A stretch of 64,000 nucleotides of DNA. Origin: an uncultured Planctomycetia bacterium. Its GTDB lineage: Bacteria > Omnitrophota > Gorgyraeia > 2-01-FULL-45-10 > JAHFGN01. The position numbers and the translations under genes are program-made. A model generated the notes under the pieces. That model searched no databases and was not told where the DNA came from. It was given only the letters and a program-made list of their open reading frames with translations. Position 1 is the stretch's first letter. The number at the start of each line of letters is the position of its first letter. Shown here piece after piece: positions 1 to 64,000 of this stretch. Location: assembly GCA_964354545.1 (NCBI GenBank), contig CAYHAE010000001.1, positions 65,190 through 129,189 of the forward strand. The letters are read 5' to 3'.

Positions 1-4
1 TCGC

Positions 5-430
5 TTGGTGGCTATTGTTAAAAGTGTAAATATTCAGATATTATTGAGCTTGTTGTTGCTAACTCCGTTAGTAGTATTAATAGGTATCATGCTATCTCAT
101 AGGATCGCAGGACCCATATACAGGATGGAGAGATTTCTGGAAGGCATTGCAAATGGTGACATTACCAGGTTCATAACCCTGAGAAAGAGGGATGAGTTGA
201 AGTCGCTGGCAGACGGAATCAATACGGTGGTGAAAAGTCTGCGGGGAAGGGTAACCGAAGAGGTTGAGATCATTAAGAGGTTACATAAGGAGATAACCGA
301 CCTGGAAGGCTTATCCAGGAACGTGCAAATTTCACCGGAACACATGAAAGAGGAGATCAATCAAGAGATCAAGCACTTGTATGACCTCATTGATTTCCTT
401 GACAAATCTGTAGCGCAATATAAGATATAA
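5..430 (+). CDS. C-terminal part of a HAMP-domain signalling protein (5' end outside the window)
   Basis: The ORF runs to the window edge. It has a hydrophobic N-terminal segment followed by a HAMP-like amphipathic linker (LSHRIAGPIYRMERFLEGIANGDITRFI). Confidence 0.45.
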   Translation: MVAIVKSVNIQILLSLLLLTPLVVLIGIMLSHRIAGPIYRMERFLEGIANGDITRFITLRKRDELKSLADGINTVVKSLRGRVTEEVEIIKRLHKEITDLEGLSRNVQISPEHMKEEINQEIKHLYDLIDFLDKSVAQYKI

Positions 431-598
431 ATAGCTCCATTTCCATTTAATAACAAGGAATCCCTCCCAATATCCATCCTTATATCTTACCTTAAATAGA
501 ATATGACGCAAATTTTGATACGTATTTTGGGGTAAGGCCATAACGTCTTCACTAATAAATAGTTACAGCGTAAAACTGAAAATTAGAATTCCTAACCC

Positions 599-626
599 TT
601 GACAATTAATAAAAATAATGTATACT
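599..626 (+). promoter_or_regulatory. sigma70-like promoter (TTGACA, 16 nt spacer, TATACT)
   Basis: Consensus hexamers were read directly in the sequence, about 130 nt upstream of the first HTH gene. Confidence 0.3.
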
Positions 627-759
627 TAATATCACCCCGAATAAAAGGGCGAGATTCCATGCGTCCTTATACAAAGAAGTGTAAGGGTATAGTGGTCTAT
701 AGCGATTCGTATTAAAGGATATAGATAAATAGACCATAGCCCGTCAATGAGGTGCGTAT

Positions 760-948
760 ATGCCGGAAGAGAACGTCTTCACGGTCCAGGAGTTGGCTCG
801 CTACCTCAAAATGAAACCGGTAACTATCTATAAGCACGCCAAAGAGGGCAAGTTACCCTGGTTCAAGTTTGGAGCCAACTGGAGGTTCGTGGAATCCTTG
901 AACGGCCACCGGATCGTCGCGCAGGACGTGAACGATACCCGAGAGTAG
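760..948 (+). CDS. small excisionase/AlpA-type helix-turn-helix DNA-binding protein, copy 1
   Basis: 62 aa. It carries the motif FTVQELARYLKMKPVTIYKHAKEGKLP, typical of the excisionase-family HTH. The first roughly 130 nt are nearly identical to 1671-1800. Confidence 0.6.
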   Translation: MPEENVFTVQELARYLKMKPVTIYKHAKEGKLPWFKFGANWRFVESLNGHRIVAQDVNDTRE

Positions 949-953
949 TGGCA

Positions 954-997
954 TAATACCTAGCTCTTTTTAATGTAAAGAGTTAGGTATTTTTTAT
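954..997 (+). terminator. rho-independent terminator
   Basis: Hairpin aatacctagctc...gagttaggtatt followed by a T-run. Confidence 0.5.
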
Positions 998-1024
998 GGG
1001 TTATCCTAACCATCGCGAAGGCCC

Positions 1025-1243
1025 TTGGCGATGAGAAAAAACCGCAAGGAAAGTATAGCAGAACGTCTGATAGAACGCTCAAAAGCGGACCTCTCATTCG
1101 ATATAGACTTTTGGCAGAAGGCAGGCGCTAGAGCGCGCTTCATTGCCATGTGGAAGGCAGTTGGCGAGTTCTACAAAATTAGAGGAATGGATGGAAATAA
1201 GCTACGACTACAGAGATCTATTCAAAGCGTTGAGCAGATATAA
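1025..1243 (+). CDS. hypothetical small protein (72 aa), overlaps the next gene in another frame
   Basis: ORF only. There is no recognisable domain. Confidence 0.25.
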   Translation: MAMRKNRKESIAERLIERSKADLSFDIDFWQKAGARARFIAMWKAVGEFYKIRGMDGNKLRLQRSIQSVEQI

Positions 1244-1667
1244 CGTCGCATATCTCGTGGTTGGCGCTTACGCCGTTGCGTATTATGCAGAGCCGCGATT
1301 TACCAAAGACCTTGATATTTGGGTAAATCCGGAGCTTGAAAACGCACAGAGGCTTTACAAGGCGATGAAGGAATTTGGCGCGCCCCTGAGAGGCGTTCAT
1401 CCGGAAGATTTTACAGAGAGAAAGATGCTATACCAGATCGGCGTTGCGCCGATCCGGATAGACATACTAATGGATGTGGCGGGAATTCCGTTCGAGCAGG
1501 CGTGGACGAGGAGGAAAAGATCGAGGTACGGAGATATTCCGATAAATATTCTCGGCATCAAAGACCTCATAACCTCGAAGAAGAGGTTCAAAAGAGAGCA
1601 GGATGTTCTGGATTTGAAGAGGCTCATGGCCCTGAGAAGAATACAGCACGGGAGGAAGAAGGGATAA
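1191..1667 (+). CDS. nucleotidyltransferase-fold protein (minimal pol-beta-type NTase, possible toxin-antitoxin component)
   Basis: Motif YLVVGAYAVAYY...PRFTKDLDIWV resembles the Gx(n)DxD nucleotidyltransferase signature. The internal start MEISYDY was chosen. Confidence 0.4.
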   Translation: MEISYDYRDLFKALSRYNVAYLVVGAYAVAYYAEPRFTKDLDIWVNPELENAQRLYKAMKEFGAPLRGVHPEDFTERKMLYQIGVAPIRIDILMDVAGIPFEQAWTRRKRSRYGDIPINILGIKDLITSKKRFKREQDVLDLKRLMALRRIQHGRKKG

Positions 1668-1670
1668 CCT

Positions 1671-1868
1671 ATGCCGGAAGAGAACGTCTTCACGGTCCAG
1701 GAGTTGGCTCGCTACCTCAAGATGAAACCGGTAACTATCTATAAACACGCCAAAGAGGGCAAGTTACCTGGTTTCAAGGTTGGAGCCAATTGGAGGTTCA
1801 AGAAGTCTACAATAGACAATTGGATCTCTGGACAGGAAGAAAAAGAGAATCAAAAGAGCAGTATATAA
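1671..1868 (+). CDS. small excisionase/AlpA-type HTH DNA-binding protein, copy 2
   Basis: 65 aa. The N-terminal 45 aa are almost identical to the copy at 760-948. Confidence 0.6.
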   Translation: MPEENVFTVQELARYLKMKPVTIYKHAKEGKLPGFKVGANWRFKKSTIDNWISGQEEKENQKSSI

Positions 1869-1909
1869 TACCCAACTCAAGTTTTTTAAATGAGTTGGGT
1901 ATTTTTTTG
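1868..1909 (+). terminator. rho-independent terminator
   Basis: Hairpin aatacccaactca...tgagttgggtatt followed by TTTTTTT. Confidence 0.55.
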
Positions 1910-1977
1910 TCTGCGGGTATCATTGACACTGTGGATAAAGCTAGTTCACACAGGTTATAAGAGGCCTAGCTCCCTAT

Positions 1978-3228
1978 ATGAATAAAAGAGTTGTAATTAC
2001 AGGACTGGGGGTACTTGCCTCGAACGGCATCGGCAAGGATGAGTTCTGGAAGTCCCTCAAGGAAGGACGCTCAGGCATCAAGCCTGTGACCCTCTTCGAC
2101 ACAGGGAATCTGCGGACCAAACTCGCAGGCGAGATATCCGACTTCCAGCCAGAGAAAATTTTAGGTCCGAAAGGCCTGCGGACTTTGGACAGGACGACGA
2201 AGCTCGTACTGTGTGCGTCTCACTTGGCGCTCGATGATGCAGGGATAAAATATCCTTTGAGCGAGGAGGAAACAGACTTTTTTGGTGTGTCATTGGGTTC
2301 CACAATGGGTTCTGTCGCGTCCATCAGCGAATTCGATAAAGAGGCATTACGCCATGGGCCCCGAGCCGTGAACCCCGCGCTTTTCCCCAATACCGTGATA
2401 AATTCGCCCGCCAGTCACATCTCGATAATGTTCAACATACAAGGTTTCAACTCCACGATCGCGACAGGGTTCTGCTCAAGCCTGGACGCGATATACTACG
2501 CGATGAATATGCTTAATCTATATGAATACAAAGTAGTGCTGACAGGAGGGGTGGAAGAATTGTGCGAGCATACATATAAAGGTTTTTACAAAATCGGCCA
2601 TCTTGCGGGTTCACGGCCCGGCAAAGAAGAGATCAATAGCCCTTTCGACAGACGGCGAAATGGCATCGTCTTCGGCGAAGGCGCGTGCATAGTCATTCTG
2701 GAAGAACTTGAACATGCCCTGAGTCGGAACGCGAAGATCTATGCGGAAGTACTGGGCTACGGCACGTCATTTGACCCAAAGAGCCGGAACATCTACAGCC
2801 CAAAGGCAGAAGGCGCTACGGAAGCGATAAGGTCGTGTCTTGAGGATGCCGGGGTCGATGGCAAGGATATCGATTATATAAGCGCGAGCGGGAATTCCAC
2901 GCTTGATTGCGATGTAATGGAAACGCGTGCGGTCAAGAATGTCTTTGGTGAACGAGCAAAGAAGATTCCGATAAGTTCATTGAAATCCATGGCGGGGGAG
3001 TCCTTCTCCGCTTCAGGGGCACTGAACCTTGCCGGTTGCCTCGGGATTTTAGAGGAAAATTTTATACCGCCTACGATATGTTACGCAGAGCCCGACAGGC
3101 GATGCGATTTAGACTATGTGCCGAATGAGACACGGGAAGCAAAGGTCGATAAGATCCTGATCGACGCCTTTAGCCCCACCGGCTCAAACTCGACGCTCGC
3201 GGTAGGGAGATATGTTGCTCAAAGATAA
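1978..3228 (+). CDS. beta-ketoacyl synthase-like protein; active-site Cys present but both catalytic His replaced (CLF-like or priming partner)
   Basis: Thiolase-fold KAS family throughout. The TGFCSS Cys box is present. The FabF His303 position reads SASGNST and the His340 position reads SMAGESF. Confidence 0.8.
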   Translation: MNKRVVITGLGVLASNGIGKDEFWKSLKEGRSGIKPVTLFDTGNLRTKLAGEISDFQPEKILGPKGLRTLDRTTKLVLCASHLALDDAGIKYPLSEEETDFFGVSLGSTMGSVASISEFDKEALRHGPRAVNPALFPNTVINSPASHISIMFNIQGFNSTIATGFCSSLDAIYYAMNMLNLYEYKVVLTGGVEELCEHTYKGFYKIGHLAGSRPGKEEINSPFDRRRNGIVFGEGACIVILEELEHALSRNAKIYAEVLGYGTSFDPKSRNIYSPKAEGATEAIRSCLEDAGVDGKDIDYISASGNSTLDCDVMETRAVKNVFGERAKKIPISSLKSMAGESFSASGALNLAGCLGILEENFIPPTICYAEPDRRCDLDYVPNETREAKVDKILIDAFSPTGSNSTLAVGRYVAQR

Positions 3229-3955
3229 GGTTGCAATAGTAACCGGAGGATCGCGCGGCATAGGCAGGGCCATCGTATCGGAATTCGCGAGCCAGGGAGC
3301 AAACGTCGCGTTTACGTTTCTTAAAAGCGAAGACAAAGCCCTCGAATTGAAAAAAGAGATCGAGGGAAAAGGCGGTAAGGTCCTCGTTTTTAGGAATGAC
3401 ATAAAAGATTACGGCGCAACTCGAATTATGGTAGAGGGCGTAAAGAGTCAATTCGGCAGACTGGATATCATCGTAAATAATGCCGGTATATTGCGTGATA
3501 AGGCGCTTATTCTCATGGAAGAAGTGGACTGGGAAGACGTGCTGTCTACCAATCTCTCTGGCGCATTTAACCTTATCAAGGCAGCGATCGTGACATTCAT
3601 GAAGCAAAGAAGCGGCAACATCATCAATGTAACGTCAGTAGCCGGCATAAAGGGTATGGCACGGCAAGTCAATTACTCAGCGAGCAAGGCCGGCATGATA
3701 GGTCTTACAAAGTCGTTAGCAAAGGAGGTTGGTAGCTACAATATCAGGGTGAATGCGATAGCGCCCGGGTATATAGATACTGATATGATTAAAGATTTCA
3801 AAGAAGAATATAAAAAAGACTTATTGAAACGCGTTCCATTGAACCGTTTTGGGAAGGCAGAAGAAGTTGCAAAGGTGGCAACGTTTCTTGCCTCAGACGA
3901 ATCGCAATACATAACGGGTCAGGTGATAACTATTGACGGCGGTTTAGCGATGTAG
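3212..3955 (+). CDS. fabG: 3-oxoacyl-ACP reductase, SDR family
   Basis: TGGSRGIGRAI Rossmann motif, NNAG motif and YSASKAG catalytic Tyr/Lys motif. It overlaps the upstream KS. Confidence 0.85.
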   Translation: MLLKDKVAIVTGGSRGIGRAIVSEFASQGANVAFTFLKSEDKALELKKEIEGKGGKVLVFRNDIKDYGATRIMVEGVKSQFGRLDIIVNNAGILRDKALILMEEVDWEDVLSTNLSGAFNLIKAAIVTFMKQRSGNIINVTSVAGIKGMARQVNYSASKAGMIGLTKSLAKEVGSYNIRVNAIAPGYIDTDMIKDFKEEYKKDLLKRVPLNRFGKAEEVAKVATFLASDESQYITGQVITIDGGLAM

Positions 3956-3978
3956 CCTAACTGGCGAGGTTGAGGAAG

Positions 3979-4233
3979 ATGCCTAAACTAGATGCAAGGT
4001 CATTAGAGCAAGAATTGAGAGCGCTTGTTGCCGAGATAGTGGAGATTGAGCCGGAGAAGATAACACCGGAGGCAAAGTTCGTTGAAGATTTGGGGATGGA
4101 TTCCATGATGGCGCTTGAAATTTTGGCATCGATCGAAAAGAAATATAAATTGAAAATTCCCGATGAGAACCTTACGAAGATAACAAATTTAAACCAGGTC
4201 ATAAAATTGGCGAACGAATTCTTAACTAAATGA
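3979..4233 (+). CDS. acyl carrier protein
   Basis: DLGMDSMMALE phosphopantetheine-attachment motif. It is about 85 aa with an RBS gaggaag upstream. Confidence 0.8.
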   Translation: MPKLDARSLEQELRALVAEIVEIEPEKITPEAKFVEDLGMDSMMALEILASIEKKYKLKIPDENLTKITNLNQVIKLANEFLTK

Positions 4234-4249
4234 AACGAAGTAGGAAGCG

Positions 4250-5464
4250 ATGAACAGGCGTGTTGTGGTGACTGGTTTGGGTGTTGTGTCGTCGATAGGC
4301 ATTGGTAAAGATGAGTTCTGGAAGAACCTCATTGCCGGCAAGTCAGGGATAAGCGATATCACCACTTTCGACACATCAGAATACTCTACCCATAAAGGAG
4401 GCGAAGTTAAAAACTTTGACCCCAAAGAATTTATCCCAAAAAATAGAATAAACGATGTCGCAAGGGCTTCACAATTCGCCATCGCTGCAACAAAGATGGC
4501 GCTTGAAGATGCGGGAGTTGATTTGGAGGGAATTCGTAATAAAAAGGTTGGTATAGTAATGGGTACTACCATGGCGGATGTCCAGTCGTTGGAGCAAATA
4601 GATAAGCATTGGATAAGTAAAGGAGAAGATGATGTATGGCCTGTTAATATTAAGAAATATCCGGCAAACAACATTTCAGATCAGATTGGTTTCTATTTTA
4701 GCATACAAGGGTTAAATTCCACGATTCCGACTGCGTGCGCAGCCGGAAATTATTCTATTGGATTTGCATTTGATTTAATAAGAACGGGTAAATTAGATTT
4801 TGCGGTAGTTGGAGGTGCAGATCCAATTTCTCGAACAAATTTTGCAGGTTTTAATCGTCTCGTTGCTATGGCCCCAGACAGATGCCAACCATTCGATAAA
4901 AATAGAAAGGGTATGATGGTTGGAGAAGGGGCAGGTGTGTTAATATTGGAGGAACTGGAAATAGCAGAGAAGCGAAACACATCCATATATGCTGAAATTC
5001 TAGGGTATGGATTGAGTTGCGATGCGTATCATATGACTTCGCAGCGTCCCGATGGTATCATTAAAGTAATGGAGAAGGCGATAAAAAACTCAAGAGTCAA
5101 TAAGGGAGAGGTCGACTATATCAGCGCTCATGGGACTGGCACACCATCAAATGATAAAGCAGAATGTGAGGCAATCAAAACAGTGTTTGGTGTTTTAGTT
5201 AGGAGTATATCTATTAGCTCTATTAAATCAATGCTTGGCCATACCATGGGTGCAGCTAGCGCTATAGAGGCGCTTACCTGTTGCCTTGCAATAGAAAACG
5301 GCATTATTCCACCTACTATTAACTATGAAACGCAGGATCCTGAATGTGACATTGATTGCGTTCCAAATGTGGCAAAAAAGAAGACATTGAAAGTCGTTCT
5401 AAATAATTCATTTGCATTCGGTGAGAATAATGCATGTGTGGTGTTTAAAAAATATGAAAGATAA
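4250..5464 (+). CDS. beta-ketoacyl-ACP synthase with canonical Cys-His-His triad (KAS I/II-like)
   Basis: TACAAG Cys box, SAHGTGT and SMLGHTMG His motifs. The gene is AT-rich. Confidence 0.85.
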   Translation: MNRRVVVTGLGVVSSIGIGKDEFWKNLIAGKSGISDITTFDTSEYSTHKGGEVKNFDPKEFIPKNRINDVARASQFAIAATKMALEDAGVDLEGIRNKKVGIVMGTTMADVQSLEQIDKHWISKGEDDVWPVNIKKYPANNISDQIGFYFSIQGLNSTIPTACAAGNYSIGFAFDLIRTGKLDFAVVGGADPISRTNFAGFNRLVAMAPDRCQPFDKNRKGMMVGEGAGVLILEELEIAEKRNTSIYAEILGYGLSCDAYHMTSQRPDGIIKVMEKAIKNSRVNKGEVDYISAHGTGTPSNDKAECEAIKTVFGVLVRSISISSIKSMLGHTMGAASAIEALTCCLAIENGIIPPTINYETQDPECDIDCVPNVAKKKTLKVVLNNSFAFGENNACVVFKKYER

Positions 5465-6038
5465 TTTGTTAAAGCTTATAAGAAGTAGGCGCACTATACG
5501 AAAATATACAGATAAAGAAATTTCCAATAAACAAATTATGAAAATATTAGAAGCGGGAAGATGGAGCCCCTCGGTTCACAATGCACAACCTTGGCGTTTC
5601 ATTGTGATCAGAAAAGAGCCAGTTATTAAAAGGCTGGCTGGTATATTATTGAAGAAATCTCATCATCTATTCTCTGGGTTTGATATTATTGTCAAAAAGA
5701 CAGCAGAGGTAGTCTTAAGCGCTCCTATCGCTATAGTTATATATAATTCATGTGAGCTCTCAAAAAGGATGAGAAAATTCGGCGATCCCTACTTTTCAAT
5801 TACAGAGATATCGGAGTTGCAGAGCATTTCAGCTTCGATTGAGAATATGTTATTAATGGCGCATTCATTAGGTTTAGGGGCCGCCTGGTTAACATCGCCA
5901 CTTTTTTGCGCCGCAGAGATAAGATCTCTTTTTAATATAAATGGTTCATTTGTAGCACTTTTAACAATTGGATATTCTGGTCAATCTTGTGCAATTTCCG
6001 ATAGAAAATCTTTGAAAAGTTGCATAAAATTCTATTAA
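5454..6038 (+). CDS. nitroreductase-family flavoprotein
   Basis: RRTIRKY...SPSVHNAQPWRF signature. The start overlaps the KAS stop codon. Confidence 0.7.
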   Translation: MKDNLLKLIRSRRTIRKYTDKEISNKQIMKILEAGRWSPSVHNAQPWRFIVIRKEPVIKRLAGILLKKSHHLFSGFDIIVKKTAEVVLSAPIAIVIYNSCELSKRMRKFGDPYFSITEISELQSISASIENMLLMAHSLGLGAAWLTSPLFCAAEIRSLFNINGSFVALLTIGYSGQSCAISDRKSLKSCIKFY

Positions 6039-6039
6039 A

Positions 6040-7530
6040 ATGCAATTAAAACAGGAAAATAAATACGATGTAATTGTAATTGGCGCAGGTATTAGTGGCC
6101 TTATATGCGGCACTATTTTAGCCAAGAATGGCGTAAAAGTCCTTATCGTCGAAAAAAATAATAAAGTAGGTGGTTATTGTTGTTCTTTTATTAGAAATAG
6201 TTTTAAGTTTGATGCGGGTGTGCATTACTTAGGAAGCCTACGTCAAAAAGGCGGACAATTAAGAAAAATACTTGATGAAATAGAATTAACTAGCGACTTG
6301 GAATTAGTTGACACTGATATTTCTGACAAAATATTATTCCTTGATTTCGAAATAATTTTCGGGAAAAATCTCGACGCAGTTACGGATTCTTTCAAAAAGA
6401 ATTTTTCGAATGAAATTGATAGCATTCGGAAATTCATTATTTATATATCCAAAACAGATTTTTCACAACTTTATAGAGAGAATATTACTTTAACATTTAG
6501 GCAGCTCCTTGACAAATATTTTAAATCGGAGTATATAAAACAAATTTTTTCCACGCCTTTAGGCAATGCCGGGGCATCGTCGAATAAGATTGCAGCAATT
6601 AGCGCAATTATTTTATTTAGGGAATATATTTTTGATAGTGGATATTATCCTAAAGGCGGGATGCAAGCTTTTTCAGATAAAATATGTCAAAAGTTCAAAA
6701 CGTTCGGAGGAGAAATTTTATTAAATTCGGAGGTAACAAAAATTTTGCTAACTACTAATAATGAGGCAACGGCTATAATCATAGATGACGGTGAAAGAAT
6801 AGAAGCATCTTATATAGTTTCATGCATAGATTCTTTTCGTACCTTTTTTGATTTATTCTCGAAAAATAGAACGATAGACAAAATTAGAACTAAAATAAAG
6901 AAATTGGTTCCTTCATTTTCTGCTTTTGTCATTTATTTGGGTGTAAAAAACGTAACGCAGGGGTTAGATAGTGTTAAATGTAGCACATGGTTTTGTCCCG
7001 AGCCTAATATAGATGCATATTATGGCTCTGTCTTAAGCAATCACTTAGATTTTAAAAAAAGTTTTTTATTGATCTCTCGGCCAACTTTTTTTGATAAGTC
7101 TCTTGCTCCAAGCAATAGCGAAATCATATCAGTCTTTACTGCCGCACCATTTAAAGATATTGCGTTTTGGGAAAAGAATAGGAAAAAAATAGTCGAAAAC
7201 ATTCTATATAACGTCAAAAAAGTAATTCCTGGAATAACCAATAGCAATATACTTGTAAAAGAGTCAGCCACACCTTTAACATTTTATAAATTTACTTATA
7301 ATTATCGAGGTGCATTGTATGGCTGGGCACCTATCGTAGACCAAATCTCATCAAATATTATGCCCATGAAATCACCTGCTATAAAAAATATGTTATTTGC
7401 AGGTCACTGGACAACTCAGGGATATGCTCAGGGGGGAATACCTGTTGTTGCAATTTCGGGGAGAAATGTTGCTAAGAAGGTATTAAATACATTTTTTAAA
7501 ACGAAAACCAGTATCTTATCACATGATTAA
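6040..7530 (+). CDS. FAD-dependent oxidoreductase of the phytoene desaturase/amine oxidase (CrtI-like) family
   Basis: N-terminal DVIVIGAGISGL...VLIVEKNNKVGGYC dinucleotide-binding motif. About 500 aa. Confidence 0.7.
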   Translation: MQLKQENKYDVIVIGAGISGLICGTILAKNGVKVLIVEKNNKVGGYCCSFIRNSFKFDAGVHYLGSLRQKGGQLRKILDEIELTSDLELVDTDISDKILFLDFEIIFGKNLDAVTDSFKKNFSNEIDSIRKFIIYISKTDFSQLYRENITLTFRQLLDKYFKSEYIKQIFSTPLGNAGASSNKIAAISAIILFREYIFDSGYYPKGGMQAFSDKICQKFKTFGGEILLNSEVTKILLTTNNEATAIIIDDGERIEASYIVSCIDSFRTFFDLFSKNRTIDKIRTKIKKLVPSFSAFVIYLGVKNVTQGLDSVKCSTWFCPEPNIDAYYGSVLSNHLDFKKSFLLISRPTFFDKSLAPSNSEIISVFTAAPFKDIAFWEKNRKKIVENILYNVKKVIPGITNSNILVKESATPLTFYKFTYNYRGALYGWAPIVDQISSNIMPMKSPAIKNMLFAGHWTTQGYAQGGIPVVAISGRNVAKKVLNTFFKTKTSILSHD

Positions 7531-9208
7531 CAAGTTGCAAGAATGCGAAATAGTAAGCAGCCGTATAATGTATAAGAACAATTCTGATATGAATATTTTA
7601 GGATATATTGATTCTGGAGTAACTGGCTATGATGCGAAACCATTCATTATCATTCCTCCGGGATACGGAGAAACAAAAAAAGATCACATATCAACTGCTT
7701 ATTACTTGGTAAGCAATGGTTTTAATGTGCTTCGTTACGATAATACTAATCATATCGGAGAAAGCGATGGGGAAATGGTAGATTGTAATTTGTTATCAAT
7801 GGAAAAAGATTTGGATGCAAGCATTAATTTCATAACGAGCAATTTTGCTACTGACAAGGTTGGTGTCATAGCTTCTAGCCTTGCTAGTAGAGTTGCCTTT
7901 AAGGTTGCCTCCCGTAATAGCTTTATATCTTTCATTATAAGCTTAGTCGGTGTTACGAATTTGAGAAAATCAATTTATTATGTCTATAAAGAGAAGATGA
8001 TAGAAGGGTACATTAGAGGACGCAGATGGGGCATTACTGATATTTTAGGTTTTGAAGTCAGCGATAATTTTCTAAAAATAGCTGTAGAAAATAATTATGA
8101 TACGTTTATTAGTACACTGAATGACATTAAGCGTATAGAGATTCCAATTTTATATATAGTTGCAGAACATGATGCATGGACCGATATTAAAGATAGTTAT
8201 TTGGTATACAAAAAGACGAAAAATATTAATAAAGAATTGTTTTTTGTTTCTAACGCTTTACATCAAATACAAGAAAACCCAAAGCTTGCAAAACAGGTCA
8301 TTTTGAAAATAGTTAAAAATTGCATTAAATACATGCACAATTGCGCAATTTCAGATGAACAATGCATGGAGCCTGACATACATTTTATAGTACGGCAAAA
8401 TAGAATCGAGCAAACAAATTTAAAAAAAACATTGACGGTAACTAGAAACGACGAAAAAAAATTCTGGACTAAGTATATGTCAGATTACTTTATATTAATG
8501 AAATCCTATGAATATAAAAATTTTTTAAGATTAAACTATGAACTGTTAGGCGGGTTTATAGATGGAAATAATTTCTTAGACGCCGGATGCGGAAATGGGC
8601 ATTTTGGTGCTTGGTTAGCAACTAAATTATGCCAAATTGAAAAAATAAGTCGTCTTCACAATTATAATAAGATTTTGTATACGGGGATAGATTTTGTAGA
8701 CCCACCCCTTAAGGAAGCTTTGGATAAGCACGCAAAATTAATCGCGACTTTATCTAAAAAAGAAAATATTGATTTATTAAAAAAGATGAAATTTGTTTAT
8801 ATCGTAGCTACACTAGAAAATGAGTTACCGCTTGAGAATAATTTTTTTGATAAAATTTGTTGCAATCTTGTTATCTCCTATGTTAAAAAGCCAGTCAAAG
8901 TTATTCAAAATCTCGTAAAAAAAATGAAGGAAGGGGGAAAAATAACGGTAAGTTCTCTAAAGCCAAATAACGATCTTTCTCTCATATATCGTAAGGCGCT
9001 TGATCAATCTTTAACCAGTAAAGAAGTTTTTGAAGCTAGAAGGCTTTTAACGAATGCAGGGAAAATAAAATATAAGGAGAAAATAGGTCATTATACATTT
9101 TTCAATGAATTTGAGTTGCTTGAAGTTTTAAGAAAGGCAGGATGTAAAGAAATACATACTTTTAGAACATTTGGAGACCAAGCAAATATTGCTGTAGGAA
9201 CTAAATAG
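7523..9208 (+). CDS. fusion protein: LuxD-like acyltransferase (alpha/beta hydrolase) domain + class I SAM-dependent methyltransferase domain
   Basis: The N-terminal domain resembles the LuxD myristoyl-ACP acyltransferase family (NGFNVLRYDNTNHIGESDG ... VGVIASSLASRVAF). The C-terminal domain has the LDAGCGNGHFG methyltransferase motif I. Confidence 0.55.
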   Translation: MINKLQECEIVSSRIMYKNNSDMNILGYIDSGVTGYDAKPFIIIPPGYGETKKDHISTAYYLVSNGFNVLRYDNTNHIGESDGEMVDCNLLSMEKDLDASINFITSNFATDKVGVIASSLASRVAFKVASRNSFISFIISLVGVTNLRKSIYYVYKEKMIEGYIRGRRWGITDILGFEVSDNFLKIAVENNYDTFISTLNDIKRIEIPILYIVAEHDAWTDIKDSYLVYKKTKNINKELFFVSNALHQIQENPKLAKQVILKIVKNCIKYMHNCAISDEQCMEPDIHFIVRQNRIEQTNLKKTLTVTRNDEKKFWTKYMSDYFILMKSYEYKNFLRLNYELLGGFIDGNNFLDAGCGNGHFGAWLATKLCQIEKISRLHNYNKILYTGIDFVDPPLKEALDKHAKLIATLSKKENIDLLKKMKFVYIVATLENELPLENNFFDKICCNLVISYVKKPVKVIQNLVKKMKEGGKITVSSLKPNNDLSLIYRKALDQSLTSKEVFEARRLLTNAGKIKYKEKIGHYTFFNEFELLEVLRKAGCKEIHTFRTFGDQANIAVGTK

Positions 9209-9221
9209 AAAATTTAAGCCT

Positions 9222-11357
9222 ATGAACTATTTTGGAATTACAGGCCTCTTGAATGGAATAATAAGCACAATTTTGGGCCTATTTGTAATTACAAGAGATT
9301 TTCGTAATGTTAAATATATTGCCTATTCTCTAGCTTGTTTGAATGTTTCGATTTGGAGCTATAGTTATTTTCTTTGGCAACTCTCTAACGATTATGTAAG
9401 CGCTCTTTTCTGGGCAAGAGCTTTAATGGCAGGTAGTGTTTATACTCCCATTTGTCATTTACATGCCTTAGTAGAAATATTAAATGAAAAAACTAGAAAA
9501 AGGCAAAAAATTATTATTTTAGGATATTTATTAGCCACACTTTTGTTGATTTCTGATTTCGGACCATTTTTAGTAAAGGGTGTTGAATCCAGAATGTTTT
9601 TTCCATTTTGGCCAATTCCTGGCATTGCGTTTCATTTTTTTATAGCCGTATGGGTTTATTACGTTGTATATAGCATTTATATTCTGTATAAACATAGTTT
9701 TAAAATTCAGGTCGCAGATGCAAATAAGATAAAATTTATCTTTATCATAACACTTTTTGTTTGGATTGGTGCCGCAACTAATCTTACATTATGGTATAAC
9801 ATAAACATTCCACCCTGGGGAAACCCGGCCATATCTATTTATTTAATATTGATCGCTTATGCTATATTACGATATCGGTGGATGGACATCGAAGTCGTCA
9901 TCAAGAAGACCCTTGTCTTTGCGGGGTTGTTGGCGGCGGTGTTTGCCATATTAATCCTGCCGACTCTGATTATTCAGGAATATCTTCTGAGAAGTGCTAG
10001 GTTTAGCGGAAGGGCACTGGGTCTTACCGTAAGCGGTATTATCATCATATTCACCATGAGGAAGATCGAAAATTTTCTTATAAATGTAACAGACAAATAC
10101 CTCTTTCAGAAGAAATACGACTACAAAGAGCTGCTCAAGACATTCACCACGGATGTTCTCACGGTCATGAACCTGGACAGGCTCGTGAACCTCACCGTGG
10201 ATAAGCTCGTCGACATCGTAAAGCTCAACTCCTGTGCAGTATTGCTCCTCGATGAGGATAGCCGGCAGTTCACCGTGGTCGCCTCAAAGCATATAAAAGA
10301 CCCCTCGGTGACATTGGTTAAGCCCAATGGCATCATCGCGTTTTTAGAGACTACCCACGGATACCTCTTGAAAAGCGAGCTCGCTCAAAAGAAGGTATTC
10401 ATCCCGGAGCCGGTCCAGGAGGTAATAGATAAGCTTAACGCAGAACTTATCATACCCATGGTGTTACATGATAAGGTTATGGGGATATTATCGCTCGGCA
10501 AGAAGAAGTCCGATGAGGGCTACACCCAAGATGACTGGGATATACTTATGCCGCTTTCCAGGACGCTCGCCATAGCGATCTCTAACGCAAAACTCTTCGA
10601 GGAACTCGGAAAGACCCAGGCGGAGGCGGCACAGAGGGAGAAGATGGCGGTCATCGGGACATTGTCGGCTGGCATAAACCATGAGATTTGTAATCCTCTT
10701 GGCATCGCGCGCGGGCAGTGCGAGGCCTTCCTGTTGAACGTGCGCGATGGCCTGTTCAAAGATAAAAGCCCCGATGAGCTATTAACCAAGGCCAAGGAGA
10801 TAATGCAGAAGGTAATAAAAGAGACCGACCGGGCCGTTTCCATCACCAAGAAGCTTTCGAGTTTCGCAAAGCCGTCTAGGGGCGAGGCGGAGTATATCGT
10901 CATAGATAAAGAAGTGGACGAGGTCCTGGCTCTGGTTGGCTACGAACTGAAATTGGAGAAGATCGAGATCGAGAAGCAAGTAGGAAAAGGTTTACCCGAC
11001 CTTTTCGTCGATAGGAAACAGCTCCAGGAGATCCTTTTCAACCTTATCCGCAATGCCGGCCAGGCGATAGGCGAAAAAGGGAAGATCACGGTCGCGGCCC
11101 ATGAGTTGAAAGGAAAGATAAGCATCGATATCCAGGATACGGGGTCGGGGATCCCTGAGGACAAGATAAAGGAGCTCTTCAATCCATTCTTCACGACCAA
11201 GGAACCGGGCAAAGGCACAGGTCTGGGGTTGTTCATCGTTCGTCAGGTCGTTGAGAAGAACGGCGGACGCATCTATCTCAAACAGACGAAAGTCGGAGAA
11301 GGAACGACATTTACGCTTGAATTTCCTGTTGCGGCAGCGAAGGAAGTTCAGGTTTAA
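9222..11357 (+). CDS. sensor histidine kinase (polytopic N-terminal membrane domain, GAF, HisKA, HATPase_c), paralog 1
   Basis: Multiple TM helices are followed by the [11 protein letters not shown] motif. The H-box is [12 protein letters not shown]-boxes DTGSGI and GTGLGL are present. Confidence 0.8.
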
Positions 11358-11384
11358 GGGGACCGCGGAGAACAGAATTGTGAC

Positions 11385-11756
11385 ATGGAAAAACCACGGA
11401 TAGTTGCAATAGACGATGAAGCCGAATTCGTCGACATGTTGAAGAACTATTTTGCGCCAAGAGGGTATGACATCGAGGTGGCGATCCGCGGGGCAAAGGG
11501 CATCGAGATCGTAAAGGAGAAGAAGCCGAACGTCGTGTTGATGGACCTGAAGATGCCTGGGATCGATGGCGATGAGGTGCTGACGCTCCTCAAATCGATG
11601 GAGCCGGCTCCCAAGGTGATATTCGTGACAGCATATGACGACGGCGGCAAGACGAAGGCGCGCCTCTTGAAGATGGGCGCATACGCGTATTTCGACAAGC
11701 CATTGTCGAGCCTGAAGGATTTGGAAGAGGCGATTAATCAGGCAGCTCAGAAATAA
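11385..11756 (+). CDS. single-domain response regulator (CheY-like receiver)
   Basis: Motifs DDE, VLMDLKMPGIDG and the downstream Lys. Confidence 0.8.
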   Translation: MEKPRIVAIDDEAEFVDMLKNYFAPRGYDIEVAIRGAKGIEIVKEKKPNVVLMDLKMPGIDGDEVLTLLKSMEPAPKVIFVTAYDDGGKTKARLLKMGAYAYFDKPLSSLKDLEEAINQAAQK

Positions 11757-11765
11757 ACGCGTGCA

Positions 11766-11791
11766 GATGATCACCGATATCTGTGATCATC
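11766..11791. promoter_or_regulatory. near-perfect 26-bp palindrome GATGATCACcGATATCtGTGATCATC (24 of 26 positions symmetric)
   Basis: Read directly in the sequence. It lies between the two receiver genes. Confidence 0.5.
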
Positions 11792-11817
11792 TGTGTTCCA
11801 AAAAAACAGGAGTACCC

Positions 11818-12198
11818 ATGCGCAAAATACTCGTGGTCGATGACGAGATCGACGTATGCGATTTCGTGAAGACTTTTTTCGAAGAGAGAGGGTTTAGGGT
11901 TTTTACCGCGCTGAACGGCGCTGAAGCGGTCTCGATCGTTCAGAGAGACAAACCGGATGTGATACTGCTTGATATCAAGATGAAGGGCATGGACGGGCTC
12001 GCTACGCTGCACCAGATCAAGGAGGTTGACCGGGATTCGAAAGTCATCATGGTTACCGCGCTCGAGGACCAGGACAAGATGGAAGAGGCGTATAAATGCG
12101 GCGCGATCGATTACATCACAAAACCCCTCGTCCTGGATTATCTGGAATCGGCGGTGTTAAAGGCATTGGGACTGAGCAACAGCGCGACGATCCGTTAG
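11818..12198 (+). CDS. single-domain response regulator (CheY-like receiver)
   Basis: Motifs VVDDE, ILLDIKMKGMDG and TKP. Confidence 0.8.
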   Translation: MRKILVVDDEIDVCDFVKTFFEERGFRVFTALNGAEAVSIVQRDKPDVILLDIKMKGMDGLATLHQIKEVDRDSKVIMVTALEDQDKMEEAYKCGAIDYITKPLVLDYLESAVLKALGLSNSATIR

Positions 12199-12264
12199 GT
12201 GGGTGAAAAATTTGCTGCACACGAGATCGGGATGCCGTTCAAATCGTACCGACTGTTTTTTCTA

Positions 12265-12385
12265 TTTCAACGCAGATTCTCGCGGATTTCCTGCCCGACG
12301 GCAGGCGGGCACGCAGATACTCGCAGATATCTGCGTTAATCTGCGTTTGATTCGCGTCTATCTGCGTTAACGCATGGTTTTTTAA
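12265..12385. promoter_or_regulatory. cluster of at least six CGCAGAT/ATCTGCG half-sites, including the perfect palindromes CGCAGATATCTGCG and GCGTTAACGC
   Basis: Read directly in the 217-bp intergenic region upstream of the HD-GYP gene. Confidence 0.45.
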
Positions 12386-12415
12386 CGCACTTAATTCCTG
12401 TATCAAGGAGATGCA

Positions 12416-13840
12416 GTGACCTATAACAACCACAGAAAAGCGCCGAGCTGGTCCAAGCTCCAGAACTGGTTTTTACAGCTCAGCGCCGAGGGAGAGAACG
12501 GGAACGGCGCGGTTAAGAATAAAGGCGCAGATGCGTCTGCCCGGGATACCTCTCACGAAAAATTCGCCCCCAGGCTGGATTACCAGGTCTTCTTGGAAAA
12601 TGCTTCGAGGAGCATGATCCGTTTCAAGAAGCCCGAGCACCTCATAAAGATGATCTGCCGCGTCATCAGCGAGCAGCTTAAGGTTACCCACACGGCGATG
12701 CTGCTGTTTAAAGAGTCGAAGAACGCGTACATCCTGATCGATTCAAGGGGCGAGGGCGGGCTGAAGATCCCGGTCGGATATATCCGGCTGCCGTTAGACA
12801 GCCCCCTGATCCAGATATTCAATCAACAACAGAACTTTCTCGTATCGGGCACAGGGACACTGAACTATGACGACATCATCATCTGCCTCAAGAATAGAGA
12901 TATACTCGACAAAGAGCCGGAATTGTACAACGAGCTTTTAGCCCTAAAGAAGCAGATGGACCTGCTGAAGGCGAACGTGTGCGTTCCGTGCTATTTTAAA
13001 CAGGATCTCCTTGGGATCATGATCCTGGGCTACAAGATAAACGGACAGCGTTTCAGAAGAGATGAGCTCGGTTTCTTCGTCACTCTGGCGAACGATGCTG
13101 CGATGGCGATATCGAATGCGCAGCTCATCGAAAGCCAGCTGGAGAGGATCGACGAGATAAAAGAGCTCTATAATCGCGAGCACAGGATATTCATTCACAC
13201 CGCGATCGCGCTTGCCGCGGCCATCGATGCGAGAGACCCGTATACCCACGGCCATACTGCGAGGGTAACGAACTACTGCCTTGCCATCGCGAAAGAGCTG
13301 GAGGGAGTTCCGGAAGAGGGCGGATACAAGAATTTCAAGGAGACCCTGCACCTATCGGCGCTTTTGCACGATGTCGGGAAGATCGGCATACCTGACCACA
13401 TATTGAATAAGACAGGCATGCTCACACCCGAAGAGTATACGGAGGTGAAGAAGCATCCTCTTATAGGCGCGATGATAATAAATCCTATCAAGGAATTGAA
13501 CGAGATCGCGCGGGAAGTGCGCCACCACCAGGAGGCCTTCGACGGTTCCGGCTATCCCGATGGGCTCAAAGAGAGCGAGATACCCTTTATCGCGAGGATC
13601 ATCGCAGTCGCCGACGCGTTCGATGCGATCACCACCGATAGGCCTTACAGGAAGAAGAAAAGCCCTGAGGAGGCAATTAAAGAACTTAAGAAATATTCGG
13701 GAACGCAGTTCGACCCTGTTGTCGTTTCAGCCCTCATCCTCGCCTACGAAAAAGGAAACCTCCTGCCCAACCACAAGAATAGGAACGGTAAGAACGGAAG
13801 TAACGGTATCAAATCTCCCTACCCTGCAAATCCTTTTTAA
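12416..13840 (+). CDS. HD-GYP domain c-di-GMP phosphodiesterase with N-terminal GAF-like sensor
   Basis: HD motif LHDVGKIGIP and GYP motif FDGSGYPDGL. GTG start with an AGGAG RBS. Confidence 0.8.
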   Translation: MTYNNHRKAPSWSKLQNWFLQLSAEGENGNGAVKNKGADASARDTSHEKFAPRLDYQVFLENASRSMIRFKKPEHLIKMICRVISEQLKVTHTAMLLFKESKNAYILIDSRGEGGLKIPVGYIRLPLDSPLIQIFNQQQNFLVSGTGTLNYDDIIICLKNRDILDKEPELYNELLALKKQMDLLKANVCVPCYFKQDLLGIMILGYKINGQRFRRDELGFFVTLANDAAMAISNAQLIESQLERIDEIKELYNREHRIFIHTAIALAAAIDARDPYTHGHTARVTNYCLAIAKELEGVPEEGGYKNFKETLHLSALLHDVGKIGIPDHILNKTGMLTPEEYTEVKKHPLIGAMIINPIKELNEIAREVRHHQEAFDGSGYPDGLKESEIPFIARIIAVADAFDAITTDRPYRKKKSPEEAIKELKKYSGTQFDPVVVSALILAYEKGNLLPNHKNRNGKNGSNGIKSPYPANPF

Positions 13841-13956
13841 CAAATTCACAAAGATCAGGATCTTTGTGAGAACCATATATCCTGAAAAGAAGACAAGGAG
13901 TATGTAATGCCCCCTTTGCTTTGGTTTTCCTGCTATCATGTGGTATATTTAGGGTG

Positions 13957-14805
13957 ATGAACAGGAAGTCTGAGCTCAAGTTCGATGAGATTGGCTATTG
14001 GTCTGAGATGAAACTCGAGATCATCGACGCATATGCTCGAGAATATTCTAAGATCATGTCTTGTCAGACCAGTCCCTCCTTAGAGCATACATATATTGAC
14101 GCTTTTGCTGGCCCTGGAATACACAGATCCAAAGAAACGGGTGACATGATTCCGGGAAGTCCAGAAAAAGCTCTTTCGGTCGTGCCACCCTTCAAGAAGT
14201 ATTGTTTCATAGATCTGGACTCGAATAAGGCGGGTTATTTACATCAACGGTATGATCAAAATCCCACGGTGAGCATTTATGAGGGTGATTGTAATCATAT
14301 TTTGTTGAAAGAAGTGTTCCCCCGAGTGAGATATAGGGATTACAGACGAGGGCTCTGCCTCCTGGATCCGTATGGGCTACATCTTAAGTGGGAAGTTATG
14401 AAAGAGGCGGGCCAGATGCGGTCGATTGAGATATTTCTCAACTTCCCAATAATGGACATGAATAGAAATGTATTCTGGCTTAATCCGGACGGAGTAGATC
14501 TGAGCGACATCGAGAGAATGAATGCTTTTTGGGGAGATGCCTCGTGGCGCGATATCGTATACACTAGCAGACGCGATCTTTTTGGGTATATCGAAAAAGA
14601 ACCCAATCCGGTGATTGCCGAGAACTTTAGGGATCGGCTCAAGAAAGTTGCGGGGTTTCAGTATGTAGCTAAGCCATTGCCCATGAGAAACGAAAAAAAT
14701 GCGGTGATATACTACCTCTTTTTTGCATCTCAAAAACCGGTTGCTGCTAAGATTGTCGATTACATATTTGACAAATATGGGAAGAGGAGGTTTGATAATG
14801 GCTGA
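13957..14805 (+). CDS. three-Cys-motif partner protein (TcmP-like)
   Basis: About 280 aa. The gene is co-directional with the following Gp37/Gp68 gene and overlaps it by 8 nt. Its identity is inferred mainly from this conserved pairing. AT-rich. Confidence 0.4.
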   Translation: MNRKSELKFDEIGYWSEMKLEIIDAYAREYSKIMSCQTSPSLEHTYIDAFAGPGIHRSKETGDMIPGSPEKALSVVPPFKKYCFIDLDSNKAGYLHQRYDQNPTVSIYEGDCNHILLKEVFPRVRYRDYRRGLCLLDPYGLHLKWEVMKEAGQMRSIEIFLNFPIMDMNRNVFWLNPDGVDLSDIERMNAFWGDASWRDIVYTSRRDLFGYIEKEPNPVIAENFRDRLKKVAGFQYVAKPLPMRNEKNAVIYYLFFASQKPVAAKIVDYIFDKYGKRRFDNG

Positions 14806-15550
14806 GTATTCCTCGATAGAGTGGACAGACTCAACCTGGAATCCGGCAACCGGTTGCAGCAAGGTCAGTTTGGGATGCAAAAATTGTTATGCAGAGACCT
14901 TTGCGGAGAGGTTTCGGGGTGTCCCGCGGCATCCATTCGAGCAGGGATTTGACTTAAAACTGTGGCCAAATCGGTTGAGTTTGCCTCTATTATGGAGAGA
15001 GCACCGCATGATTTTCGTTAACTCCATGTCTGACCTCTTCCACGAGGACGTTCCCGACGAATTTATTGCGAAGGTTTTTGAGACGATGCTACAGGCAGAT
15101 CGTCACACCTTTCAGTTGCTGACCAAGCGATCGGAACGGATGGTGCGCTGGATCCAAAAACGATTCAATCGATATCTGGTACCGCAACATATTTGGCTCG
15201 GGGTTTCCGTTGAAAATCAGGAATATGTGCGGAGGATCCATCATCTACAGAGGATGCCGGCATGCGTCAGGTTTGTATCCTGCGAACCGTTGCTAGGCCC
15301 TATTACGTTCGATTCGCGGGACCTGAACGGAATACATTGGGTTATTGTTGGCGGCGAGAGTGGGCCCAAGGCCAGGCCCATGGATCCATTGTGGGCTCGG
15401 GATATAAAGGATCAATGCGAACAAAATGAAGTGGCGTTCTTTTTCAAACAATGGGGGACGTTCAACGCCCGTGGAGAACGGGTCGGAAAGAAAAACGCCG
15501 GAAGGGTTTTGGATGGCAAGGTATGGGATCAAATGCCGGCAATGGTCTAA
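14798..15550 (+). CDS. phage Gp37/Gp68-family protein (three-Cys motif)
   Basis: N-terminal signature SSIEWTDSTWNPATGCSKVSLGCKNCYAE with C-x6-C-x2-C. About 250 aa. Confidence 0.65.
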   Translation: MAEYSSIEWTDSTWNPATGCSKVSLGCKNCYAETFAERFRGVPRHPFEQGFDLKLWPNRLSLPLLWREHRMIFVNSMSDLFHEDVPDEFIAKVFETMLQADRHTFQLLTKRSERMVRWIQKRFNRYLVPQHIWLGVSVENQEYVRRIHHLQRMPACVRFVSCEPLLGPITFDSRDLNGIHWVIVGGESGPKARPMDPLWARDIKDQCEQNEVAFFFKQWGTFNARGERVGKKNAGRVLDGKVWDQMPAMV

Positions 15551-15560
15551 GGGATGATCA

Positions 15561-16469
15561 ATGGATAGCCTGGTCGCCAAAAAATTTTATCTGAAAAAGA
15601 GAGAAGTCTCGGAAAAGTTAGAAAACGATATCTTGCAGACACAGCGTGAAATTTCTTCAAGAGGAACAATTCGCTCAAGCGTATTTTTAAATGTCGCTTT
15701 CAAGCTTATCTCAGAATCGGCAAGAGAAAATATTGATTCACTTCTAAAGATATATGAGGATGTGGGTATTTCTACAAGCGAGGAAACCTTTGTGATCGAC
15801 AAGGAAGCTGAGATAAAGGGCGAGGTCGAGAAACTTGTCCCGATTGAGGCCCAGCGGGTGAATGAGAAAATAGATGATTTGGCAAAAAGAATAGGAATAG
15901 CGCGCCCTCATGATGCCAGTTACGTATTTACTAACTTACAGGTAGAAGCGCGAGACAGGGCTGAGATTCTTATCGAGACGATACGGCGCCGTATTCAAAA
16001 TAAGCAACCTAAAAAGTCACTCACCGACGATGTCTTTGTTATCATGCAGATCGGCAATCCTCAGCTCGACAAGATCTGGAAAGATATATATGTTCCCGTA
16101 ATCGGAGATTTTAAGTTGCACCCGAAGCGAATTGATAAGCATGGTGAGGGTCGCTTCTTAATGAGCGAAGTAGCTGGCTATCTGAACAATAGTAAACTTG
16201 TCATTGCCGATTTAACCAACGCCCGGCCTAATTGCTATCTCGAGGTAGGTTACACATTGGGCGTCGATAAGAACAGCCACCTGATCCTTTGTGCCCGGGA
16301 AGATCATAATATGGATAGCCCTTGTTACAAAAGGGATGGACCTAAAGTGCATTTCGATATAAGCGGCTATGATATAGTGTGGTGGGATGAAAATAAGATC
16401 GACGATTTTAAGATAGACCTGGCCAAAAAGATTACTTATAGGTTAACAGTCATCGGCAGCCAGAAATAG
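15561..16469 (+). CDS. hypothetical protein with C-terminal SLOG/TIR-like (nucleoside 2-deoxyribosyltransferase-like) domain
   Basis: C-terminal pattern VFVIMQIG...LVIADLT...NPNCYLEVGYTLGVDKNSHLIL resembles the NDT/TIR-like fold. The N-terminal half is alpha-helical and has no match. AT-rich. Confidence 0.35.
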   Translation: MDSLVAKKFYLKKREVSEKLENDILQTQREISSRGTIRSSVFLNVAFKLISESARENIDSLLKIYEDVGISTSEETFVIDKEAEIKGEVEKLVPIEAQRVNEKIDDLAKRIGIARPHDASYVFTNLQVEARDRAEILIETIRRRIQNKQPKKSLTDDVFVIMQIGNPQLDKIWKDIYVPVIGDFKLHPKRIDKHGEGRFLMSEVAGYLNNSKLVIADLTNARPNCYLEVGYTLGVDKNSHLILCAREDHNMDSPCYKRDGPKVHFDISGYDIVWWDENKIDDFKIDLAKKITYRLTVIGSQK

Positions 16470-16832
16470 AAAGAGATTTTCATTTTGAAAAATAGCATTA
16501 TTGAGATGCTAGGGGGGCAGCTTCCGCAGGGGCAGGTCTCGTAGCCGTTAAGGACAAATAAAGATTTTTGTAAGAATTTTCCCTCTTTTACGTCTTCAGA
16601 TGATGGGACGGAGAAGGGGGGATTTTTATGGTTATGCGATATCTACCGTCAAGTCTCGAATTAAGATGCAGAACAGGTTTGAGATTGCGAAACAGAGTAT
16701 TTCGAAATATAATATGCTTGGTTGTATCATTTTCGATTTCAATCTCCAAGCTGTCCCTAGTCTCATCTTCAAAGCGTACAGGGGCATATTGAATCGTAAT
16801 TTCCCAAACGCACAGTCCTATATTAGAGAACA

Positions 16833-18905
16833 ATGAATATTTTTACCATTTCTTCAGCTTTAATTTTTGTAACATCTTTAACTTCCGTAGCATTCCTATT
16901 ATTTAAAGGTAAAGAAAAACTAAAATGGCTATGGCTTCTATTTTCTATCTCCGTTGGAAATTGGGGACTTGCGGGCTATAACATATCAACTGCGCATTCA
17001 AAAGATATTGCCTTCGTATGGTGGAAAATCGCATATATTAGTGTAATTTTTGCTCCCGCGATCTATACGCATTTTGTTTTCACTTTTCTAAATAGTACGA
17101 AAAAATCGCTTCTCATATTGTTAGACATCGCAGCCTTTTCTTTTTTTGGTTTTAATCTATTATTTCCCAAGTTGTTTATTGGCGATCTGCGCCTTGTTTC
17201 TAGACAATTTTGGTGGCCCGATTGGCTAAGTACTTGCAACATCGTGTTTTTAATTTTTTTTGTTGCTTTTTATTGTTTCGCGCTCAATTATAGCATTTTA
17301 TTAATGATAAAACAGTTTTCCACCTCAACAGGTAGAAAGCGAAATCAGGCAAGATATTTTTTAATTGCAGCGATTTTTGGATGGGGCGGCGTTATGCCGC
17401 TTTTTTTGAATGTATTTTCGCATATTGACATTTATCCTTATAGTAATTTTTTGACATCAATTTACCCACTCATTGTCACCTACGCCATCATCCGCCATCG
17501 GCTGATGGACATCGAAGTCATCATAAAGAAGACCCTCATATTTGCGGGGTTATTCTCGGCGGCTTATGCGGTCTTCGCTTCTTTTGCCCTCTTGGGGCAG
17601 CTTGTCTTCGAGCGGTTCGTGACAGCCAACAGATGGGTCGCAATGCTCCCGAGCGTGGTAGTTGTCATCGCCATGTTCCGTCCTCTCGAGAAACTCCTGG
17701 TTGCTGTTACTGACAGGTACCTCTTCCAGAAGCGGTACGATGCCAAAGAGCTTCTCAAGATCTTCACCGAGGAGGTCCTTTTAGTCCTTGATATAGAGAA
17801 ACTTGCCGCCCTCACCATGAAAAAGCTCAACGAGACGATGAAGCTAACCACCTGCGCGCTCCTCCTCAAGGACGACGCGGCAGGAGACTTCGTATGCGCC
17901 TCGCCTCCTCCGGCAAACAAGGTGAGCTTATCCCGCGCAAGCGGCCTCGCCGTATCGCTGGAGAGATCGTCCTCTTTCATCTTGCGTACACATAGTGCGA
18001 GGATACCGGATACTGTAGCGAGCGACATGACACATCTCCGCGCAGAGCTCGCCATCCCCCTTCTCCTTCGCGGAAATCTCATCGGCATCCTCGCCCTCGG
18101 CAGGAAGATGTCAGATGAGGACTATGGCCAGGACGACTTGGACATACTTCTTCCTCTCGCGCAGACTCTCGCCATTGCCATCTCGAACGCGAAACTCTTC
18201 GACGAGCTCTCGAAGACCCAGGCAGAGGCAGCGCAGAAGGAGAAGATGGCGATGGTCGGAACCCTCGCCGCAGGCATGGCCCACGAGATAAGGAACCCCA
18301 TCACCACCATTAAGATATTCTCAGAATTCCTCAAGGAGAAGAAGGACGACCCCTCCTTCATCGAGAAGTTCGAGCGCCTCGTTCCAAGGGAGGTGGAGAA
18401 GATAAACCACATGATCACCCACCTCCTCGAGTTCTCAAGGCCCGCAGATTCCGCAGCAATGGAAGAAGTAGACCTCCATGAAGCCCTCAAGGACACGCTC
18501 GAGGTCCTCGGCCACGAGATGGTCTTACATGACATCGTCCTTAAAGAGGAGATAAGCGCTCTGCCTCCAGTATGGGGCAACCGGAAGCATCTCGAGGAGG
18601 TCCTCTTCAACCTCCTCCAGAACGCCATCCATGCCATAGGGAGGCGAGGTACCATCACCGTCACTGCGAAGGAGAGGGCAGGCTCAGTCGAGCTTGCCAT
18701 CCGCGACACCGGCTGCGGCATCCCCCAAAACGTCCTCCCCCACATATTCGAGCCCTTCTTCACCACCAAGATAGACACAAAAGGAGTAGGCCTTGGGCTC
18801 TATGTAGTCAAACAGCTCATGGTGAGGATGGACGGCTCTGTATCAGTCGAGAGTGAAGTAGGGAAGGGGACGACGTTCAGGCTGGTGTTCGCAAGGGCCA
18901 CATAA
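16833..18905 (+). CDS. sensor histidine kinase paralog 2 (7TM, GAF, HisKA, HATPase_c)
   Basis: Same architecture as 9222-11357, with the motifs LMDIEVIIKKT and GMAHEIRNP. Confidence 0.8.
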   Translation: MNIFTISSALIFVTSLTSVAFLLFKGKEKLKWLWLLFSISVGNWGLAGYNISTAHSKDIAFVWWKIAYISVIFAPAIYTHFVFTFLNSTKKSLLILLDIAAFSFFGFNLLFPKLFIGDLRLVSRQFWWPDWLSTCNIVFLIFFVAFYCFALNYSILLMIKQFSTSTGRKRNQARYFLIAAIFGWGGVMPLFLNVFSHIDIYPYSNFLTSIYPLIVTYAIIRHRLMDIEVIIKKTLIFAGLFSAAYAVFASFALLGQLVFERFVTANRWVAMLPSVVVVIAMFRPLEKLLVAVTDRYLFQKRYDAKELLKIFTEEVLLVLDIEKLAALTMKKLNETMKLTTCALLLKDDAAGDFVCASPPPANKVSLSRASGLAVSLERSSSFILRTHSARIPDTVASDMTHLRAELAIPLLLRGNLIGILALGRKMSDEDYGQDDLDILLPLAQTLAIAISNAKLFDELSKTQAEAAQKEKMAMVGTLAAGMAHEIRNPITTIKIFSEFLKEKKDDPSFIEKFERLVPREVEKINHMITHLLEFSRPADSAAMEEVDLHEALKDTLEVLGHEMVLHDIVLKEEISALPPVWGNRKHLEEVLFNLLQNAIHAIGRRGTITVTAKERAGSVELAIRDTGCGIPQNVLPHIFEPFFTTKIDTKGVGLGLYVVKQLMVRMDGSVSVESEVGKGTTFRLVFARAT
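18120..18905. repeat. about 0.8-kb segment near-identical to 20377-21162 (HK catalytic half)
   Basis: The encoded C-terminal roughly 260 aa of HK2 and HK3 are nearly identical. Minus-strand ORFs 18122-18778 and 20379-21035 translate almost identically. Confidence 0.8.
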
Positions 18906-19014
18906 CGTCATTGCGAACGAAGTGAAGCAATCCCGTTTTTAGAGAGTGCGAAGCCTCCCCGTAAGGGGATTGCTTCGTCGGGAGATAGTTGCGCGCTATC
19001 CTCCTCGCAATGAC
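18906..19014. repeat. palindromic intergenic element (GTCATTGCGA...GAAGCAATCCC...GGGATTGCTTC...TCGCAATGAC), copy A
   Basis: Nested inverted repeats read directly. Related copies are at 24136-24235 and 56286-56345, with a degenerate copy at 21164-21195. Confidence 0.6.
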
Positions 19015-19080
19015 ACATACAGGTTAAATCGTGATTTCCCAAACGGTACAGTTTTAACTGTACAAGCAGGCTAACCTAAT

Positions 19081-21162
19081 ATGACCCCGATAGATTATTT
19101 TTATAAAGGGTTGCCATTAGCAGTAGGCACTTTCGCGTTGACACTAGGCGTTATTGCAATAAAGTATAGTGCAAAACGTTTATTGAGTCGTTTGTTAGCG
19201 CTTATTTGTCTTGGGGGAGTGTTATGGTTATATCCAGCCTTTATCATGTACATATTTCCAAAACAACCCTTGGTTGTGATATGGTCTTCGAAAGTCGTTT
19301 ATATTGGAGTAACGTTTATCGTAGTTTTCTATGCACATTTTACCTCTAAATTCTTGGGCTTAAAAAATAGGCTTTTTTTGATTATAGTCTATAGTCTCGG
19401 GATTATCTTTATTTTGATGTCAGTATTTACTAATAACATTATAGATGGATTCTACATATATTTTTGGGGAGCGTACCCCAAAGCCGGATCTCTATTTTCG
19501 TTCTATTGGTTTTATGCGCTTAGTTGTTTTGCCTATTGTTTGGTACGCCTTTATCAGGCTAGCTATGGTGTTCTTACTTCCACATATAGTAGTACTGAAC
19601 GGAATAGGATTAAGCATGTTTTTTGGGCGTATCTTCTGGGGAATTTCGGTGCATTTGATTTCATTCCAAGCTACGGTTTTGAATCTTATCCATTTGGTTG
19701 CTTCAATATCGCCATATTTATATCAGTTTTAGCATATGCGATTATCCGCCACCAGCTTCTTGACATCGAAGTCATCATCAAAAAGACCCTTGTCTTCGCA
19801 GGGCTCTTTGCCGCAGTGTACATAGTCTTCGCCTCGTTCGCGCTCATCGGGCAGGTCTTCTTTGAACGGTTCATTACTGCTAATAGGTGGATCTCGACGA
19901 TCCCGAGCGTCATCGTCGTCACCTTCATCTTCCGCCCCCTCGAGAAGCTCCTCATCACCGCGAGCGACAGGTTCCTCTTTCAGAAGAAGTACGACTACAA
20001 GGAGCTCCTCAGGACGTTCACGACAGAAGTCCTCACGGTGCTCGACACCGCGGAGCTCGCCTCGCTCACCGTAAAGAAGCTCTGCGACATCATAAAGCTC
20101 GCCTCGTGCGCGATGCTCCTCAAAGACGAGGCGCAGGGCGAATGTAAGGTCGTATCCTCGCAAGGACTTGCCACAGGGTCGATCGCGCTTGCGAAAGAGA
20201 GCGAGCTCTGCGAAGTATTAGAGAAGACTCATTCCTATGTCATGGCAGCGGGCGATACAGTAAGCCCTGCGCTGCAAGAGGAGATGCGCGTCTTGGGCGC
20301 AGAGCTCATCATACCGCTTATCCTCCACACTAAGCTCATCGGCGTCTTATCGCTTGGGAAAAAGAAATCAGACGAACCCTATACCCAGGACGACCTCGAC
20401 ATCCTTCTGCCTCTCTCGCGGCCCCTCGCCATTGCCATCTCGAACGCGAAACTCTTCGACGAGCTCTCGAAGACGCAGGCAGAGGCGGCGCAGAGGGAGA
20501 AGATGGCTGTCCTCGGCACCCTCGCCGCAGGCATGGCCCATGAGATAAGGAACCCCATCACCACAATCAAGATATTCTCAGAGTTCCTCAAAGAGAAGAA
20601 GGACGACCCCTCCTTCATCGAGAAGTTCGAGAGGCTTGTTCCTAAAGAGGTAGAGAAGATAAACCACATGATCACCCACCTCCTCGAGTTCTCAAGGCCC
20701 GCAGATTCCGCAGCAATGGAAGAAGTAGACCTCCATGAAGCCCTCAAGGACACGCTCGAGGTCCTCGGCCACGAGATGGTCTTACATGACATCGTCCTTA
20801 AAGAGGAGATAAGCGCTCTGCCTCCAGTATGGGGCAACCGGAAGCATCTCGAGGAGGTCCTCTTCAACCTCCTCCAGAACGCCATCCATGCCATAGGGAG
20901 GCGAGGTACCATCACCGTCACTGCGAAGGAGAGGGCAGGCTCAGTCGAGCTTGCCATCCGCGACACCGGCTGCGGCATCCCCCAAAACGTCCTCCCCCAC
21001 ATATTCGAGCCCTTCTTCACCACCAAGATAGACACAAAAGGAGTAGGCCTTGGGCTCTATGTAGTCAAACAGCTCATGGTGAGGATGGACGGCTCTGTAT
21101 CAGTCGAGAGTGAGGCAGGGAAGGGGACGACGTTCAGGCTGGTGTTTGTGACGGCCACATAA
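19081..21162 (+). CDS. sensor histidine kinase paralog 3 (7TM, GAF, HisKA, HATPase_c)
   Basis: Same architecture as HK2. The catalytic half is near-identical to HK2. Confidence 0.8.
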   Translation: MTPIDYFYKGLPLAVGTFALTLGVIAIKYSAKRLLSRLLALICLGGVLWLYPAFIMYIFPKQPLVVIWSSKVVYIGVTFIVVFYAHFTSKFLGLKNRLFLIIVYSLGIIFILMSVFTNNIIDGFYIYFWGAYPKAGSLFSFYWFYALSCFAYCLVRLYQASYGVLTSTYSSTERNRIKHVFWAYLLGNFGAFDFIPSYGFESYPFGCFNIAIFISVLAYAIIRHQLLDIEVIIKKTLVFAGLFAAVYIVFASFALIGQVFFERFITANRWISTIPSVIVVTFIFRPLEKLLITASDRFLFQKKYDYKELLRTFTTEVLTVLDTAELASLTVKKLCDIIKLASCAMLLKDEAQGECKVVSSQGLATGSIALAKESELCEVLEKTHSYVMAAGDTVSPALQEEMRVLGAELIIPLILHTKLIGVLSLGKKKSDEPYTQDDLDILLPLSRPLAIAISNAKLFDELSKTQAEAAQREKMAVLGTLAAGMAHEIRNPITTIKIFSEFLKEKKDDPSFIEKFERLVPKEVEKINHMITHLLEFSRPADSAAMEEVDLHEALKDTLEVLGHEMVLHDIVLKEEISALPPVWGNRKHLEEVLFNLLQNAIHAIGRRGTITVTAKERAGSVELAIRDTGCGIPQNVLPHIFEPFFTTKIDTKGVGLGLYVVKQLMVRMDGSVSVESEAGKGTTFRLVFVTAT
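20377..21162. repeat. second copy of the 0.8-kb duplicated HK catalytic segment
   Basis: See 18120-18905. Confidence 0.8.
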
Positions 21163-21305
21163 CCTCATTGACAGGAAGGCGTTCCCGCAATGACGGAGAT
21201 TTCATGTAAAGCAGCCATCTGCTCCAACGTAACGGGTATTTGACAAGCGCATGATCATCGTGTATACTTGTTTCAGTAAGTAATCATAAACATAGACTAG
21301 CTGAA

Positions 21306-21914
21306 ATGAACTTCAAAGAACTCTATAAAGTTGTAGAGAAGAATAGATATTATGTATTTTCGTTCGAAGACCTGCTCTCTTTTTTCCCACACGAGAGAAG
21401 GGCGACGCTCAAGGAGTCGGTCTATAGATGGAAGATGAAAGGATGGATCTACCCTCTCAAAAAAGGGCTTTACGAGCTAACCTATCCCAAAGATTTCGAT
21501 ATCCCCGATATGTATATTGCCAATAGGCTATATGGCCCTTCTTACATCTCATTGGAAACAGCGCTTTCGAATTGCAGCATTATTCCGGAAGTATCGATGG
21601 CGGTCACTTCCATAACCACAAAACCGACGCGGAAGTTCAAGAATAAGCACGGGCTTTTCATCTATCATACTGTGAAGCCCGCCTCATTTACAGGATACTA
21701 TGTCGAGAGACAGGGTGCTTTTGATATTCTCATTGCCGAACCGGAAAAAGCGCTCATAGATTTTCTATATTTTAATGCATACCGCGACAAAAAGTTTGAC
21801 CTCAAAGACGAACGGCTGGACAGAGGAGTCGTTTCGCGGCTTAATAAGAAGAAACTGCATCGCTACGCCGCCCTCTATAACATCGATCTAAAAGGACTCC
21901 ATGCTTACCTATGA
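21306..21914 (+). CDS. AbiEi-type antitoxin/transcriptional regulator (type IV TA / abortive infection)
   Basis: About 200 aa with an N-terminal winged-helix-like region. The gene overlaps the AbiEii-like gene by 14 nt. Confidence 0.55.
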   Translation: MNFKELYKVVEKNRYYVFSFEDLLSFFPHERRATLKESVYRWKMKGWIYPLKKGLYELTYPKDFDIPDMYIANRLYGPSYISLETALSNCSIIPEVSMAVTSITTKPTRKFKNKHGLFIYHTVKPASFTGYYVERQGAFDILIAEPEKALIDFLYFNAYRDKKFDLKDERLDRGVVSRLNKKKLHRYAALYNIDLKGLHAYL

Positions 21915-22704
21915 TGCGTTGAAAGCGTACGCTCGATCGAGAGGGATGCCACCGACGAAGATGAGAGGTGTTTTACGGGAGTACCTCCAGGTTCTTATAT
22001 TGAAGGAGATGTATAAAACCGGAGCCGGGAAAAAACTCTATTTCACAGGAGGAACCTACCTGCGGCTTGCCCATAACCTTAAGAGGTTTTCCGAAGACCT
22101 CGATTTTAATACAGCCGGCATAAGGAAGAATGAGTTCGAGGATCTGATCGGCAGAATAAAAGTAGAATTGAAAAGGATAAATATGGAATCCCGGATGCGA
22201 TTTGACCACTGGGACAACATATACGCAGCCCGTCTCATTTTTCCAACCATCGAGGGGGCCTACGGCATAGTGTCGGGCTATTCAAAAAAAGAAGGGATAA
22301 TAATAAAAATCGAGACAAATCGTCCGCGATGGAGAATAAAAAAGGAGACTCATGTCGTATCGGGGTTTGGCGAATTTTACCCATGCATATGCACGGATAA
22401 GGGCGCATTATTTGCGGATAAAATAGATGCGCTCGGCAAAAAGGCGCGCGGCAGGCATGTGTACGATGTAATGTTTATGCTCGCGAATCGCGTTCCCGTC
22501 GACAGGCGTGTTTTGTCATCCTTTGGTATAGATGACGACCCTTTGGATGCGATCGAGAGGAGGATCATGAGTTTCTCGAAGCAGGAGTTGAAAAAGCAGG
22601 CAGAGACCCTGAGGCCTTTTTTGTTCGAGGAAAGCGAGGCGGACTTCGTTGTCAACGCACACACTATTATTCCATCGCTCCTGGAAAAATACAGGAGAAG
22701 ATGA
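21901..22704 (+). CDS. AbiEii/AbiGii-family nucleotidyltransferase toxin
   Basis: Motif YFTGGTYLRL...RFSEDLDFN is characteristic of the DUF1814/AbiEii NTase. Confidence 0.65.
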   Translation: MLTYDALKAYARSRGMPPTKMRGVLREYLQVLILKEMYKTGAGKKLYFTGGTYLRLAHNLKRFSEDLDFNTAGIRKNEFEDLIGRIKVELKRINMESRMRFDHWDNIYAARLIFPTIEGAYGIVSGYSKKEGIIIKIETNRPRWRIKKETHVVSGFGEFYPCICTDKGALFADKIDALGKKARGRHVYDVMFMLANRVPVDRRVLSSFGIDDDPLDAIERRIMSFSKQELKKQAETLRPFLFEESEADFVVNAHTIIPSLLEKYRRR

Positions 22705-22778
22705 CCGCATCATTGAGCTTCCGGCAACTTCCATCGTTCCAGTCTCAATCTTAATCTCAATCTTTCAAGCGATGCACC

Positions 22779-23168
22779 CTAACTGTGAAACAATCGCAGA
22801 ATGCGTGGGCGCGTGAGGTAAAACACTAAGAGGATGTGATAGAGGATAGAGGAAGCATTTTTTATACCCGTCGGTATATAGGTGAACACCTCGCCTGAGA
22901 AATGGAGAAGATTCATGAATATCAGTATCTTTGTAAGGACTATGTACCCGGAGAAGAAGACGAGCAGAGCCCTCGCCCAGTCCCTGTAATTGAGGAGGCC
23001 GACGCCGAGGATGGCAGACGTGACCGCTGATGCGAGGACAAAGGTGAAGACATTGAACGGCTTCGTCGACAGAGAGAGGACCGAATGGATGATGAGGCTC
23101 GCGAGCGTCGCAAGGCCGATGAATATCTCTATAAGCGCTATCGCCTTCACTGCGAGGCGGTCGTTCAT
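22779..23168 (-). CDS. small polytopic membrane protein, unknown function
   Basis: Three to four predicted TM helices. It overlaps the upstream receiver gene by 4 nt, so the two are probably co-transcribed. Confidence 0.45.
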   Translation of the reverse strand: MNDRLAVKAIALIEIFIGLATLASLIIHSVLSLSTKPFNVFTFVLASAVTSAILGVGLLNYRDWARALLVFFSGYIVLTKILIFMNLLHFSGEVFTYIPTGIKNASSILYHILLVFYLTRPRILRLFHS

Positions 23169-23527
23169 CTCTCCTCCGTGAGTTTTTTGACCGCCTTTAC
23201 GATGTCGGCACGCTCGAAGGGTTTTACGATATAATCGGACGCGCCTGCGCTCACTGCCTCTTGTGCAGTCTCTACGCTTTTGTAGCCGCTCGTAACCAAG
23301 ATCTTAATATTCGGCCGTATCGTTTTCAGCTCCCGCATCGTCTCGATCCCATCCATCCGAGGCATCTTTATATCCATTATCACAATATCAACAGGCGCTT
23401 TCTTCATGATATCTATGGCTTCCTTGCCTCTTGTTGCAAATGAAAGCTCATACTCTTTTTCGAGGATCAATTTTAAAGATTCCCTGATGCCTTCTTCATC
23501 GTCGCAAATGAGGATTCGTTTCTTCAT
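23165..23527 (-). CDS. single-domain response regulator (CheY-like receiver)
   Basis: Motifs ICDDEE and VIMDIKMPRMDG. Confidence 0.8.
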   Translation of the reverse strand: MKKRILICDDEEGIRESLKLILEKEYELSFATRGKEAIDIMKKAPVDIVIMDIKMPRMDGIETMRELKTIRPNIKILVTSGYKSVETAQEAVSAGASDYIVKPFERADIVKAVKKLTEER

Positions 23528-23568
23528 GGAGCTCTCCTGGTTACAATTGCGATTAAGATTCCCACGCC

Positions 23569-24120
23569 CTACAGCATAGGCGGGCTTACGACGCAGATAA
23601 GACGCGCCTCAGACGTCCCTACATTTTTGAAATAGTGTGATACTGATGAGTCGAAGTAGAGCGTATCGCCTTTGTTTAAGGTATAATTCTTGGCACCAAT
23701 CACGACCTCGACTTTTCCGGTAACGACATACACGAACTTCTCCACACCCTTCTTGTTCTCTTCCGTATGGGTAACGCCCTTAGGTTCGAGTCTGACCATG
23801 ATCGGCATCATCTTTTTATCCAGGACCTTCGGCGTCAGCATCTCTGATATCGACTTGTTGTCGTGGACAAAAATGTCTGTCCTCTCGGATGCCGTCTGAA
23901 TAATGGGATTGCTTTGGGAAGGGGAGAGGTCCTGATAGAGCTCAGGGAGCGTAATACCAAGGGCAGCGCAGATCGCCGTGTGTGATTCCAGCGTACCCGT
24001 CATCTTATTGTTTTCTATACGGCTTAACGTCGCGAGCGCAACACCCGATTCCCTTGAGAGCTCAAGGAGGGTGAGCCCTTTTTGTTTGCGTAAGTTACGA
24101 ATTCGTTCTCCGATCTTCAT
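23569..24120 (-). CDS. XRE-family HTH transcriptional regulator with C-terminal cupin domain
   Basis: N-terminal IRNLRKQKGLTLLELSRESGVALATLSRIE HTH. The C-terminal half has a cupin-like beta-barrel pattern. Confidence 0.75.
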   Translation of the reverse strand: MKIGERIRNLRKQKGLTLLELSRESGVALATLSRIENNKMTGTLESHTAICAALGITLPELYQDLSPSQSNPIIQTASERTDIFVHDNKSISEMLTPKVLDKKMMPIMVRLEPKGVTHTEENKKGVEKFVYVVTGKVEVVIGAKNYTLNKGDTLYFDSSVSHYFKNVGTSEARLICVVSPPML

Positions 24121-24135
24121 TGTCTACCCCTTGCT

Positions 24136-24235
24136 GTCATTGCGAGCGCCCCTGAGCGAAGCGAAAGGGGAGCGAAGCAATCCCGCTTTTAGAGGTTGCT
24201 TCGTCAGTTACTTGAGCAGCCTCCTCGCAATGACA
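24136..24235. repeat. palindromic intergenic element, copy B
   Basis: GTCATTGCGAG...GCGAAGCAATCCCGC...CTCGCAATGAC read directly. Confidence 0.6.
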
Positions 24236-24410
24236 ATCAAAACAAGTATAACTCAAGTTTCGTAATTTGTCAATAAAATTTGATTTTTATGGAAAATGTT
24301 TAAGGTGCCATAAAAAGCCAGGTTTGTCCAAAACAGGGTGATACCCTCGGAAACTTTTGCTATTTGAGGTAGTTAGGAATATAAAACTTGATAAATCTTC
24401 AAATTTATCC

Positions 24411-24439
24411 TTGACAAAAAGTGAAATATATGTTATGCT
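24411..24439 (+). promoter_or_regulatory. sigma70-like promoter (TTGACA, 17 nt spacer, TATGCT) for the giant gene
   Basis: Consensus hexamers read directly. Confidence 0.45.
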
Positions 24440-24452
24440 TTAGTCGGTAGTT

Positions 24453-24677
24453 GAAAAGAGCAGGGCTGACCATCGCGATGTGTGAGAACAGTGGATGCGC
24501 ACGATTTAAAGCCCCAGGCAGCGAGTGGTCCTGCGAAAAATAAAAGAGATGGTCAGCTCATTTCGCGGGACTCTCCTCTCTGGGGTTCTTTTTTTGTTTC
24601 GCGCCGCTTGGCCAGGCCGTCTCGCAAGAGCCGCCTGGCCGTTTTATTTTTGTAGTGAGCTGATCAATGAGGCTGCC
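24453..24677 (+). promoter_or_regulatory. structured 5' leader with long-range inverted repeat and terminator-like hairpin plus T-run
   Basis: GCTGACCATC at 24465-74 pairs with GATGGTCAGC at 24548-57. Hairpin GGCCAGGC...GCCTGGCC at 24609-39 is followed by GTTTTATTTTT, immediately before the ATG at 24678. Confidence 0.4.
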
Positions 24678-27600
24678 ATGGACAGAATGAGGTTTTTCCC
24701 TTTGACCAAAATCATCTCGATAGCGCTCGTCTTTACCCTGCTTAATCAGCAGATACTTTTTGCCGCGGATTACTCCTACGGGATTCCGGTCGAAAACGAA
24801 AAGAACCGCTCAGGCTTTATGTCCGTGGATGAGCTGGATAAGGCCCAGCGTCGCCAAGAGGAGCTTATAGCGAGGCTCCAGGCATCTCTTGATAGTAAGC
24901 TCTCAGGAGGCGTGGGGGATGAAAGTGAGTGGACGCTCCAAAGGAAGAGCGGAACCTCATCCGAAGGGCAGGACTCTGCGGTCACGCCATCGGCACAAGA
25001 CCAGACAGTGCCTCTTGAGGTTTCTCAAGCGGAGATCACCGTGACGACCGCAGCAGGTGATCATATCGCATATTCCGGTGGTGCGATCGCGCGGATCGAG
25101 CAACCGAACGGCACTATCATCGAAGATGTCGTACTGACGCCTACAGGCGAACTTGAACGTGGGCTCATCCGATTCGTGGACGGCGGCGTGCTTACGATAG
25201 AGGGGGGACGGGCATGCTCGTATTTGGGTCCAGACGGTACCGCTACCCACTATCGTCAGGATGGGCTGGTCGATTCGGAAGTCACACCTGACGGCCTTGT
25301 ATCATATTACTCATACCTCTTTGATGACGCAGGGTCGATTGCGCGAACGACTATAACCAGGCCCGAGGAGATCATCGAGTACGACGAATCAGGTAGGCTC
25401 TCGAAGGTCACAAAGCTTGATGGCACGGAGATCGGGTATGAGAACGGCATAATCTCTCAGATGACGAAAGGAGACGGGTCGAAGTATGTCTTTGGCAGGA
25501 TATTGAACGGTCCTGATATAGAGGTAAAAATCGTTACCTATTTTAATAATTCAGGGTACCGGGTTGACTTCGACAGCGTATACAACGTGGTCTCGGTTAC
25601 ATCGCCCTCCGGTTCTTTCACGAAATACGGACATGATCGCACGCCGCTCTACACGCGAAAAGACAATGCGTTGATTGCATACGACAACACCGGCCAGATA
25701 GCATATGCGATCTGCGGCGTTACTGGCTTTGATGGCACATACCGGCAAGGCCAGGATGGATATATAGCGGTCCCGCTCGCGACCATTGACGAGCTTGCGC
25801 GCGCTATAGAAGATCTAGATAGTGCGGCACGGGCTCTCGCAGATGCCGAAGATGCATGCGCAAAACGGCAACTCGAGCTTACCGAAGCAATGCAGTTTTC
25901 AGCACAGACCTTCCAAGCATATCAGGAAGCGGACACTTCGGCCCAGCAGGCCGAGACTGCGCGGCGCGCAGCTGAAGCAGCTCTTATGAGTACACTCGTT
26001 GACGTAGAAACACAATTCGCGTACGGAGACGACGTTACGGAGATTGAGGACCAGAAGGTCGTGTTGAGAGAACAATTTGGGATCTTCAATACGACCCTTT
26101 GGTACAGGACAAGTTCGGCGTACGCACAATGTACTTCGGGCAGACTCTTCCTTTGCGGGACAGGCACCGACACGCGAGCCCATGTCCATTATCAAAAGAC
26201 ATTCGGCGAATACACATTTGCCCGGATGGGATTCGACTTCAAAGTCGATTCGCTCACCGGATCTTTTAAGGCAGGACTTCAATCCGCGTCTTCGAGTACC
26301 TCCTTCGGGAACTCGCTTCAGACAGCATGCATCGAGGTCCGCGAAGGCAAGATCTGTATTGACATTGTCCAGGGCCAGCTTGAGAACCAGCCGACGGCGG
26401 TACTGTTACCGAAGGTCAATACGGACTACTCATGCCTATTTGAGTTGAAGAACGGGTATTTAAATATCTATGTCTGGGAGAAGGAAGAAGTAAGGCCTGC
26501 GGAGGCGCTCTATTCATTTCGTACGCAAAACTGGCCCGGCCTGCGGCCCTTTTTTGAAGTCCGCTCGGGATGTGCATGGGTGGGCAATGTTATGTTGCAC
26601 GCGCCGCTTGATGATCGGATATATGATGTAAAATCGCAGCTCGCAGGACGAATGTCGTATCACGACGATTATGCCACAAGATATGAGTATAGACAGGCTG
26701 GCACATCAACGCTAACTGATCTCGATACATTCAATCGGTTGACCAGACTCTGGGAATCAGGCAGCAGTGTAACATCCGGTCGGGCAAATGTCAGTTTGAG
26801 CGGACTCCGAATGAGGTCGTATCTGCCGCGAACGATTGACCAGACCTATTCGTTCGATTTTGCTCTTGGTACAGTTTATTCAAATGCACGGGCAGGGCTC
26901 GAAGGGAAGGAGGCCACAGGAAACGGATATCTCAGGTTTGTCGTGCAATCAGGTAGATTGTCGGTTGTGACTGTGTGCAACGACCACGAAAAAACAGTGG
27001 CGGTTTCACCGGAGCAGTTTCTGCCTCTCCAGCAGTACACCGCTCAATTTGAGGTAAAGGCAGGCGCTATAGACGTCTACGTATGGAGAAAAGGGGATGA
27101 CCGGCCAGCTATTCCGCTATACAGCTTCACAGATCCTTCATGGAGCGCCCTGCGGTTCTACGCGAAAACAGACAGCGGTCGCTTTGTCATCGATGAATTC
27201 TCCCGTACACAAACATGCGGCGCAACCGGCCAGGAAGCGGATACTGTGGTTGCGCACCTGCGCGATATGTTCGACGCTGAGCGATCGGCGATCGTAAACC
27301 GCGAGGATGCTCGCGGTCGCTATGAGGCAGCTCTCACACAAGAGGGGCAGGCTAAAGATGCACTCACTATCGCGGAGAATGGGCACGCATCTGCGCTTAC
27401 GCAAGAAGAGCAGGCGCTGCATGCTCTGGAAGGTATTAACGGCGCCTTGAATGTGCCAAGGGTTATCCCCGATCAGCCTCTTTTCTACGAGACCTGCGAT
27501 CGCGTGATCCAAGACATGCCGGCAGTTGTGCTATATATAAATGAGAATTTCGCGTCCGAGGCCGGGATTTCCTACGTCACATATTGGCAGAATGGTCTCC

Positions 27601-30600
27601 CGAAAGAGGCGTGCAAGTTCGACGGCTCGACCGTGACCTTCGATGAAGAAGGCGCGCTCCTCTCGTTCAAGGGCCAGATCATCGATGCTTCGTACGCAAG
27701 CATCCTCGGGCCTTGCAAGTCTGTTACGGGGGAAAAAGTCGTTAGGGATGGGCTGACGCGGATCTATGACGCCCGCGGAAAGCTCTCCGCGCTGATGACC
27801 GGCGAAAATACTCACATCGAATATCGCGAGAATGAGATCGTTTCGATCGCGACCGGGGATGGTGTCAAGCGTCTCTACGAAGCTGGTACGCTGACAGAAC
27901 TGATCGATAAGGACGGGGCGACCTTCTCGTTCGACGCGTCTGGAAAGGCAGTGAGGTCGGTAGACCGTTTCGGGAACGTCTACGATTACGCATATGGGTA
28001 CGATCCCGTCGACGGAGAGGAGACGGTGATCATCTTCGAGGAGACCACGGGCCTCAGGCGGTTCTATAAGAGCGGGGTTCTCTACCATACAGAAGACCTT
28101 GCAGGGGTTACCTCTGACAATCTTTATGATGCGGACGGACGGCTCACCGAGGTGCTTATAAAGAATTATGATACCGTGGTCGGCCGATATTCGTACACAT
28201 ATCTTGATAGCGGAAAGACCGGCGTTAGTGATCTCCTCGGCAACACGAGAACCTATGCCTGTGACGGGAGACTGGAAACCTTGGTCGACAAAGATAACAA
28301 TGTCTTCCAATACACCTATCCGGATTCCGTGACGACCCGGTTGGATTGGGTGCCGTACGAGGCGCAACAGGCGCCGGCAGCAGATTTTGTGATCGCGCAG
28401 GAATTCGTGAACGATGCTCTTCGTAAAGTCGTCAGGGCAGATGGAACAGTAACGACCTATCGGGTTGGTGGAGACCTCGATTCTATACAGGAGGGAAGCG
28501 GGAAGACCATCATTCAGTATCTCTACGATGAAGCGGGAGAGCTTGAAGGTGTAGATCTCAGGGGAAGCCGCGAAGACCTATCGCGAGCCGTACAAGATGC
28601 GCGCACTGAGATCGAGGCGGAAAAGAATAATACCATTAAAAAGATTGAGACTCAAAGAGATAGTGCGTTGTCAAATATATTTAACCAATATGTTCCACAA
28701 TTTCTTGCTCTATTCAATCAACTATCTACGCTTTCCGATCAATTGAGTGCATTGACAGGCCATAGTTATGGCATTTTTTTCGAAGTCACCATCGCTCAGC
28801 ATATAGCGGGTTTGGATCCGGCAGATCCAAACATTCCCATAATAAAAAGTCTCGTGCAGCAACTACAGGATGTAAATAATCAGCAACTTGCGCTTCTTGC
28901 GCAGAAGGCTGCAGAGCAAAAACCGATCGAAGACGAGGCGACGCGGCAAATTGCCGAGATAGAGCGTCAGGCAGATCAAGAGGTCGCAAAGATCGATGCC
29001 CAAATTGGGCTACTCTCACTAGATATATCGAGGAGAGAAGGAGCCGCCTTCGTCCTTTACTATCACCGAAAGATACTTGGCAGAGACCTTAGCAGACCAG
29101 AAGCGGATGCCTGGGTATCACAACTGTCGGCAGACAAGCAGAAATTCACCCGTGAGGAGGTCGTAGGAACGATACTCTCTTCGGCAGAATATGCCGACCG
29201 GAAGGCATGGGTTGCGTCTATTAAGAAGTCAGTTCGCCATGCGCTCGAGGGATATCTGTTGATGACAGAGCAGGAAAAGGACACGTTCCTGGTTATGCTC
29301 GGCCTCTCTCGACAGGATGCGGCACGACTCAATCGTTATGATGTCGAAAAGATCCTCTCCTGGATCGATTCTCAGGGACTCCATTTCGGGCAATCGGCAT
29401 TCCTCGCGCTCAAGAACGTACTCGAAGCGAACGGCGTGGTGTGCGATCTTGAGGATCTTGCGATAAATGCCATCCTTATCGATATACTATCCGGCGCGAT
29501 CGATTCGCTCGCAAAGGGCGATCTCGCGCTTTCTATGTTCGCGCTGAGTACCTGTGCAAGAACCAAGGGCGTAGCGCTCTTCAATGCGAAACTCATATGG
29601 GAAGATATTGCCCAGCTTCCGTCGCCCAGGTTCATTGCGCTCGTCGATGGCAATCACTATATCGTCGTCACCGGCGTCGAAGGTGATGAGGTCTATTACA
29701 GGGAAGAGAACAGAGGGCCAGCCGGTACCGACGAGGTGATGACGAAAGACGAATTCATTAAGACGTGGTCGGGATATGCGATTGTAGTACAGGCCAAAGG
29801 TCTTTCTCTTACTGAACCCATCCCGGAACCTATCGCGTCGAAACTGATAACTTCCCAAGAAGCTCGCGCTGTTAAGGGTGCCTGTATAGGTCTCTTTGTT
29901 GCATTCGTCATTTGGGCCGTCTCGGCCGTCCTTACGGTTGTTGCGACTGTCGCATCAGTGATAGCGACAATCGTAACAACTGTGGTGAGTGCAATCGCTG
30001 CGGTTGTGTCGCAGTTCGCGACCGTAATTACCGCGCTTGGTGCGAAGCTTGTAAGTGGTATTTCCACGGCGTTTACAGGGATCGGGCAAATGATAGGCAG
30101 TGTGGCAGGGGCTTCCATTGCGAGCATGGCCACTGCCGCGTTGAAGACGGTGGCGAGCATTGGTTTGAGCTTTGGCATCTCAGCGGGTTTGAAAGCGCTC
30201 GGTGTCAACACAACCATTACAAATCTGACGAGTGCGTTTCTTACGGGAGGGATCCTTGGCCTGATCAATCCTGTTGCAGGTATAAGCATGCTAGGATCGT
30301 TTATGATGGAAGGGATGAAATATGCCACGATTGCCGGCATCAATGAAGCCGGCGTTGCGCTCAGGCTCGACCCGGCCATCACGAACCTCATGGCGATCAC
30401 CTCAGGGGCCCTCGTCGGCGGCGTCTGGCGCGGCAACATTGGACAAACTCTCGTTACCATCGCGCCGAGCGTCGCATCCGAGGCCGCATATATAGGTATG
30501 CAGAGCGTTGGCAACCTCCTCGGCATCGATCCGCGGATATCCTACCTTGCAGGAGTGGGTATTAGAAGCACCCTAAATGCGGGCCTGACCCACGACTTTA

Positions 30601-33068
30601 TGCCAGATGTTATCTGGGGTGGGGTGCAGAGTGGGCTGCTACGGGGGATTACCTCAATAGGCATTAACTATGCTACTCAGGAATTGGGCATAAACCCGTT
30701 TATTGCCAACCTGTCGGCTGCTGCCATGGCAGGTGGCATAGAAGGCCTGTTAGAAGGCAGGAATCCCATAGAAGGCATATTTGACACTTATTTTAGAGCA
30801 GGAATAGGCCTATTGACGCTAGGGGGCGATGGAGGCAATAATCCATGGCTTAGAGCTGCTTATATATCCCAAGTATTAGATTTTAGTCAAATTATACAGG
30901 AAAGGGGTATAGTTAATGCGCTTGATACATATGCAACAGGCTTCTTACACCAACAGACGATTAATGAGATATGGAAGCAAGGAGGCATTGCCGAATTGCT
31001 TACAAAACCCAATCAGATTGAAATAACGACCAATAATAAAGGCGAAGTTGTGAAGCGAATATACACAATGGTGATTAATTCGAATTCCGATAAACTTATA
31101 AGTAACTATATAGACCTGTCACCTACCTACGATATGCTTGTCGGATACAGAGAGGGCAATATTATCACCCATTGTGAATTCGTGATTGGTCCAGATGGCA
31201 GACCTCAATTGAAGAATGGCGAAAAGGAGATTCTTGGTTCAGACGGTTCAAAGAAAGTAGACTATGTTGAAAACTTTAACCTAACAAAGAGAGATATTAT
31301 TGATCCAAGTGGCAATAAGACAGGTTATTATATCCCAGTCGAAGGAACAAACTCCATTATAATTGGAGAAAATGACCAGATAATAAGTGGTAAATTCGTG
31401 TCTTTGGTGAGCAACTATAATATAACATCTAAAGATGGCTCTCTATATGACTATACAGGGTCAGAATTGATAGGTATAGATAGTTATTTTCTTGAAGATT
31501 ATCTTGGATTGGACGAAGACGATGATTTACAGCTTGATGATATCTCGATTAACATCAGTAAATTAGATTTAGGATATGATGTATCAGTAGGGTTAGTTGA
31601 TCCTACCAAGCAAAGCGATTTAGACGCGCTTAGTGCTGTATACAAGGTAGCCTCATTTATAAAAGATACATATTTACCCGCTGGCTTTATTACAAGTGAA
31701 GACCTTAATTTGGATGGATATGGTTATATAGAGCACTCTTATGGTAACAATGTCTATGCTGTTATTGACATAGGGAGTGGCTATAAACCAGTAGAAATGA
31801 ATTATAATGGATTACACTTAATAGGGGATAGAGACAAGGTTGGCATCGGGCAGAGTCTAAATCCAAATGGTTATACGAGCGTTATTAATGGAGAAGTGCG
31901 ATACGATATAGATGCAAATACATATTTAACAGCCAGAATTGATAATGGCTTACCGACATCTATCAAATATAATGGTTCTACCGATATGGTTCAATATGAA
32001 GGTTCATATTTTACAGATGGAACGTTAGATAGTGGTGAGTTATTAATAGCAGGACGGGATGTTATTATAATTCAAGACGGAATTCCTACTTTGAGGTATA
32101 ATGTAAACAATCCGAGCGGTTCGCTTACAAGTATTGACTGCGAGGGGTTAATATCGCTTTTTACAAATATACAAATACAGAAAGGTCAGGTTAGCTTACC
32201 CGGTATTTACAACGCTCTTATGAATTCACCGGAAGCAGATTTTACAGCATATGCAAATGAAATATTTAATGCTCGAAACCTGTTAAGCTCAGATGGCATG
32301 CTTTCGTATAATGAGGCAATAGCTATTTATTGTAATAGCGAAAATGCCATGAATGCCGAAGAGTTTCTGAATATATCTAAATTATATTATACATTGAGAG
32401 ACCCAGTAGCCGTTTACCTAAATCAATTCTTCCATCAAGTAACTGATGAAGTCAGAACAAAATTTGACGATTCTTATGCACAACTATCCGGATATAACTC
32501 TTTAGATGGCTTCTCTTATATTATGGAGAGCGGTTCCAAAACAGCGGGCATAGGTCAAATTAACAAAGACGGCCTAAGGGTTTATTCTATTATAGGAGTA
32601 AGTGCAAATATGAGCGAAAAGATATTCAACCCCTATGTGAAATTTTTTGTTAATTTTACAACAAATAATGAAGTAACCGATATGCTTCAACCTTTAGTCG
32701 ATTATAAAACTATACCCGGTATAAATCACGCTTATCAGCCCGAAGATATTTTCCGCAATCCAACAAGTGATAAGCAGGTGTGGAATGTCGAATTTGATGA
32801 CATTGAAGTTAATTCTACATTATCACCAGTAAAGGATTATATGCATGTTGACTATGCACGAAATACAGACCATCCTTATCATGAGATTTTTGTTGCATTA
32901 TCAGCGGCTGCTGAAATTGCAGTGTATGATGGCGGAGAAACATTCAAGTCAATTATTATGAAAGCAAAAGGATTTACCGATGGCAGCTCTCTAAATCAAT
33001 ATCTTCAACAGAATGGTAGGAAAATAGACATAGGTATCGATGACAATGATAGATGGAAGCAGAATTAG
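24678..33068 (+). CDS. giant secreted YD-repeat (Rhs-like) protein (2797 aa) with signal peptide, an internal tandem roughly 250-aa duplication, a coiled coil, a papain/C39-like region, a Gly/Ala/Ser-rich hydrophobic region and a compositionally distinct C-terminal region
   Basis: Signal peptide MDRMRFFPLTKIISIALVFTLL. YD-type repeats are present (YDESGRL, YDNTGQI, YDARGKL, YDADGRL, YxYLDSGKTG). Duplicated modules are NIYVWEKEEVRPAEALYSF and DVYVWRKGDDRPAIPLYSF. A DGNHYIVVTGV motif is present. The last roughly 2.2 kb are AT-rich. Confidence 0.75.
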   Translation: MDRMRFFPLTKIISIALVFTLLNQQILFAADYSYGIPVENEKNRSGFMSVDELDKAQRRQEELIARLQASLDSKLSGGVGDESEWTLQRKSGTSSEGQDSAVTPSAQDQTVPLEVSQAEITVTTAAGDHIAYSGGAIARIEQPNGTIIEDVVLTPTGELERGLIRFVDGGVLTIEGGRACSYLGPDGTATHYRQDGLVDSEVTPDGLVSYYSYLFDDAGSIARTTITRPEEIIEYDESGRLSKVTKLDGTEIGYENGIISQMTKGDGSKYVFGRILNGPDIEVKIVTYFNNSGYRVDFDSVYNVVSVTSPSGSFTKYGHDRTPLYTRKDNALIAYDNTGQIAYAICGVTGFDGTYRQGQDGYIAVPLATIDELARAIEDLDSAARALADAEDACAKRQLELTEAMQFSAQTFQAYQEADTSAQQAETARRAAEAALMSTLVDVETQFAYGDDVTEIEDQKVVLREQFGIFNTTLWYRTSSAYAQCTSGRLFLCGTGTDTRAHVHYQKTFGEYTFARMGFDFKVDSLTGSFKAGLQSASSSTSFGNSLQTACIEVREGKICIDIVQGQLENQPTAVLLPKVNTDYSCLFELKNGYLNIYVWEKEEVRPAEALYSFRTQNWPGLRPFFEVRSGCAWVGNVMLHAPLDDRIYDVKSQLAGRMSYHDDYATRYEYRQAGTSTLTDLDTFNRLTRLWESGSSVTSGRANVSLSGLRMRSYLPRTIDQTYSFDFALGTVYSNARAGLEGKEATGNGYLRFVVQSGRLSVVTVCNDHEKTVAVSPEQFLPLQQYTAQFEVKAGAIDVYVWRKGDDRPAIPLYSFTDPSWSALRFYAKTDSGRFVIDEFSRTQTCGATGQEADTVVAHLRDMFDAERSAIVNREDARGRYEAALTQEGQAKDALTIAENGHASALTQEEQALHALEGINGALNVPRVIPDQPLFYETCDRVIQDMPAVVLYINENFASEAGISYVTYWQNGLPKEACKFDGSTVTFDEEGALLSFKGQIIDASYASILGPCKSVTGEKVVRDGLTRIYDARGKLSALMTGENTHIEYRENEIVSIATGDGVKRLYEAGTLTELIDKDGATFSFDASGKAVRSVDRFGNVYDYAYGYDPVDGEETVIIFEETTGLRRFYKSGVLYHTEDLAGVTSDNLYDADGRLTEVLIKNYDTVVGRYSYTYLDSGKTGVSDLLGNTRTYACDGRLETLVDKDNNVFQYTYPDSVTTRLDWVPYEAQQAPAADFVIAQEFVNDALRKVVRADGTVTTYRVGGDLDSIQEGSGKTIIQYLYDEAGELEGVDLRGSREDLSRAVQDARTEIEAEKNNTIKKIETQRDSALSNIFNQYVPQFLALFNQLSTLSDQLSALTGHSYGIFFEVTIAQHIAGLDPADPNIPIIKSLVQQLQDVNNQQLALLAQKAAEQKPIEDEATRQIAEIERQADQEVAKIDAQIGLLSLDISRREGAAFVLYYHRKILGRDLSRPEADAWVSQLSADKQKFTREEVVGTILSSAEYADRKAWVASIKKSVRHALEGYLLMTEQEKDTFLVMLGLSRQDAARLNRYDVEKILSWIDSQGLHFGQSAFLALKNVLEANGVVCDLEDLAINAILIDILSGAIDSLAKGDLALSMFALSTCARTKGVALFNAKLIWEDIAQLPSPRFIALVDGNHYIVVTGVEGDEVYYREENRGPAGTDEVMTKDEFIKTWSGYAIVVQAKGLSLTEPIPEPIASKLITSQEARAVKGACIGLFVAFVIWAVSAVLTVVATVASVIATIVTTVVSAIAAVVSQFATVITALGAKLVSGISTAFTGIGQMIGSVAGASIASMATAALKTVASIGLSFGISAGLKALGVNTTITNLTSAFLTGGILGLINPVAGISMLGSFMMEGMKYATIAGINEAGVALRLDPAITNLMAITSGALVGGVWRGNIGQTLVTIAPSVASEAAYIGMQSVGNLLGIDPRISYLAGVGIRSTLNAGLTHDFMPDVIWGGVQSGLLRGITSIGINYATQELGINPFIANLSAAAMAGGIEGLLEGRNPIEGIFDTYFRAGIGLLTLGGDGGNNPWLRAAYISQVLDFSQIIQERGIVNALDTYATGFLHQQTINEIWKQGGIAELLTKPNQIEITTNNKGEVVKRIYTMVINSNSDKLISNYIDLSPTYDMLVGYREGNIITHCEFVIGPDGRPQLKNGEKEILGSDGSKKVDYVENFNLTKRDIIDPSGNKTGYYIPVEGTNSIIIGENDQIISGKFVSLVSNYNITSKDGSLYDYTGSELIGIDSYFLEDYLGLDEDDDLQLDDISINISKLDLGYDVSVGLVDPTKQSDLDALSAVYKVASFIKDTYLPAGFITSEDLNLDGYGYIEHSYGNNVYAVIDIGSGYKPVEMNYNGLHLIGDRDKVGIGQSLNPNGYTSVINGEVRYDIDANTYLTARIDNGLPTSIKYNGSTDMVQYEGSYFTDGTLDSGELLIAGRDVIIIQDGIPTLRYNVNNPSGSLTSIDCEGLISLFTNIQIQKGQVSLPGIYNALMNSPEADFTAYANEIFNARNLLSSDGMLSYNEAIAIYCNSENAMNAEEFLNISKLYYTLRDPVAVYLNQFFHQVTDEVRTKFDDSYAQLSGYNSLDGFSYIMESGSKTAGIGQINKDGLRVYSIIGVSANMSEKIFNPYVKFFVNFTTNNEVTDMLQPLVDYKTIPGINHAYQPEDIFRNPTSDKQVWNVEFDDIEVNSTLSPVKDYMHVDYARNTDHPYHEIFVALSAAAEIAVYDGGETFKSIIMKAKGFTDGSSLNQYLQQNGRKIDIGIDDNDRWKQN

Positions 33069-33083
33069 TAAAATGAGGACAAA

Positions 33084-33674
33084 ATGAAAAATAAAATATT
33101 GTTAATTTTGGCAATACTTTTAGCAATAATTATCATAGCAGGATTTATGATATTTGAGTTTTTACCAAAGACTTATTGGTCACCGTCATGGCAATATGGC
33201 CTACGTGAGCAAAAAAAGCATCAAGTGACAGAGGAGTTTATCAACTTATCCACGGACGAGCTGATAAAACAAATCGATTTAAATAAAGATCGGAAACAAT
33301 ATAAAGGTGAAAAAGGAACTTTTAAATCTATAAAATATGAGGTTAGCATTAGTTTATTAGGCTCAAGAACCGATGAAAAAGCTTTATCGAAGCTCAAAGA
33401 AATTATTCTAACCTTTCCTGAAGGTCAAAAGTGGACTGCAATTTCTGCTATTCGTAAGAGCAAAAATAAAGCCATGATTCCAGTTCTTTGTGAGGCACTT
33501 AAAAAGCACACGTTGCATCATACTGACGACCTTATAGTTAAAGCCCTTGTAGATATTGATGACTCAGTTGCACTTGATTGTCTTATTCAAGAAAAAGACA
33601 AGCTTTCATATAGAACCTCTCGTGAGCTAGCAGGAAAAGCCATTGAAAAATGGAGCCACGAGAAAGCTCAATGA
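33084..33674 (+). CDS. membrane-anchored HEAT-repeat-like protein (candidate cognate immunity/accessory protein)
   Basis: N-terminal TM helix. HEAT-like repeats (WTAISAIRKSKNKAMIPVLCEALKK, DDLIVKALVDIDDSVALDCL). It starts 16 nt after the giant gene. Confidence 0.45.
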   Translation: MKNKILLILAILLAIIIIAGFMIFEFLPKTYWSPSWQYGLREQKKHQVTEEFINLSTDELIKQIDLNKDRKQYKGEKGTFKSIKYEVSISLLGSRTDEKALSKLKEIILTFPEGQKWTAISAIRKSKNKAMIPVLCEALKKHTLHHTDDLIVKALVDIDDSVALDCLIQEKDKLSYRTSRELAGKAIEKWSHEKAQ

Positions 33675-33675
33675 G

Positions 33676-33806
33676 AAATCTCCGGGACGGTTACAAAATC
33701 TATCCCTGCCTGCCGGTAGGCAGGCCAGACGCGCCCTAAATTCCATCCCAGACCCATCCCCGAATTTCATCCTATATAGAACCTCCAGGGCGTTTACAAA
33801 TTCTAC
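33676..33806. repeat. cassette-punctuating GC-rich element, copy 1 (with internal hairpin insertion and duplicated head)
   Basis: CTCCGGGACGGTTACAAAATC...CCAGACGCGCCCTAAATTCCATCCCAGACCCATCCCCGAATTTCATCCTATATAGAACCTCCAGGGCGTTTACAAATTC read directly. Confidence 0.7.
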
Positions 33807-33845
33807 AAAATGTAAGGAAGAGAGATTAGAGAGATGTTAAACTAG

Positions 33846-33872
33846 GCAACCCAGGAGGTGGGTTGCTTTTAT
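33846..33872 (+). terminator. rho-independent terminator
   Basis: Hairpin GCAACCCA-ggagg-TGGGTTGC followed by TTTT. Confidence 0.5.
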
Positions 33873-33965
33873 AATTGGTGAAGTCAAATATGAAGATATC
33901 GATTTTATGAAGTAAAAGATGAGAATAGATTGGATGCCAGAAGATATTTTGAGGGTCCTAGAGGG

Positions 33966-34274
33966 TTACTTTTTTCCCTCTCGTGTAAGCCTAAATTCCA
34001 TCGACTTTCTTGCTTCAAAATAGATTTTCGAAATTAACTTATGCCGCTCTTCCACTTCACTTTTGTCCGCGGTAAGCCGACTCAGCTTCTTCAATAGGTC
34101 ACTCTTTTCAAAATCGGGCTTGTTTCTAGGGAATAACCTGGAGTTCGTATCTATCGTTTCAATGCAGATCATCAATCGTAATACCTCAGAGAAGCTTAAA
34201 TCGTACTTTTCTCCAAGGAACTTTATATAATCACTGATCCAGTCCTCAAGAAGCACTTGCTGCCTTTTAAGCAC
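33966..34274 (-). CDS. hypothetical protein (102 aa), reverse-oriented in the cassette region
   Basis: ORF only. Its codon usage fits the AT-rich island. Confidence 0.3.
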   Translation of the reverse strand: MLKRQQVLLEDWISDYIKFLGEKYDLSFSEVLRLMICIETIDTNSRLFPRNKPDFEKSDLLKKLSRLTADKSEVEERHKLISKIYFEARKSMEFRLTREGKK

Positions 34275-34615
34275 AATACCCTCCTTGCTAGTATCATAAT
34301 GATATCAGAAAGCGTTTAACGGCACAATAACAAAATGGCTCATTTATTACACATATTTACTACACACTTTTATTGTTGACAAATAGGTGAATAAATATTA
34401 GGCTATTTATTGTCGGAAGAATCCCATTAGAGAAGATGTTTGATATTAATCAAAAATTATTTAATAACGAGATTAAATATATCTCAATGAGATCTGGAAA
34501 TGAATAAAGTAATTCGCAATAAGATGCTGTGGATTGTGTATTTTTTAGTAGCCCCCGTAATTGCGTTCATATCATTTATAGTTTCAAGAAAAGATTTATG
34601 AAAGGGAGGTATCGT

Positions 34616-35230
34616 ATGCGTAAACTTATAACATGTGGTTTAATTGTTTTGTTTTGTACCTCTATTACAGGTTGCGCTACTATTATGACTGGAACAACAC
34701 AAAAAATACCAGTCTCATCCAATCCGTCTGGCGCTAATCTGCAGGTGGATGGACAGAGTACATATACAACTCCCGTTACGGTGGTTTTGGAAAGAAAAAG
34801 AGACCATATTCTGGTATTTACAAAAGAGGGATACAATCAAGCGACGATAACGATTCTTCATGTCTTAAGCGGAGCAGTGTGCGGAAATATTTTATTAGGT
34901 GGTTTAATTGGATTTGGTGTTGATGCATGCACTGGTGCAATGAATAAATTAGTACCTGAGAATGTTCAGGTTGAACTGCAGAAAGCAGCTCCGGGCGCAT
35001 CTGCCCCAGTCGCAATCAAGGAATTAACCCCCGAAGATAAAATTAACCAGTTAAAAAATATGTACGACAAAGGCATGTTGACTAAAGAGGAATATGAAGC
35101 AAATAAGAAAGTTATATTATATCAAATGTCACAACAGGGAGTACTCGAAGCTCAAGGTGCTGCGGTCACCCAAAATAAACAAGAAAACATAAGTACCCAA
35201 GCGCCGCAGGGTGACTTGGGCACTAAATAA
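34616..35230 (+). CDS. lipoprotein with C-terminal SHOCT domain
   Basis: Lipobox LFCTSITGC. SHOCT-like C-terminus INQLKNMYDKGMLTKEEYEANKKVILYQM. RBS GGGAGG. Confidence 0.55.
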   Translation: MRKLITCGLIVLFCTSITGCATIMTGTTQKIPVSSNPSGANLQVDGQSTYTTPVTVVLERKRDHILVFTKEGYNQATITILHVLSGAVCGNILLGGLIGFGVDACTGAMNKLVPENVQVELQKAAPGASAPVAIKELTPEDKINQLKNMYDKGMLTKEEYEANKKVILYQMSQQGVLEAQGAAVTQNKQENISTQAPQGDLGTK

Positions 35231-35237
35231 TTACGAG

Positions 35238-35326
35238 AACCTCAGGGACGTTTACAAAATCCATCCCAGACGCGGTCCTAAATTCCATCCCAGCCCCATC
35301 CCCGAATTTCATCCTATATAGAACCA
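35238..35326. repeat. cassette-punctuating GC-rich element, copy 2
   Basis: CTCAGGGACGTTTACAAAATCCATCCCAGACGCGGTCCTAAATTCCATCCCAGCCCCATCCCCGAATTTCATCCTATATAGAACC. Confidence 0.7.
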
Positions 35327-35531
35327 CCTCCTTTCATTATATAAGACGTACGAGGAGCAGGAATTCTTGCAAAAAAAGTATCAAAAGGGACAGGTCTGAG
35401 ATAAAATATGAATACAGGTCTGAGATGAGAAATAGGGATAGGGCTAAGATGAAAAATGATAACAAGTTTAATCTCAAAAATGAAAACGTTCCACAGTTAC
35501 GTTTTCCTATTAATAGTTATGGAAGTATAAT

Positions 35532-36371
35532 ATGCCATTAGTTAGAATACCCAATTCAGAGTCAGATATTCTTACCGCAATTTCTCCAATTCTCGTGTGG
35601 AACGATGATAAAAATCCTCGCATTGTTGGTACAGCAGTTTTGTTAGGGCCTGGATTAGCTTTATCAGTACTGCATGTTATTCAGGATTTTGTTCCTAAAA
35701 ATAAGTGTACAGATGAGATAAATGCTAACGTTGCTATATTCCAAGCCTCATCAGGGGCAGCATGGTATATCAGGAGAGTTTGGGCCACAAGCCATACTGA
35801 TGCTGCTTTCTTGGGTCTTGAGCCTAAAAATGATGCAGCTAAAAATTATAAATGGCACCGCTTTGGAATAAATCTCCATTTACCAAAACCCGGAGAGAAG
35901 ATTTTTGCTGCTGGTTTTCCTTGTTCTAAAATCAACGGTGTTGATGAGGGGCTTACTCAAAAAGGAATAACTGCTATAAAGGTCAATTTAAATCTTCAAA
36001 CTGTAAGTGGAATCGTACAGGAATCACATGGTTCCAAGCACGAAGGCCATTTAGATTTTCCTTGCTTCCAGTGTAATGCAAAATTTGATCCACAAATGAG
36101 TGGAGGGCCAGTTCTGGATGAGAGCGGATATTTGCGCGGCCTTGTATGCACAGGATTTGATTTTGCTGACGCAGGTGAGCCTGTTTCCTTTGCCGCAGGC
36201 ATTATGCCTACTATGGCGATTAAGATTGATAGGTCTTTGCCAAGCCTTGACAAAACTCAGGAATATTATGTTCTTGAATTGGCAAAGAATGGTTTTTTAC
36301 CTGTAATCGGTTATGAAAGAGTTAAAATAACAGAGCTTAAAAATGGGAGGACTAGAATCGAATTGAGGTAA
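35532..36371 (+). CDS. trypsin-like (S1/chymotrypsin-fold) serine peptidase-like protein without signal peptide
   Basis: His in SVLHVIQD, Asp in HTDAAFLGL and Ser in QMSGGPVLD match the His-Asp-Ser order and the GDSGGP-type motif. Confidence 0.5.
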   Translation: MPLVRIPNSESDILTAISPILVWNDDKNPRIVGTAVLLGPGLALSVLHVIQDFVPKNKCTDEINANVAIFQASSGAAWYIRRVWATSHTDAAFLGLEPKNDAAKNYKWHRFGINLHLPKPGEKIFAAGFPCSKINGVDEGLTQKGITAIKVNLNLQTVSGIVQESHGSKHEGHLDFPCFQCNAKFDPQMSGGPVLDESGYLRGLVCTGFDFADAGEPVSFAAGIMPTMAIKIDRSLPSLDKTQEYYVLELAKNGFLPVIGYERVKITELKNGRTRIELR

Positions 36372-36373
36372 TA

Positions 36374-36455
36374 GCCTCCGGGACGCTTACATAATCCATC
36401 CCAGACGCGTCCCTAAATTTTATCCCACAGGTCCTGAGATGAAAAATAGGGATGG
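36374..36455. repeat. cassette-punctuating GC-rich element, copy 3 (compact palindromic form)
   Basis: CTCCGGGACGCTTACATAATCCATCCCAGACGCGTCCCTAAATTTTATCCCACAGGTCCTGAGATGAAAAATAGGGATGGGGCTAAGAT. The arms GGGACGC/GCGTCCC and TCCCTAAATTTTATC/GATGAAAAATAGGGA are inverted. Confidence 0.7.
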
Positions 36456-36895
36456 GGCTAAGATCATTGTTTTATAGAGGAGGTGCAGTGGAGAAGCAAA
36501 AGTCTGTTGGGATAACAATTCTCGGATGGCTCGGTTTCTTGCTAGCCATAGTGAATCTCGCAATTTATATATTTCTTCTTCTTGTTATGGGTATTAGATG
36601 GCAAATAGAAGTGGTTGCCAGATTTCTAAGAGGTAACCCACAGGCGTTAAGTTTAATCTGGACTAATTATTCGCCGTTAGTATTAGGTTTTTTACTAATT
36701 TATATCGGTAGATTCTTATTAAAGAAAGCCAACCTAATATTCATAAAAAATGTAACGGTCACCTACCTTGTGTTAAGCGTTGTCTTTCTATTTATCAATA
36801 TCTCCTCTCTCCTTATGGCTTTCTATAACTTAGCATATTTTGTCTTGCTGTTAATCGTAATAGATCGCCCAAAATTCAAGGAGCAGTTTAAATGA
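36452..36895 (+). CDS. small polytopic membrane protein, unknown function
   Basis: Four hydrophobic helices. It overlaps the next gene by 4 nt. Confidence 0.4.
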   Translation: MGLRSLFYRGGAVEKQKSVGITILGWLGFLLAIVNLAIYIFLLLVMGIRWQIEVVARFLRGNPQALSLIWTNYSPLVLGFLLIYIGRFLLKKANLIFIKNVTVTYLVLSVVFLFINISSLLMAFYNLAYFVLLLIVIDRPKFKEQFK

Positions 36896-38673
36896 GAAAA
36901 ATATTGCATTGCTTGTTGATTTTATATCTGGTATGTGCAAATTCTGTATATGCACTGCAGAAAGGCAATGCAAAGCCGGGTGAAACAATAAGCATTGACC
37001 CCGGCAAGACTACAAAATCGTATGTCAGTGATAAGCTAGGGGAGCCATATCTCATTAAGACGATAGATGGTAAAGAATGCTGGTTTTTTGAGAGCGGCGA
37101 TAATAAGACACAGCCATTTTTGGTTAATGAAAAGACGGTTATATTTATTCAGTTTAACGACAAAGGAATAGTTGAAGATAATTACAGCACAACAGAGAGC
37201 GGTATTCCTCACATAAAAACAAAATCATTGGAGCAGGTCTTGAAGGAGAAGAAAGAGGAAGAAGAAAAGGATGCAAGATGGAGGCAAAATCGCAATACTT
37301 ATGGAAAGCCAGACCAAGAGTCTCGTGATGGAACAGGCGAAACGTGGTATTACATTATAAGCAAAGAACCGACCGATAAGAAAGACACGAATAAGGTGAA
37401 GATGAAGGCAATACGGTTTGACAAATCTGGTAATTTTGTGAAAGAGTGGATGACAAATGCAGTGCTATTTGAGCGAGCACTTACATCAGAAGAGCAGAGC
37501 AACTTCGATGGGGATAGTATACTTAAAGAAGCTCGTCTCCAGACGAGAGAGGCGGTTCGAGACTTGGTTATAGGCGACGCTAATGCCGCCTATAAACAGG
37601 GCTCCGATTTGAATGATGCGAAGCGATATGACAAGGCTATCCCGTGGTTCAAGAGAGCATTAGAACTTAACCCGAAACTTGCTATGGCACATCTGGGGCT
37701 GGCATTTGCTTATCAAAATACCAATCAGAGGGATTTATCCATTCAGTCTTATGAGAATTTTATTGAACTTGATCCAACCTATATGGCGGCATATCTGAAT
37801 CTATCCGCTCAATATATGCTAAAGAACGATATATACAAAGCATACAAGTGCCTCAAAATGGCTCAAACATATAACCAGAATGATAATACCGTAAATAATG
37901 CTATTAAGGCGTTAGAGGGAAGGTACGGAGTGGCCTTGGCGGTATCGGAGCAGGTAGAAAAAGACAAATCTCACTCACAGGTTATTCAGGCTGGCAATCT
38001 TGTATATGTGGGACCTTCATATTATAAAGAAGGGCAGGTTCCTATAACATCTACTGAACAAAAAGTTTTTGATGAGTATAATAGTTTTATCAAAGAATTA
38101 GAGAAGACCAAGCCCCTCGAAGCAGAAGGAAGGAAAATGGTACAGGAAAAGTTTATATCGTTAGCAAATAAATACAATATGACACAACAGAATCTAACAT
38201 TATTATTACTCAAGATCGCATACAGAGAAATTCCACCAGATACTTATGTCCCACCATCAGAAAATCCTATTGATACGAACGATGTAAACAAGGATAAATA
38301 CGAGGCTATGACACCTGAGGAACGAACAGCAGTTGTGAAGGATTGGAACGCAGAAACAGACTCTGAAAAGCTTCAGCAGAAAGCTCTAACGGCTGAAGCA
38401 AGAGGTGATTACAAGAATGCCATGAATTCATATAAAGAGATATTAACATTAAAAGAGATACAAGATGATTTAGTGCCTATGATACACTCGGGATTGCAGC
38501 GGTGCTATGAAAAATTGAAGGATGCAACCAATGAGAAAACGGAATTAACCTGGATTAATGATTATGTACTTGCTCCCGCAGGTAAGTATAATCATATGGT
38601 TAAATATTTTACAAATACGGTAAAGAACTATCTGAGAGAAAGAATGGCAAGGTATGGCATAAAGCCGAATTAG
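36892..38673 (+). CDS. secreted TPR-repeat protein
   Basis: Signal peptide MRKILHCLLILYLVCANSVYA. TPR repeats (AIPWFKRALELNPKLAMAHLGLAFAY..., ENFIELDPTYMAAYLNLSAQY...). Confidence 0.6.
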   Translation: MRKILHCLLILYLVCANSVYALQKGNAKPGETISIDPGKTTKSYVSDKLGEPYLIKTIDGKECWFFESGDNKTQPFLVNEKTVIFIQFNDKGIVEDNYSTTESGIPHIKTKSLEQVLKEKKEEEEKDARWRQNRNTYGKPDQESRDGTGETWYYIISKEPTDKKDTNKVKMKAIRFDKSGNFVKEWMTNAVLFERALTSEEQSNFDGDSILKEARLQTREAVRDLVIGDANAAYKQGSDLNDAKRYDKAIPWFKRALELNPKLAMAHLGLAFAYQNTNQRDLSIQSYENFIELDPTYMAAYLNLSAQYMLKNDIYKAYKCLKMAQTYNQNDNTVNNAIKALEGRYGVALAVSEQVEKDKSHSQVIQAGNLVYVGPSYYKEGQVPITSTEQKVFDEYNSFIKELEKTKPLEAEGRKMVQEKFISLANKYNMTQQNLTLLLLKIAYREIPPDTYVPPSENPIDTNDVNKDKYEAMTPEERTAVVKDWNAETDSEKLQQKALTAEARGDYKNAMNSYKEILTLKEIQDDLVPMIHSGLQRCYEKLKDATNEKTELTWINDYVLAPAGKYNHMVKYFTNTVKNYLRERMARYGIKPN

Positions 38674-38710
38674 CACCCCTTGCAGCTTATCGTTTTATAG
38701 CGTGACCCAG

Positions 38711-38765
38711 AAACCTCCGGGACGTTTACACGTTCCATCCCAGATCCACCCCCGAATGCCCATCG
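38711..38765. repeat. cassette-punctuating GC-rich element, copy 4 (right edge of the AT-rich island)
   Basis: CCTCCGGGACGTTTACACGTTCCATCCCAGATCCACCCCCGAATGCCCATCG. Confidence 0.65.
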
Positions 38766-38845
38766 CTTGCTAATTCTTTCCCCCCGGAGTATAATGTGTA
38801 CGCGCCACAGATGACCAGTGCGCATATCAAAAAAAGGGGGATCGC

Positions 38846-40519
38846 ATGAAACGATTGGCCGCCACTATTTTAATATTGTTCTTTTGTTCGAAGACCGCAG
38901 TATGTCAGACAGAAGAGGGCGTCTCCTCTACCATCAAGGCAGTGACGCTCTTTCCCTATCAGGCCCTTGTAAGCCGGGAGGCGTCTCTCAAGGTGGGCAA
39001 GGGGCCCCAGAAGGTCCTTCTCGATGTCCAGGCGTTCAACGTCGACAAGGACTCGGTCTCGGCGGCGGTCTTCGGCGACGGAGAGGTCGTGGGAGTCCAG
39101 CTCAAGGACAAGTACCTCACCGAGATGCCTCAGCCGGCGATCAGGGAGCTCGAGAAGAAGCTCGAGGAGCTGAAGGATTCGCGCAAGGCCTTAGAGCGCG
39201 CAAGGACCGTCTCCGCGAAGAAAGAAGAGTTCCTCGACGGGATCGTGAAGTTCTCTCAGGTGCAGGTGCCCCAGGAGATGAAGACCTCTTTCCCCAAGCC
39301 CGAGGACCTGACCAATACGCTCACGTTCCTCGGAACGAACTTCACGCAGGTCTACAAAGAAAAGGACGGTCTGGATATTCAGCTTCGGGAGATGGACAAG
39401 GAGATCGAGCGTGTCGCGAATGAGCTCGAGGCAGTCCGCGGCCCTGCCGACAAGGCCAAGAAAGTCATAGAGATAATATTCGATTCCAGGAAAGAGCAGG
39501 AGATCAGGATCGACGCGAGCTACCTCGTCTCGTACGCGGGGTGGGAACCGCTCTACAGGGCCGATGTGCCGGAAGGCCTCGGCACGATCGGGCTTACCAT
39601 GTTCGCCTCGTGCGGCCAGACGACGGGCGAGGATTGGAAGAACGTGCGGCTTACCCTGTCGAATGTCGCGCCCCTTATGGGGGGCGGCCTTCCTGATCCG
39701 GGCATGTGGGGTATTTCCATCGTACCAAAGGCCCCGCCGCCGTCCCGCTCGAGAGAGATGGCCATGTATAAAGCCAAAGCAGTGGTGGCGGATTATGCGA
39801 CAGCGGATTCCGAGGCGGGTGGCATAGGAGGAGCCGAAGAATATCCGGTTAAAGAAGAGGCGTCATATGCAGTCGCCGGACGCGCGGAAACGCCGCTCTC
39901 GTTCGAATACCTCCTCCCCCAGGCCCTCGATATCCTCTCGAGGGAGGAGCACTCGATCCTGCCCGTCATCACGAAGAATATAAAAGGCGAATATTTCCAT
40001 TTTTCGGCACCCCAGATAAGCTCGCTCGTCTTCCTCGTGTGCAGGGCGCAGAGCGACCGCGAGCTTCTCAGCGGCATGCTCAATATCTATTTTGGAGGAA
40101 GGTTCGTCGGCAAGGTGACGCTCGACGAAAAGAAGCCGGGAGAACCGTTCGACATCCCGCTCGGCGCAGATCGGCAGGTCACCGTAAAGCGCGAAAAGGT
40201 CCTGGATAAGAAGGACGAGACCTTCATCGGAAAGATCGAGCGGATGACGGTGATACGCACGATGGTCTTTAAGATCACGGCAGAGAACGCGAAGGACAAA
40301 CCGGCGACGCTTCTCCTGATCGATTCGGTCCCCGTATCCTCCACCGATAAGGTCGTCGTGAAAGACGTGAAATTCTCCATCCCGCCCTCCGAGAAGGATC
40401 ATCTCGGCAGGGAAGGTGTCATGCTCTGGAAGATCGCCCTCGGGCCGCGCGAGACAAAAGAGCTTACCGTGGAGTTTACGGTGACGTACCCAAAGGATGA
40501 GACCATCGCCGGCCTGTGA
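38846..40519 (+). CDS. secreted DUF4140/DUF4139-type (MuiA-like) protein
   Basis: Signal peptide. N-terminal pattern AVTLFPYQALVSREASLKV. Coiled-coil middle. Very GC-rich. This is a family resemblance only. Confidence 0.5.
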   Translation: MKRLAATILILFFCSKTAVCQTEEGVSSTIKAVTLFPYQALVSREASLKVGKGPQKVLLDVQAFNVDKDSVSAAVFGDGEVVGVQLKDKYLTEMPQPAIRELEKKLEELKDSRKALERARTVSAKKEEFLDGIVKFSQVQVPQEMKTSFPKPEDLTNTLTFLGTNFTQVYKEKDGLDIQLREMDKEIERVANELEAVRGPADKAKKVIEIIFDSRKEQEIRIDASYLVSYAGWEPLYRADVPEGLGTIGLTMFASCGQTTGEDWKNVRLTLSNVAPLMGGGLPDPGMWGISIVPKAPPPSRSREMAMYKAKAVVADYATADSEAGGIGGAEEYPVKEEASYAVAGRAETPLSFEYLLPQALDILSREEHSILPVITKNIKGEYFHFSAPQISSLVFLVCRAQSDRELLSGMLNIYFGGRFVGKVTLDEKKPGEPFDIPLGADRQVTVKREKVLDKKDETFIGKIERMTVIRTMVFKITAENAKDKPATLLLIDSVPVSSTDKVVVKDVKFSIPPSEKDHLGREGVMLWKIALGPRETKELTVEFTVTYPKDETIAGL

Positions 40520-40549
40520 TCTTAGCCACCTGCGCGGTGGGCATGAATA

Positions 40550-41206
40550 ATGGCGAGGCTTATGGTGAAATTGATCATATTTGACTTGGACGGAACGCTT
40601 GTCGATGCGTATACGGCGGTGCAGAAGAGCCTCAATTTTACATTGCGGAAATTGGGATATCCTGCAGTGGGCCTCACGGCCGTAAAGAGGTCAGTGGGGT
40701 GGGGAGATAAGAACTTCCTGAAGAGGTTCGTGCGCCCGAAAGATTCCAAAGACGCGCTCGCGATCTACCGCGCCCACCATAGCCCGTCCCTCCTCCGCTA
40801 CTCGAGGGTCAAGCCGCACGCGCTCAGGATCCTTGCGGCTCTCAAGAAAAGAGGGTGCCGGCTGGCGATCGCGAGCAATAGGCCTGTAAAGTTCAGCTCT
40901 CTCCTTCTGCGGCACCTGGGGTTGAGGAAGTATTTTGACCTCGTGGTATGCGCGGAGAATAGAGGCGACATCAAGCCGAAGCCGCGCCTCTTGCTCAAGG
41001 CGCTCCGGAGGTTCAAGGTAGACAGGGCCGACGCCCTCTACGTAGGGGACATGGTGATCGATATGCGCGCGGGAAGGAACGCGGGGATACGGACGGTCGC
41101 GGTCACAGGCGGGTCCTCTTCCCGGAGAGAGCTCGAGCGGACGAGGCCGTTCAGGATAGTGTCAAGACTCCCGGACGTGCTTTCTCTCGCGCAAGAAGCA
41201 CAATGA
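40550..41206 (+). CDS. HAD-superfamily hydrolase (phosphoglycolate phosphatase-like)
   Basis: Motif I IIFDLDGTLVD and downstream HAD motifs (VGDMVIDMRAGRNAG). Confidence 0.7.
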   Translation: MARLMVKLIIFDLDGTLVDAYTAVQKSLNFTLRKLGYPAVGLTAVKRSVGWGDKNFLKRFVRPKDSKDALAIYRAHHSPSLLRYSRVKPHALRILAALKKRGCRLAIASNRPVKFSSLLLRHLGLRKYFDLVVCAENRGDIKPKPRLLLKALRRFKVDRADALYVGDMVIDMRAGRNAGIRTVAVTGGSSSRRELERTRPFRIVSRLPDVLSLAQEAQ

Positions 41207-41282
41207 GCACGCGCGATGATTCTCTTGCACCGCATGGGGTATATTGATATAATAGTGACGAAGAGAGACTAAAGATAAGCCG

Positions 41283-41642
41283 ATGAAAAAGACCATCCTC
41301 GTCATAGTCATGTTATTCGCAGCATCCTGCGTCTTTGCGGAAGGGCTGGACACATTGATCGAAGTCGGGGAGAGCCAGAAGGCGATCGCGAAGGAGCAAG
41401 AACAGGAGACGAAATCTTTCGAAGCGGTGAAGAGGGCGATCGAGAGCGGCAAGATCAAGGAAGGACAGCCCAAGGGTTCGATACGTGACGGGTACGGCGA
41501 GCCCGTGATCGTCACCCGTGAGGCGGGTAACAGAGAAAAATGGGTCTATATGCCCGCGGCCTCCACATTCTTCAAGGGGGTCAAGGTATACTTATTCTTT
41601 GACGAGAGCGATCGGCTGACTGAGATCAAAGTTACGACGTAA
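41283..41642 (+). CDS. small secreted hypothetical protein
   Basis: Signal peptide MKKTILVIVMLFAASCVFA. No known domain. Confidence 0.45.
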   Translation: MKKTILVIVMLFAASCVFAEGLDTLIEVGESQKAIAKEQEQETKSFEAVKRAIESGKIKEGQPKGSIRDGYGEPVIVTREAGNREKWVYMPAASTFFKGVKVYLFFDESDRLTEIKVTT

Positions 41643-41770
41643 ACGATGATGACTCATCGTGTATCGGAACCCCGCCTGATAAATCTATCCATAGACATAT
41701 CCGTAATAATAATTTCTAACAACACAGATAACACGACCACCTTTTTTCTCAATAGCGGAGAACGTATCTT

Positions 41771-42565
41771 GTGAAATCGTTTTTATTGGTAGTTTTTTAT
41801 GTGGTCCTCTTCTTGGTCGCCGTGCGATATATCGAAAGCCGCAGCATCTATTTCCCGATGAAAGGCCTTGAGCTCACCCCGCAATCGGCGGGGTTGGCCT
41901 ACGAGGACGTCTATTTTAAGACGTCCGACGGAATACGGCTAAACGGCTGGTTCATCGCGAGTCCCCAGGCGAGATTTACGGCCGTCTTCTGCCACGGCAA
42001 CGCAGGGAATATCGGCCATCGGCTGGAGAAGATCTCGATCGTGCGCGATCTTGGCCTTAACATATTCATCTTCGATTATCGCGGGTATGGGAAGAGCCAG
42101 GGAAGACCGTCCGAGAAAGGGTTATATAAAGACGTACGCGCCGCCTACGATTATCTCGTGTCGGCGCGCAAGGTCCCGAAGGACACGATCATCCTCTACG
42201 GCGAATCTATCGGCGGCGCCGTTGCGATCGACCTTGCGCACAAGGTGCCTGTTAGGGCCCTCATCACTGAAGAAACCTTTTCATCGATCAAAGACATGTC
42301 CGGGATCGCATACCCGTTCATTCCGTATTTTATATTCTCAACACGCTTTGATTCCGTTTCCAAGATAAAGGATGTGAAATGCCCCACGCTCATCATCCAC
42401 AGCGTCGATGACGAGATCGTGCCCTATAATTTAGGCAGAAAATTGTATTACGCGGCGCGGCTGCCGAAAAAGTTCCTCGAGATAAGGGGCGGCCACAATA
42501 CCGCGTTCCTCGATTCGGAGAAGCAATTCCGGGAAGGCATTAAGGCGTTTTTGGACAGTCTGTAA
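41771..42565 (+). CDS. alpha/beta-fold hydrolase
   Basis: HGNAGN oxyanion region, nucleophile elbow GESIGG, downstream Asp and His (GGHN). GTG start. Confidence 0.7.
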   Translation: MKSFLLVVFYVVLFLVAVRYIESRSIYFPMKGLELTPQSAGLAYEDVYFKTSDGIRLNGWFIASPQARFTAVFCHGNAGNIGHRLEKISIVRDLGLNIFIFDYRGYGKSQGRPSEKGLYKDVRAAYDYLVSARKVPKDTIILYGESIGGAVAIDLAHKVPVRALITEETFSSIKDMSGIAYPFIPYFIFSTRFDSVSKIKDVKCPTLIIHSVDDEIVPYNLGRKLYYAARLPKKFLEIRGGHNTAFLDSEKQFREGIKAFLDSL

Positions 42566-42624
42566 AAGGGGACAGGCGTGATCTTAAAAATGAAAACGTC
42601 CCAGAGAAATGCGAAGGAGGGTGT

Positions 42625-43083
42625 ATGAAAAAATATCTTATTATGCTGCTCCTTTTATTCCTTAGTACGCAGGCGCTCGCGTACCGGTTCGAAGAATATG
42701 AGTGGGGTTCGCTCTTAAGAAGGGTCCACGAAAAGGTGAAGGATAAGAAGAACGTCGCCGTTGAAAAGAACCGCATTACGTATGACGATAGGATCGCGGG
42801 CAGTGAGTGCAAGGTGGTCCTCGCGTTCACCCCGGAGACGGAGATGCTTGCGCGCATAACGTTGGAATGGAAGACCGCCTACCCGGGGGATAAAGTGCTG
42901 AAGTATGTCCTGGAAGACAATAGTGTTCCGCACCACAGGGATGATTTCTCAAAGAAGTACACGTGGGGAGGGTCTGATTCAGATAATAGGATCGAGCTCG
43001 ATTACGGCTCGGGGAAGACGGTGCTCACCTATTATGGCGGCGAGTTTTGGAGAAGATTCCAGGAAGAAAAGACGGATAAGTAA
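42625..43083 (+). CDS. secreted hypothetical protein
   Basis: Signal peptide MKKYLIMLLLLFLSTQALA. Confidence 0.45.
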   Translation: MKKYLIMLLLLFLSTQALAYRFEEYEWGSLLRRVHEKVKDKKNVAVEKNRITYDDRIAGSECKVVLAFTPETEMLARITLEWKTAYPGDKVLKYVLEDNSVPHHRDDFSKKYTWGGSDSDNRIELDYGSGKTVLTYYGGEFWRRFQEEKTDK

Positions 43084-43092
43084 CGGATGTCC

Positions 43093-43572
43093 TTACGGTT
43101 CCTTCGAATAACCGCTTGCATCGGTTCCCGGCGGCTGGGCCGGGGGGGCCGGGGGTTTTTCCGGTCCTTCGGTCCGCGGGCGGTACGGCATTGCTTCCGG
43201 TGACGGCTCCGGAGGACGCGGCGCCGCCGCTTTCTTGCGAAGCTCGGAGAGTTCACGCTCCAGCTCCTTTATCTTCCCCTCCTCATTCGTGTTGAGCTTC
43301 TCCAGCCTTTCGACCCTGTCTTTTAGCTCAGAGGCCTCATCTTCCACTTTTCCCGCGCGCTCATCGGCCTGCACCCTCAGCTTATCGGACGCCGCAAGCT
43401 TATCCGCGGACGCTTTCAGCTGTTGATCCCTCTGGGCAAGGAGATTTTTGTTCTCTTCAGCCTCTGCGAGGAGTTTCTTGATCTTCTCCTCAGAAGTGCT
43501 CTGGAGCGCAAAGAGTATTCCCATGCCGCACAGCGCCAATCCAATGAAGATCACGATATATATCACTATCAT
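43093..43572 (-). CDS. membrane-anchored coiled-coil protein with Pro-rich C-terminus
   Basis: N-terminal TM helix. Heptad-rich central region. PRPPEPSPE...PPAPPAQPP tail. Confidence 0.5.
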   Translation of the reverse strand: MIVIYIVIFIGLALCGMGILFALQSTSEEKIKKLLAEAEENKNLLAQRDQQLKASADKLAASDKLRVQADERAGKVEDEASELKDRVERLEKLNTNEEGKIKELERELSELRKKAAAPRPPEPSPEAMPYRPRTEGPEKPPAPPAQPPGTDASGYSKEP

Positions 43573-43864
43573 TTCACCATTCCTTCTTTTGTTATGGGCC
43601 CGCGCCTCCCGGTGCTCGTATATATGATATCATGCGCATGCAAAAAAGGCAAAAATATTTCTTAAGTGCACGATGTACCCCTTACACGTCCGAGCCTGCG
43701 CAATAATCATTTGTCTTTAAATATCTTTAATGTTATTATGGTACCGTTCCGCGTCACACTACGCGTGGCGCGATACGCGTTGCGTATGGCGCGAGGGCGG
43801 GGGAACGCGCCTCGCAGGGGGACGGAGCGCAGGCTAAAGGGAAAGCAGGATAACAGGGCCCGCA

Positions 43865-45130
43865 ATGAAAAAGATCATCTTTCCGATCGCTACGGTATTC
43901 CTTGCCGCGGCCGCGGCGGCCCTCATCGCCGAGGCGGCCCTGAGGGTCTATGGCCTCTTCGACAAGAACAGGGGCCTCAAGAATTGCATGGGCGACATCA
44001 ATAGGAAATACTGCTTTTCCTTCAAGCCGAACAGCCGTTTCCGGCTCATCGCGTCGAAAGGCGGCGAATATAACGTCGCCGTGAGGATCAACAATTACGG
44101 CTTCCGCGGCAAAGACATCTCGAGGGAGAAGAAAGAGGGGACCGTGAGGATACTGGTGATGGGCGATTCCTTCACCTTCGGGGTGGGGGCGGAAGAGGAC
44201 GAAACGATACCCTCTTTGATCGAACGGTATCTCAACGACGAAGGGATACGCGCGGAGGTGATCAACGCCGGCTTCGGGAACTATTCACCGCTCCTGCACT
44301 ACGTGAAGGCGCGGGGAGAGTATGCGGACTTTCACCCGGATATCGCCGCGTACTTTTATGACTTCTCGGACCTCGCCGATGATTGGCGCGGGGAGAGGAG
44401 CCTCGTGTACGATAAGTCAGGCCGGATCGCGCGGTGCGACCCCGCATTCACCGACGGAAAGTTCGATTGGTGGAAGGCCGCGCGGATGAAGAGCCGGCTC
44501 TGTTCGTATATCCACAACAAGGTGATACGGCTCGTCGAGAAGATACGGATACTCGGCCTCGGGACCTACCTCAAGGCGAAGATGGAGGGGAAGCACGCGA
44601 AGGCCCTCATCGTGGACAGGGAGAGGAGCGGCGTCAATCCGATAGAATTCGACGGATACCTCATGATACGGGGGAGGGACAGGCTGCCTTTGATAAAAGA
44701 TCATTTCACCCGGAGCGAAAAGTACCTGGATCTCCTGAAGGGCGTCTTCGCCGCACAGGGCTCGCCGATGCTCCTCGTCATCTACCCTTACGGCATCCAC
44801 GTCGGCCCCCGGCAGTGGGGAAAGGGCCGGACGTACTGGGGGTTTGAGGAAGGGAGGGTGTACGATGATCATTATGCCTTTGACATCCTGGAAGACTACG
44901 CGAGGAGGAGCGGACTTCCGTGCATCAATCTCCTGCCGGATTTTTTGGCGAACAGGGATACGGGGCTCTTCTTCGACCTCGACGGCCACTTTACCCCTGC
45001 GGCGAACAGGATCGCGGCCCGCGCCGTCGTGAACAACGCCGCGTTCAGAAAGGAGATCTCGCGCGTACTGGGGCGTGACGTATCGGCGAGCCGCCGGGAG
45101 GCAGAGCCGGCGCGGACGACGGAACGATAG
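43865..45130 (+). CDS. SGNH/GDSL-family hydrolase-like protein
   Basis: Block I VMGDSFTFG. Signal-anchor N-terminus. About 420 aa. Confidence 0.55.
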   Translation: MKKIIFPIATVFLAAAAAALIAEAALRVYGLFDKNRGLKNCMGDINRKYCFSFKPNSRFRLIASKGGEYNVAVRINNYGFRGKDISREKKEGTVRILVMGDSFTFGVGAEEDETIPSLIERYLNDEGIRAEVINAGFGNYSPLLHYVKARGEYADFHPDIAAYFYDFSDLADDWRGERSLVYDKSGRIARCDPAFTDGKFDWWKAARMKSRLCSYIHNKVIRLVEKIRILGLGTYLKAKMEGKHAKALIVDRERSGVNPIEFDGYLMIRGRDRLPLIKDHFTRSEKYLDLLKGVFAAQGSPMLLVIYPYGIHVGPRQWGKGRTYWGFEEGRVYDDHYAFDILEDYARRSGLPCINLLPDFLANRDTGLFFDLDGHFTPAANRIAARAVVNNAAFRKEISRVLGRDVSASRREAEPARTTER

Positions 45131-45186
45131 AGGGCCCTGTGAAGGGCGGCGGGACAGGGATACATTAAAAAAGGAGGGCAGTGAAG

Positions 45187-45876
45187 ATGGGAAAGTTTTT
45201 CGTGGGGGCGGCAGTGTGCGTTTCTTTGTTTTTTGGCATGGCAGGCGCCGGGCTGGCAACGACGAACGACGCGCTTGAGAGCCGGATGAACGAGTGCGCG
45301 TATGTGTTGGACGAGATAATGATGATGCCCGAAGAGGGTATCCCCGAAGACCTCCTCGCGCAGTGTGAGGCGATAGGGATCTTTCCCTCGACGATAAGCG
45401 GCGGCTTCGTATTCGGGGGACGGTTCGGCCAGGGTATCGTCGTCGCGCGCGACCCGAATACGAGGAAGTGGGGAGCCCCCGCATTTTTTACGATCGGCGG
45501 CGCGAGCTTCGGCTTCCAGATCGGAGGCCAGGCGACTGACCTTGTCTTTGTCGTAACGTCGAAGAGGGGGATCGACGGCCTCCTCCAGGATAAGGTGACG
45601 CTTGGAGGCGATGCGGCCGTTGCGGCAGGGCCCATGGGAAGGAAGGCGGAGGTGGCGACGGACGTGCTGTTGAAATCGAACATACTCTCGTATTCGAGGA
45701 GCAAGGGCCTCTTTGCCGGCGTCGCGCTCCAGGGCGCTATCGTCGCGGCGAACAAGGATGACGACAGGGCGCTCTACGGCGAAGGTATCACCACCGAAGG
45801 AATATTCAACGGGAGAGTAAAACCGACCAAAGAAGCGGCGAAGCTCATTGCGACACTGAATAAGTATGCGCCGTGA
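45187..45876 (+). CDS. SYLF (Ysc84/DUF500) lipid-binding domain protein
   Basis: Signal peptide. Pattern AIGIFPSTISGGFVFGGRFGQGIVVAR...KGLFAGVALQGAIV is typical of the SYLF domain. Confidence 0.6.
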   Translation: MGKFFVGAAVCVSLFFGMAGAGLATTNDALESRMNECAYVLDEIMMMPEEGIPEDLLAQCEAIGIFPSTISGGFVFGGRFGQGIVVARDPNTRKWGAPAFFTIGGASFGFQIGGQATDLVFVVTSKRGIDGLLQDKVTLGGDAAVAAGPMGRKAEVATDVLLKSNILSYSRSKGLFAGVALQGAIVAANKDDDRALYGEGITTEGIFNGRVKPTKEAAKLIATLNKYAP

Positions 45877-45885
45877 GGGAGGCGT

Positions 45886-47394
45886 CTATCCGGCGGGAGG
45901 CGCCTTGGCCGGGTGTTCCGGCAGTCGTCCGATCCAGGTCCCTGTCGCCGCATAGTGCCACTCGAGCTCCGCGACCGCAGGAGGCGCTGTTTCAGCGCCC
46001 CGTATGATGAGCCGGTCAGCGGGCGCCATCTTCTTCACCCACGGCTCAAATGACTTATCTGCGCCGAAATTCCACTGGATCTTCCTGTAGATGGCGAGGT
46101 CTTCGAGAGGCATCATCGTCGGCTCAAAACCGAGGATGTAGCGCCAGGGCGCATGGGGATTTTTGAAGAACGTCTGGTAAAATACGCTCATGTCGTTGCT
46201 GTAGATGATCCCGCCCGGGCCGGGAAGCCACTGCGCCTGATCCGGATCATCCTGAGAAAGGTATTCGGTAGAGAGGTTTGCGGTCCAGCGGCTTGAGTAA
46301 TCGCACGTGGTCGCGATGAACAGCGTCCCGGAGACGGCCGCTGCGAGAAAAAGCCGGCGCCAGGATATAAGGTCCACAGTGCGCTCGACGGCCTCCTGCA
46401 ATTCCTGCCCCATCCACACCGCGAGCGCAACCATCCCCCAGTCGACCCAGAAACGTTCAGCAACGAAACCCAGTACCCACCCCGATGCCGCGAGGATAAA
46501 GACAGGGTTATCGATCCTCTTCGGGTCCCAGGCGCCCCGGATGCGGCGCCACGCCACCATGAGGAAGACCGCGATCACGACCACGGCATCGCCGAAGAAA
46601 GGCTGGAACTCGCTCACGAGCGTGCGCTGGAGCTGATGGCTGCTGAAACTGCGCAGCGTGTGCAGAAGAGTATCGCGGAGGAATAGATACGGGTGCCCTG
46701 TGAGAGATGAGCCCGCGAGCACGCCCAAAGCCACGCAGACCCCTACATGTATACCGGCCCGCCATTCCCGCGCGATGAGGAAGCATATCACGGGCAATGC
46801 AAACAGGTGCCAGCTGCCATGGATCCAGGTCGAGGCCGCTATCAAGATCGCGAGGGACATCATGGCGACGAGGGACGGACGTTTATTGCGGAGGCGCGGC
46901 CACAAAAAGCAGAGCACGAGCGTCACGGCCATGGTGAGGATGTAGGGCCTGCCCTTTAAGAGGCGCATGGGGAAGCCGGGTTTCATTACGGAGATCGCGA
47001 GCAGCGCGAGGGGCCACGCCTCGATGCGGCGCAAAAAGAACATAGGCACGACGCAGAAGACGAGGAAGAGGAAGATGACGGAAAAGGTCACCAGGCCGTC
47101 GGCCTGCACCCCTGCGCAGCGATGGACGAGGCTCAATAGGATATGCCATCCGGGGTGGCTGTCCATTGTAATACCCGGACGGAGCACGAGGATCTCGTTC
47201 CAGCTCTTTCCCGATACGGCCTTCGCCGCATGCCGCAGCGCATCATCGATGGGAAGGAACCCGTATCCGATCACTTTGAGCGGGATGAGGAGCATTGTCG
47301 CGGCCACAAGGCACACCACAAGGAGCGGGATAAAGTCCGAGCCTGCGCTCGCCAGGCCCGCCGGGCCGCCCTGTCGCGCACATTCCTTTTTCAC
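45886..47394 (-). CDS. polytopic integral membrane protein (about 12 TM), unknown function
   Basis: Hydrophobicity pattern only. Confidence 0.45.
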   Translation of the reverse strand: MKKECARQGGPAGLASAGSDFIPLLVVCLVAATMLLIPLKVIGYGFLPIDDALRHAAKAVSGKSWNEILVLRPGITMDSHPGWHILLSLVHRCAGVQADGLVTFSVIFLFLVFCVVPMFFLRRIEAWPLALLAISVMKPGFPMRLLKGRPYILTMAVTLVLCFLWPRLRNKRPSLVAMMSLAILIAASTWIHGSWHLFALPVICFLIAREWRAGIHVGVCVALGVLAGSSLTGHPYLFLRDTLLHTLRSFSSHQLQRTLVSEFQPFFGDAVVVIAVFLMVAWRRIRGAWDPKRIDNPVFILAASGWVLGFVAERFWVDWGMVALAVWMGQELQEAVERTVDLISWRRLFLAAAVSGTLFIATTCDYSSRWTANLSTEYLSQDDPDQAQWLPGPGGIIYSNDMSVFYQTFFKNPHAPWRYILGFEPTMMPLEDLAIYRKIQWNFGADKSFEPWVKKMAPADRLIIRGAETAPPAVAELEWHYAATGTWIGRLPEHPAKAPPAG

Positions 47395-47636
47395 AACTCC
47401 CTCCGCTTTTTCCGTACTGCAGATGCATGCTCATCCATCACTGCGTATAAGATACTACGACGGCCGCCTGAACGCAACAGGAAAATGGCTCCGCGCACGG
47501 CAGGCGAAAAGACTTGACTTTGCGCGGAAGAGCGGTAGAATATATCCCTGTTGTAATACCGTAGTTGGAGGAGATCCTCTCCTTAAAGCTGACCATCGAA
47601 CGGAAGACGAGAGCTGACCGAACGATGGGAGGTTTT

Positions 47637-49214
47637 ATGAAGAGGATATTTTTTTTGACTTTAGTTTTATGGAGCGTGCGTGTGAGCTGCGCGCCCTGCC
47701 TTTTTGCTCAGTCTGCCGAGAGGCCATGGGCCGACAAGAGCGGCTTTTTCCGCGACAAGGCCGTGAGCGATATCCAGGTCCTCGAGGACAGGTGTTATCT
47801 TTCGACGCAGGCAGACCTCTACCGATCCGATGCAAGCCGGGAGAGGTGGGATTCGATATTCTCACTGCCGAGCGGATCGAATGAGATAAACTGCATTGCG
47901 GCCTCAGGGGACCGCGAGGTGTACGTCGGGACGACCCGGGGCCTCTTCAAATCGGGCGATGCCGGCGCGCATTGGAAGAACGTCTTCAAGACGATCGTCC
48001 CGGAAAAGAGCGACGTCCTGTGTATCGCCGTTTCGGCTTCCGCACCGGGCCATGTTGCGATCGGGACCCGGAAGGGAGTTTTCCTGTCGAAGGACCGCGG
48101 AGGACATTGGGCCGATATCTCATCGATAGTGCGGAATAAGATAACGCGGTCTGTCGCAGTCTGCGGCACATACCTTTTTGCAGGCGGAGAATGCGGTCTT
48201 TTCCGCACGGGCGATGAAGGAGTTCGCTGGGAGCGGCTCCTGGTGAGGAGCGGCACACAGGAAGAAGGGGATAGGGACAGCGGAGAGGACCGGGCGAGCG
48301 AAGAAGAGGCTGCCCCGAGCCGGGAGGTGCGGTCTATCGCAACGGACGGAGTTTCGGTATACGTTGCGCTCGATACCGTGGTATATTATTCGACTATCGT
48401 TCAAGAGTCCTGGAAGACGATGCCGGACACGGGTCTCCAGGGGCGCATTAACTGCATCCTTGTTTCGAAGAAGGCGCAGAAGATATTCGCCGCCACGTCG
48501 AAAGGCGCCTATGAGTACCTGAATGAAAGCCAGAGGTGGTCGCCATTAGAGGGTGTGCCCCGCGCGAACGTGAATAGGATCAGTTTCGAATCTTCCAGAG
48601 AGGATCTCCTGTGGGCAGCCACCGACAAGGGGCTCTTTAGAGCAGAGGCCGCGAGCGTGCTCATCGAAAGGCGCACCGAGGTCGAGGGCCGTCTCAAAGA
48701 GGTATTTGTGGGAATAGGCAACGAACCCGCCTACCGGGAACTGCAGCAGGCCGCGATCCGGCACGCGGAGGCAGGCCCTGAGAAGATACGGGCCTGGCGC
48801 ACCGGGGCGAGAGTGAGGGCGCTCATTCCCAAGATATCGTTCGGCACGGGCATGTCTCACGCAACGAATTCGGAGATCTACACGAGCGCGACGAAGGACT
48901 ATATCGTGATAGGCCCTGACGACGAATCCAGGAATTTCAGCGCGTCGATCTCCTGGGAGCTCGGCGACCTCATCTGGAGCGATGACCAGACCGCGATAGA
49001 TGTGCGTTCACGGCTCACGGTCCAGTTGAGGAACGATATCCTCGACGACCTGCGCAGGGTATATTTTGAGCGCAAGAGGGTCCAGTTTGAACTGCTCGCA
49101 ATGCCGCCGAAGGACCTCAAGGCGAGGTTCGAAAAGGAACTGCGGCTCCGCGAGCTCACCCAGGCGATAGACGACCTCACAGGGAACTATCTCTCCGACG
49201 CGATGCGGAACTGA
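47637..49214 (+). CDS. secreted BNR/Asp-box repeat protein with C-terminal coiled coil
   Basis: Signal peptide. Repeated S/TxDxGxxW boxes (KSGDAGAHW, SKDRGGHW, RTGDEGVRW). Confidence 0.55.
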   Translation: MKRIFFLTLVLWSVRVSCAPCLFAQSAERPWADKSGFFRDKAVSDIQVLEDRCYLSTQADLYRSDASRERWDSIFSLPSGSNEINCIAASGDREVYVGTTRGLFKSGDAGAHWKNVFKTIVPEKSDVLCIAVSASAPGHVAIGTRKGVFLSKDRGGHWADISSIVRNKITRSVAVCGTYLFAGGECGLFRTGDEGVRWERLLVRSGTQEEGDRDSGEDRASEEEAAPSREVRSIATDGVSVYVALDTVVYYSTIVQESWKTMPDTGLQGRINCILVSKKAQKIFAATSKGAYEYLNESQRWSPLEGVPRANVNRISFESSREDLLWAATDKGLFRAEAASVLIERRTEVEGRLKEVFVGIGNEPAYRELQQAAIRHAEAGPEKIRAWRTGARVRALIPKISFGTGMSHATNSEIYTSATKDYIVIGPDDESRNFSASISWELGDLIWSDDQTAIDVRSRLTVQLRNDILDDLRRVYFERKRVQFELLAMPPKDLKARFEKELRLRELTQAIDDLTGNYLSDAMRN

Positions 49215-49558
49215 ACGGCGCGCCATTTATCCGCCCCCCACGGCTCCGGCCGGATCCGTTCCTGCCTGCCCTGCCTGCAGGCACGGCAGGCGCTCCGGCA
49301 CGTTTTTGTTTTAATTTATTGTGCCGGAGGGTATACTATAGAACATAGCGCAGAACAGGAGAGAGGGCAAGAGAGGCAAAAGTCAACGCTTTAATCCCCT
49401 CGCAGAAATCCCCGGGTTTTAACCCGGGGATGAATGCGTTTCTGCTCGGGGAGGGAGCCTAAAGAAAAGGGGCTATAAGACAGCGAGCGAGATTACAAAA
49501 AATGAAATGGGACCCTGGCTTTCAAGCCAGGGGGCTCCACTGAGGGCGGGGGGAGAGA

Positions 49559-51256
49559 ATGGAACCGGTCGAAAAGGGGCGAAGGACGGAGCATGCCGAC
49601 AGGCGCTCCCTCGTACAGATATCCGCATCCATCGCGCTCATCATTGTCGCGGGCGCCGCTTGCTATGGCAATTCGCTTGGCGGCTCGTTTGTCTGGGATG
49701 ACGCGGCGCTCGTGACGAACAATACCTGCATCAGGGGCTGGTCGAACCTGCCGAAGATATTCACAAAAGATCTGGGGGCGGGCATCGCAATGAAGTCCAG
49801 CTTCTACCGCCCGCTCCAGATGCTTACTTATATGATGGATTACTCCCTGTGGGGACTGAATCCCGCGGGATACCATCTCACCAACATGCTCCTGCACATC
49901 CTGTGCGCGCTATGCGTCTGGTGGCTCGCGGACGTCCTTTTCGGCGATCGCGCGCTTTCGGCCCTCGCGGCCCTGCTCTTCGTGGTCCATCCCGTACATA
50001 CCGAAGCCGTTACCTATATATCGGGCCGCGCAGATTCGCTGGGGCTCGTCTTCATGCTCGCCGCATTCGTCTTGTACGTAAAGCAGCTCCGTTCGGAGAA
50101 TACGGCGCTCTTCCTTTTAATGACAGCGTCCTATATATGCGCGCTCCTCTCGCGGGAGAATACCCTGATCCTTCCCGCGCTCGTGCTCGTGTACCACTAC
50201 GCGTTCAGAGAGCGCCTGAAGGCCCGGACGTTTCTCGCCCTTCTCGCCATCGCCCTTGCCTATCTCATCGTGCGCGTGACGGCGCTTCGGTCATTCCTCC
50301 TCCACGCCTCGTGCCCTACGACCCTCGCACAGAGGATGCCGGGATTTTTTGTCGCGGTCACTAATTACGTGAGGCTTCTGTTCCTGCCGTTCCACCTCCA
50401 CATGGATTACGGCGAGAAGGTCTTCCGCCTCACTGACATCAGATCGATTATCGGCATGGCGCTGATAGCGCTGATCCTGCTCGGTGCGTATATGCGCAGG
50501 CGCGATCGGGTGATATCCTTTTCGCTCTTGTGGTTTATAGTCGGACTCCTCCCCGTCTCCAACCTCTACCCCATCAATGCATACATGGCCGAACATTGGC
50601 TGTACCTCCCATCGATAGGATTCTTCCTCATCGTGGCGAAAGGCGTGGCCGTACCCGGCCGGATCGAGAACGCGCGAATAGGCGCCGCACTTCTCGCGGC
50701 GGGCCTTGCGACCTTCTACTCCTATGGGACGATCCGGCAGAACGCTTACTGGAGAGAGCCGATCGCGCTGTATGAGAGGACGTTAAAGTATGCCCCGGAG
50801 AGCGCGGCGGCTTACAACAACCTAGGCTATGAGTATTATCGAAACGGAAGGAAGGAAGAAGGCGTCGCCCTGCTGAAAAAAGCGATCGAGCTCGATCCCC
50901 GCAATGCCGCGGCATATTATAACCTCGGGAACGCATATTACGGGAGCGGAAAGGCCGATGTGGTCATGGCGCTATACAGGAAGGCGGTGGAGCTCAACCC
51001 GCATTATGCCGATGCATACAATAATCTCGGCATCGGGTACTACGACAGCGGAGACGTTCCCGAGGCGATAGCGTCATTCGAGAAGGCGATAGAGATCAAT
51101 CCGAGGTTCGGAAAGGCGTATCGGAATCTGGCGGGGGTGTATTACCACGAAAAGCAGTACGACCGTGCGATCCGCTACTGCGATAAGGCGCTCTCGCTCG
51201 GGTTTAAAGTCGACTCCGAACTGCTCGAAGCTCTCGAGCCTCTTCGGAAGAAATGA
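49559..51256 (+). CDS. polytopic membrane protein with C-terminal TPR repeats (PMT/ArnT-like N-domain)
   Basis: Multiple TM helices are followed by TPR repeats (AAAYNNLGYEYYRNGRKEEGVALLKKAIELDPRNAAAYYNLGNAYY...). Confidence 0.6.
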   Translation: MEPVEKGRRTEHADRRSLVQISASIALIIVAGAACYGNSLGGSFVWDDAALVTNNTCIRGWSNLPKIFTKDLGAGIAMKSSFYRPLQMLTYMMDYSLWGLNPAGYHLTNMLLHILCALCVWWLADVLFGDRALSALAALLFVVHPVHTEAVTYISGRADSLGLVFMLAAFVLYVKQLRSENTALFLLMTASYICALLSRENTLILPALVLVYHYAFRERLKARTFLALLAIALAYLIVRVTALRSFLLHASCPTTLAQRMPGFFVAVTNYVRLLFLPFHLHMDYGEKVFRLTDIRSIIGMALIALILLGAYMRRRDRVISFSLLWFIVGLLPVSNLYPINAYMAEHWLYLPSIGFFLIVAKGVAVPGRIENARIGAALLAAGLATFYSYGTIRQNAYWREPIALYERTLKYAPESAAAYNNLGYEYYRNGRKEEGVALLKKAIELDPRNAAAYYNLGNAYYGSGKADVVMALYRKAVELNPHYADAYNNLGIGYYDSGDVPEAIASFEKAIEINPRFGKAYRNLAGVYYHEKQYDRAIRYCDKALSLGFKVDSELLEALEPLRKK

Positions 51257-51464
51257 GTGGGGCAGCGGGTGAGTGATTCCCTGGATTTGACCTGACGCGC
51301 GAGGAGAGGGAAAGTTCTATTTCAGGGAGGGGCAACTAAATTAAACCCACAACACATATTACTGTACCGGTGGTTTAATTTATCCTGAGCCTAGCGAAGG
51401 ATTACCCTTCGACTTCGCTCAGGGTAAATGCGACCAACAATCGACATTAACATAGTGGTCGCAT

Positions 51465-51785
51465 TTAAATAACTGCCACAAGCCTGCCTGCATCGTGTGG
51501 GTCTATCTTGGTAAATTCCAATCCCGCATCGAGCTCAAAGTCTCCGCTCTCTCTCGTCCACACGATCCTGCCCATCGCCTCGATGGCCGGATCCTTTTTC
51601 TCGGGAGAAGAGATCGCCAGACTGAGGGTGTCGCCCTTTTTTACAAGGCGTGAAACTTGCAGCCTCATGCCGCTCCTCGAGATATTCTTTGTGAGCGAGC
51701 ACGACTCGATGCGCCCGATCCCGGTCATGGAATATCGGACGCTTAAGCCCTTATTGTACCTAGGATATCGCCGCTTTTCTATCAT
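51465..51785 (-). CDS. PilZ-domain protein (putative c-di-GMP receptor)
   Basis: RRYPRY (RxxxR) and NISRSG (D/NxSxxG) motifs. Start chosen at MIEKRRYPRY. Confidence 0.6.
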   Translation of the reverse strand: MIEKRRYPRYNKGLSVRYSMTGIGRIESCSLTKNISRSGMRLQVSRLVKKGDTLSLAISSPEKKDPAIEAMGRIVWTRESGDFELDAGLEFTKIDPHDAGRLVAVI

Positions 51786-51890
51786 AGTAAGTATAAATAT
51801 ACCACAAAAGTATGCGTAATGCAAGAACAAAAATGTAACCCTGATCACACTAGCCTTTAGCCTTAAAATGTTAAGAATTAAAATAGTTAT

Positions 51891-51920
51891 TTGACAATAC
51901 GCTATTCGTGTGCGTATACT
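51891..51920 (+). promoter_or_regulatory. sigma70-like promoter (TTGACA, 18 nt spacer, TATACT)
   Basis: Read directly upstream of the GH5 gene. Confidence 0.4.
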
Positions 51921-51969
51921 ATATGGTTACCAATTTTTGAGACAACTGACACAATTTATGGAGGATACC

Positions 51970-53421
51970 ATGAGACAAAAAATCATTTTCGTAGTTGCGA
52001 CATTCATCCTTTTCCAGGCCGGGATCTGCGGCGCTCAGGATCCCATTATACCGGATTTCGAGGACGACCAGCCGAGCGGAAGTACCGCCGACTATCTCTC
52101 GGACGCGCAGTCCTCAAAAGAAGAGATGATCTCGATGATGCAGGCGATCGAGAATGCGGCTCAAACCCAATCATACTTTGTAAAGGCGAACGGAACCGGG
52201 CTCTCCGTCAACGGGCAGACCTACAAATTTTCTCTCGCGAATCAGTACTATCTTTTCTATAAATCGAAGTTAATGATCGATGATGTCTTCCAGGACGCGG
52301 CATCCCTGGGCCTGAGCGTCATCAGGACGTGGGGTTTCTGTGACGGCATGTACAAGGAAGGAGTTTCATTTCAGCCATCGCCGGGAATATATGACGAATC
52401 CGGGTTCCTGAAGATGGACTACATCCTCTACAAGGCGTCTCTGTCGAATATGAGGGTCATAATCCCGTTCGTGAACAACTGGAACGACTTCGGCGGAATC
52501 GACCAGTATGTGAACTGGTATCTCGGCAGGGCGCCGTCGACGAGCGAACATGACCTTTTCTTCACCAATGAGACGATAAAGGGATGGTATAGGAACTACG
52601 TGAGCTATTTCCTCAACAGGGTCAATACGTATACGGGCATTGCGTATAAGAACGATCCCACCGTTTTGGCGTGGGACCTCGCCAACGAGCCGAGGGCATA
52701 CACCGACACGGCGGGCCTGGTCCTCGATCCCTGGATCGACGAGATGGCCGCCTACATAAAGTCGGTCGACCCGAACCACCTCCTCTCGACGGGGGTCGAG
52801 GGCTGGTACGGATATACCGATACCGGGGTCGATTTCATCCGGAGCCAGTCATCCCCCAACATAGACATCGCGACGTTTCACCTGTTCCCGGATTATTATG
52901 GATTGACAAGCGCTCAGGCCCTTCAGTGGATACAGGACAGGGCGAATGACGCAACGAACGCGTTGAATAAGCCCGTCTATATCGGAGAATTCGGGAAGAT
53001 GGTCGACAGGAGCGCGTCCGACGCGAGCACTCAGATGAGGACGCGGGACTCGCTCTATAAGAACATTTACAGTACCGCATCGAGCGCCGGCGTCGACGGC
53101 CTCGGGTTCTGGCTCCTCTCCGGACGTCAGGACAACGGCACATTATATCCCGACTACGACCGTTTTACAGTTTATTATCCCGAAGACAGCTCCACGGACA
53201 GGGTGATAAAGTCGGGGTCCAGCCTCTTTGTTACCGCAAGCGGAGGCAAGGGCGGCAAGAAAAGTTCTACGCAGAGCATGACGAGTATCGAGTCAGAGAA
53301 GATCACTCAGGCCCAGCTCATGATGAGGCGGAACATCCTATCGGGAAAGCACTGGCTGAGCTCATATAACCAGACCAGCTTCATTCCCCGAGGGTTCGAT
53401 ACGGATCTCTTTGCGGAATAG
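51970..53421 (+). CDS. secreted glycoside hydrolase family 5 (mannanase-like)
   Basis: Signal peptide. WDLANEPR acid/base motif and IGEFG nucleophile motif typical of GH5. Confidence 0.7.
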   Translation: MRQKIIFVVATFILFQAGICGAQDPIIPDFEDDQPSGSTADYLSDAQSSKEEMISMMQAIENAAQTQSYFVKANGTGLSVNGQTYKFSLANQYYLFYKSKLMIDDVFQDAASLGLSVIRTWGFCDGMYKEGVSFQPSPGIYDESGFLKMDYILYKASLSNMRVIIPFVNNWNDFGGIDQYVNWYLGRAPSTSEHDLFFTNETIKGWYRNYVSYFLNRVNTYTGIAYKNDPTVLAWDLANEPRAYTDTAGLVLDPWIDEMAAYIKSVDPNHLLSTGVEGWYGYTDTGVDFIRSQSSPNIDIATFHLFPDYYGLTSAQALQWIQDRANDATNALNKPVYIGEFGKMVDRSASDASTQMRTRDSLYKNIYSTASSAGVDGLGFWLLSGRQDNGTLYPDYDRFTVYYPEDSSTDRVIKSGSSLFVTASGGKGGKKSSTQSMTSIESEKITQAQLMMRRNILSGKHWLSSYNQTSFIPRGFDTDLFAE

Positions 53422-53714
53422 GCCGTACGCGCTATAGTAGAGTAACGACGTATGCTCACATCTTTCTGCAGATCTCTGGAGAAAGGAGTGAGCATATATT
53501 TTTATGTACGAAACAAATTGTACAATTTGAAATGATACATAACATTGTTTAAGCCCTGCCAAATCCGAAACACGAAATCCGAAACTCGAAACAATTTCGA
53601 ATTACCAAAATTCAAATGACCGAACCGATTGTTTTGAACATTTGAACATTCGGATTTCGGATTTAAAAGGCTGTAATACAACGATGACAATATTACATAT
53701 GCACGACAATATCC

Positions 53715-53743
53715 TTGACATTTCCCGCGCGCATTCCTATAAT
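53715..53743 (+). promoter_or_regulatory. consensus sigma70 promoter (TTGACA, 17 nt spacer, TATAAT)
   Basis: Read directly. It drives the riboswitch transcript. Confidence 0.6.
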
Positions 53744-53764
53744 AAGATCAGTTCTTTCACAACT

Positions 53765-54040
53765 ATATAGGCGCCGCAAGGCTTAATAGGGAACTCCATA
53801 CTTAAACGGAGACGGTCCCGCCGCTGTAGTCCCTCCCTCTTACCCTTAATAGAGGAAGAGGAAACCTTTTAGCACACAGGCCACTGTCCGGTATCTTTTA
53901 TGACGGGAAGGCAGCTAAAAAGGAGGGATAGTCAGAAGACCTGCCTATATATAACATGATGCCGGGAGAGCATCGCATATAAGGGATTCTATAAATCAGG
54001 GAATGGGCCCTGCTGCAGTATCAGCAGGGCTTTTTTGTTT
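53765..54040 (+). ncRNA. cobalamin (B12) riboswitch with intrinsic terminator
   Basis: Contains AATAGGGAA, GGTCCCGCCGCTGTAG and the B12 box GCCACTG...GGGAAGGC. It ends in hairpin CCCTGCTG-cagtatc-CAGCAGGG plus TTTTTT, directly upstream of a TonB-dependent receptor gene. Confidence 0.85.
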
Positions 54041-54058
54041 ATTACAACGGAGGAAGAT

Positions 54059-56128
54059 GTGAGAAAAGGTGCGTTGATTTTCATTGCGTTCCTATTTTTT
54101 TCAGCTGCCGTACATTGCGAAGAAGAGAAGGGCGAATCGGGCCTCGGGAGGGCGATCGATATGCTCGCCTCGCCTTTCAGGGCGTTCATGAGCCCTTCGT
54201 ACCGGCTCGATCCGATCGTGGTGACGGCCTCTCGGTACAGCGAACCGTCGCTCCGCGCAGCCAAGAGCGTGACGGTCATCGATGAAGAGGAGATCGCCCG
54301 CTATATGCCGAGGAGCGTTCCGGAGCTCCTGAAGAAGGAGGCGGGCATACTCGTGAGGGATTACGTCGGGAACGGGAAGACCGCCCAGGTCGACATAAGG
54401 GGCTTCGGAGAACCTTCCCTTTCGAACGTGCTCGTGCTTGTCGATGGGAGGAGGACGACCCAGATCGATATGTCCGGCACGGACTGGACCCAGATCGACG
54501 TCGATTCTATAGAGAGGATCGAGATCGTGAGGGGACCGCAGACGGTGCTCTACGGCGACAATGCGACAGGCGGAGTGGTCAACATCATCACGAAGAGCGG
54601 CGCGGGCAAGAAGCCGGAGGCGGGTTTCACGTATCGTCTCGGCTCCTACAATTACGACGCATACAAGACCTTCATCCAGGGAGGCACGGATTTCCTGGAC
54701 TATTACTGCAGCGCATCGCAGTCTTCTACGGATGGATACAGGGTGAATAACCATCTCGAGACGATCGATCTGAACGGCACGATAACGGTAAAGCCGGCGC
54801 CCTACGCGCGGCTCGCGCTCTACGGCGGCTACCATAAGGATTGGTACGGGATGCCGGGCGCCCTCACCACCGCGAACTTGAACGCGTTCGGCCGCAGGGG
54901 GAGCGTCTACCCGAACGACAGGTCGAAGACGGACGATTTTTATCTCATGGCAGGCCCCGAGCTCACGGCCGACACGGACCTCGGCGAGGTCCGCGTCTCG
55001 TCCGATTTCCTCGGGAGGGGGAGAAGGGTCAGCTCGGTCTTCTATTCTACGTGGGGGACTACCGAGGTGACCAGCCACATCAAGACATTCGGCATTACCC
55101 CAAAGGTCGCCTTTACCGCCGATGTCTTCGGGATGCACAACAGGCTCATCACGGGCGTCGACTATTATGCGGATAAAGACGAGATATTGAGCGGCGACCC
55201 GGGCATCGGAAAGGACATGATCGTCATCACGAAGGACAGCGTCGGGGTCTATGCGGCTGACTCGCTCGACGTGACGCAGGCGCTGGGCGCGCACGCCGGG
55301 TACAGGGCAGAGTGGGCCATGTACAGGTTCGACCAGCAGGCAGTGATGAGGGGCAAGAATAGGAAGACGCCCTTCGAGCAGGCATATGAGGCGGGGTTGA
55401 ATTTCAGGTATAACGAGAAGTCGTCGGTCTACGCGAACTATTCCAGGTCGTTCAGGTTTCCCGCGGTCGACGAGTGGTATAGCGCGCTCTGGTCGTTCTG
55501 GGGACTGGCCGGCGGCGGGCTCAATCTCGACCTTAAGCCGCAGACGGGCAACAATTTCGAGGTGGGTATCAGGGAGAACTCCTCGAAATATCTGGGCGTC
55601 AAGGCTTCCTATTTCCTGATGGACCTGCGGCACGAGCTCTACTTCAATCCTGTCACCCTCGCCAACTCTATCTACGACAGGACCATCCGCCACGGCCTCG
55701 AACTCGAGACGCATGCGTACCTCTTTCACGGCTTTGACGCCTCGGTCAATTATACCTATGAAAAGGCCTTCTTCGTCGGTTCGAGCTTTGCGGGGAACGA
55801 GGTCCCCATGGTGCCGCGGCACAAGATCACGGGATCCATCGACTATACCTTTATGGACTGCGTGAACATCATCTATTCGGCATCCTACGTGAGCCCGATG
55901 AGGTTCACGAGCGACCAGAGGAACGTCGTCCCGCGGCTCAAGTCGTACATGACCCACGATGTCAAGCTGTCGTACAATAAATACGGGCTCTCTATCTACG
56001 GCGCGATCTACAACATCTTTAACGAGAAGTACGATGCGTACGGAGTGACGAACGCCCTCGGGACCGTCCAGAGCCACTATCCGGCCCCCGGCACAAACTT
56101 CATCGCGGGGGTCACGTACACATTTTGA
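54059..56128 (+). CDS. TonB-dependent outer-membrane receptor (BtuB-like, cobalamin uptake)
   Basis: Signal peptide. Plug and beta-barrel patterns. C-terminal TYTF aromatic terminus. GTG start after a GGAGGA RBS. It is preceded by the B12 riboswitch. Confidence 0.85.
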   Translation: MRKGALIFIAFLFFSAAVHCEEEKGESGLGRAIDMLASPFRAFMSPSYRLDPIVVTASRYSEPSLRAAKSVTVIDEEEIARYMPRSVPELLKKEAGILVRDYVGNGKTAQVDIRGFGEPSLSNVLVLVDGRRTTQIDMSGTDWTQIDVDSIERIEIVRGPQTVLYGDNATGGVVNIITKSGAGKKPEAGFTYRLGSYNYDAYKTFIQGGTDFLDYYCSASQSSTDGYRVNNHLETIDLNGTITVKPAPYARLALYGGYHKDWYGMPGALTTANLNAFGRRGSVYPNDRSKTDDFYLMAGPELTADTDLGEVRVSSDFLGRGRRVSSVFYSTWGTTEVTSHIKTFGITPKVAFTADVFGMHNRLITGVDYYADKDEILSGDPGIGKDMIVITKDSVGVYAADSLDVTQALGAHAGYRAEWAMYRFDQQAVMRGKNRKTPFEQAYEAGLNFRYNEKSSVYANYSRSFRFPAVDEWYSALWSFWGLAGGGLNLDLKPQTGNNFEVGIRENSSKYLGVKASYFLMDLRHELYFNPVTLANSIYDRTIRHGLELETHAYLFHGFDASVNYTYEKAFFVGSSFAGNEVPMVPRHKITGSIDYTFMDCVNIIYSASYVSPMRFTSDQRNVVPRLKSYMTHDVKLSYNKYGLSIYGAIYNIFNEKYDAYGVTNALGTVQSHYPAPGTNFIAGVTYTF

Positions 56129-56139
56129 TCCCCTCCGCA

Positions 56140-56175
56140 CCTGCCTGCCGGCAGGTGCTTCGGGGAGGGAGCATC
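56140..56175 (+). terminator. GC-rich hairpin terminator
   Basis: CCTCCGCACCTGCCTGCCGGCAGGTGCTTCGGGGAGG inverted repeat. Confidence 0.4.
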
Positions 56176-56285
56176 GGCCTTTAGGCCGAGGGGGCTCCAC
56201 AGGCGCGCCCGGCTGCGGGGTGGTCACCGCAAAACCGCGGCCAGGCATAGTATTTTCTGCTATAAGATTGTCGCTTTCCAAAATA

Positions 56286-56345
56286 CCGTCATTGCGACCC
56301 CGCACCGTATGGTGCGGGGGAAGCAATCTCTGCGACGGGATTGTG
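56286..56345. repeat. palindromic intergenic element, copy C
   Basis: CGTCATTGCGA-CCCCGCACCGTATGGTGCGGGGG-AAGCAATCTCTGCGACGGGATTG. Confidence 0.5.
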
Positions 56346-56514
56346 AACTAGATCTCGAAGCGCATTGCGGCACGATATATCCTATGCCCGCATCCCCATA
56401 CCTCACCTCGGGTATCTGTGATCAAGCTGTGAATGTTCCGATGTGCGCGGGATCTGCGATAATCCGCGTATTATCTCACCACCTTCTCCTGTGCTCACCC
56501 GCGAAATATTTTTC

Positions 56515-56541
56515 TTGACAAAAAGTGCGAATGCGTATAAT
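56515..56541 (+). promoter_or_regulatory. sigma70-like promoter (TTGACA ... TATAAT) of groES-groEL
   Basis: Hexamers read directly, with a 15 nt spacer. Confidence 0.5.
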
Positions 56542-56551
56542 ATCATTATCC

Positions 56552-56577
56552 TGGCACTCACAGGAGAGGAGTGCTAA
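56552..56577 (+). promoter_or_regulatory. CIRCE operator (HrcA binding site)
   Basis: TGGCACTC-N9-GAGTGCTAA matches TTAGCACTC-N9-GAGTGCTAA. It sits between the promoter and groES. Confidence 0.8.
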
Positions 56578-56628
56578 TTTGAAGGTTCGATCACATACCG
56601 AAAAAATGAGAAAGGGGGTAAGGAAAGC

Positions 56629-56916
56629 ATGAAAATTCATCCGCTGGCAGACAGGATCATGGTAAAGGTTCTCGAGGCCAAAGAGGTGACGAAGGGAGGG
56701 ATAGTCCTTCCGGATACGGCGAAGGAGAAGCCGCAAGAGGCCGAAGTAGTAAGCGTGGGAAAAGGAAAGGTTTCTGACGAAGGCAAGGTGATAGCGCCTG
56801 AGGTGAAGGCAGGCGACAAGGTCCTGTTCGGGAAGTATACAGGCACCGAGGTTAACGTCGACGGCAACGAATACCTCATCCTGAGGGAAGAGGATATTCT
56901 CGCGATAGTGAAATAA
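56629..56916 (+). CDS. groES: co-chaperonin GroES
   Basis: 95 aa. [29 protein letters not shown]. Confidence 0.95.
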
Positions 56917-56948
56917 CGGAGTGAATGAACAGCGAAAAAGGAGGATGA

Positions 56949-58589
<1,641 letters not shown>

Positions 58590-58751
58590 TCAATTCGCCT
58601 CAGCCTTACGCGAGGCGAATTGATACTCCGAACTCTGCGAGCTCGGATTTCGAAGAAATCCGAGCCGCGCTTAGAGTTCGGAGCTAGAAGAAATCCGAGC
58701 CTCATGCGGTGAACGAATGGGGCGAGGGATCAGACGTGCAGTCAAAACAAG

Positions 58752-58792
58752 AAGGGGCGATCAACGATCGCCCCTTCTTTTCTATCTTCTCC
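58752..58792. terminator. bidirectional terminator between groEL and leuS
   Basis: GAAGGGGCGATC-aac-GATCGCCCCTTC flanked by T/A runs. Confidence 0.55.
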
Positions 58793-58802
58793 AGCGCCGC
58801 CC

Positions 58803-61274
58803 TCAATCCGCTGCGAGCGCGACTATCTTCTCCTTTACGTAGAGTTTCTTCCTGATCGTCTTTCCTTCGACGTGCCTCTTGACGCCATCCAATTCAAGGG
58901 CCTTCGCGAATATCTCTTCTTCCGGCGCGTCTCGCTCGATCGTGAGGGTCCCCCTGAGCTTGCCGTTGACCTGGACGGGAATCTCCATCGTATCGGTGCG
59001 TATGAGGCCCTTATCGCAGGCCGGCCACTTTGCCTCGAAGACGCTCCGGGTATGGCCTGTGGCCTGCCAGAGCTCTTCTGCGATGTGGGGAGCGAACGGA
59101 GCGAGGAGCGTGATGAAACTCTCAACCGTACCCTTCGACACATCCTTACGTTCCCTCTCAGGGCCCGTCACCGCGTTCAAGAATTCCATGAACGCGCTCA
59201 CCGCGGTATTGAATTTGAAACCCTCAAGGCGGTCTGTCACCTTGTAGATGAGGAGGTTGATCTCTCGGGCGACCTCCGCGTTGTCCCGGTCCGGAACGTC
59301 TTTCGCCTCGCGCGTCCCGAGCACCCAGTCCCATGCCCTCCTCAGGAATTTAAAGACCCCTTCGATGCCGCGGTCGCTCCACTCCGAATCTACCTCCGGA
59401 GGGCCCACGAAGAGCTCATACATCCTCACGGTGTCAGAGCCGTAGGCGGCCACGAGATCGTCGGGATTGACGACATTGCCTTTCGATTTGGACATCTTCT
59501 CGAGCTTTCCCGTCTTTGTACTCTCTTTTAGGATCATGCCCTGGTTGAAGAGCCGCGCGAACGGCTCGTCGAACGAGAGGTACCCGAGGTCGTAGAGGAC
59601 CTTCGTGAAGAACCGCGCATAGAGGAGGTGCAGTATCGCGTGTTCGACCCCTCCGACGTAACAGTCGACCGGGAGCCAGCGGTTTACGGTATTTTTATCG
59701 AACGCAGCGGTCTCGAGTGCCGCGTTCGGGTATCTCAGGAAGTACCACGATGAGCCCGCCCACTGAGGCATCGTATCGGTCTCGCGCGTCGCAGGTCCTC
59801 CGCATTTCGGGCACGTCGTACGGTAAAATCCCTCTATCGTCGCAAGGGGTGACTTCCCGGTCCCGCTCGGCTGGTAGCGTTCGACATCGGGGAGGAGGAG
59901 GGGCAGGTCCTTCTCGCTGAGCGGGACTTCGCGGCACTTGTCGCAATAGACGATGGGTATCGGCTCTCCCCAATACCGCTGTCTCGAGAATATCCAATCC
60001 CGCAGTTTGTATTTCACCGCGTACCGCGCTTTGTGCTCCAGCTTAAGCCAGGCGACGATCTCCATTTTCGCAAGCTCGGAGTCCATCCCGTTGAACCGGC
60101 CTGAGTCTACCATCTTGCCGGGTTCGACGTATGCCCGGAGGAGCTTGCCCGAAGGGTCTTTTGAGGTCGTTTCGCCGCGGATCACCTCACGTATGGGGAG
60201 GTTGAACTTCTTCGCAAATTCGAAATCCCTCTCGTCGTGAGCGGGCACGCACATGATCGCCCCCGTTCCGTAATGGACGAGCACGTAATCGGCGACCCAG
60301 ACGGGTATCCTCTCCGAATCGACCGGATTTATCGCGTACGCACCGGTGAAGACGCCTGTCTTCTCCCTCGTGGCGGACGTCCTCTCTATCTCCGTTTCCC
60401 TGCGTGAGCGTTCGATGTATCGGGTGACCTCCTGCGCCTTTTCGGGTCTCGTGACCTTTTCCACGAGTTCATGTTCGGGCGCGAGCACCACGTAGGTCGC
60501 GCCGAAGAGGGTGTCCGGCCGGGTCGTGTAGATGGACAGGTCGTGCCGCGCGCCGTCCCGGCCCTCCACTGCGAAGAGCACCTCGGCGCCCTCGCTCCTG
60601 CCTATCCAGTTCGCCTGCATGGTCTTGACCTTTGCGGGCCACTCGAGCCTGTCGAGGTCATTGAGCAGCCTGTCGGCATACGCGGTGATCTTGAGCATCC
60701 ACTGCATCATGTCCTTTTTTGTCACCTCGGATTCGCACCTTTCGCACCTGCCTCCCGCGACCTCCTCGTTGGCAAGCCCCGTCTTGCAGTTGGGGCACCA
60801 GTTGATCGGCACCGTCTTCCGATAGGCGAGGCCCTTCTTGTACATCTGGAGGAATATCCACTGCGTCCACCGGTAATAGCCGGGGGAGCTCGTGTTGATC
60901 TCCCTATCCCAGTCGTACATCGATCCTATTTCGTAGAGCTGCCTCTTCATGTTCGCGATATTCTGCGAGGTATTCATGCGCGGGTGGATGCCCTTTTTGA
61001 TGGCGTCGTTCTCGGCAGGGAGGCCGAACGAATCCCACCCCATGGGATGGAGGACTTCATGCCCTCCGATCTTCTTATACCTGGCCCACACGTCCGAGAT
61101 CACGTACCCGCGCCAATGGCCGACGTGGAGACCCGATCCGGAAGGATAGGGGAACATATCGAGGCAATAGTATTTCTGCTTAGGGGAGCGAATGTCGGTC
61201 TTATGGGAACCGGCCTTCTCCCAGGCCCCGCGCCACTTCTTCTCTATCTCCTGCGGATTGTATCTCTGCTTCAT
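58803..61274 (-). CDS. leuS: leucyl-tRNA synthetase
   Basis: HVGH motif (GSGLHVGHWRGY), KMSKS motif and CP1 editing domain. Start chosen at MKQRYNPQEIEKKW. Confidence 0.9.
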   Translation of the reverse strand: MKQRYNPQEIEKKWRGAWEKAGSHKTDIRSPKQKYYCLDMFPYPSGSGLHVGHWRGYVISDVWARYKKIGGHEVLHPMGWDSFGLPAENDAIKKGIHPRMNTSQNIANMKRQLYEIGSMYDWDREINTSSPGYYRWTQWIFLQMYKKGLAYRKTVPINWCPNCKTGLANEEVAGGRCERCESEVTKKDMMQWMLKITAYADRLLNDLDRLEWPAKVKTMQANWIGRSEGAEVLFAVEGRDGARHDLSIYTTRPDTLFGATYVVLAPEHELVEKVTRPEKAQEVTRYIERSRRETEIERTSATREKTGVFTGAYAINPVDSERIPVWVADYVLVHYGTGAIMCVPAHDERDFEFAKKFNLPIREVIRGETTSKDPSGKLLRAYVEPGKMVDSGRFNGMDSELAKMEIVAWLKLEHKARYAVKYKLRDWIFSRQRYWGEPIPIVYCDKCREVPLSEKDLPLLLPDVERYQPSGTGKSPLATIEGFYRTTCPKCGGPATRETDTMPQWAGSSWYFLRYPNAALETAAFDKNTVNRWLPVDCYVGGVEHAILHLLYARFFTKVLYDLGYLSFDEPFARLFNQGMILKESTKTGKLEKMSKSKGNVVNPDDLVAAYGSDTVRMYELFVGPPEVDSEWSDRGIEGVFKFLRRAWDWVLGTREAKDVPDRDNAEVAREINLLIYKVTDRLEGFKFNTAVSAFMEFLNAVTGPERERKDVSKGTVESFITLLAPFAPHIAEELWQATGHTRSVFEAKWPACDKGLIRTDTMEIPVQVNGKLRGTLTIERDAPEEEIFAKALELDGVKRHVEGKTIRKKLYVKEKIVALAAD

Positions 61275-61467
61275 CGTTGGTGTCCTTATGATGATAAGTA
61301 GCAAAATAGTATCATATTTCATCTAAAAAATCAAGATGTATGGTATACGAGCGTTAACGTCTACATTCACATGGGGGCATGGTAATCCCGCGCGCATGGC
61401 GCACGCGGTAATATCTATTGACAAAGGCATTGCCTTTAAGTAAGATAATTCAAAACGGAGGCATAGC

Positions 61468-62631
61468 ATGGCGCAATTTTACATTGGTGTCGATAAGATG
61501 GCGAGGCGGTGTTACGGTTTCGATGAGATCGCGCTCGTGCCGGGGAAAGTCACTATCAATCCTAATGAGGTAGACACTTCGTGGGAGATAAACGGGAAGC
61601 GTTATAAGGTCCCCATAATGGCGGCGGCGATGGACGGTGTCGTCGATGTGAAGTTCGCCATCGCGATGGGGAAGTTGGGAGGCGTTGCGGTATTGAACCT
61701 CGAGGGCGTGCAGACCCGGTACGAAGAGCCCGGCGAGGTCCTCGATAAGATCGCCCATGCGAGCCAGGAGGAGGCAACGAGGCTCGTCCAGGACATCTAC
61801 GTCGAACCGATCAAGGAAAAACTCGTTGCGAAGAGGGTAAAAGAGATCAAAGACGGCGGAGTGCCTGCGGCGGTGAGCGCGATCCCGCAGAGGGCAGAGA
61901 AGTTCGGCGCGATCGCCCAGGAAGCCGGCGCGGACATCTTCGTCGTACAATCGACCGTCACCACTGTGAAACACATCGCTAAAGAATATAAGGCGTTGGA
62001 CTTCTATAAGTTCACGCGGAAGATGAAGATCCCGGTGGTGATAGGGAACTGTGTGACGTATGAGGTTGCCCTGGAACTTATGGATGCGGGGCCGAGCGCC
62101 ATTCTGGTCGGCATAGGCCCGGGCGCTGCGTGCACGACAAGGGGCGTCCTTGGTATAGGCGTGCCCCAGGTCACCGCGACGATTGACTGCGCGGCTGCGC
62201 GAGACACCTATTTCAAAAAGAACAGGAAGTATGTCCCGATCATCACGGACGGCGGCATGTCGACCGGAGGCGATATATGCAAGGCCTTCGCGTGCGGGGC
62301 CGATGCGGTGATGGTCGGCTCGGCCTTTGCCCGCGCGAAAGAGGCGCCGGGCAGGGGCTACCACTGGGGCATGGCAACGCCGCACTCGAACCTGCCGCGC
62401 GGGACGAGGATCAAGGTCGGCACGACGGGAACGCTCGAGGAGATACTCTACGGTCCGGCCACATTAGACGACGGCTCTCAGAACCTCATGGGCGCGCTCA
62501 TGACCTCGATGGGCAATGTGGGCGCAAAGAACCTCAAGGAGATGCACAAGGTCGAGATCATCATCGCCCCCTCGATCCAGACCGAGGGAAAGGTCTTCCA
62601 GGTCGCCCAGCGGGTAGGAATGGGGAAGTGA
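61468..62631 (+). CDS. IMP dehydrogenase/GMP reductase-family protein lacking CBS pair (GuaB3-like)
   Basis: TIM-barrel IMPDH motifs (GIGPGAACTTR, catalytic-loop Cys). About 390 aa with no CBS insertion. Confidence 0.65.
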   Translation: MAQFYIGVDKMARRCYGFDEIALVPGKVTINPNEVDTSWEINGKRYKVPIMAAAMDGVVDVKFAIAMGKLGGVAVLNLEGVQTRYEEPGEVLDKIAHASQEEATRLVQDIYVEPIKEKLVAKRVKEIKDGGVPAAVSAIPQRAEKFGAIAQEAGADIFVVQSTVTTVKHIAKEYKALDFYKFTRKMKIPVVIGNCVTYEVALELMDAGPSAILVGIGPGAACTTRGVLGIGVPQVTATIDCAAARDTYFKKNRKYVPIITDGGMSTGGDICKAFACGADAVMVGSAFARAKEAPGRGYHWGMATPHSNLPRGTRIKVGTTGTLEEILYGPATLDDGSQNLMGALMTSMGNVGAKNLKEMHKVEIIIAPSIQTEGKVFQVAQRVGMGK

Positions 62632-62645
62632 AATAAGCGTAAAGT

Positions 62646-62664
62646 GTTCCGCCTTCGGCGGAAC
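62646..62664 (+). terminator. short hairpin terminator
   Basis: GTTCCGCC-ttcg-GCGGAAC. Confidence 0.35.
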
Positions 62665-62693
62665 GCCTTACGTTACTATAGCTGCCACACTCA

Positions 62694-64000
62694 ATGACTC
62701 ACTCCGATTTCGTCCACTTGCACGTCCACACCCAGTACAGCCTCCTCGACGGCGCATGTCTCCTGGAGAAACTCGTTGAAAAGGCGAAGGAACTCAAGAT
62801 GCCTGCGTGTGCCATCACGGACCACGGCAACATGTACGGCGCCATTGAATTCTACGATCTCGCCTTAAAGCACGGCATCAAGCCCATCATCGGGTGCGAG
62901 ATCTACGTCGCCCCCGGAAGCAGATTCGAAAAATCATCCCACGGAATTCAGGAGGCGTCATTCCATCTTATCCTTCTCGCGAAGGACGAGGTGGGTTATG
63001 GGAACCTCATGAAGCTCGTGACGATCGGCTTCCTCGAAGGGTTTTACTACCGGCCGCGGGTTGACAAGGAAGTGCTCGCCAAGCACAACGACGGGCTCAT
63101 CGCGCTCTCCAGCTGCCTCCAGGGCGAGATCCCGCACTACATAAAGACGAACCAGATGGAGCAGGCGCGGAGGGTCGCCGACGAATACAGGCACATATTC
63201 GGCAGGGACAATTTTTTCCTGGAGATCCAGGACAACCTTATCGAAGAACAGGACAAGGTCAATACCGAGCTCATCAAGTTGTCGGGCGACCTCGGCATAG
63301 AGCTCGTGGCGACGAACGACGTCCACTACCTCCTCAAGGAGCATGCGCGGGCCCACGAGGCGCTCCTCTGCATCCAGACCCAGACCACGTTGGACGATCC
63401 CAACAGGATGAAGTTCCCGACGGATGAGTTCTATTTTAAGTCGAAGGCGGAGATGGTGAGGACGTTCGGCACGACGGCTCCGAAGGCCCTCTCGAACACC
63501 CTCGCGATCGCCGAGAGATGCAATCTTGAGCTGGACTTTACCGCGCATCACCTCCCGGACTACCGGGCCCCCGACGGCAAGACACAGGAGGCCTTTTTGA
63601 GAGAGCTCGCCAACACGGGGATACGGCAACGTTACCCCAACCTCGATAAGACCATTTCGGACAGGCTCGAGCATGAATTGAAGACGATAGAGTCGAGCGG
63701 CTATACGAGCTACTTCCTGATCGCGTGGGACTTCGTGCGTTACGCGAAAGAGAAGGGTATCCCCGTGGGGCCAGGGAGGGGGAGCGCTGCGGGGAGCGTC
63801 GTGAGCTATTCCCTCGGCATCACCGATATAGACCCGATGAAGTACGACCTCCTCTTCGAGAGGTTCCTCAACCCCGAGAGGGTCTCTCTGCCGGACATCG
63901 ACATCGACTTCTGCTTCGAGCGGAGGGGGGAGGTCATCGACTACGTCGTCAATAAGTATTCGAAGGAGAACGTCGCCCAGATCATCACGTTCGGCACGAT
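62694..64000 (+). CDS. dnaE: DNA polymerase III alpha subunit, N-terminal PHP domain (3' end outside the window)
   Basis: [49 protein letters not shown]. The ORF runs off the window. Confidence 0.85.

Follow-up and report, generated by a model that had tools for sequence, protein, structure and literature searches.

The Omnitrophota are uncultured bacteria. Their giant genes are believed to serve in attaching to other cells or in attacking them, and the searchable literature is silent on how these costly genes are switched on. The locus described here poses that question for an 8.4-kb giant gene, which is preceded by a leader of about 230 bases (about 225 nt in the preliminary description) forming a structured RNA with stop signals. 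The leader was analysed in a window of 64,000 nucleotides, i.e. the whole stretch of DNA under study, and in related loci of other genomes. Judged by sequence comparison, it is a real and apparently undescribed cis-regulatory RNA, and most likely an attenuator. On balance, we consider it probable that this is a lineage-specific leader which keeps the giant surface-protein gene off through premature termination, with read-through coupled to pairing near the ribosome-binding site.

Genomic setting of the leader

The features of the locus are collected in Table 1. The promoter had been described as TTGACA-17-TATGCT, and this assignment held, with a score of 10/12 at 24411-39 in a promoter scan; the same arrangement, TTGACA...GGTATRCT, was aligned in seven other loci (L200, L203, L211, L206, L208, L001 and L008). 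From the promoter position, transcription is expected to start at about 24446. A palindrome of the form TTTGAT-N5/6-ATCAAA occupies the equivalent position in L206, L208, L211, L001 and L004 and, together with the upstream box, is probably the operator of the divergent XRE-cupin regulator.

Table 1. Features of the leader locus and of the second candidate target within the window
Feature	Coordinates	Strand	Description
Divergent operon	22779-24120	-	Regulator, receiver, membrane protein (Pfam)
Membrane protein gene	22779-23168	-	129 aa, hydrophobic; no Pfam match
CheY-like receiver gene	23165-23527	-	Response_reg (Pfam)
XRE-cupin regulator gene	23569-24120	-	HTH_3 + Cupin_2 (Pfam)
Upstream box	24372-86	+	GTTAGGAATATAAAA; kept in L200, L203, L211
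Degenerate palindrome	24387-24404	+	CTTGATAAATCTTCAAAT; just 5' of the -35 element
Promoter, sigma-70-type	24411-16, 24434-39	+	TTGACA, 17-nt spacer, TATGCT; TG extended -10
Segment A	24463-24474	+	GGGCUGACCAUC; complementary to B
Variable linker	24475-24509	+	33-48 nt in four lineages
Hairpin H1	24510-24587	+	78 nt, about 25 bp
H1 apical loop	24539-24560	+	22 nt; 19/22 columns invariant
Segment B	24548-24559	+	GAUGGUCAGCUC; within H1 loop
U-rich tract	24588-24599	+	CUUUUUUUGUUU; directly 3' of H1; H1 + tract = T1
Hairpin T2 and tail	24609-24651	+	GGCCAGGC...GCCUGGCC + G + UUUUAUUUUU
Segment C	24657-24666	+	GAGCUGAUCA; 2 nt 5' of SD
SD and start codon of giant gene	24669-24680	+	GAGG 24669-72; ATG 24678
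Giant gene	24678-33068	+	2796 aa
B-complementary sites	47586-47620	+	AAGCUGACCAUCG 47586-98 and GAGCUGACCG 47611-20; 5' UTR of gene 47637-49214

The start codon proposed for the giant gene agrees with the N-termini of three homologues (P0003, P0004 and L001), which align from the Met encoded at ATG 24678. The protein has a signal peptide, YD/RHS-like repeats, a Peptidase_C39-like domain and a multi-TM region. The divergent operon was likewise as described, its XRE-cupin gene being followed by genes for the receiver and the membrane protein. The regulator-receiver pair lies divergent from homologues of the giant gene in L200, L203, L206, L208/209 and L211 (in L200, the receiver falls beyond the end of the contig). 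At a further locus, P0013, the pair is divergent from a gene for 3467 aa whose C-terminal peptidase domain is of another kind, and this locus probably carries a fifth copy of the leader.

Terminator-like hairpins and the conserved core

The GC-rich hairpin followed by UUUUAUUUUU that had been reported close to the giant gene (T2) was present at 24610-40. It is formed by pairing of GGCCAGGC (24610-17) with GCCUGGCC (24633-40) around an inner stem capped by GCAA, has an energy of -22.9 kcal/mol, with values of -22.7 to -25.7 kcal/mol for 24609-24651, and carries a tail (24641-51) that ends 26 nt before the ATG. T2 is among the strongest terminator-like sites of the 64-kb window, comparable sites being located at gene ends and after the cobalamin riboswitch of the window (53752-53962). 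A second hairpin, H1, had been overlooked, as had segment C and the conservation of the leader in other loci. H1 (-37.3 kcal/mol) is followed by UUCUUUUUUUGUUU, a second terminator-like signal with a U7 run, and its stem is unusually long for an intrinsic terminator. Both H1 and T2 consist of a G+C-rich stem-loop and a U-rich tract 3' of the promoter, the layout by which terminators are predicted.

The 10-nt perfect long-range inverted repeat reported between 24465-74 and 24548-57 was found, and the RNA can pair here over 12 bp (24463-74 with 24548-59, including one G-U). When the leader was shuffled 2000 times with its dinucleotides kept, 2.2% of the shuffles contained a perfect inverted repeat of at least 10 nt, so that the repeat alone is a weak signal; both of its arms are invariant in three other lineages. 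Its 3' arm constitutes the loop of H1, which is the conserved core of the leader, and as this arm is apical, A:B and H1 may coexist as a pseudoknot. When successively longer 5' portions of the leader were folded, A:B was the minimum-free-energy structure until the 3' arm of H1 emerged.

Starting from homologues of the XRE-cupin regulator, three independent loci of related uncultured Omnitrophota were identified that share the core, i.e. A and H1 with the B loop. The regulator is 76% identical to that of the window in L200, 71% in L203 and 66% in L211, and nhmmer gave E-values of 1e-42 for L200 and 8e-19 for L203. Identity is 86-100% in segment A, the lower stem and the loop, against 23-41% in the linker and the middle of H1; the linker has a mean pairwise identity of 35% and 2/36 invariant columns. 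Such patchy conservation is the pattern expected of a structured RNA. In H1, an invariant lower stem (RCCCCAGR/UCUGGGGU) is joined through a variable middle to the upper stem GCGAAA/UUUCGC. The loop block AUAAAAGNGAUGGUCAGCUCNUUUCG varies hardly at all, the exact block of the leader usable as a search pattern being ATAAAAGNGATGGTCAGCTCNTTTCG. An 18-mer, AAAAGAGATGGTCAGCTC, is matched exactly in the window, L200 and L203, and GCG replaces GAG in the loop of L211.

The H1 fold is maintained in all four loci although the middle sequences differ, with energies of -29.7 to -33.8 kcal/mol in L200, L203 and L211. Pairs were counted in an alignment that was fitted to the structure and comprises no more than four independent sequences, whose lineages are all related. 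Of its 136 pair cells, 94% were standard, compared with 38-51% in slid controls. Compensatory changes were present in 4 of the 23 modelled pairs of H1, and the covariation score exceeded those of 500/500 shuffles. All 11 counted pairs of A:B were standard in 4/4 lineages with a single change, G-U to A-U; A:B and the lower stem of H1 never vary and hence carry no covariation. The region enclosed by A:B had no conserved aptamer-like fold.

These results bear on the possibility that the leader is a functionless relic, either left over from a small inverted-repeat element whose terminal repeats would be A and B, or a chance structure. In its favour, A and B are terminal inverted repeats of 12 bp separated by about 95 nt, the intergenic DNA of the source genome has many other palindromic repeat elements, and distant homologues of the gene have no such leader. 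Against this stand the identical position in four lineages, the contrast between linker (35%) and loop (90%) identity, and the compensatory changes in H1. Furthermore, the dispersed copies expected of a MITE were lacking: the leader was present as one copy per locus and nowhere else in 93 sources (the window and 92 loci), including the window itself, in which blastn and nhmmer self-searches revealed no second copy. We therefore regard a relic as extremely unlikely.

A search with the giant protein identified only the distant loci L001, L076 and L077, all of them without the leader; L001 has a short leader, the giant gene overlaps the upstream lgt in L076 and L077, and L208 carries a different leader. 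The leader was found in 0/74 XRE-cupin loci of a collection that holds one genome per species and does not include the source genome. The locus L212, reached through P0016, was discarded, its gene order being different and the motif absent. No relatives were retrieved by a protein-pattern scan of JGI metagenomes. The DNA pattern GCTGACCATC-N60-90-GATGGTCAGC, used for metagenomes in place of the better-suited invariant loop block of 26 nt, matched at least 120 loci; none of those listed was leader-like. These matches were mostly chance occurrences in GC-rich coding DNA (77/120 listed share a length class modulo 3), and about 14 of those listed represented an unrelated 99-nt palindrome locus. 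The loop block was unmatched in viral contigs, and the leader was unmatched in plasmids.

Coding does not account for the conservation, since the conserved bases lie in different frames in the window and L211. Ribosome-mediated attenuation would require a leader peptide, for which an AUG inside B (24549, MVSSFR...) is the candidate. The codons AUG GUC AGC UCN UUU CGY are conserved with both variable bases at synonymous third positions, and the frame continues through the 3' arm of H1. On the other hand, no SD would be usable because AAGAG abuts the AUG; the frame differs among the loci, with a length of 6, 26 or 33 codons where it is not joined to the giant ORF; closure of the loop and pairing as G-C or G-U account for the variable bases equally well; and the conservation of A is left without explanation. 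Such a mechanism thus has a minimal probability. Other small ORFs of the leader (30 aa from TTG, 57 aa from GTG, and MRTI) were rejected, having no SD or lying too near the transcription start.

Between promoter and gene, every one of the four loci has at least one hairpin with a U-rich run: H1 and T2 in the window, T2 in L200, H1 in L203, and likewise H1 in L211, where its run is weaker and no obvious start codon was seen downstream of it. The preliminary description had taken T2 as the terminator on which read-through depends, and conservation of this particular hairpin was partial, a homologue with a U-tract being kept in L200 and T2 being absent from L203 and L211. The tract following H1 is present in the window and L203, weaker in L211 and missing in L200. 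As L200 retains H1 without a U-tract, H1 must do more than terminate. The broader proposal of an attenuator- or riboswitch-type layout was borne out in part: the leader is selected and structured, carries terminator signals, and has its core in front of giant-gene homologues of three other lineages; the inverted repeat, however, is not obviously an antiterminator. For T2, no conserved antiterminator was seen, the sole candidate being a pairing of 7 bp in the window and 4 bp in L200.

One way past two tandem terminators without a conserved antiterminator would be processive antitermination, in which the segment from A to H1 acts as a signal of the put/EAR type, modifying RNA polymerase and so carrying it past T1, T2 and any intragenic terminators. 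The retention of H1 in L200 without its own U-tract and the length of the controlled genes (8-12 kb) are consistent with this. We consider it very unlikely, though, because the conserved hairpin has a U-tract in 3/4 loci, which a put-like element would not need, because no Rfam antitermination RNA family was matched, and because the window genes scanned included no ANTAR, CAT/RBD, NusG paralogue or LoaP-type gene.

Predicted pairing partners of the H1 loop

Segment B is complementary not only to A but also to C, with which it can form 11 bp including one G-U (24550-60 with 24656-66). C is located next to the ribosome-binding site as GAGCUGAYC in 3/4 loci (GGGCUGAUCG in L200 and GAGCUGGCCC in L203) and was not found in L211. 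Its internal differences among the three loci are transitions only, opposite U or G of B, and so keep the pairing with B. Local folding gave discordant outcomes across these three loci as to whether C sequesters the SD. The linkers flanking B are constant (9 nt and 1 nt).

The recurrence of these segments could alternatively mean that a regulator binds A, B and C as DNA, as operators 3' of the promoter, and that they do not pair as RNA. The sites are invariant rather than covarying, five GCTGAYC-type copies occur in two promoter-proximal regions, and a gene for a DNA-binding regulator is next door. We judge this highly unlikely, since the variable positions of the A/C type lie exactly opposite U or G of B and change by transitions only, as for RNA pairing, and since the distance from A to B is not constant, ranging between about 65 and 80 nt across loci. 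Moreover, the true palindrome at the -35 element in all loci is a much better operator candidate, and the compensatory changes of H1 would be left unexplained.

A second candidate target of the loop is the gene at 47637, in which two B-complementary sites adjoin the SD (47627-32). Loop B can form 11 bp with 47586-98 and 9 bp with 47611-19. The exact 10-mer GCTGACCATC occurs three times in the window against 0.10 expected, and the third copy is in the 5' UTR of this gene, where GAGCUGACC follows 14 nt beyond it and the SD 7 nt further. When 25,588 windows were scored for duplex energy with the loop, the two sites came 5th and 9th among the distinct sites listed (4th and 8th without the antisense of the loop itself), and several random sites have similar energies. 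Within the UTR, CCAUCG can pair with CGAUGG, which abuts the SD and overlaps two of its G's, and loop binding could consequently free the SD. The sites are possible trans targets of the H1 loop. As the same loop can pair with C and also with a second mRNA, effects on translation or in trans are likely too.

It is conceivable, if unlikely, that a small RNA of 150-205 nt is the main product of the leader, its loop B serving as the seed for trans pairing with sites of the GAGCUGACC type adjacent to ribosome-binding sites. In this proposal, the targets would be C and the two sites of 47637, A would mask the seed, and the giant gene would be reached by leak-through only. A small-RNA product is compatible with the attenuator account given above. 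The promoter, the stable hairpin and the U-tracts at 24588-99 and 24642-51 resemble the predicted layout of a small RNA gene, and the threefold occurrence of the 10-mer, the energy ranks of the 47637 sites and the potential release of the SD agree with a trans function. In addition, homologues of the 47637 protein are the alternative divergent partner of the same XRE-cupin regulator in L004, L007 and L008. Conversely, a 47637 homologue was found on no contig of L200, L203 or L211, the duplex energies are approached by random sites, and the leader sits directly ahead of the giant gene in 4/4 loci. There is also no space after T2 for a separate giant-gene promoter, and read-through must therefore matter.

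Known RNA families, proposed mechanism and comparable systems

The preliminary description had recognised no known riboswitch consensus, and the Rfam scan bore this out. The leader matched no family of Rfam 15, either at the gathering threshold over the whole window, in which the cobalamin riboswitch was the sole match, or at permissive E-values over 24100-24800, where matches had E > 5 and were driven by the terminator. Specifically, c-di-GMP-I (RF01051), its variants and c-di-GMP-II gave no match at E <= 10 in 24100-24800, and no c-di-GMP family was detected at E <= 0.1 in L200, L203, L201 and L204. The sister locus L206, which has the same promoter, operator and regulator and a giant-gene homologue of 45% identity, carries at the position of the leader a c-di-GMP-I aptamer, which scores 46.8 bits where the gathering score is 35 and whose 3' side overlaps a terminator. 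With a terminator-coupled c-di-GMP-I riboswitch at the same position, control by read-through is the natural reading of the leader. A comparable arrangement is Bc2 RNA, a c-di-GMP-I riboswitch upstream of a collagen adhesion protein gene in Bacillus thuringiensis (PMC4933901).

A narrower version of the attenuator account, which we hold to be unlikely, is that the leader is itself a riboswitch, in which an A:B-H1 pseudoknot forms the aptamer for c-di-GMP or a related second messenger and replaces c-di-GMP-I. The aptamer at the homologous position in L206 and the genes for HD-GYP (HD_5), receiver and GAF-kinase proteins around these loci favour it, as do the nearly invariant loop of about 26 nt with its A-rich strand and the constant linkers on either side of B. 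A terminator combined with SD-proximal pairing, C being 2 nt from the SD, is also typical of expression platforms. However, the leader has no riboswitch match in Rfam, the interior of A:B is not conserved, the helices that should covary are sequence-invariant, the stability of H1 makes it hard to envisage how a ligand would outcompete it, and T2 has no visible switch. The combined proposal, i.e. a new second-messenger riboswitch class, most plausibly for c-di-GMP and replacing c-di-GMP-I, whose terminated form is a trans-acting small RNA co-regulating the secreted protein 47637, is decidedly unlikely in our view.

Returning to the lineage-specific attenuator that we prefer, its operation can be outlined as follows. 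Transcription would begin at about 24446 from the conserved promoter, with the upstream palindrome probably bound by the XRE-cupin regulator. In the nascent RNA, the 12-bp helix A:B would form first and the very stable H1 next, which with its U7 tract would act as a terminator; T2 would stop polymerases that escape H1. With two terminators in series, most transcripts are proposed to be short, about 150 or 205 nt. Polymerase would enter the 8.4-kb gene when a signal keeps the hairpins from forming or lets them be bypassed, and by analogy with the c-di-GMP-I riboswitch of L206 a signal of the ON type is expected. In the read-through RNA, B may exchange A for C beside the SD and so tune translation. 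The sequence features, their conservation, the covariation of H1 and the riboswitch of L206 are observed, whereas the transcription start, termination itself, the direction of the switch and the effector are what we infer here.

The locus thus defines a regulatory module composed of a promoter with a palindromic operator, a divergent XRE-cupin/receiver operon and interchangeable RNA leaders, which include a c-di-GMP-I riboswitch and the undescribed A-H1-B-C motif. If the motif senses the same signal, it would be a new riboswitch class and would tie the expression of giant genes to c-di-GMP signalling. If the cis and trans pairings of the loop both operate, a compact leader would attenuate its own gene and regulate another. 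The leader hypothesis is testable in vitro without cultivating the organism.

Among known systems, the closest in setting is the c-di-GMP-I riboswitch of L206, which shares the neighbourhood of promoter, operator, XRE-cupin and receiver genes and a gene for a giant secreted protein. Like c-di-GMP-I riboswitches with a terminator platform, the leader combines a structured element with a predicted intrinsic terminator, placed a few tens of nucleotides ahead of the start codon, and its default is expected to be off. It matches c-di-GMP-I in neither sequence nor structure, GEMM-I consisting of two side-by-side hairpins with a tetraloop and receptor, whereas the leader has a single long hairpin, the conserved 22-nt loop of which has two linear partners. 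In ON riboswitches of the pbuE adenine type, the terminator shares a strand with the aptamer. The resemblance lies in the closing helix, A:B in the leader, which forms first, and in the 5' arm of the terminator, which is inside the region enclosed by A:B so that the folds could compete co-transcriptionally. The leader differs from this type in that its enclosed region is not conserved, a second terminator lies downstream, and B is in the apical loop of the terminator, so that both structures need not exclude each other.

Loop-to-downstream pseudoknots control ribosome access in riboswitches of the SAM-II and preQ1-II types and in the rpsO leader. The hairpin loop of our leader can similarly pair directly 5' of the SD through B:C, with an A-rich strand adjoining, but the arms of B:C are 100 nt apart with one or two terminators between them, B has a competing partner upstream (A), and the SD itself is outside the helix. 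Small RNAs derived from riboswitches or leaders and acting in trans are represented by SreA/SreB of Listeria and the EutX/Rli55 type. Early termination of the leader would likewise free a hairpin RNA whose loop is complementary to the ribosome-binding region of 47637, with the difference that its trans target, like the short RNA, is a prediction. Finally, put of phage HK022 and EAR of the Bacillus eps operon are processive antitermination RNAs which, as here, are structured elements heading very long transcription units with terminators downstream; the leader is dissimilar to these RNAs, and its conserved hairpin usually has a U-tract of its own.

Homologous loci of the giant-gene leader

The preliminary description had recognised no known riboswitch consensus in the leader of the giant gene, and a search of Rfam bore this out, as no family matched it. 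The protein collection contained hardly any relatives of the giant protein, and the three loci found through this protein were without the leader. In L001 the same kind of promoter precedes a leader some 35 nt long, and in L076 and L077, two Omnitrophota MAGs, the giant-gene homologue begins inside the end of the upstream lgt (prolipoprotein diacylglyceryl transferase) gene, with no intergenic leader. A regulator-based scan of one genome per species put the window in Omnitrophota and did not turn up the leader, and no relatives of it appeared among the matches listed from two metagenome scans. A search with the divergently encoded XRE-cupin protein yielded closer homologues (97% to 66% identity). 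L200 (regulator 76% identical) aligned with the window from promoter to start codon (nhmmer E = 1e-42), L203 (71%) aligned to the end of the 78-nt hairpin H1 (nhmmer E = 8e-19), and the same core was present in L211 (66%). The downstream gene is a giant-gene homologue, with 52% identity in L200, a weaker match in L203 and the characteristic signal-peptide motif in L211. Between H1 and this signal peptide L211 has no ATG, GTG or TTG, and the frame is open from an AUG 5' of H1; H1 may be translated in that lineage, or the contig may contain an error.

Two repeats were also observed. A palindromic repeat with 12-bp arms occurs in the window, in L001 and in L198; one copy lies inside the XRE-cupin 5' UTR, a second separates two histidine kinase genes, and the right arm of the repeat also flanks the L001 giant-gene promoter. 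A 99-nt near-perfect palindrome (GGCTGACCATCCGAATGGCG...CGCCATTCGGATGGTCAGCC), seen in about 14 metagenome contigs among the matches listed (L081, L091, L107, L121, L129 and others), represents one conserved locus in both contig orientations; it is unrelated to the leader and has only a terminal 11-mer in common with segment A.

Positions of features (window coordinates unless a locus is named)
Feature	Position	Sequence
7TM-GAF histidine kinases, three paralogues	9222, 16833, 19081
GAF-HD-GYP protein	12416-13840
AbiEii-type toxin-antitoxin pair	21306-22704
Palindromic repeat, 12-bp arms	18907-19015; 21184-21194; 24135-24235; L001:1-15	TGTCATTGCGAG...CTCGCAATGACA
Palindrome 5' of -35, with box	24372-24404	TTTGAT-N5/6-ATCAAA
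-35 element	24411-16	TTGACA
-10 element	24434-39	TATGCT
Inverted repeat, two arms	24465-74; 24548-57
Hairpin H1	24510-24587
Open frame before giant gene	24525-24677	GTG at 24525
Segment B	24548-59	GAUGGUCAGCUC
Hairpin T2, two arms	24610-17; 24633-40	GGCCAGGC; GCCUGGCC
Tract after T2	24641-51	G + UUUUAUUUUU
Segment C	24657-66	GAGCUGAUCA
Giant-gene start	24678	ATG
5' UTR of gene 47637	47586-47639
Third 10-mer copy	47588-97	GCTGACCATC
Gene 47637	47637-49214
Cobalamin riboswitch	53752-54040 (with its terminator)
Terminator of cobalamin riboswitch	54007-54030
TonB-dependent receptor gene	54035-56128
H1 to signal peptide, L211	L211:498-660 (-)
Start of giant-gene homologue	L076:1106; L077:2340
c-di-GMP-I riboswitch, L206	L206:3229-3340 (-)
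Paired hairpins, L004	L004:2120-2200 (-)
Tandem repeats, L002	L002:2380-2500

Promoter, conserved core and terminator signals

The promoter was present as described, with a 17-nt spacer and a score of 10/12, and also has a TG extended -10. The divergent gene does encode an HTH_3 plus Cupin_2 regulator, followed by the genes of a Response_reg receiver and of a small membrane protein. The palindrome directly 5' of the -35 element occurs at the same position in L200, L203, L211, L206, L208, L001 and L004, accompanied in four of the loci, the window included, by a GTTAGGAATATAAAA box, and is a likely operator of the XRE-cupin regulator. In L002, a GATTACAGTGAT(AAAAG) unit is repeated in tandem about six times upstream of another XRE-cupin homologue. 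The giant-gene ATG is the true start, since three homologues align at the N-terminus from the same Met. Its frame is open for a further 51 codons upstream, through H1, the U-rich tract that with H1 makes up the terminator-like T1, and T2, and an ORF finder called a GTG start there.

The reported inverted repeat was a perfect 10-nt match and as RNA gives 12 bp with one G-U. A perfect 10-nt repeat also arose in 2.2% of dinucleotide-shuffled leaders, a figure that, taken alone and for one window among many, is weak, so that the case rests on conservation. The core common to all four loci (window, L200, L203 and L211) comprises the promoter, upstream box, palindrome, segment A, linker and H1, and a fifth such locus is probable. 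Segment A reads (G/A)(G/A)GCUGACCAUC (mean pairwise identity 86%), and the linker of 33-48 nt is variable (35%). H1, of about 25 bp and -37 kcal/mol in the window, has folding energies between -30 and -37 kcal/mol across the four loci. Its lower stem RCCCCAGR/UCUGGGGU is invariant (88% and 100% for the 5' and 3' strands), its middle divergent (23% and 41%), its upper stem GCGAAA/UUUCGY, and its 22-nt apical loop, AUAAAAGNGAUGGUCAGCUCN (90%), holds the 3' arm of the 10-nt repeat. In an alignment fitted to the model, 94% of 136 pair cells were standard pairs, as against 38-51% with slid partners, compensatory changes occurred at four H1 pairs, and the covariation score exceeded all 500 shuffles; as the four sequences are from related lineages and the alignment was fitted to the structure, these statistics are supportive but not conclusive, and the key helices are invariant. 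Searched with a covariance model, the window and 92 loci gave no additional copy. Set beside such conservation, a functionless relic is hardly credible. The conserved nucleotides fall in different reading frames in the window and L211, so that coding does not explain their conservation. Attenuation by a leader peptide is very improbable.

Segment A pairs with B in 4/4 loci, invariant save for one G-U to A-U change. B, in the H1 loop, is also complementary to C, whose end lies 2 nt 5' of the SD GAGG. As C the window has GAGCUGAUCA, L200 GGGCUGAUCG and L203 GAGCUGGCCC; the internal differences are transitions opposite U or G of B, retaining 9-11 bp, and positions facing C or A of B are unchanged. 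Such a pattern is more in keeping with RNA pairing than with a DNA site bound by a protein, and DNA operators are a quite unlikely account of the leader.

The GC-rich hairpin T2, present as described, pairs at about -23 kcal/mol, and the tract after it stops 26 nt short of the start codon. As UUCUUUUUUUGUUU directly follows H1, two terminator-like signals stand in tandem, and the leader conforms to a sequence definition of intrinsic terminators. They are likely to be read, since this genome has canonical terminators of hairpin and U-tract at the ends of genes and also downstream of its cobalamin riboswitch. This riboswitch (RF00174, 68 bits), an ordinary one upstream of a TonB-dependent receptor gene, indicates with its own terminator that the organism uses terminator-coupled riboswitches. 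T2 recurs in L200 and is absent from L203 and L211. The U-tract after H1 is present in the window and L203, weaker in L211 and absent from L200. Each leader thus has at least one hairpin with a U-rich run before the gene, the run in L211 being weak. L200 keeps H1 even though H1 cannot terminate there; a conserved antiterminator for T2 was looked for and not found. A processive antitermination element is an unlikely reading of the leader.

The sister locus and a possible second target

At the sister locus L206 (Omnitrophota MAG GCA_974484985.1) the regulator is 69% identical to that of the window, the giant-gene N-terminus 45%, with an unchanged promoter and operator. The leader there is a riboswitch of the c-di-GMP-I family (RF01051), scoring 46.8 bits where the gathering score is 35; HD-GYP and receiver genes adjoin it, and the overlap of the aptamer 3' strands with the terminator 5' arm is an ON-switch layout. 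Such riboswitches before adhesion proteins are established, e.g. Bc2 in B. thuringiensis (PMC4933901). Around the Omnitrophota loci compared here lie genes for HD-GYP proteins, receivers and GAF kinases; the signalling genes at 9222-22704 of the window suggest a second-messenger context. Other leaders stand at the same position (a different one of about 125 nt in L208/209, a short one in L001), which suggests functional replacement at one conserved position and does not prove that they answer to the same signal. The c-di-GMP-I, c-di-GMP-II and other Rfam models tested gave no match to the window leader, which is therefore not a member of those families; that it is a true small-molecule riboswitch is a less likely reading.

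The 10-mer GCTGACCATC has 3 exact copies in the window against 0.10 expected: one is A, one is B read in reverse complement, and one lies in the 5' UTR of gene 47637, whose product is secreted and weakly BNR-like. This third copy is followed after 14 nt by GAGCUGACC and after another 7 nt by the SD. Just before the SD, AAGCUGACCAUCG and GAGCUGACCG are both complementary to the H1 loop; in a list of distinct sites drawn from 25,588 windows they rank 5th and 9th in duplex energy with this loop (4th and 8th without the loop's own antisense). In the same UTR, CCAUCG can pair with CGAUGG, which abuts the SD and overlaps it by two G's. In L004, L007 and L008 it is a homologue of the 47637 protein, in place of the giant gene, that lies divergent from the XRE-cupin regulator, so that the two genes seem to share one regulatory circle. 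On this complementarity, the short terminated form of the leader could act in trans on 47637; a trans-acting small RNA derived from the leader is about as doubtful as the small-molecule riboswitch. In L004 the leader of the 47637-type gene carries two similar hairpins, GGTGCC-GAACT-GGCACC and GGTGCC-AAATT-GACACC, which may be another lineage-specific regulatory leader.

Proposed mode of action and known systems

Taking the observed sequence features, their conservation and the L206 riboswitch together, we lean towards a cis-regulatory attenuator; the alternatives are partly compatible and not all mutually exclusive. Transcription would start near 24446 and the A:B helix would form first; H1 would follow and terminate, with T2 as a back-up terminator, and a signal, expected to be activating, would permit read-through. 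In the full-length RNA the H1 loop could exchange A for C beside the SD.

The searchable literature on Omnitrophota giant genes makes no mention of their regulation. The leader RNA motif is apparently undescribed and built of familiar parts: as modelled, it would work like terminator-coupled riboswitch leaders, and it is partly like loop-to-SD pseudoknot switches and partly like riboswitch-derived small RNAs.

Follow-up and report, generated by a model that had tools for sequence, protein, structure and literature searches.

The giant gene which crosses the middle of this stretch of DNA raises a question: is the end of its protein an exchangeable enzyme tip, with the small gene that follows as its immunity gene, or does the sudden change of composition along the gene have another origin? 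The window, that is, the whole stretch of 64,000 nucleotides which was analysed, carries this gene on its forward strand, and GC falls from 0.55 to 0.35 along it. We give a probability of about 0.7 to the following reading: the gene would encode a Sec-exported polymorphic effector, with an esterase/lipase tip carried by an exchangeable cassette and a HEAT-like protein as immunity partner. Toxicity and immunity are here what we infer from architecture and comparative genomics. A swappable enzyme tip next to a small partner gene recalls a polymorphic toxin and its immunity gene; this form of it has not been described before. The Omnitrophota are uncultivated and mostly ultra-small; predatory or parasitic lifestyles are suspected for them, and their large secreted proteins are almost wholly unexplained.

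The conserved trunk

The trunk (aa 1-1954) would be made of a signal peptide, surface or adhesion-type modules, a C39-like domain and a hydrophobic glycine-zipper region. The features of this part of the gene are the following.

24411 to 24439, + strand: sigma-70-like promoter match (TTGACA-17-TATGCT with TG) 5' of the start codon, a weak candidate
24678 to 33068, + strand: giant open reading frame of 2796 aa (ATG at 24678, stop at 33068), trunk plus exchangeable 3' cassette
24678 to 24767, + strand: predicted Sec-type signal peptide, aa 1-30, MDRMRFFPLTKIISIALVFTLLNQQILFAA, from hydropathy; kept in the homologue P0002 and in the family consensus
25005 to 25757, + strand: YD/RHS-like repeat block 1, aa 110-360, a marginal match
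26232 to 27179, + strand: two diverged tandem beta-rich modules, aa 519-631 and 726-834, with IYVWEKEEVRPAEALYSF and VYVWRKGDDRPAIPLYSF, from self-alignment
27795 to 28697, + strand: YD/RHS repeat block 2, aa 1040-1340, matched by RHS_repeat
29043 to 29198, + strand: DUF4214-like segment, aa 1456-1507 (21.5 bits, the Pfam cutoff of 23.2 not being reached)
29382 to 29795, + strand: C39-like papain-fold peptidase domain, aa 1569-1706, from Pfam Peptidase_C39
29394 to 29396 and 29655 to 29657, + strand: Ser1573 and His1660 of the putative C39-like triad, with Glu1676/1677, from the family alignment
29847 to 29882, + strand: double-glycine-leader-like motif ITSQEARAVKGA, aa 1724-1735, kept in 13 of 13 rows and adjoining the hydrophobic stretch
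29883 to 30770, + strand: Gly/Ala/Ser-rich hydrophobic region, aa 1736-2031, from hydropathy; kept in all family members

The first-pass annotation of this DNA had placed the open reading frame correctly but had made the protein one residue too long (2797 aa); an identical 2796-aa protein, of NCBI source, was found on record in a search of protein collections. The signal peptide which it had claimed is indeed visible. Promoter-like sites of the kind listed are not more numerous in the region than expected from shuffling.

When the whole protein was scanned with Pfam and NCBIfam, C39 was the sole match above cutoff, and RHS_repeat gave none. When the blocks were scanned alone with Pfam, block 2 reached 26 bits (E 1.2e-5), above the cutoff of 22, while block 1, which is 40% identical to aa 9-329 of P0002, stayed below it at 20 bits (E 9e-4). 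This means that, of the two YD blocks initially described, the second stands and the first is marginal. RHS_repeat is present in five of the eight full-length family members. The tandem modules share 29% identity over 116 aa (pairwise E 7e-12) and matched no Pfam family; the duplication had been noticed before with a size of about 250 aa, and its period is in fact about 205 aa. To judge by the sequences, this internal duplication is old. Adhesion-type modules (Laminin_G_3, FG-GAP, ILEI) were found in relatives, and nothing significant came out of the comparison of the trunk profile A2 with PDB sequences.

The Peptidase_C39 match (29.3-33.5 bits for a cutoff of 22, E 8.5e-7 to 4e-8) covers only positions 44-130 of the 133 of the profile. 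A C39/papain-like region with a Cys...His pattern had been proposed here: the family match and the His of DGNHYIVV, which is His1660 and invariant in the family, uphold the proposal, whereas its Cys must be given up, as the Cys residues of this region are not conserved across the family. In the column of the presumed nucleophile, which was set by pattern, 12 of the 13 aligned rows have Ser, and L010 alone has Cys; an acidic residue comes 13-17 residues after the His in the rows inspected. Against PDB sequences, the C39 profile A9 gave sub-threshold matches only (E 0.14-0.76), to LahT150 and to StbD/CdiA cysteine-peptidase toxins, all of them in the His half, and hence the profile alignment cannot confirm the assignment of Ser for Cys. 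The nucleophile is probably Ser rather than Cys. No ABC transporter domain was found in the protein or in the scanned neighbouring open reading frames.

The motif ITSQEARAVKGA matches the published recognition pattern of double-glycine leaders, Leu(-12)...Glu(-8)-Leu(-7)...Gly-Gly/Ala/Ser (PMC6363468), and a candidate cleavage site would lie after Gly1734-Ala1735. A Ser at the putative nucleophile position of C39, with a double-glycine-type site after it, is as read from the alignment a new feature; it suggests a C39-fold peptidase that works with Ser and has its own chain as substrate. The hydrophobic Gly/Ala tract of about 300 aa seen at first reading is borne out. Between aa 1731 and 2060, G and A make up 29% of the residues, only 26 of 330 residues are charged and 17 small-xxx-small-xxx-small motifs occur; the maximum Kyte-Doolittle score is 2.63. 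A 55-aa stretch at aa 1736-1789 is uncharged and extremely hydrophobic, and its length suffices for a helical hairpin.

Exchange of the tail with its partner gene

About 50 related loci were found, 11 from genomes and 40 from metagenomes; every locus with a record title belongs to an Omnitrophota MAG or to a MAG labelled 'uncultured Planctomycetia'. Homology with the trunk stops at aa 2102 or at about aa 2256, and beyond these points the tails are unrelated. Taken together, the loci have the trunk in common and at least six different tails, with little or no relation to one another. The first searches yielded 19 tails, which make up about six such groups: types A, B and C, a GHSAG hydrolase, a Peptidase_C92 amidase and P0008. 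The tail of L013 matches Peptidase_C92 (E 2e-9), that of L015 is Abhydrolase_8/DUF676/Tle3-like with GHSAG, and GxSxG or GxSxD occurs in type B and L010 tails. Profile comparison found no relation between type B, type C, L015 and P0008; there is a weaker hhalign link between types A and C with other alignments (probability 68%, E 5e-5). The C-terminal region, which had been expected to vary, is thus not conserved among homologues. Since the majority of tails are hydrolases of one fold, part of this polymorphism could be fast divergence of one enzyme and not domain shuffling.

The partner gene is always adjacent to the tail, encodes a membrane-anchored or multi-pass protein and clusters as the tails do, in keeping with the original idea that the downstream gene is the cognate of the tail. 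This co-variation is imperfect, because the type B-like tail P0007 is paired with a multi-pass membrane protein and not with a HEAT protein; it is the one exception. Two alleles of one locus, L002 and L021, from the same three metagenome samples, differ in tail and partner only: they agree at every position of their first 120 nt and at 98.6% of positions over 776 nt of right flank, and what lies in between, the tail and partner, is unrelated. The corresponding elements of the window are as follows.

30540 to 30599, + strand: hyperconserved 60 nt at the cassette boundary, coding for SYLAGVGIRS... of DPRISYLAGVGIRS, with the core ATCCTACCTTGCAGGAGTGGG, from cross-gene nucleotide identity
30540 to 33674, + strand: exchangeable cassette (conserved 5' segment, linker, tail, partner gene), from comparison of relatives
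30975 to 31451, + strand: linker-1 pre-tail module, aa 2100-2258, with the invariant GxREGN..HC...GPD..P.LKNGE, from the relatives' alignment

Where does the exchanged part begin? An abrupt AT-rich shift near 30800 had been reported, and GC3 does have a change point at codon 2030 (nt 30768; support interval codons 2012-2050), with 0.568 before it and 0.299 after it; the log-likelihood ratio is 82, for a maximum of 8.5 in 200 shuffles. Third codon positions being concerned, this is a shift in codon usage and does not simply track amino-acid content, a possibility which the first-pass annotation had kept in view. In most relatives too, GC3 drops to about 0.3 in the 3' end, regardless of its value in the trunk. 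The swap of the tail proposed from this shift stands, but not its position: the change point was rejected as exchange boundary, as the comparative data place it at codon 1955, within the invariant motif DPRISYLAGVGIRS. Protein identity to L008 and P0005 jumps at about aa 1950. The 60 nt of the boundary are 80-98% identical between genes whose trunk proteins are about 30-40% identical, while the 60 nt just upstream reach only 55-72% in the same comparison. The cassette opens with 57-75 codons that are conserved and have a normal GC; linker-1 is common to the closer relatives whatever tail comes next, and the divergent tail proper begins at about aa 2258. On the right-hand side, the nucleotide match to the L002 cassette stops within the 3' end of the partner gene, and no site-like motif was found at that boundary. 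This comparison of genes shows that new tails arrive as tail-plus-partner units joining the trunk within DPRISYLAGVGIRS, and this is the reason for both the low GC3 of the 3' end and the diversity of the tails.

In at least 12 silent cassettes, homology begins at exactly one nucleotide, in the coding sequence of DPRISYLAGVGIRS. Stand-alone or orphan cassettes were found in L018, L039, L040, L042, L045, L049-L051, L053, L054, L056, L057, L059, L060 and L063; that of L039 is arrayed behind the main gene. In L045, L051, L054 and L059, a pair of tyrosine recombinase genes precedes the site by 80-100 nt, and recombinase genes are found a little further upstream of the silent cassette in L018 and L040. 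Silent cassettes which share one start nucleotide, often behind paired tyrosine recombinase genes, are, on the loci compared, a new feature. The window has one exact copy of the core site ATCCTACCTTGCAGGAGTGGG, with no second copy and no orphan cassette.

We suggest, tentatively and without holding it for probable, that the exchange is site-specific and not homologous only: the site of about 60 nt at 30540-30599 might be the crossover point of tandem tyrosine recombinases, and a mobile element might bring the promoterless 3' end. The element would carry the recombinases along with the conserved segment, the linker, the enzyme tail and the partner gene; once integrated, it would join the new tip to the trunk already in place, and the displaced tip would stay as a silent cassette directly behind the recombinase genes (compare L045, L051, L054 and L059). 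Tn554-type elements (with two tandem tyrosine recombinases), integrons, shufflons and hsdS switches are site-specific or cassette systems. As with these, a fixed crossover point within a coding sequence, promoterless 3' cassettes and paired tyrosine recombinase genes can be recognised here, all from the arrangement of genes; unlike them, the window contains no recombinase gene, and no inverted cassettes were seen. If true, this would be a "toxin-tip integration system", in which a giant secreted effector is reprogrammed when a mobile element replaces its 3' end in a targeted way, and in which, added to tip integration, a C39-type serine peptidase may free a membrane-active fragment at an internal double-glycine site. 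Toxin-tip exchange has so far generally been ascribed to homologous recombination. With a nucleotide-precise cassette boundary beside paired tyrosine recombinase genes, the mode of exchange becomes directly testable.

The tail, its partner and their proposed roles

Downstream of linker-1, the two-gene unit of the window is composed as follows.

31452 to 32174, + strand: N-terminal part of the tail, type A-specific, aa 2259-2499, beta-rich in the model, with low confidence there
32175 to 33065, + strand: predicted alpha/beta-hydrolase-fold domain, aa 2500-2796, from the model
32529 to 32531, 32670 to 32672 and 32844 to 32846, + strand: Ser2618 (IMESGSK), Glu2665 and His2723 (MHVDYAR) of the putative hydrolase triad, from conservation
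33084 to 33674, + strand: partner gene, 196 aa, N-terminal membrane anchor and alpha-helical HEAT-like domain, candidate immunity protein
33844 to 33868, + strand: terminator-like hairpin 3' of the two-gene unit, from a consensus scan only

For the whole tail of 547 aa, the AF2 model had a low quality (pLDDT 53), and its Foldseek comparison with the PDB was not significant (best E 0.1, a PETase). The last 297 aa were re-modelled separately, and this last part of about 300 aa models as an alpha/beta-hydrolase fold with conserved Ser...Glu...His. These three residues stand in the canonical order, the elbow being E-S-G and not G-x-S-x-G. Neither linker-1 nor the tail of the window has a Pfam match, and the tail profiles A4 and A5 found nothing significant among PDB sequences. 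This tail is rare: a full HMMER search of 1.84 billion representatives gave 8 proteins, none of them annotated, and a tail profile search of 5.8 billion proteins gave 5 further ones.

A candidate HEAT-repeat membrane protein had been announced 16 nt downstream of the giant gene. The distance is as described, and the protein has an N-terminal hydrophobic helix; the HEAT_2 match is weak, at 22 bits for a Pfam cutoff of 27.7. The partner is 73% identical to that of L002 and has no similarity to the partners of other tail types, the hhalign probability with the HEAT_2 partners of type B being only 41%. In the family, the type A, B and C partners consist of a single N-terminal anchor and, after it, an all-helical domain that is HEAT or TPR-like; with the L013 (Peptidase_C92), L006, L010 and L021 tails one finds small membrane proteins, multi-pass or single-pass.

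The effector could work in the following way. The cassette, aa 1955-2796 with the next gene, would provide the conserved 5' segment, the linker, an esterase/lipase-like tail and the membrane-anchored HEAT-like partner. Sec would export the giant protein, and the N-terminal modules would bind a target surface; the C39-like domain would then cleave behind Gly1734-Ala1735, at the double-glycine-type site which immediately precedes the hydrophobic region. The freed C-terminal fragment would enter the membrane by its glycine-zipper region, and the hydrolase could thereby reach envelope lipids or esters of a competitor, a host or a prey. In the producer the partner, with its soluble domain expected on the periplasmic side, would neutralise the hydrolase. 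For the giant protein, no way through the outer membrane is apparent.

The same architecture could also be that of a surface-anchored adhesin, with an esterase/lipase tip used for feeding or host attachment and a foldase or chaperone encoded downstream; the diversity would then reflect substrate or host range, or antigenic variation. Lipase-specific foldases, such as Lif for LipA lipases, have an N-terminal anchor followed by an all-helical domain. This is the layout of the type A, B and C partners, and most tails are alpha/beta-hydrolases; yet no partner scanned with Pfam matches the lipase-chaperone family, and the small membrane proteins paired with the L013, L006, L010 and L021 tails are of a kind usual for immunity proteins and not for foldases. 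The adhesion-type modules of the relatives fit an adhesin, as which, or as surface-degrading factors, Omnitrophota giant proteins have been proposed (PMC10066038; bioRxiv 10.1101/2023.11.21.568195), but silent cassettes behind the expressed gene and unit-wise swaps of enzyme and partner are hallmarks of toxin-immunity systems. We consider the adhesin unlikely and keep the effector as the preferred reading.

The AT-rich island and known systems

The low GC3 is not confined to the giant gene.

30768 to 38699, no strand: AT-rich island with a GC3 of 0.28-0.39 (trunk 0.57, genes beyond 38.8 kb 0.72-0.80)

It comprises the last 2.3 kb of the giant gene, the HEAT-like gene, a PEGA-SHOCT gene, a trypsin-like gene, a 147-aa open reading frame and a BamE-TPR gene. 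A second AT-rich island lies at 4.3-9.2 kb of the window. Should the shift be incidental, the 3' end of the gene would simply lie in a horizontally acquired AT-rich island, or in an assembly chimera, and the C-terminus would have no modular role. One would then understand that there are two such islands in the window and that the AT-rich stretch runs on for 5.6 kb past the gene, through unrelated genes; but the junction falls on the most conserved block of the protein, the reading frame is unbroken, most of more than 15 independent assemblies likewise have a trunk with a low-GC3 tail behind it, and the identical protein is on record. The assembly chimera was rejected, and an incidental shift as a whole seems very improbable.

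That the protein could be a diverged classical Rhs or CdiA family toxin, or a phage tape-measure-like protein, is hardly credible and was rejected: for all its RHS_repeat matches, its glycine-rich hydrophobic region, such as tape-measure proteins have, and its variable tip with orphan cassettes, like Rhs and CDI, it has no DPxGL, PxxxxDPxGL or VENN motif and no Rhs core, TPS, FHA, PAAR or VgrG family at E<=1, its YD-type sequence totals only about 550 aa in two separated blocks, nearby phage genes are absent, and no CdiB-like neighbour was found among the scanned neighbouring open reading frames. The lack of a canonical Rhs DPxGL core had been remarked from the start; DPxG[LWFIM] and PxxxxDPxG are absent from the window protein and are sporadic, not conserved, in relatives, and Pfam and NCBIfam gave no Rhs-core family.

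With the Rhs/YD-repeat toxins (E. coli and Dickeya Rhs, B. subtilis WapA), the candidate effector shares YD/RHS repeats, a conserved body with a variable tip of lower GC, a small cognate gene directly downstream and silent orphan tip-plus-partner cassettes behind the main gene (L039); it shares a Sec signal with WapA. It differs by the absence of the Rhs core and of the DPxGL aspartyl autoprotease motif, the junction motif being DPRISYLAGVGIRS, by the C39-like peptidase and the 300-aa hydrophobic glycine-zipper region placed between repeats and tip, and by orphan cassettes which share one start nucleotide, often beside tyrosine recombinase genes. As there are only two short YD blocks, an enclosing YD shell seems unlikely for this trunk, known here from its sequence. 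The giant protein is Rhs-like in logic and is not an Rhs protein.

The polymorphic-toxin template joins a trafficking signal, RHS repeats, a releasing peptidase, a pre-toxin and a toxin domain, and includes Imm-HEAT and Tox-ABhydrolase classes (PMC3482391). In the parts of that paper drawn upon here, every element of its signal-peptide ('T2SS') class has a counterpart here; C39-type domains appear there as toxins (Tox-PL-C39) and not among the releasing peptidases of the Figure 2 legend. The term "glycine zipper" is used nowhere in the paper. Like the C39 domains of PCAT, ComA, LahT and HlyB-type exporters, ours has a Peptidase_C39 match, a conserved His with a following acidic residue, a C-terminal F...W.G and, nearby, a sequence fitting the double-glycine leader pattern. 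Unlike them, it has Ser in place of Cys at the presumed nucleophile position in 12 of the 13 rows and no fusion to an ABC transporter, and it sits within its presumed substrate, after a Sec signal, so that the "leader" would be 1,735 aa long. Like T6SS Tle effectors with their Tli proteins, the system would combine a modelled Ser-His alpha/beta-hydrolase domain with a partner predicted to face the periplasm, and the tail of one relative has a weak Tle3 match, below cutoff; unlike them, it has no VgrG, PAAR or T6SS genes, and delivery would go through the Sec signal and the protein's own trunk. Helical-repeat immunity proteins have precedent.

A literature search gave no description of this family, or of such a use in Omnitrophota; the word "toxin" is absent from the main text of PMC10066038, and "polymorphic toxin" from both Omnitrophota preprints. 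The candidate effector would extend polymorphic toxins to a body plan with no Rhs core, no T5, T6 or T7 secretion signal and no PAAR domain, and the family offers a concrete and testable effector system with swappable hydrolase tip, cognate partner, candidate self-processing and a membrane-insertion region. In the giant proteins described in Omnitrophota (West-Roberts et al. 2023, bioRxiv 10.1101/2023.11.21.568195; 2026 complete-genome preprint), C39 domains lie near signal peptides or transmembrane segments, and self-cutting was proposed. Our family has in common with these the phylum, the C39 domains and the adhesion-type modules; they measure 10,000-147,000 aa and were described with no exchangeable tips and partner genes, whereas the proteins of the present family measure 2,700-4,400 aa.

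Layout and relatives of the giant protein

The ORF at 24678-33068 (+) encodes a giant protein of 2796 aa, and an identical protein of NCBI source is present in the protein collection. Its features, followed by the partner gene, are:

aa 1-30: signal peptide
aa 110-360: YD-like block 1 (RHS_repeat 20 bits, slightly under the cutoff of 22)
between this block and the tandem modules: Ala/Glu/Gln-rich stretch
aa 519-631 and 726-834: two diverged tandem beta-rich modules (29% identity, pairwise E 7e-12)
aa 1040-1340: YD block 2 (RHS_repeat 26 bits, cutoff 22)
between YD block 2 and the Peptidase_C39 match: weak DUF4214 match
aa 1617-1706: Peptidase_C39 match (29-33 bits, cutoff 22)
Gly/Ala/Ser-rich hydrophobic region, in which aa 1736-1789 form a single uncharged 55-aa stretch
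C-terminal 766 aa: encoded by AT-rich DNA
33084-33674 (+): partner gene, starting 15 nt after the giant ORF; N-terminal hydrophobic helix, weak HEAT_2 match

The first-pass annotation had described a secreted protein with a Gly/Ala/Ser hydrophobic tract, and both the signal peptide and the tract are present. The two tandem modules are real and occupy the spans listed. As for the YD repeats announced in two blocks, the second exceeds the RHS_repeat cutoff and the first falls just below it. The hydrophobic helix confirms a downstream membrane protein, but its HEAT repeats amount to a weak match.

A change point at codon 2030 (nt 30768), with a support interval of codons 2012-2050, separates GC3 of 0.568 from GC3 of 0.299; its log-likelihood ratio is 82, a value that in 200 codon shuffles never exceeded 8.5. 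The composition shift thus affects synonymous positions and does not reflect amino-acid content only. The low-GC3 stretch extends past the giant gene to nt 38699, spanning five further genes. Most relatives likewise drop to a GC3 of about 0.3 towards the 3' end, irrespective of their trunk value (0.45-0.7).

The protein has few homologues: among 5.8 billion proteins, a word-indexed search retrieved the giant protein itself and a single relative, P0002, of 3987 aa and with RHS_repeat, Laminin_G_3 and Peptidase_C39 matches. By a pattern scan with a conserved block, we found 11 loci among GTDB species representatives, all of them in Candidatus Omnitrophota MAGs or in MAGs labelled 'uncultured Planctomycetia', and 40 loci in JGI metagenomes; the genome that the window comes from is not represented in this set. 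Full-length members measure 2,700-4,400 aa. Peptidase_C39 is matched in six and RHS_repeat in five of the eight that were scanned, while Laminin_G_3, FG-GAP or ILEI modules each occur in single members. Since the domain matches differ among members, the N-terminal half is, judging from its sequence, a variable, adhesion-type region. Three different family members (L030, L035 and L044) lie on very long contigs (360-830 kb) of one metagenome, Ga0082335, so that several paralogues may exist per genome or community.

Variable tails, partner genes and the exchange boundary

Homology to the giant protein can be followed as far as aa 2102 in distant members and to about aa 2256 in close ones. Past this end, the tails fall into groups without detectable mutual similarity: type A (the window, the related protein P0003 and a few fragments), type B, type C, and the tails of L015, L013 and P0008. 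The tail of L010 is a distant relative of type B, and both contain GxSxG or GxSxD. Some tails can be recognised as enzymes: the L013 tail is matched by Peptidase_C92 (E 2e-9); that of L015 is matched by Abhydrolase_8 and DUF676, with a GHSAG elbow and a weak Tle3 match under the cutoff. In every member, a small gene either lies at most 56 nt from the stop codon or overlaps it, and its product has one membrane anchor or several membrane spans. The clusters of these partners match the tail groups (identities of 73% between the window and L002, 58% between L007 and L008, 24-51% among type C partners), and comparing partners across different tail types gave no hits.

The matching of tail and partner shows most clearly within populations: P0003 (type A, on locus L002) and P0007 (type B-like, on locus L021) are encoded on contigs which begin at the same nucleotide (three JGI samples). 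The first 120 nt of these contigs are identical and their right flanks, in which a PhdYeFM/ParE pair is encoded, share 98.6% identity across 776 nt, while the tails and partners enclosed by the matching flanks are unrelated. P0007 is an exception to the tail-partner matching, as its partner spans the membrane several times and is not a HEAT protein. Eight listed contigs from five JGI samples (L002-L005 and L021-L024) carry two tails and share one first nucleotide, the equivalent of window nt 31105. This common start is probably an assembly-graph branch point from sequence shared between alleles.

The tail is not conserved in homologues and this diversity, taken together with the GC3 shift, therefore speaks for the polymorphic tail proposed in the first-pass annotation. 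The cognate downstream gene proposed with it is supported by partners which, P0007 excepted, cluster like the tails. We put at about 90% the probability that tail and partner form an exchangeable cassette on a conserved trunk.

Compared with its closest full-length relatives, the giant protein is mostly 18-40% identical (with peaks to 50%) up to aa 1950 or so, where identity jumps to 60-94%. In at least 12 metagenome cassettes with readable upstream sequence (two further ones, L049 and L060, lie at contig ends), homology starts at one nucleotide, window 30540, inside the codons for DPRI/SYLAGVGIRS (the slash marks the boundary). Upstream of it, these cassettes have non-coding sequence with in-frame stop codons; common to them at the boundary is a short motif, CTCTATGCCAGCTAA before and TCCTACCT after it. 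The 60 nt past the boundary (30540-30599) are 80-98% identical at the nucleotide level among genes whose cassette 5' ends are of one class and whose trunks are only about 30-40% identical as proteins, and the 60 nt preceding it are 55-72% identical. This 60-nt site has a variant form, CTCTATGCCAGCTAATCCTACC, and its core has one exact copy in the window (30539-30559). The AT shift had been read as the mark of the swap: the shift is real, but the exchange boundary is at aa 1955. The GC3 change point comes 57-75 codons downstream of the boundary, because the cassette opens with a conserved segment of normal GC, common even to cassettes with different linkers.

In L039, the 3' end of the main gene is followed by a TPR-like partner, then by a silent (promoterless) cassette with its own partner. 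The L040 cassette is 100% identical to that of L039 over 3156 nt from the boundary on, and has two tyrosine recombinase genes plus an ORF6N gene ahead of it. In L045, L051, L054 and L059, tyrosine recombinase genes occur as homologous, overlapping pairs whose ends lie 80-100 nt short of the boundary, and a pair also stands upstream of the cassette in L018/L052; there is none in the window, nor in the full-length loci with 10-kb flanks. From this arrangement of recombinase pairs and cassettes in related loci, and from sequence patterns, we grant a substantial probability, if one short of even, to a site-specific exchange driven by tyrosine recombinases, in which a recombinase-bearing element would replace the tip at a fixed site.

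Cassette modules in L039 and L040 are followed by copies of an 80-nt repeat (GAATTCGGGGGACACAATACTTAATTATGG...):

L039: 3157-3236 and about 6525-6604
L040: 5962-6041 and 9017-9096

The stretch that separates the recombinase pair of L018 from its silent cassette encodes a Schlafen/AlbA_2, HATPase_c_4 and wHTH protein (3664-5016).

The C39-like domain and the predicted activity of the tail

A Cys...His pattern had been likened to C39/papain-like peptidases. The likeness holds for the Peptidase_C39 match, which is above cutoff, and for the His of NH[YF], invariant in 13 aligned family sequences and followed 13-17 residues further on by an acidic residue. It does not hold for the Cys residues of this region, which are not conserved. 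A conserved HFGxSAF starts the helix where C39 peptidases have their catalytic Cys, and the residue at the nucleophile position is Ser in 12 of the 13 sequences and Cys in L010. The Pfam and PDB alignments of the domain reach its His half only; going by the family alignment, the nucleophile is probably Ser (Ser1573) and not Cys.

Right after the domain, abutting the 55-aa hydrophobic stretch, all members aligned carry the motif h-[ST]-x-x-[EQ]-[AE]-x-x-[IV]-[KR]-G-[SAN]. The window version, ITSQEARAVKGA, agrees with the double-glycine recognition pattern Leu(-12)...Glu(-8)-Leu(-7)...Gly-Gly/Ala/Ser (PMC6363468). At this candidate double-glycine-type site (after Gly1734-Ala1735), the C39-like domain would process its own protein, and cleavage would free the glycine-zipper region, the linker and the hydrolase as one C-terminal fragment of about 1,060 aa. 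C39 domains are known in Omnitrophota giant proteins, which they have been proposed to cut (preprints). P0002 has two copies (aa about 2996-3012 and 3074-3090), and L012 one, of a nearly identical in-frame insert (...GAPEGGDEAIS...), situated in the C39-like domain and directly past it; it looks like a small repeated insertion tolerated in loops.

The tail has no match in Pfam, NCBIfam or PDB sequences, and an exhaustive HMMER search found 8 proteins among 1.84 billion representatives, one of which (P0010) has family trunk sequence upstream of the match. In profile-profile comparison, the last 290 aa or so resemble type C tails (probability 92.6%, E 4.5e-7, 218 columns), with IMESGSK over AYSGDG and MHVDYAR over DHLDYS; a rerun with other alignments was weaker (68%, E 5e-5). 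In the joint alignment, S-G and H do not vary, and an N-[DE] position lies between them. From this link and these residues, we take aa 2500-2796 to be a divergent serine hydrolase whose putative triad is Ser2618/Glu2665/His2723, and our best guess for its activity is an esterase or lipase.

We regard it as likely that such a tail and its partner are an antagonistic effector and its immunity protein. The main rival reading makes the tail a lipase-type surface enzyme and the partner its dedicated foldase, a role which would suit the anchored helical partners but neither the multi-pass ones nor the arrays of silent cassettes; moreover, no partner scanned with Pfam matched a lipase chaperone.

Known systems and the gene neighbourhood

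An effector with its immunity protein would follow the same logic as Rhs and CDI-type polymorphic toxins. The protein has neither an Rhs core nor a DPxGL motif, whose absence had already been remarked upon, and is therefore not a member of the Rhs family but Rhs-like in logic only. Pfam and NCBIfam scans likewise rule out CdiA and T6SS effectors. The system matches the template that Zhang et al. 2012 (PMC3482391) give for polymorphic toxins in general: signal-peptide toxins with RHS repeats, releasing peptidases, pre-toxin domains, Tox-ABhydrolase tips and Imm-HEAT partners. No polymorphic toxin is described in the Omnitrophota papers searched: the main text of PMC10066038 lacks the word 'toxin', and both preprints lack the term 'polymorphic toxin'. 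Such systems are thus hitherto undescribed in Omnitrophota, and the mechanistic leads are open to direct test.

Around the giant gene, the window contains:

4250-9208: second AT-rich island (GC3 0.27-0.36)
9222-11357 (+), 16833-18905 (+) and 19081-21162 (+): three paralogous HisKA_7TM-GAF histidine kinases
21306-22704 (+): AbiEii-type nucleotidyltransferase toxin gene (E 2e-16) and overlapping upstream 202-aa ORF
23165-23527 (-): receiver-only response regulator
23569-24120 (-): HTH-cupin regulator
34529-36371 (+): PEGA-SHOCT protein and trypsin-like serine peptidase
36892-38673 (+): BamE-TPR lipoprotein-like gene
53752-53962 (+): cobalamin riboswitch (Rfam RF00174, 68 bits, E 1e-14)

The window and L008 have in common a 7TM-GAF histidine kinase, a receiver protein, an HTH-cupin regulator and a BamE-TPR gene. 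Together with the homologues in Omnitrophota-type MAGs, these shared neighbours make it probable that the window belongs to Omnitrophota. Kinase and receiver homologues are found close to the giant gene in L008, L010 and L017, and an HTH-cupin homologue in L008 and L017; these genes may form a conserved regulatory neighbourhood. The BamE-TPR gene, within the AT-rich island, has a 50% identical homologue in L008 (14051-15283), directly after the HEAT partner gene and also in AT-rich DNA, and could be an accessory of the effector system. Between it and the partner gene, in the same island, are the PEGA-SHOCT and peptidase genes. The AbiEii-type gene and the 202-aa ORF, about 2 kb upstream of the giant gene, are probably a type IV toxin-antitoxin pair. 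The second island encodes a ketoacyl synthase, a nitroreductase, a flavin amine oxidase and an acyltransferase-methyltransferase fusion, and adjoins fatty-acid or polyketide-type genes of normal composition. The riboswitch is located just upstream of the ORF at 54035-56128.

Follow-up and report, generated by a model that had tools for sequence, protein, structure and literature searches.

Introduction

The REP/REPIN–RAYT and BIME repeats of Pseudomonas and Enterobacteria are extragenic, often lie just 3′ of genes, and include inverted doublets capable of forming hairpins. REPs carry a palindromic core of ~20 nt and number in the hundreds, genome-wide, and in BIMEs the Y and Z units alternate in orientation. 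RAYT genes are themselves flanked by REP repeats (PMC3337134). NIMEs comprise dRS3 and RS arrays beside pilS, mafB, and fhaB, and these arrays, inside which recombination end points have been located, have been proposed to promote recombinational exchange of adjacent genes (PMC1797815). Here, we describe a repeated element in a 64-kb stretch of DNA (the whole stretch analyzed; hereafter, the window) from an Omnitrophota bacterium, which looks most like these known classes of mosaic intergenic repeats.

Results

We analyzed the region downstream of a giant gene (24525–33068, plus strand), whose product is RHS/YD-like and C39-containing. The GC content drops from ~0.55 to ~0.37 at 30.7–30.9 kb, within this gene, and its AT-rich 3′ end (30750–33068, plus strand) codes for a pre-tip domain followed by a C-terminal tip that is variable. 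Next to it lies the tip's partner gene, for a membrane-anchored HEAT-repeat protein (33084–33674, plus strand; Pfam HEAT_2). Further along the plus strand are genes for a PEGA/SHOCT lipoprotein (34616–35230; Pfam PEGA and SHOCT; the same start is called in Logan contigs), a trypsin-like protease without a signal peptide (35532–36371; Pfam Trypsin_2), a small multi-pass membrane protein (36488–36895), and a BamE/TPR lipoprotein (36892–38673), and a 102-aa ORF on the minus strand (33966–34274) has no family match.

The first-pass annotation had described this region as a cassette array in which every ORF is followed by the same GC-rich palindromic element. The repeat is real, far beyond chance: nhmmer recovered four direct copies, all on the plus strand, essentially where they had been marked, namely A (33677–33780; E = 5e-19), B (35238–35322; E = 2e-23), C (36373–36430; E = 1e-15), and D (38712–38760; E = 2e-10), and a model trained on only the forward copies gave E values of 1e-14 to 1e-19 for them. 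All four follow an ORF in that ORF's orientation, and three begin 8 nt or less past the stop codon (A, 3 nt past that of the HEAT gene; B, 8 nt; C, 2–3 nt; D, 39 nt). B is the fullest copy, C has two units, and D has one 24-nt unit fewer. Additionally, a truncated restart of 26 nt, A2 (33780–33805, plus strand; E = 0.0049 with the forward-only model), lies head-to-tail with copy A, and two diverged inverted copies were found on the minus strand: Binv (35392–35463), 5′ of the trypsin-like ORF, and Cinv (36430–36470), to which copy C is directly joined. The complementary arms that had been proposed just upstream of the next ORF (35417–35450 and 36431–36464) are genuine, as their scores to copy B were reached by 0.4% and 0.05% of 6,294 null windows (empirical p = 0.004 and 0.0005), and the A2 score to copy B (17) was equalled by none of these windows. 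Direct comparison of the matched 34-mers showed that the Cinv and Binv arms are identical at 31/34 positions on the plus strand. Both the 32-nt consensus (≤3 mismatches) and the 34-nt arm occurred twice, against 0.00 expected from shuffles.

The copies are 68–96% identical over 52–53 nt and occur in both orientations and as two subtypes: the "forward" type follows stop codons, and the diverged "inverted" type precedes the next gene. Among them are one truncated restart, one copy that has lost a unit, and one with a nested insertion. All are extragenic, between ORFs, and lie within the AT-rich block (30.75–38.8 kb), where the 4 + 2 copies span 5.1 kb; no significant copy was detected by nhmmer in the remaining 58 kb, with the forward-only model included. 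As the first-pass annotation had noted, the element is GC-rich inside an AT-rich island (forward copies, 49–59% GC; block, 30–42% GC), and the fourth copy marks the right compositional boundary, where GC content climbs from 0.45 to 0.61. That every ORF is followed by the element held for four of six ORFs only: no significant copy follows the reverse ORF, and the membrane-protein ORF, whose 3′ end overlaps the TPR start codon, has none behind it. Copy D is abutted by a promoter-like site (TTGCTA-17-TATAAT; 38767–38795, plus strand) for a GC-rich DUF4139 gene.

A full unit of ~84 nt consists of three tandem C-rich sub-repeats at a spacing of 24 nt, each of which has one TCCATCCCAG-like box, which describes the element better than a palindrome does. 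TTAC is invariant at five of five left ends, with a varying preceding base. The ends of a copy (AGAACCTCC / AGAACCACC) are direct repeats, not inverted ones, and what the inverted arms match is not the CCTCCGGGACG end of the forward copies but their inner units. Nested within copy A at 33705–33724 is a GC hairpin of 20 nt, whose deletion restores a TCTATCCCAGAC box. The reading frame varies between copies, and the element is therefore non-coding.

The reported palindromic nature of single copies was not borne out, given that copy B folds no better than shuffles as RNA (z = +0.86; −7.9 kcal/mol for 95 nt, unusually unstructured) or as DNA (z = +0.59 on the plus strand and −0.89 on the minus strand). 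Copy D behaves similarly as DNA (z = −0.38 and −0.23), and the DNA z of −2.3 for copy A is due to its nested 20-nt hairpin. Likewise, the GGGACG/CGTCCC arms form a perfect pair (GGGACGC/GCGTCCC) only in copy C; copies A and B have degraded versions of the pair, and D has none. Hairpins of the long kind that had also been proposed for the junctions may form only where forward and inverted copies adjoin, and they would be weak. As minus-strand RNA, B/Binv and C/Cinv gave z values of −2.76 and −2.55 (the B composite, −1.07 on the plus strand), and as DNA, −0.96 and −1.37; the pairing register is not the same in the two. The minus-strand hairpins are better because G-U/G-T pairs there replace C-A mismatches, and this bias is compatible with a strand-specific single-strand substrate. 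When folded as single-stranded DNA, none of the copies or composites significantly outperforms its shuffles.

We then compared the locus with related Omnitrophota loci. The giant protein has a conserved pre-tip domain (about aa 2078–2312) and a variable tip, with a partner gene that co-varies with the tip: residues 1–235 of the tip query match dozens of Omnitrophota giant proteins of 2,500–3,980 aa, whereas residues 235–770 match only a few. The tip and the HEAT gene are both present at one related locus (L030; 75.6% nucleotide identity), and at another (L034) the HEAT gene, behind a different tip, is only 25% identical. L034 also has, at the matching position, a gene with 50% identity over 329 aa to the BamE/TPR protein. 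The ORFs are thus not all unrelated, contrary to the first reading, and the HEAT and BamE/TPR genes are conserved neighbors of the giant-gene family. The broader intuition of a variable array fared better, considering the pre-tip/tip organization and the DNA downstream of the giant gene, which differs in every relative found.

The element is absent from L030 and from L034, where the TPR gene is conserved together with ~30 nt of 3′ flank. Homology to relatives is lost ~20 nt upstream of copy A and, for copy D, ~12 nt upstream (in L034, at about 38699), and it does not resume beyond a copy. In other words, the element coincides with synteny breakpoints, both mappable ones lying within about 10–25 nt of copies A and D. 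Three related loci lack the element, the downstream arrays of L034 and a further locus, L035, contain no repeat family of any kind, and searches of Rfam, GTDB species genomes, and metagenome, viral, and plasmid collections returned no copy. So far, the element is known only from this Omnitrophota bacterium. Exact-sequence look-ups of the cassette proteins returned contigs from two sequencing runs, all of them collinear with the window, and no other arrangement.

L034 has a gene for a RAYT-like HUH transposase inside the matching AT-rich block, at an equivalent position. The protein shows HUH and Y motifs, with bit scores of 72 for NF047646 and 17 for IS200, and inverted repeats of 39 nt border its gene on both sides. 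An ungapped stretch at the left-hand repeat agrees with the element at 20/25 positions, which is the best match in 29 kb of L034 and has the same orientation relative to the cargo. This match is not significant (nhmmer E = 0.14; a score of 15 also arises by chance in an unrelated locus), and the possible link, striking only by its position and noticed post hoc, is at most suggestive. In the window, tblastn found no RAYT across 64 kb and, as had been stated, no ORF of at least 150 aa has an integrase or transposase domain.

Discussion

The element is repeated, non-coding DNA, neither an attC site nor an intrinsic terminator, and is absent from the homologous loci of relatives. We tentatively favor the explanation that it is a lineage-restricted mosaic intergenic repeat of the REP/BIME/NIME class, whose copies mark joints between gene blocks. 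Gene blocks would have accumulated 3′ of the polymorphic giant gene, where the AT-rich sequence is hypervariable, with copies at the joints. The copies may have arisen by duplication or mobilization of a non-autonomous element. The most plausible mobilizer would be a HUH transposase (Y1, RAYT-like) that acts specifically on single strands and whose gene lies at another place in the genome. Such an enzyme exists in a related genome, with inverted repeats around it and, on the left-hand side, sequence that resembles the element. Once in place, copies would provide portable homology for the gain, loss, or swap of blocks.

Several likenesses suggest this class. The extragenic position just 3′ of genes and the inverted doublets, with their putative hairpins, recall REPs and BIMEs, the alternation of two subtypes in orientation recalls that of Y and Z units, and a RAYT-like gene between inverted repeats stands at the equivalent position in L034, the window itself having none. 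As in NIMEs, non-coding repeats lie near variable surface or toxin-type genes, and GC-richer and AT-richer segments alternate. Short non-autonomous repeats with inverted parts and truncated and nested copies are also features of MITEs and IS200/IS605-derived PATEs, but in our element the forward and inverted arms have outer ends that do not match, and direct reading of the flanks revealed no target-site duplication. The surroundings resemble polymorphic toxin loci (Rhs, CDI, MafB) in the giant secreted-type protein, whose conserved region gives way to a variable tip of lower GC content, the small partner gene that changes with the tip (an immunity role for HEAT is putative), and the variable downstream region. 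No known toxin domain was found in the tip. The orphan toxin/immunity array suggested at first fails on its defining feature, orphan modules that retain part of the conserved pre-tip coding region: tblastn of the giant protein against the window found only the gene itself and no such fragment downstream.

Other observations argue against the REP-class assignment. The 64 kb of the window encode neither a transposase nor a recombinase; within the window, the copies are not dispersed (4 + 2 in 5.1 kb, versus hundreds of REPs), their arms are tandem 24-nt sub-repeats without the palindromic core, and they show no significant single-stranded DNA folding. The proximity to stop codons and the shared orientation with the ORFs are tighter than expected from random insertion of a selfish element. 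Compared with NIMEs, the element has no sequence relation (no match with ≤1 mismatch to the 20-bp dRS3 inverted repeat ATTCCCN8GGGAAT), occurs in a different phylum, and separates whole genes, whereas NIMEs form long repeat-only arrays.

A possible but doubtful alternative is that the copies are dedicated cassette-junction recombination sites, either NIME-like anchors for homologous recombination with DNA from outside or sites at which a site-specific recombinase stacks modules of ORF plus element. The regular placement of all four forward copies behind ORFs is in keeping with it, as are the confinement of copies to the variable block with the last one at its edge, the fall of both mappable breakpoints at copies, and the conservation of TTAC despite the varying preceding base. 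Homology never resumes past a copy, unlike the prediction for simple insertion into syntenic DNA, and a precedent has been published in the NIME arrays that neighbor variable surface and toxin genes (PMC1797815). However, no recombinase is encoded in the window, the cassette proteins occur in no other arrangement, relatives with variable downstream arrays have none of these repeats, and the HEAT and TPR genes belong to the conserved part of the locus and are not mobile cassettes.

A chiefly RNA-level role of the forward copies is unlikely; in this view, they would be Rho-loading (rut-like) or insulating 3′-UTR modules that end or buffer transcription, with a working module having been copied. 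The mRNA strand is C-rich and G-poor (C/G 1.8–2.9; 2.9 in copy B, in which a 78-nt window peaks at 4.6, the second highest value of the whole window), and rut composition (≥70 nt of C-rich, G-poor, unstructured RNA after a stop codon) is present, a likeness of composition only. The unstructured nature of copy B, the start of copies directly after stop codons, the intrinsic terminator behind copy A, and the promoter of the next gene behind copy D also point this way. Nevertheless, rut sites are normally not conserved in sequence, and this reading leaves unexplained why inverted copies and a restart exist, why all copies lie in a single block, and why they coincide with breakpoints. The terminator just mentioned, a hairpin with a U-run (33844–33868, plus strand), was the only one found by our scan and is outside the element.

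Another improbable scenario is a non-integron gene-capture array, in which modules of an ORF and a 3′ element would be stacked downstream of the giant gene by a single-strand-specific HUH (RAYT-like) or other recombinase acting at a core inside the element, e.g., TTAC. If this is true, the repeats would do in Omnitrophota what attC does in integrons.

A true integron cassette array with the copies as attC sites is very improbable. The uniformly oriented succession of an ORF and a 60–130-nt repeat with some dyad symmetry superficially resembles attC and Vibrio VCR arrays, as the first-pass annotation had pointed out, but a regex search over 33000–39000 and each copy, on both strands, found no RYYYAAC...GTTRRRY core sites, no single site folded as an imperfect palindrome when compared with shuffles as RNA or DNA, the ends are direct repeats, and there is no IntI in 64 kb. 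It is scarcely credible that the element codes for a small peptide on the minus strand (MKFGDGAGMEFR...VNVPE) or lengthens the upstream proteins through read-through, a reading that an open 29-codon minus-strand frame in copy B invites and that we rejected on frame inconsistency (the frame is shifted in A, lacks a start codon in C, and is a different one in D, and on the plus strand, A and B are in different frames with respect to the stop codon upstream) and on the lack of any similar peptide among 5.8 billion proteins.

Among the neighboring genes, the trypsin-like protein matches PADLOC RT-Protease_XI through its protease part alone.

Copies and anatomy of the element

We read 32800-39200 directly and ran repeat searches and a profile, built from the copies, over the whole window. 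The short, C-rich, non-coding element has four forward copies, A (33677-33780), B (35238-35322), C (36373-36430) and D (38712-38760), with E-values between 2e-10 and 2e-23; a forward-only model recovered all of them, plus a 26-nt forward restart, A2, at 33780-33805 (E = 0.0049). Two diverged copies, Binv (35392-35463) and Cinv (36430-36470), run in the opposite orientation. They were scored against copy B alone, which avoids circularity, and their scores were equalled by 0.4% and 0.05%, respectively, of 6,294 null windows across the 64 kb. The complementary arms that the first-pass annotation had placed upstream of the next open reading frame (ORF) are therefore real, but its statement that every ORF is followed by the element was a misdescription. 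At 33909-33960, past the end of the reverse ORF, a third inverted copy was suspected but rejected because its score was that of the null mean, and the best-scoring remaining windows against copy B were short matches within conserved enzyme genes. A weak resemblance to the element (CTCTGGGACGTTTTCATTTTTAAGATCACGCCTGTCCCC; minus strand, 42568-42606, between two GC-rich genes) does not reach significance (nhmmer E = 0.064) and could be either chance or the decayed remnant of a solo copy; this leaves all real copies within 33.7-38.8 kb.

A single forward copy is not a palindrome, contrary to the initial description. Its layout is AGAACCTCC, then three units of ~24 nt (unit 1, ...GGGACGTTTACAAAATCCATCCCAGAC; unit 2, GCGTCCCTAAATTCCATCCCAGCC; unit 3, CCATCCCCGAATTTCATCCTATAT), and after them a second AGAACC, with which the next unit begins. 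Copy D has one unit fewer, and copy C has two units followed directly by its inverted copy. The GGGACG/CGTCCC arms reported earlier are perfect in copy C but nowhere else. Compared directly on the plus strand, the two inverted arms are identical at 31 of 34 positions and form a subtype of their own, with T in their reverse complement where forward copies carry C. GC content is 49-59% in forward copies (C/G 1.8-2.9), 35-42% in inverted copies (C/G 0.25-0.31) and 30-42% in the block around them.

Copy A contains a perfect 20-nt hairpin, CTGCCTGCCGGTAGGCAGGC, removal of which restores the box. Small GC-rich hairpins of a common type (CCTGCCTGCCGG(Y)AGGCAGG-like) were observed in intergenic DNA at 12290-12305, 33705-33724, 49270-49285 and 56140-56155 (8 strand-matches against 0.3 expected), at least two of them directly 3' of stop codons and one (33705-33724) nested in copy A. 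As its kin are found at three intergenic sites outside the element, a host-type hairpin has landed inside copy A. This hairpin family looks more like classical REP sequences than the 90-nt element does.

RNA folding gave z-scores for the plus and minus strands of -1.93 and -1.67 for copy A, +0.86 and -1.92 for copy B, -1.35 and -2.55 for copy C with its inverted arm, -1.47 and -0.72 for copy D, and -1.07 and -2.76 for the 225 nt of B plus Binv. The minus strand folds better because G-U pairs there replace plus-strand C-A mismatches. Single-stranded DNA folding yielded nothing significant (z = +1.03 to -1.37) except for copy A, whose z of -2.3 is due to the nested hairpin. The B and C sites pair in different registers, so there is no single conserved structure; the copies are too few for a covariation test.

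Breakpoints in related genomes

We compared the region with loci from related Omnitrophota genomes. In L030-L033 (JGI), the giant-gene tip and HEAT gene are present at 75.6% nucleotide identity over window positions 31105-33655 and are followed by PhdYeFM/ParE toxin-antitoxin genes; the element is absent, and the DNA past the stop codon scores at the null level. A relic suspected by eye after the L030 HEAT gene likewise scored 6-9, equal to null. Behind the tip/HEAT pair, L030 carries two toxin-antitoxin-like pairs at 2731-3863 (PhdYeFM/ParE and another), each preceded by the same 18-nt operator-like repeat, TATAGTGTATACTT(T/A)TAT. L034 (GCA_016935115.1) has a homologous giant gene, a HEAT_2 gene (only 25% identical) and a BamE/TPR gene (50% identical over 329 aa), then a gene resembling a REP-associated tyrosine transposase (RAYT) with inverted repeats, and the element is again absent. 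Its TPR homology continues ~30 nt beyond the stop, to window position 38699, 12 nt before copy D. L035 has another tip and HEAT_2 gene, then unrelated small ORFs, with neither the element nor repeats. The closest neighbour locus for the DUF4139 gene right of copy D (L029, 66% amino acid identity) had no synteny and no element.

The L030-L035 comparison indicates that HEAT and TPR belong to the conserved gene set of the locus, that the DNA right of the tip-HEAT pair is unlike in every genome, and that two breakpoints can be mapped, each at the left-hand boundary of an element copy. The five small ORFs had been called unrelated; HEAT and TPR are not, whereas the reverse ORF, the PEGA/SHOCT lipoprotein, the trypsin-like protein and the small membrane protein are truly extra. 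The view of the repeats as junctions in variable DNA next to a polymorphic gene is supported.

Search for the element elsewhere

A degenerate core pattern fitting all four copies (GGGACGNTTACANNNTCNATCCC, 18 fixed bases) had 12 matches in genome contigs (GTDB species genomes) and 11 in metagenome contigs, none extending past the 23-24-nt pattern. This is about the number expected by chance (~17, calculated over both strands of 596 Gb). Two patterns had 0 matches in viral contigs, and a plasmid collection searched in distant mode gave none. Six-frame translations of the element against 5.8 billion proteins revealed no spurious ORF called over copies elsewhere. Exact-protein look-ups of the island genes matched nothing but short Logan contigs of runs ERR3804373 and ERR3804374, collinear with the window; their breaks at 33782, 35296 and 35324 were considered as a sign of extra copies, but 31-mers common to copies A and B account for them.

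Nature and origin of the element

Beyond doubt the element is repeated, non-coding DNA that this lineage gained or its relatives lost; it is a new, lineage-specific form of a well-known kind of feature. Several known identities were rejected. An Rfam search at E up to 1 found no relevant family. A minus-strand mini-ORF or read-through peptide is discounted by an open frame in copy B that is not kept in A, C and D, and a G-quadruplex on the G-rich minus strand is not conserved, because by direct reading four G-runs with loops ≤12 nt occur in copy A only. Neither a shufflon nor a DGR fits: the giant gene contains no copy, and ORFs of at least 150 aa yielded no reverse transcriptase domain. A promoter within the element was also rejected, as forward copies hold no sigma-70-like site and the promoter-like count of the region equals that of shuffles. 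Directly next to copy D lies a strong promoter-like site, TTGCTA-17-TATAAT, pointing toward the GC-rich DUF4139 gene.

We tentatively favor a junction repeat of the REP/BIME/NIME class that could have spread by duplication or mobilization, with a RAYT-like enzyme as the candidate agent. The two orientations with their subtypes, the truncated and nested copies and a lead in L034 count toward such a selfish REP/BIME/MITE-like repeat. In L034 (JAFGRN010000064.1, 22184-23378), a 221-aa RAYT-like Y1 (HUH) transposase and a 122-aa ORF, flanked by 39-nt inverted repeats, directly follow the TPR gene in the same AT-rich block downstream of the giant, HEAT and TPR genes. The transposase has the HUH (HVH) and Y motifs and scores 72 bits with the NCBIfam model for REP-associated tyrosine transposases, compared with 17 bits for IS200. 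The top element-profile match in L034 falls at the left of the inverted repeats, where TCTGGGATAATAAATAGGGACAGCG is identical to window TCTGAGATGAGAAATAGGGATAGGG at 20 of 25 ungapped positions, in the same orientation relative to the enclosed genes. That match is not significant (nhmmer E = 0.14; an equal score arose by chance in L029), and only its position is striking, the repeats and flanks being ~1% of the locus. Because this coincidence was spotted after the fact, we treat it as a lead only. Under the definitions of REPs, REPINs and RAYTs (PMC3337134), the element shares the extragenic position and may loosely match the inverted doublet, but lacks a palindromic core and dispersed high copy number. 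The dRS3 motif of Neisseria is absent, and no ORF of at least 150 aa in the 64-kb window carries a recombinase or transposase domain.

That the copies are dedicated recombination sites seems rather unlikely. Several observations favor such a role: the copies are confined to one block, are uniformly oriented, start 2-8 nt past three of four stop codons and coincide with synteny breakpoints, and past a copy homology does not resume. A recombination or junction role has been proposed for NIME arrays (PMC1797815). We consider it improbable that the element acts primarily in RNA, whether as rut-like terminator or insulator; such action would fit the C-rich, unstructured mRNA-strand sequence straight after stop codons. 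The sole intrinsic-terminator-like site (33844-33868) lies outside the element. The junction-repeat, recombination-site and RNA-level readings do not exclude one another. It is very improbable that the copies are attC sites, the core sites of which are absent.

The first-pass annotation was thus largely right in its observation and in seeing joints of a variable region, but its palindrome, its every-ORF rule and its analogies do not hold: that with integrons fails the defining tests, and so does that with orphan-toxin arrays, no orphan tip fragment having been found downstream of the giant gene.

Omnitrophota are uncultivated, ultra-small bacteria noted for giant genes. The locus combines a conserved giant-gene body, a swappable tip and partner gene, and downstream gene blocks set apart by one family of repeats, coincident with synteny breakpoints, and is a concrete, testable case for asking how giant-gene ends and their neighborhoods diversify. 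Should the repeats be substrates of a RAYT-like or other recombinase, NIME- or integron-like gene exchange would gain both a new phylum and a new class of enzyme; as mere selfish repeats or terminators they would be an ordinary finding. The element would gain interest if read-level or whole-genome data revealed element-mediated gene capture.

Giant gene and wider window

The window is chromosomal, encoding GroEL, LeuRS, IMPDH and fatty-acid synthesis genes, and for both the flanking gene and the giant protein the closest homologs all come from Candidatus Omnitrophota. The giant protein (2,847 aa) has a C39-like peptidase domain, a long hydrophobic stretch and, by eye, YD/RHS-like repeats; in relatives, the same C39 and pre-tip core is joined to RHS repeats, Ig domains or ILEI domains. 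When its last 770 aa were searched exhaustively, residues 1-235 were common to dozens of proteins of 2,500-3,980 aa and residues 235-770 matched only a handful, which indicates that a conserved pre-tip domain precedes a variable tip. The drop in GC begins at ~30.75 kb, in the conserved part of the gene (30474-31329, 74% nucleotide-identical to L034), so the AT-rich composition is not confined to the variable tip. Defense-system, phage and solved-structure libraries gave no informative match for the tip or cassettes, except that the signal-less trypsin-like protein (35532-36371) weakly matches only the protease part of PADLOC RT-Protease_XI (E = 1e-5); the ORFs searched held no reverse transcriptase domain.

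A second AT-rich block at 5000-10000 (GC 0.31-0.38), without an element copy, holds nitroreductase, amine-oxidase and acyltransferase/methyltransferase genes and adjoins the fatty-acid synthase genes. At 21306-22704, ~1.8 kb ahead of the giant gene, an AbiEii-type toxin gene (type IV toxin-antitoxin) is overlapped by the ORF upstream of it. Three paralogous HisKA_7TM-GAF histidine kinases were also observed (9222-11357, 16833-18905 and 19081-21162), the latter two within a ~2.25-kb tandem duplication, and a homologous kinase adjoins the giant-gene locus in L034.
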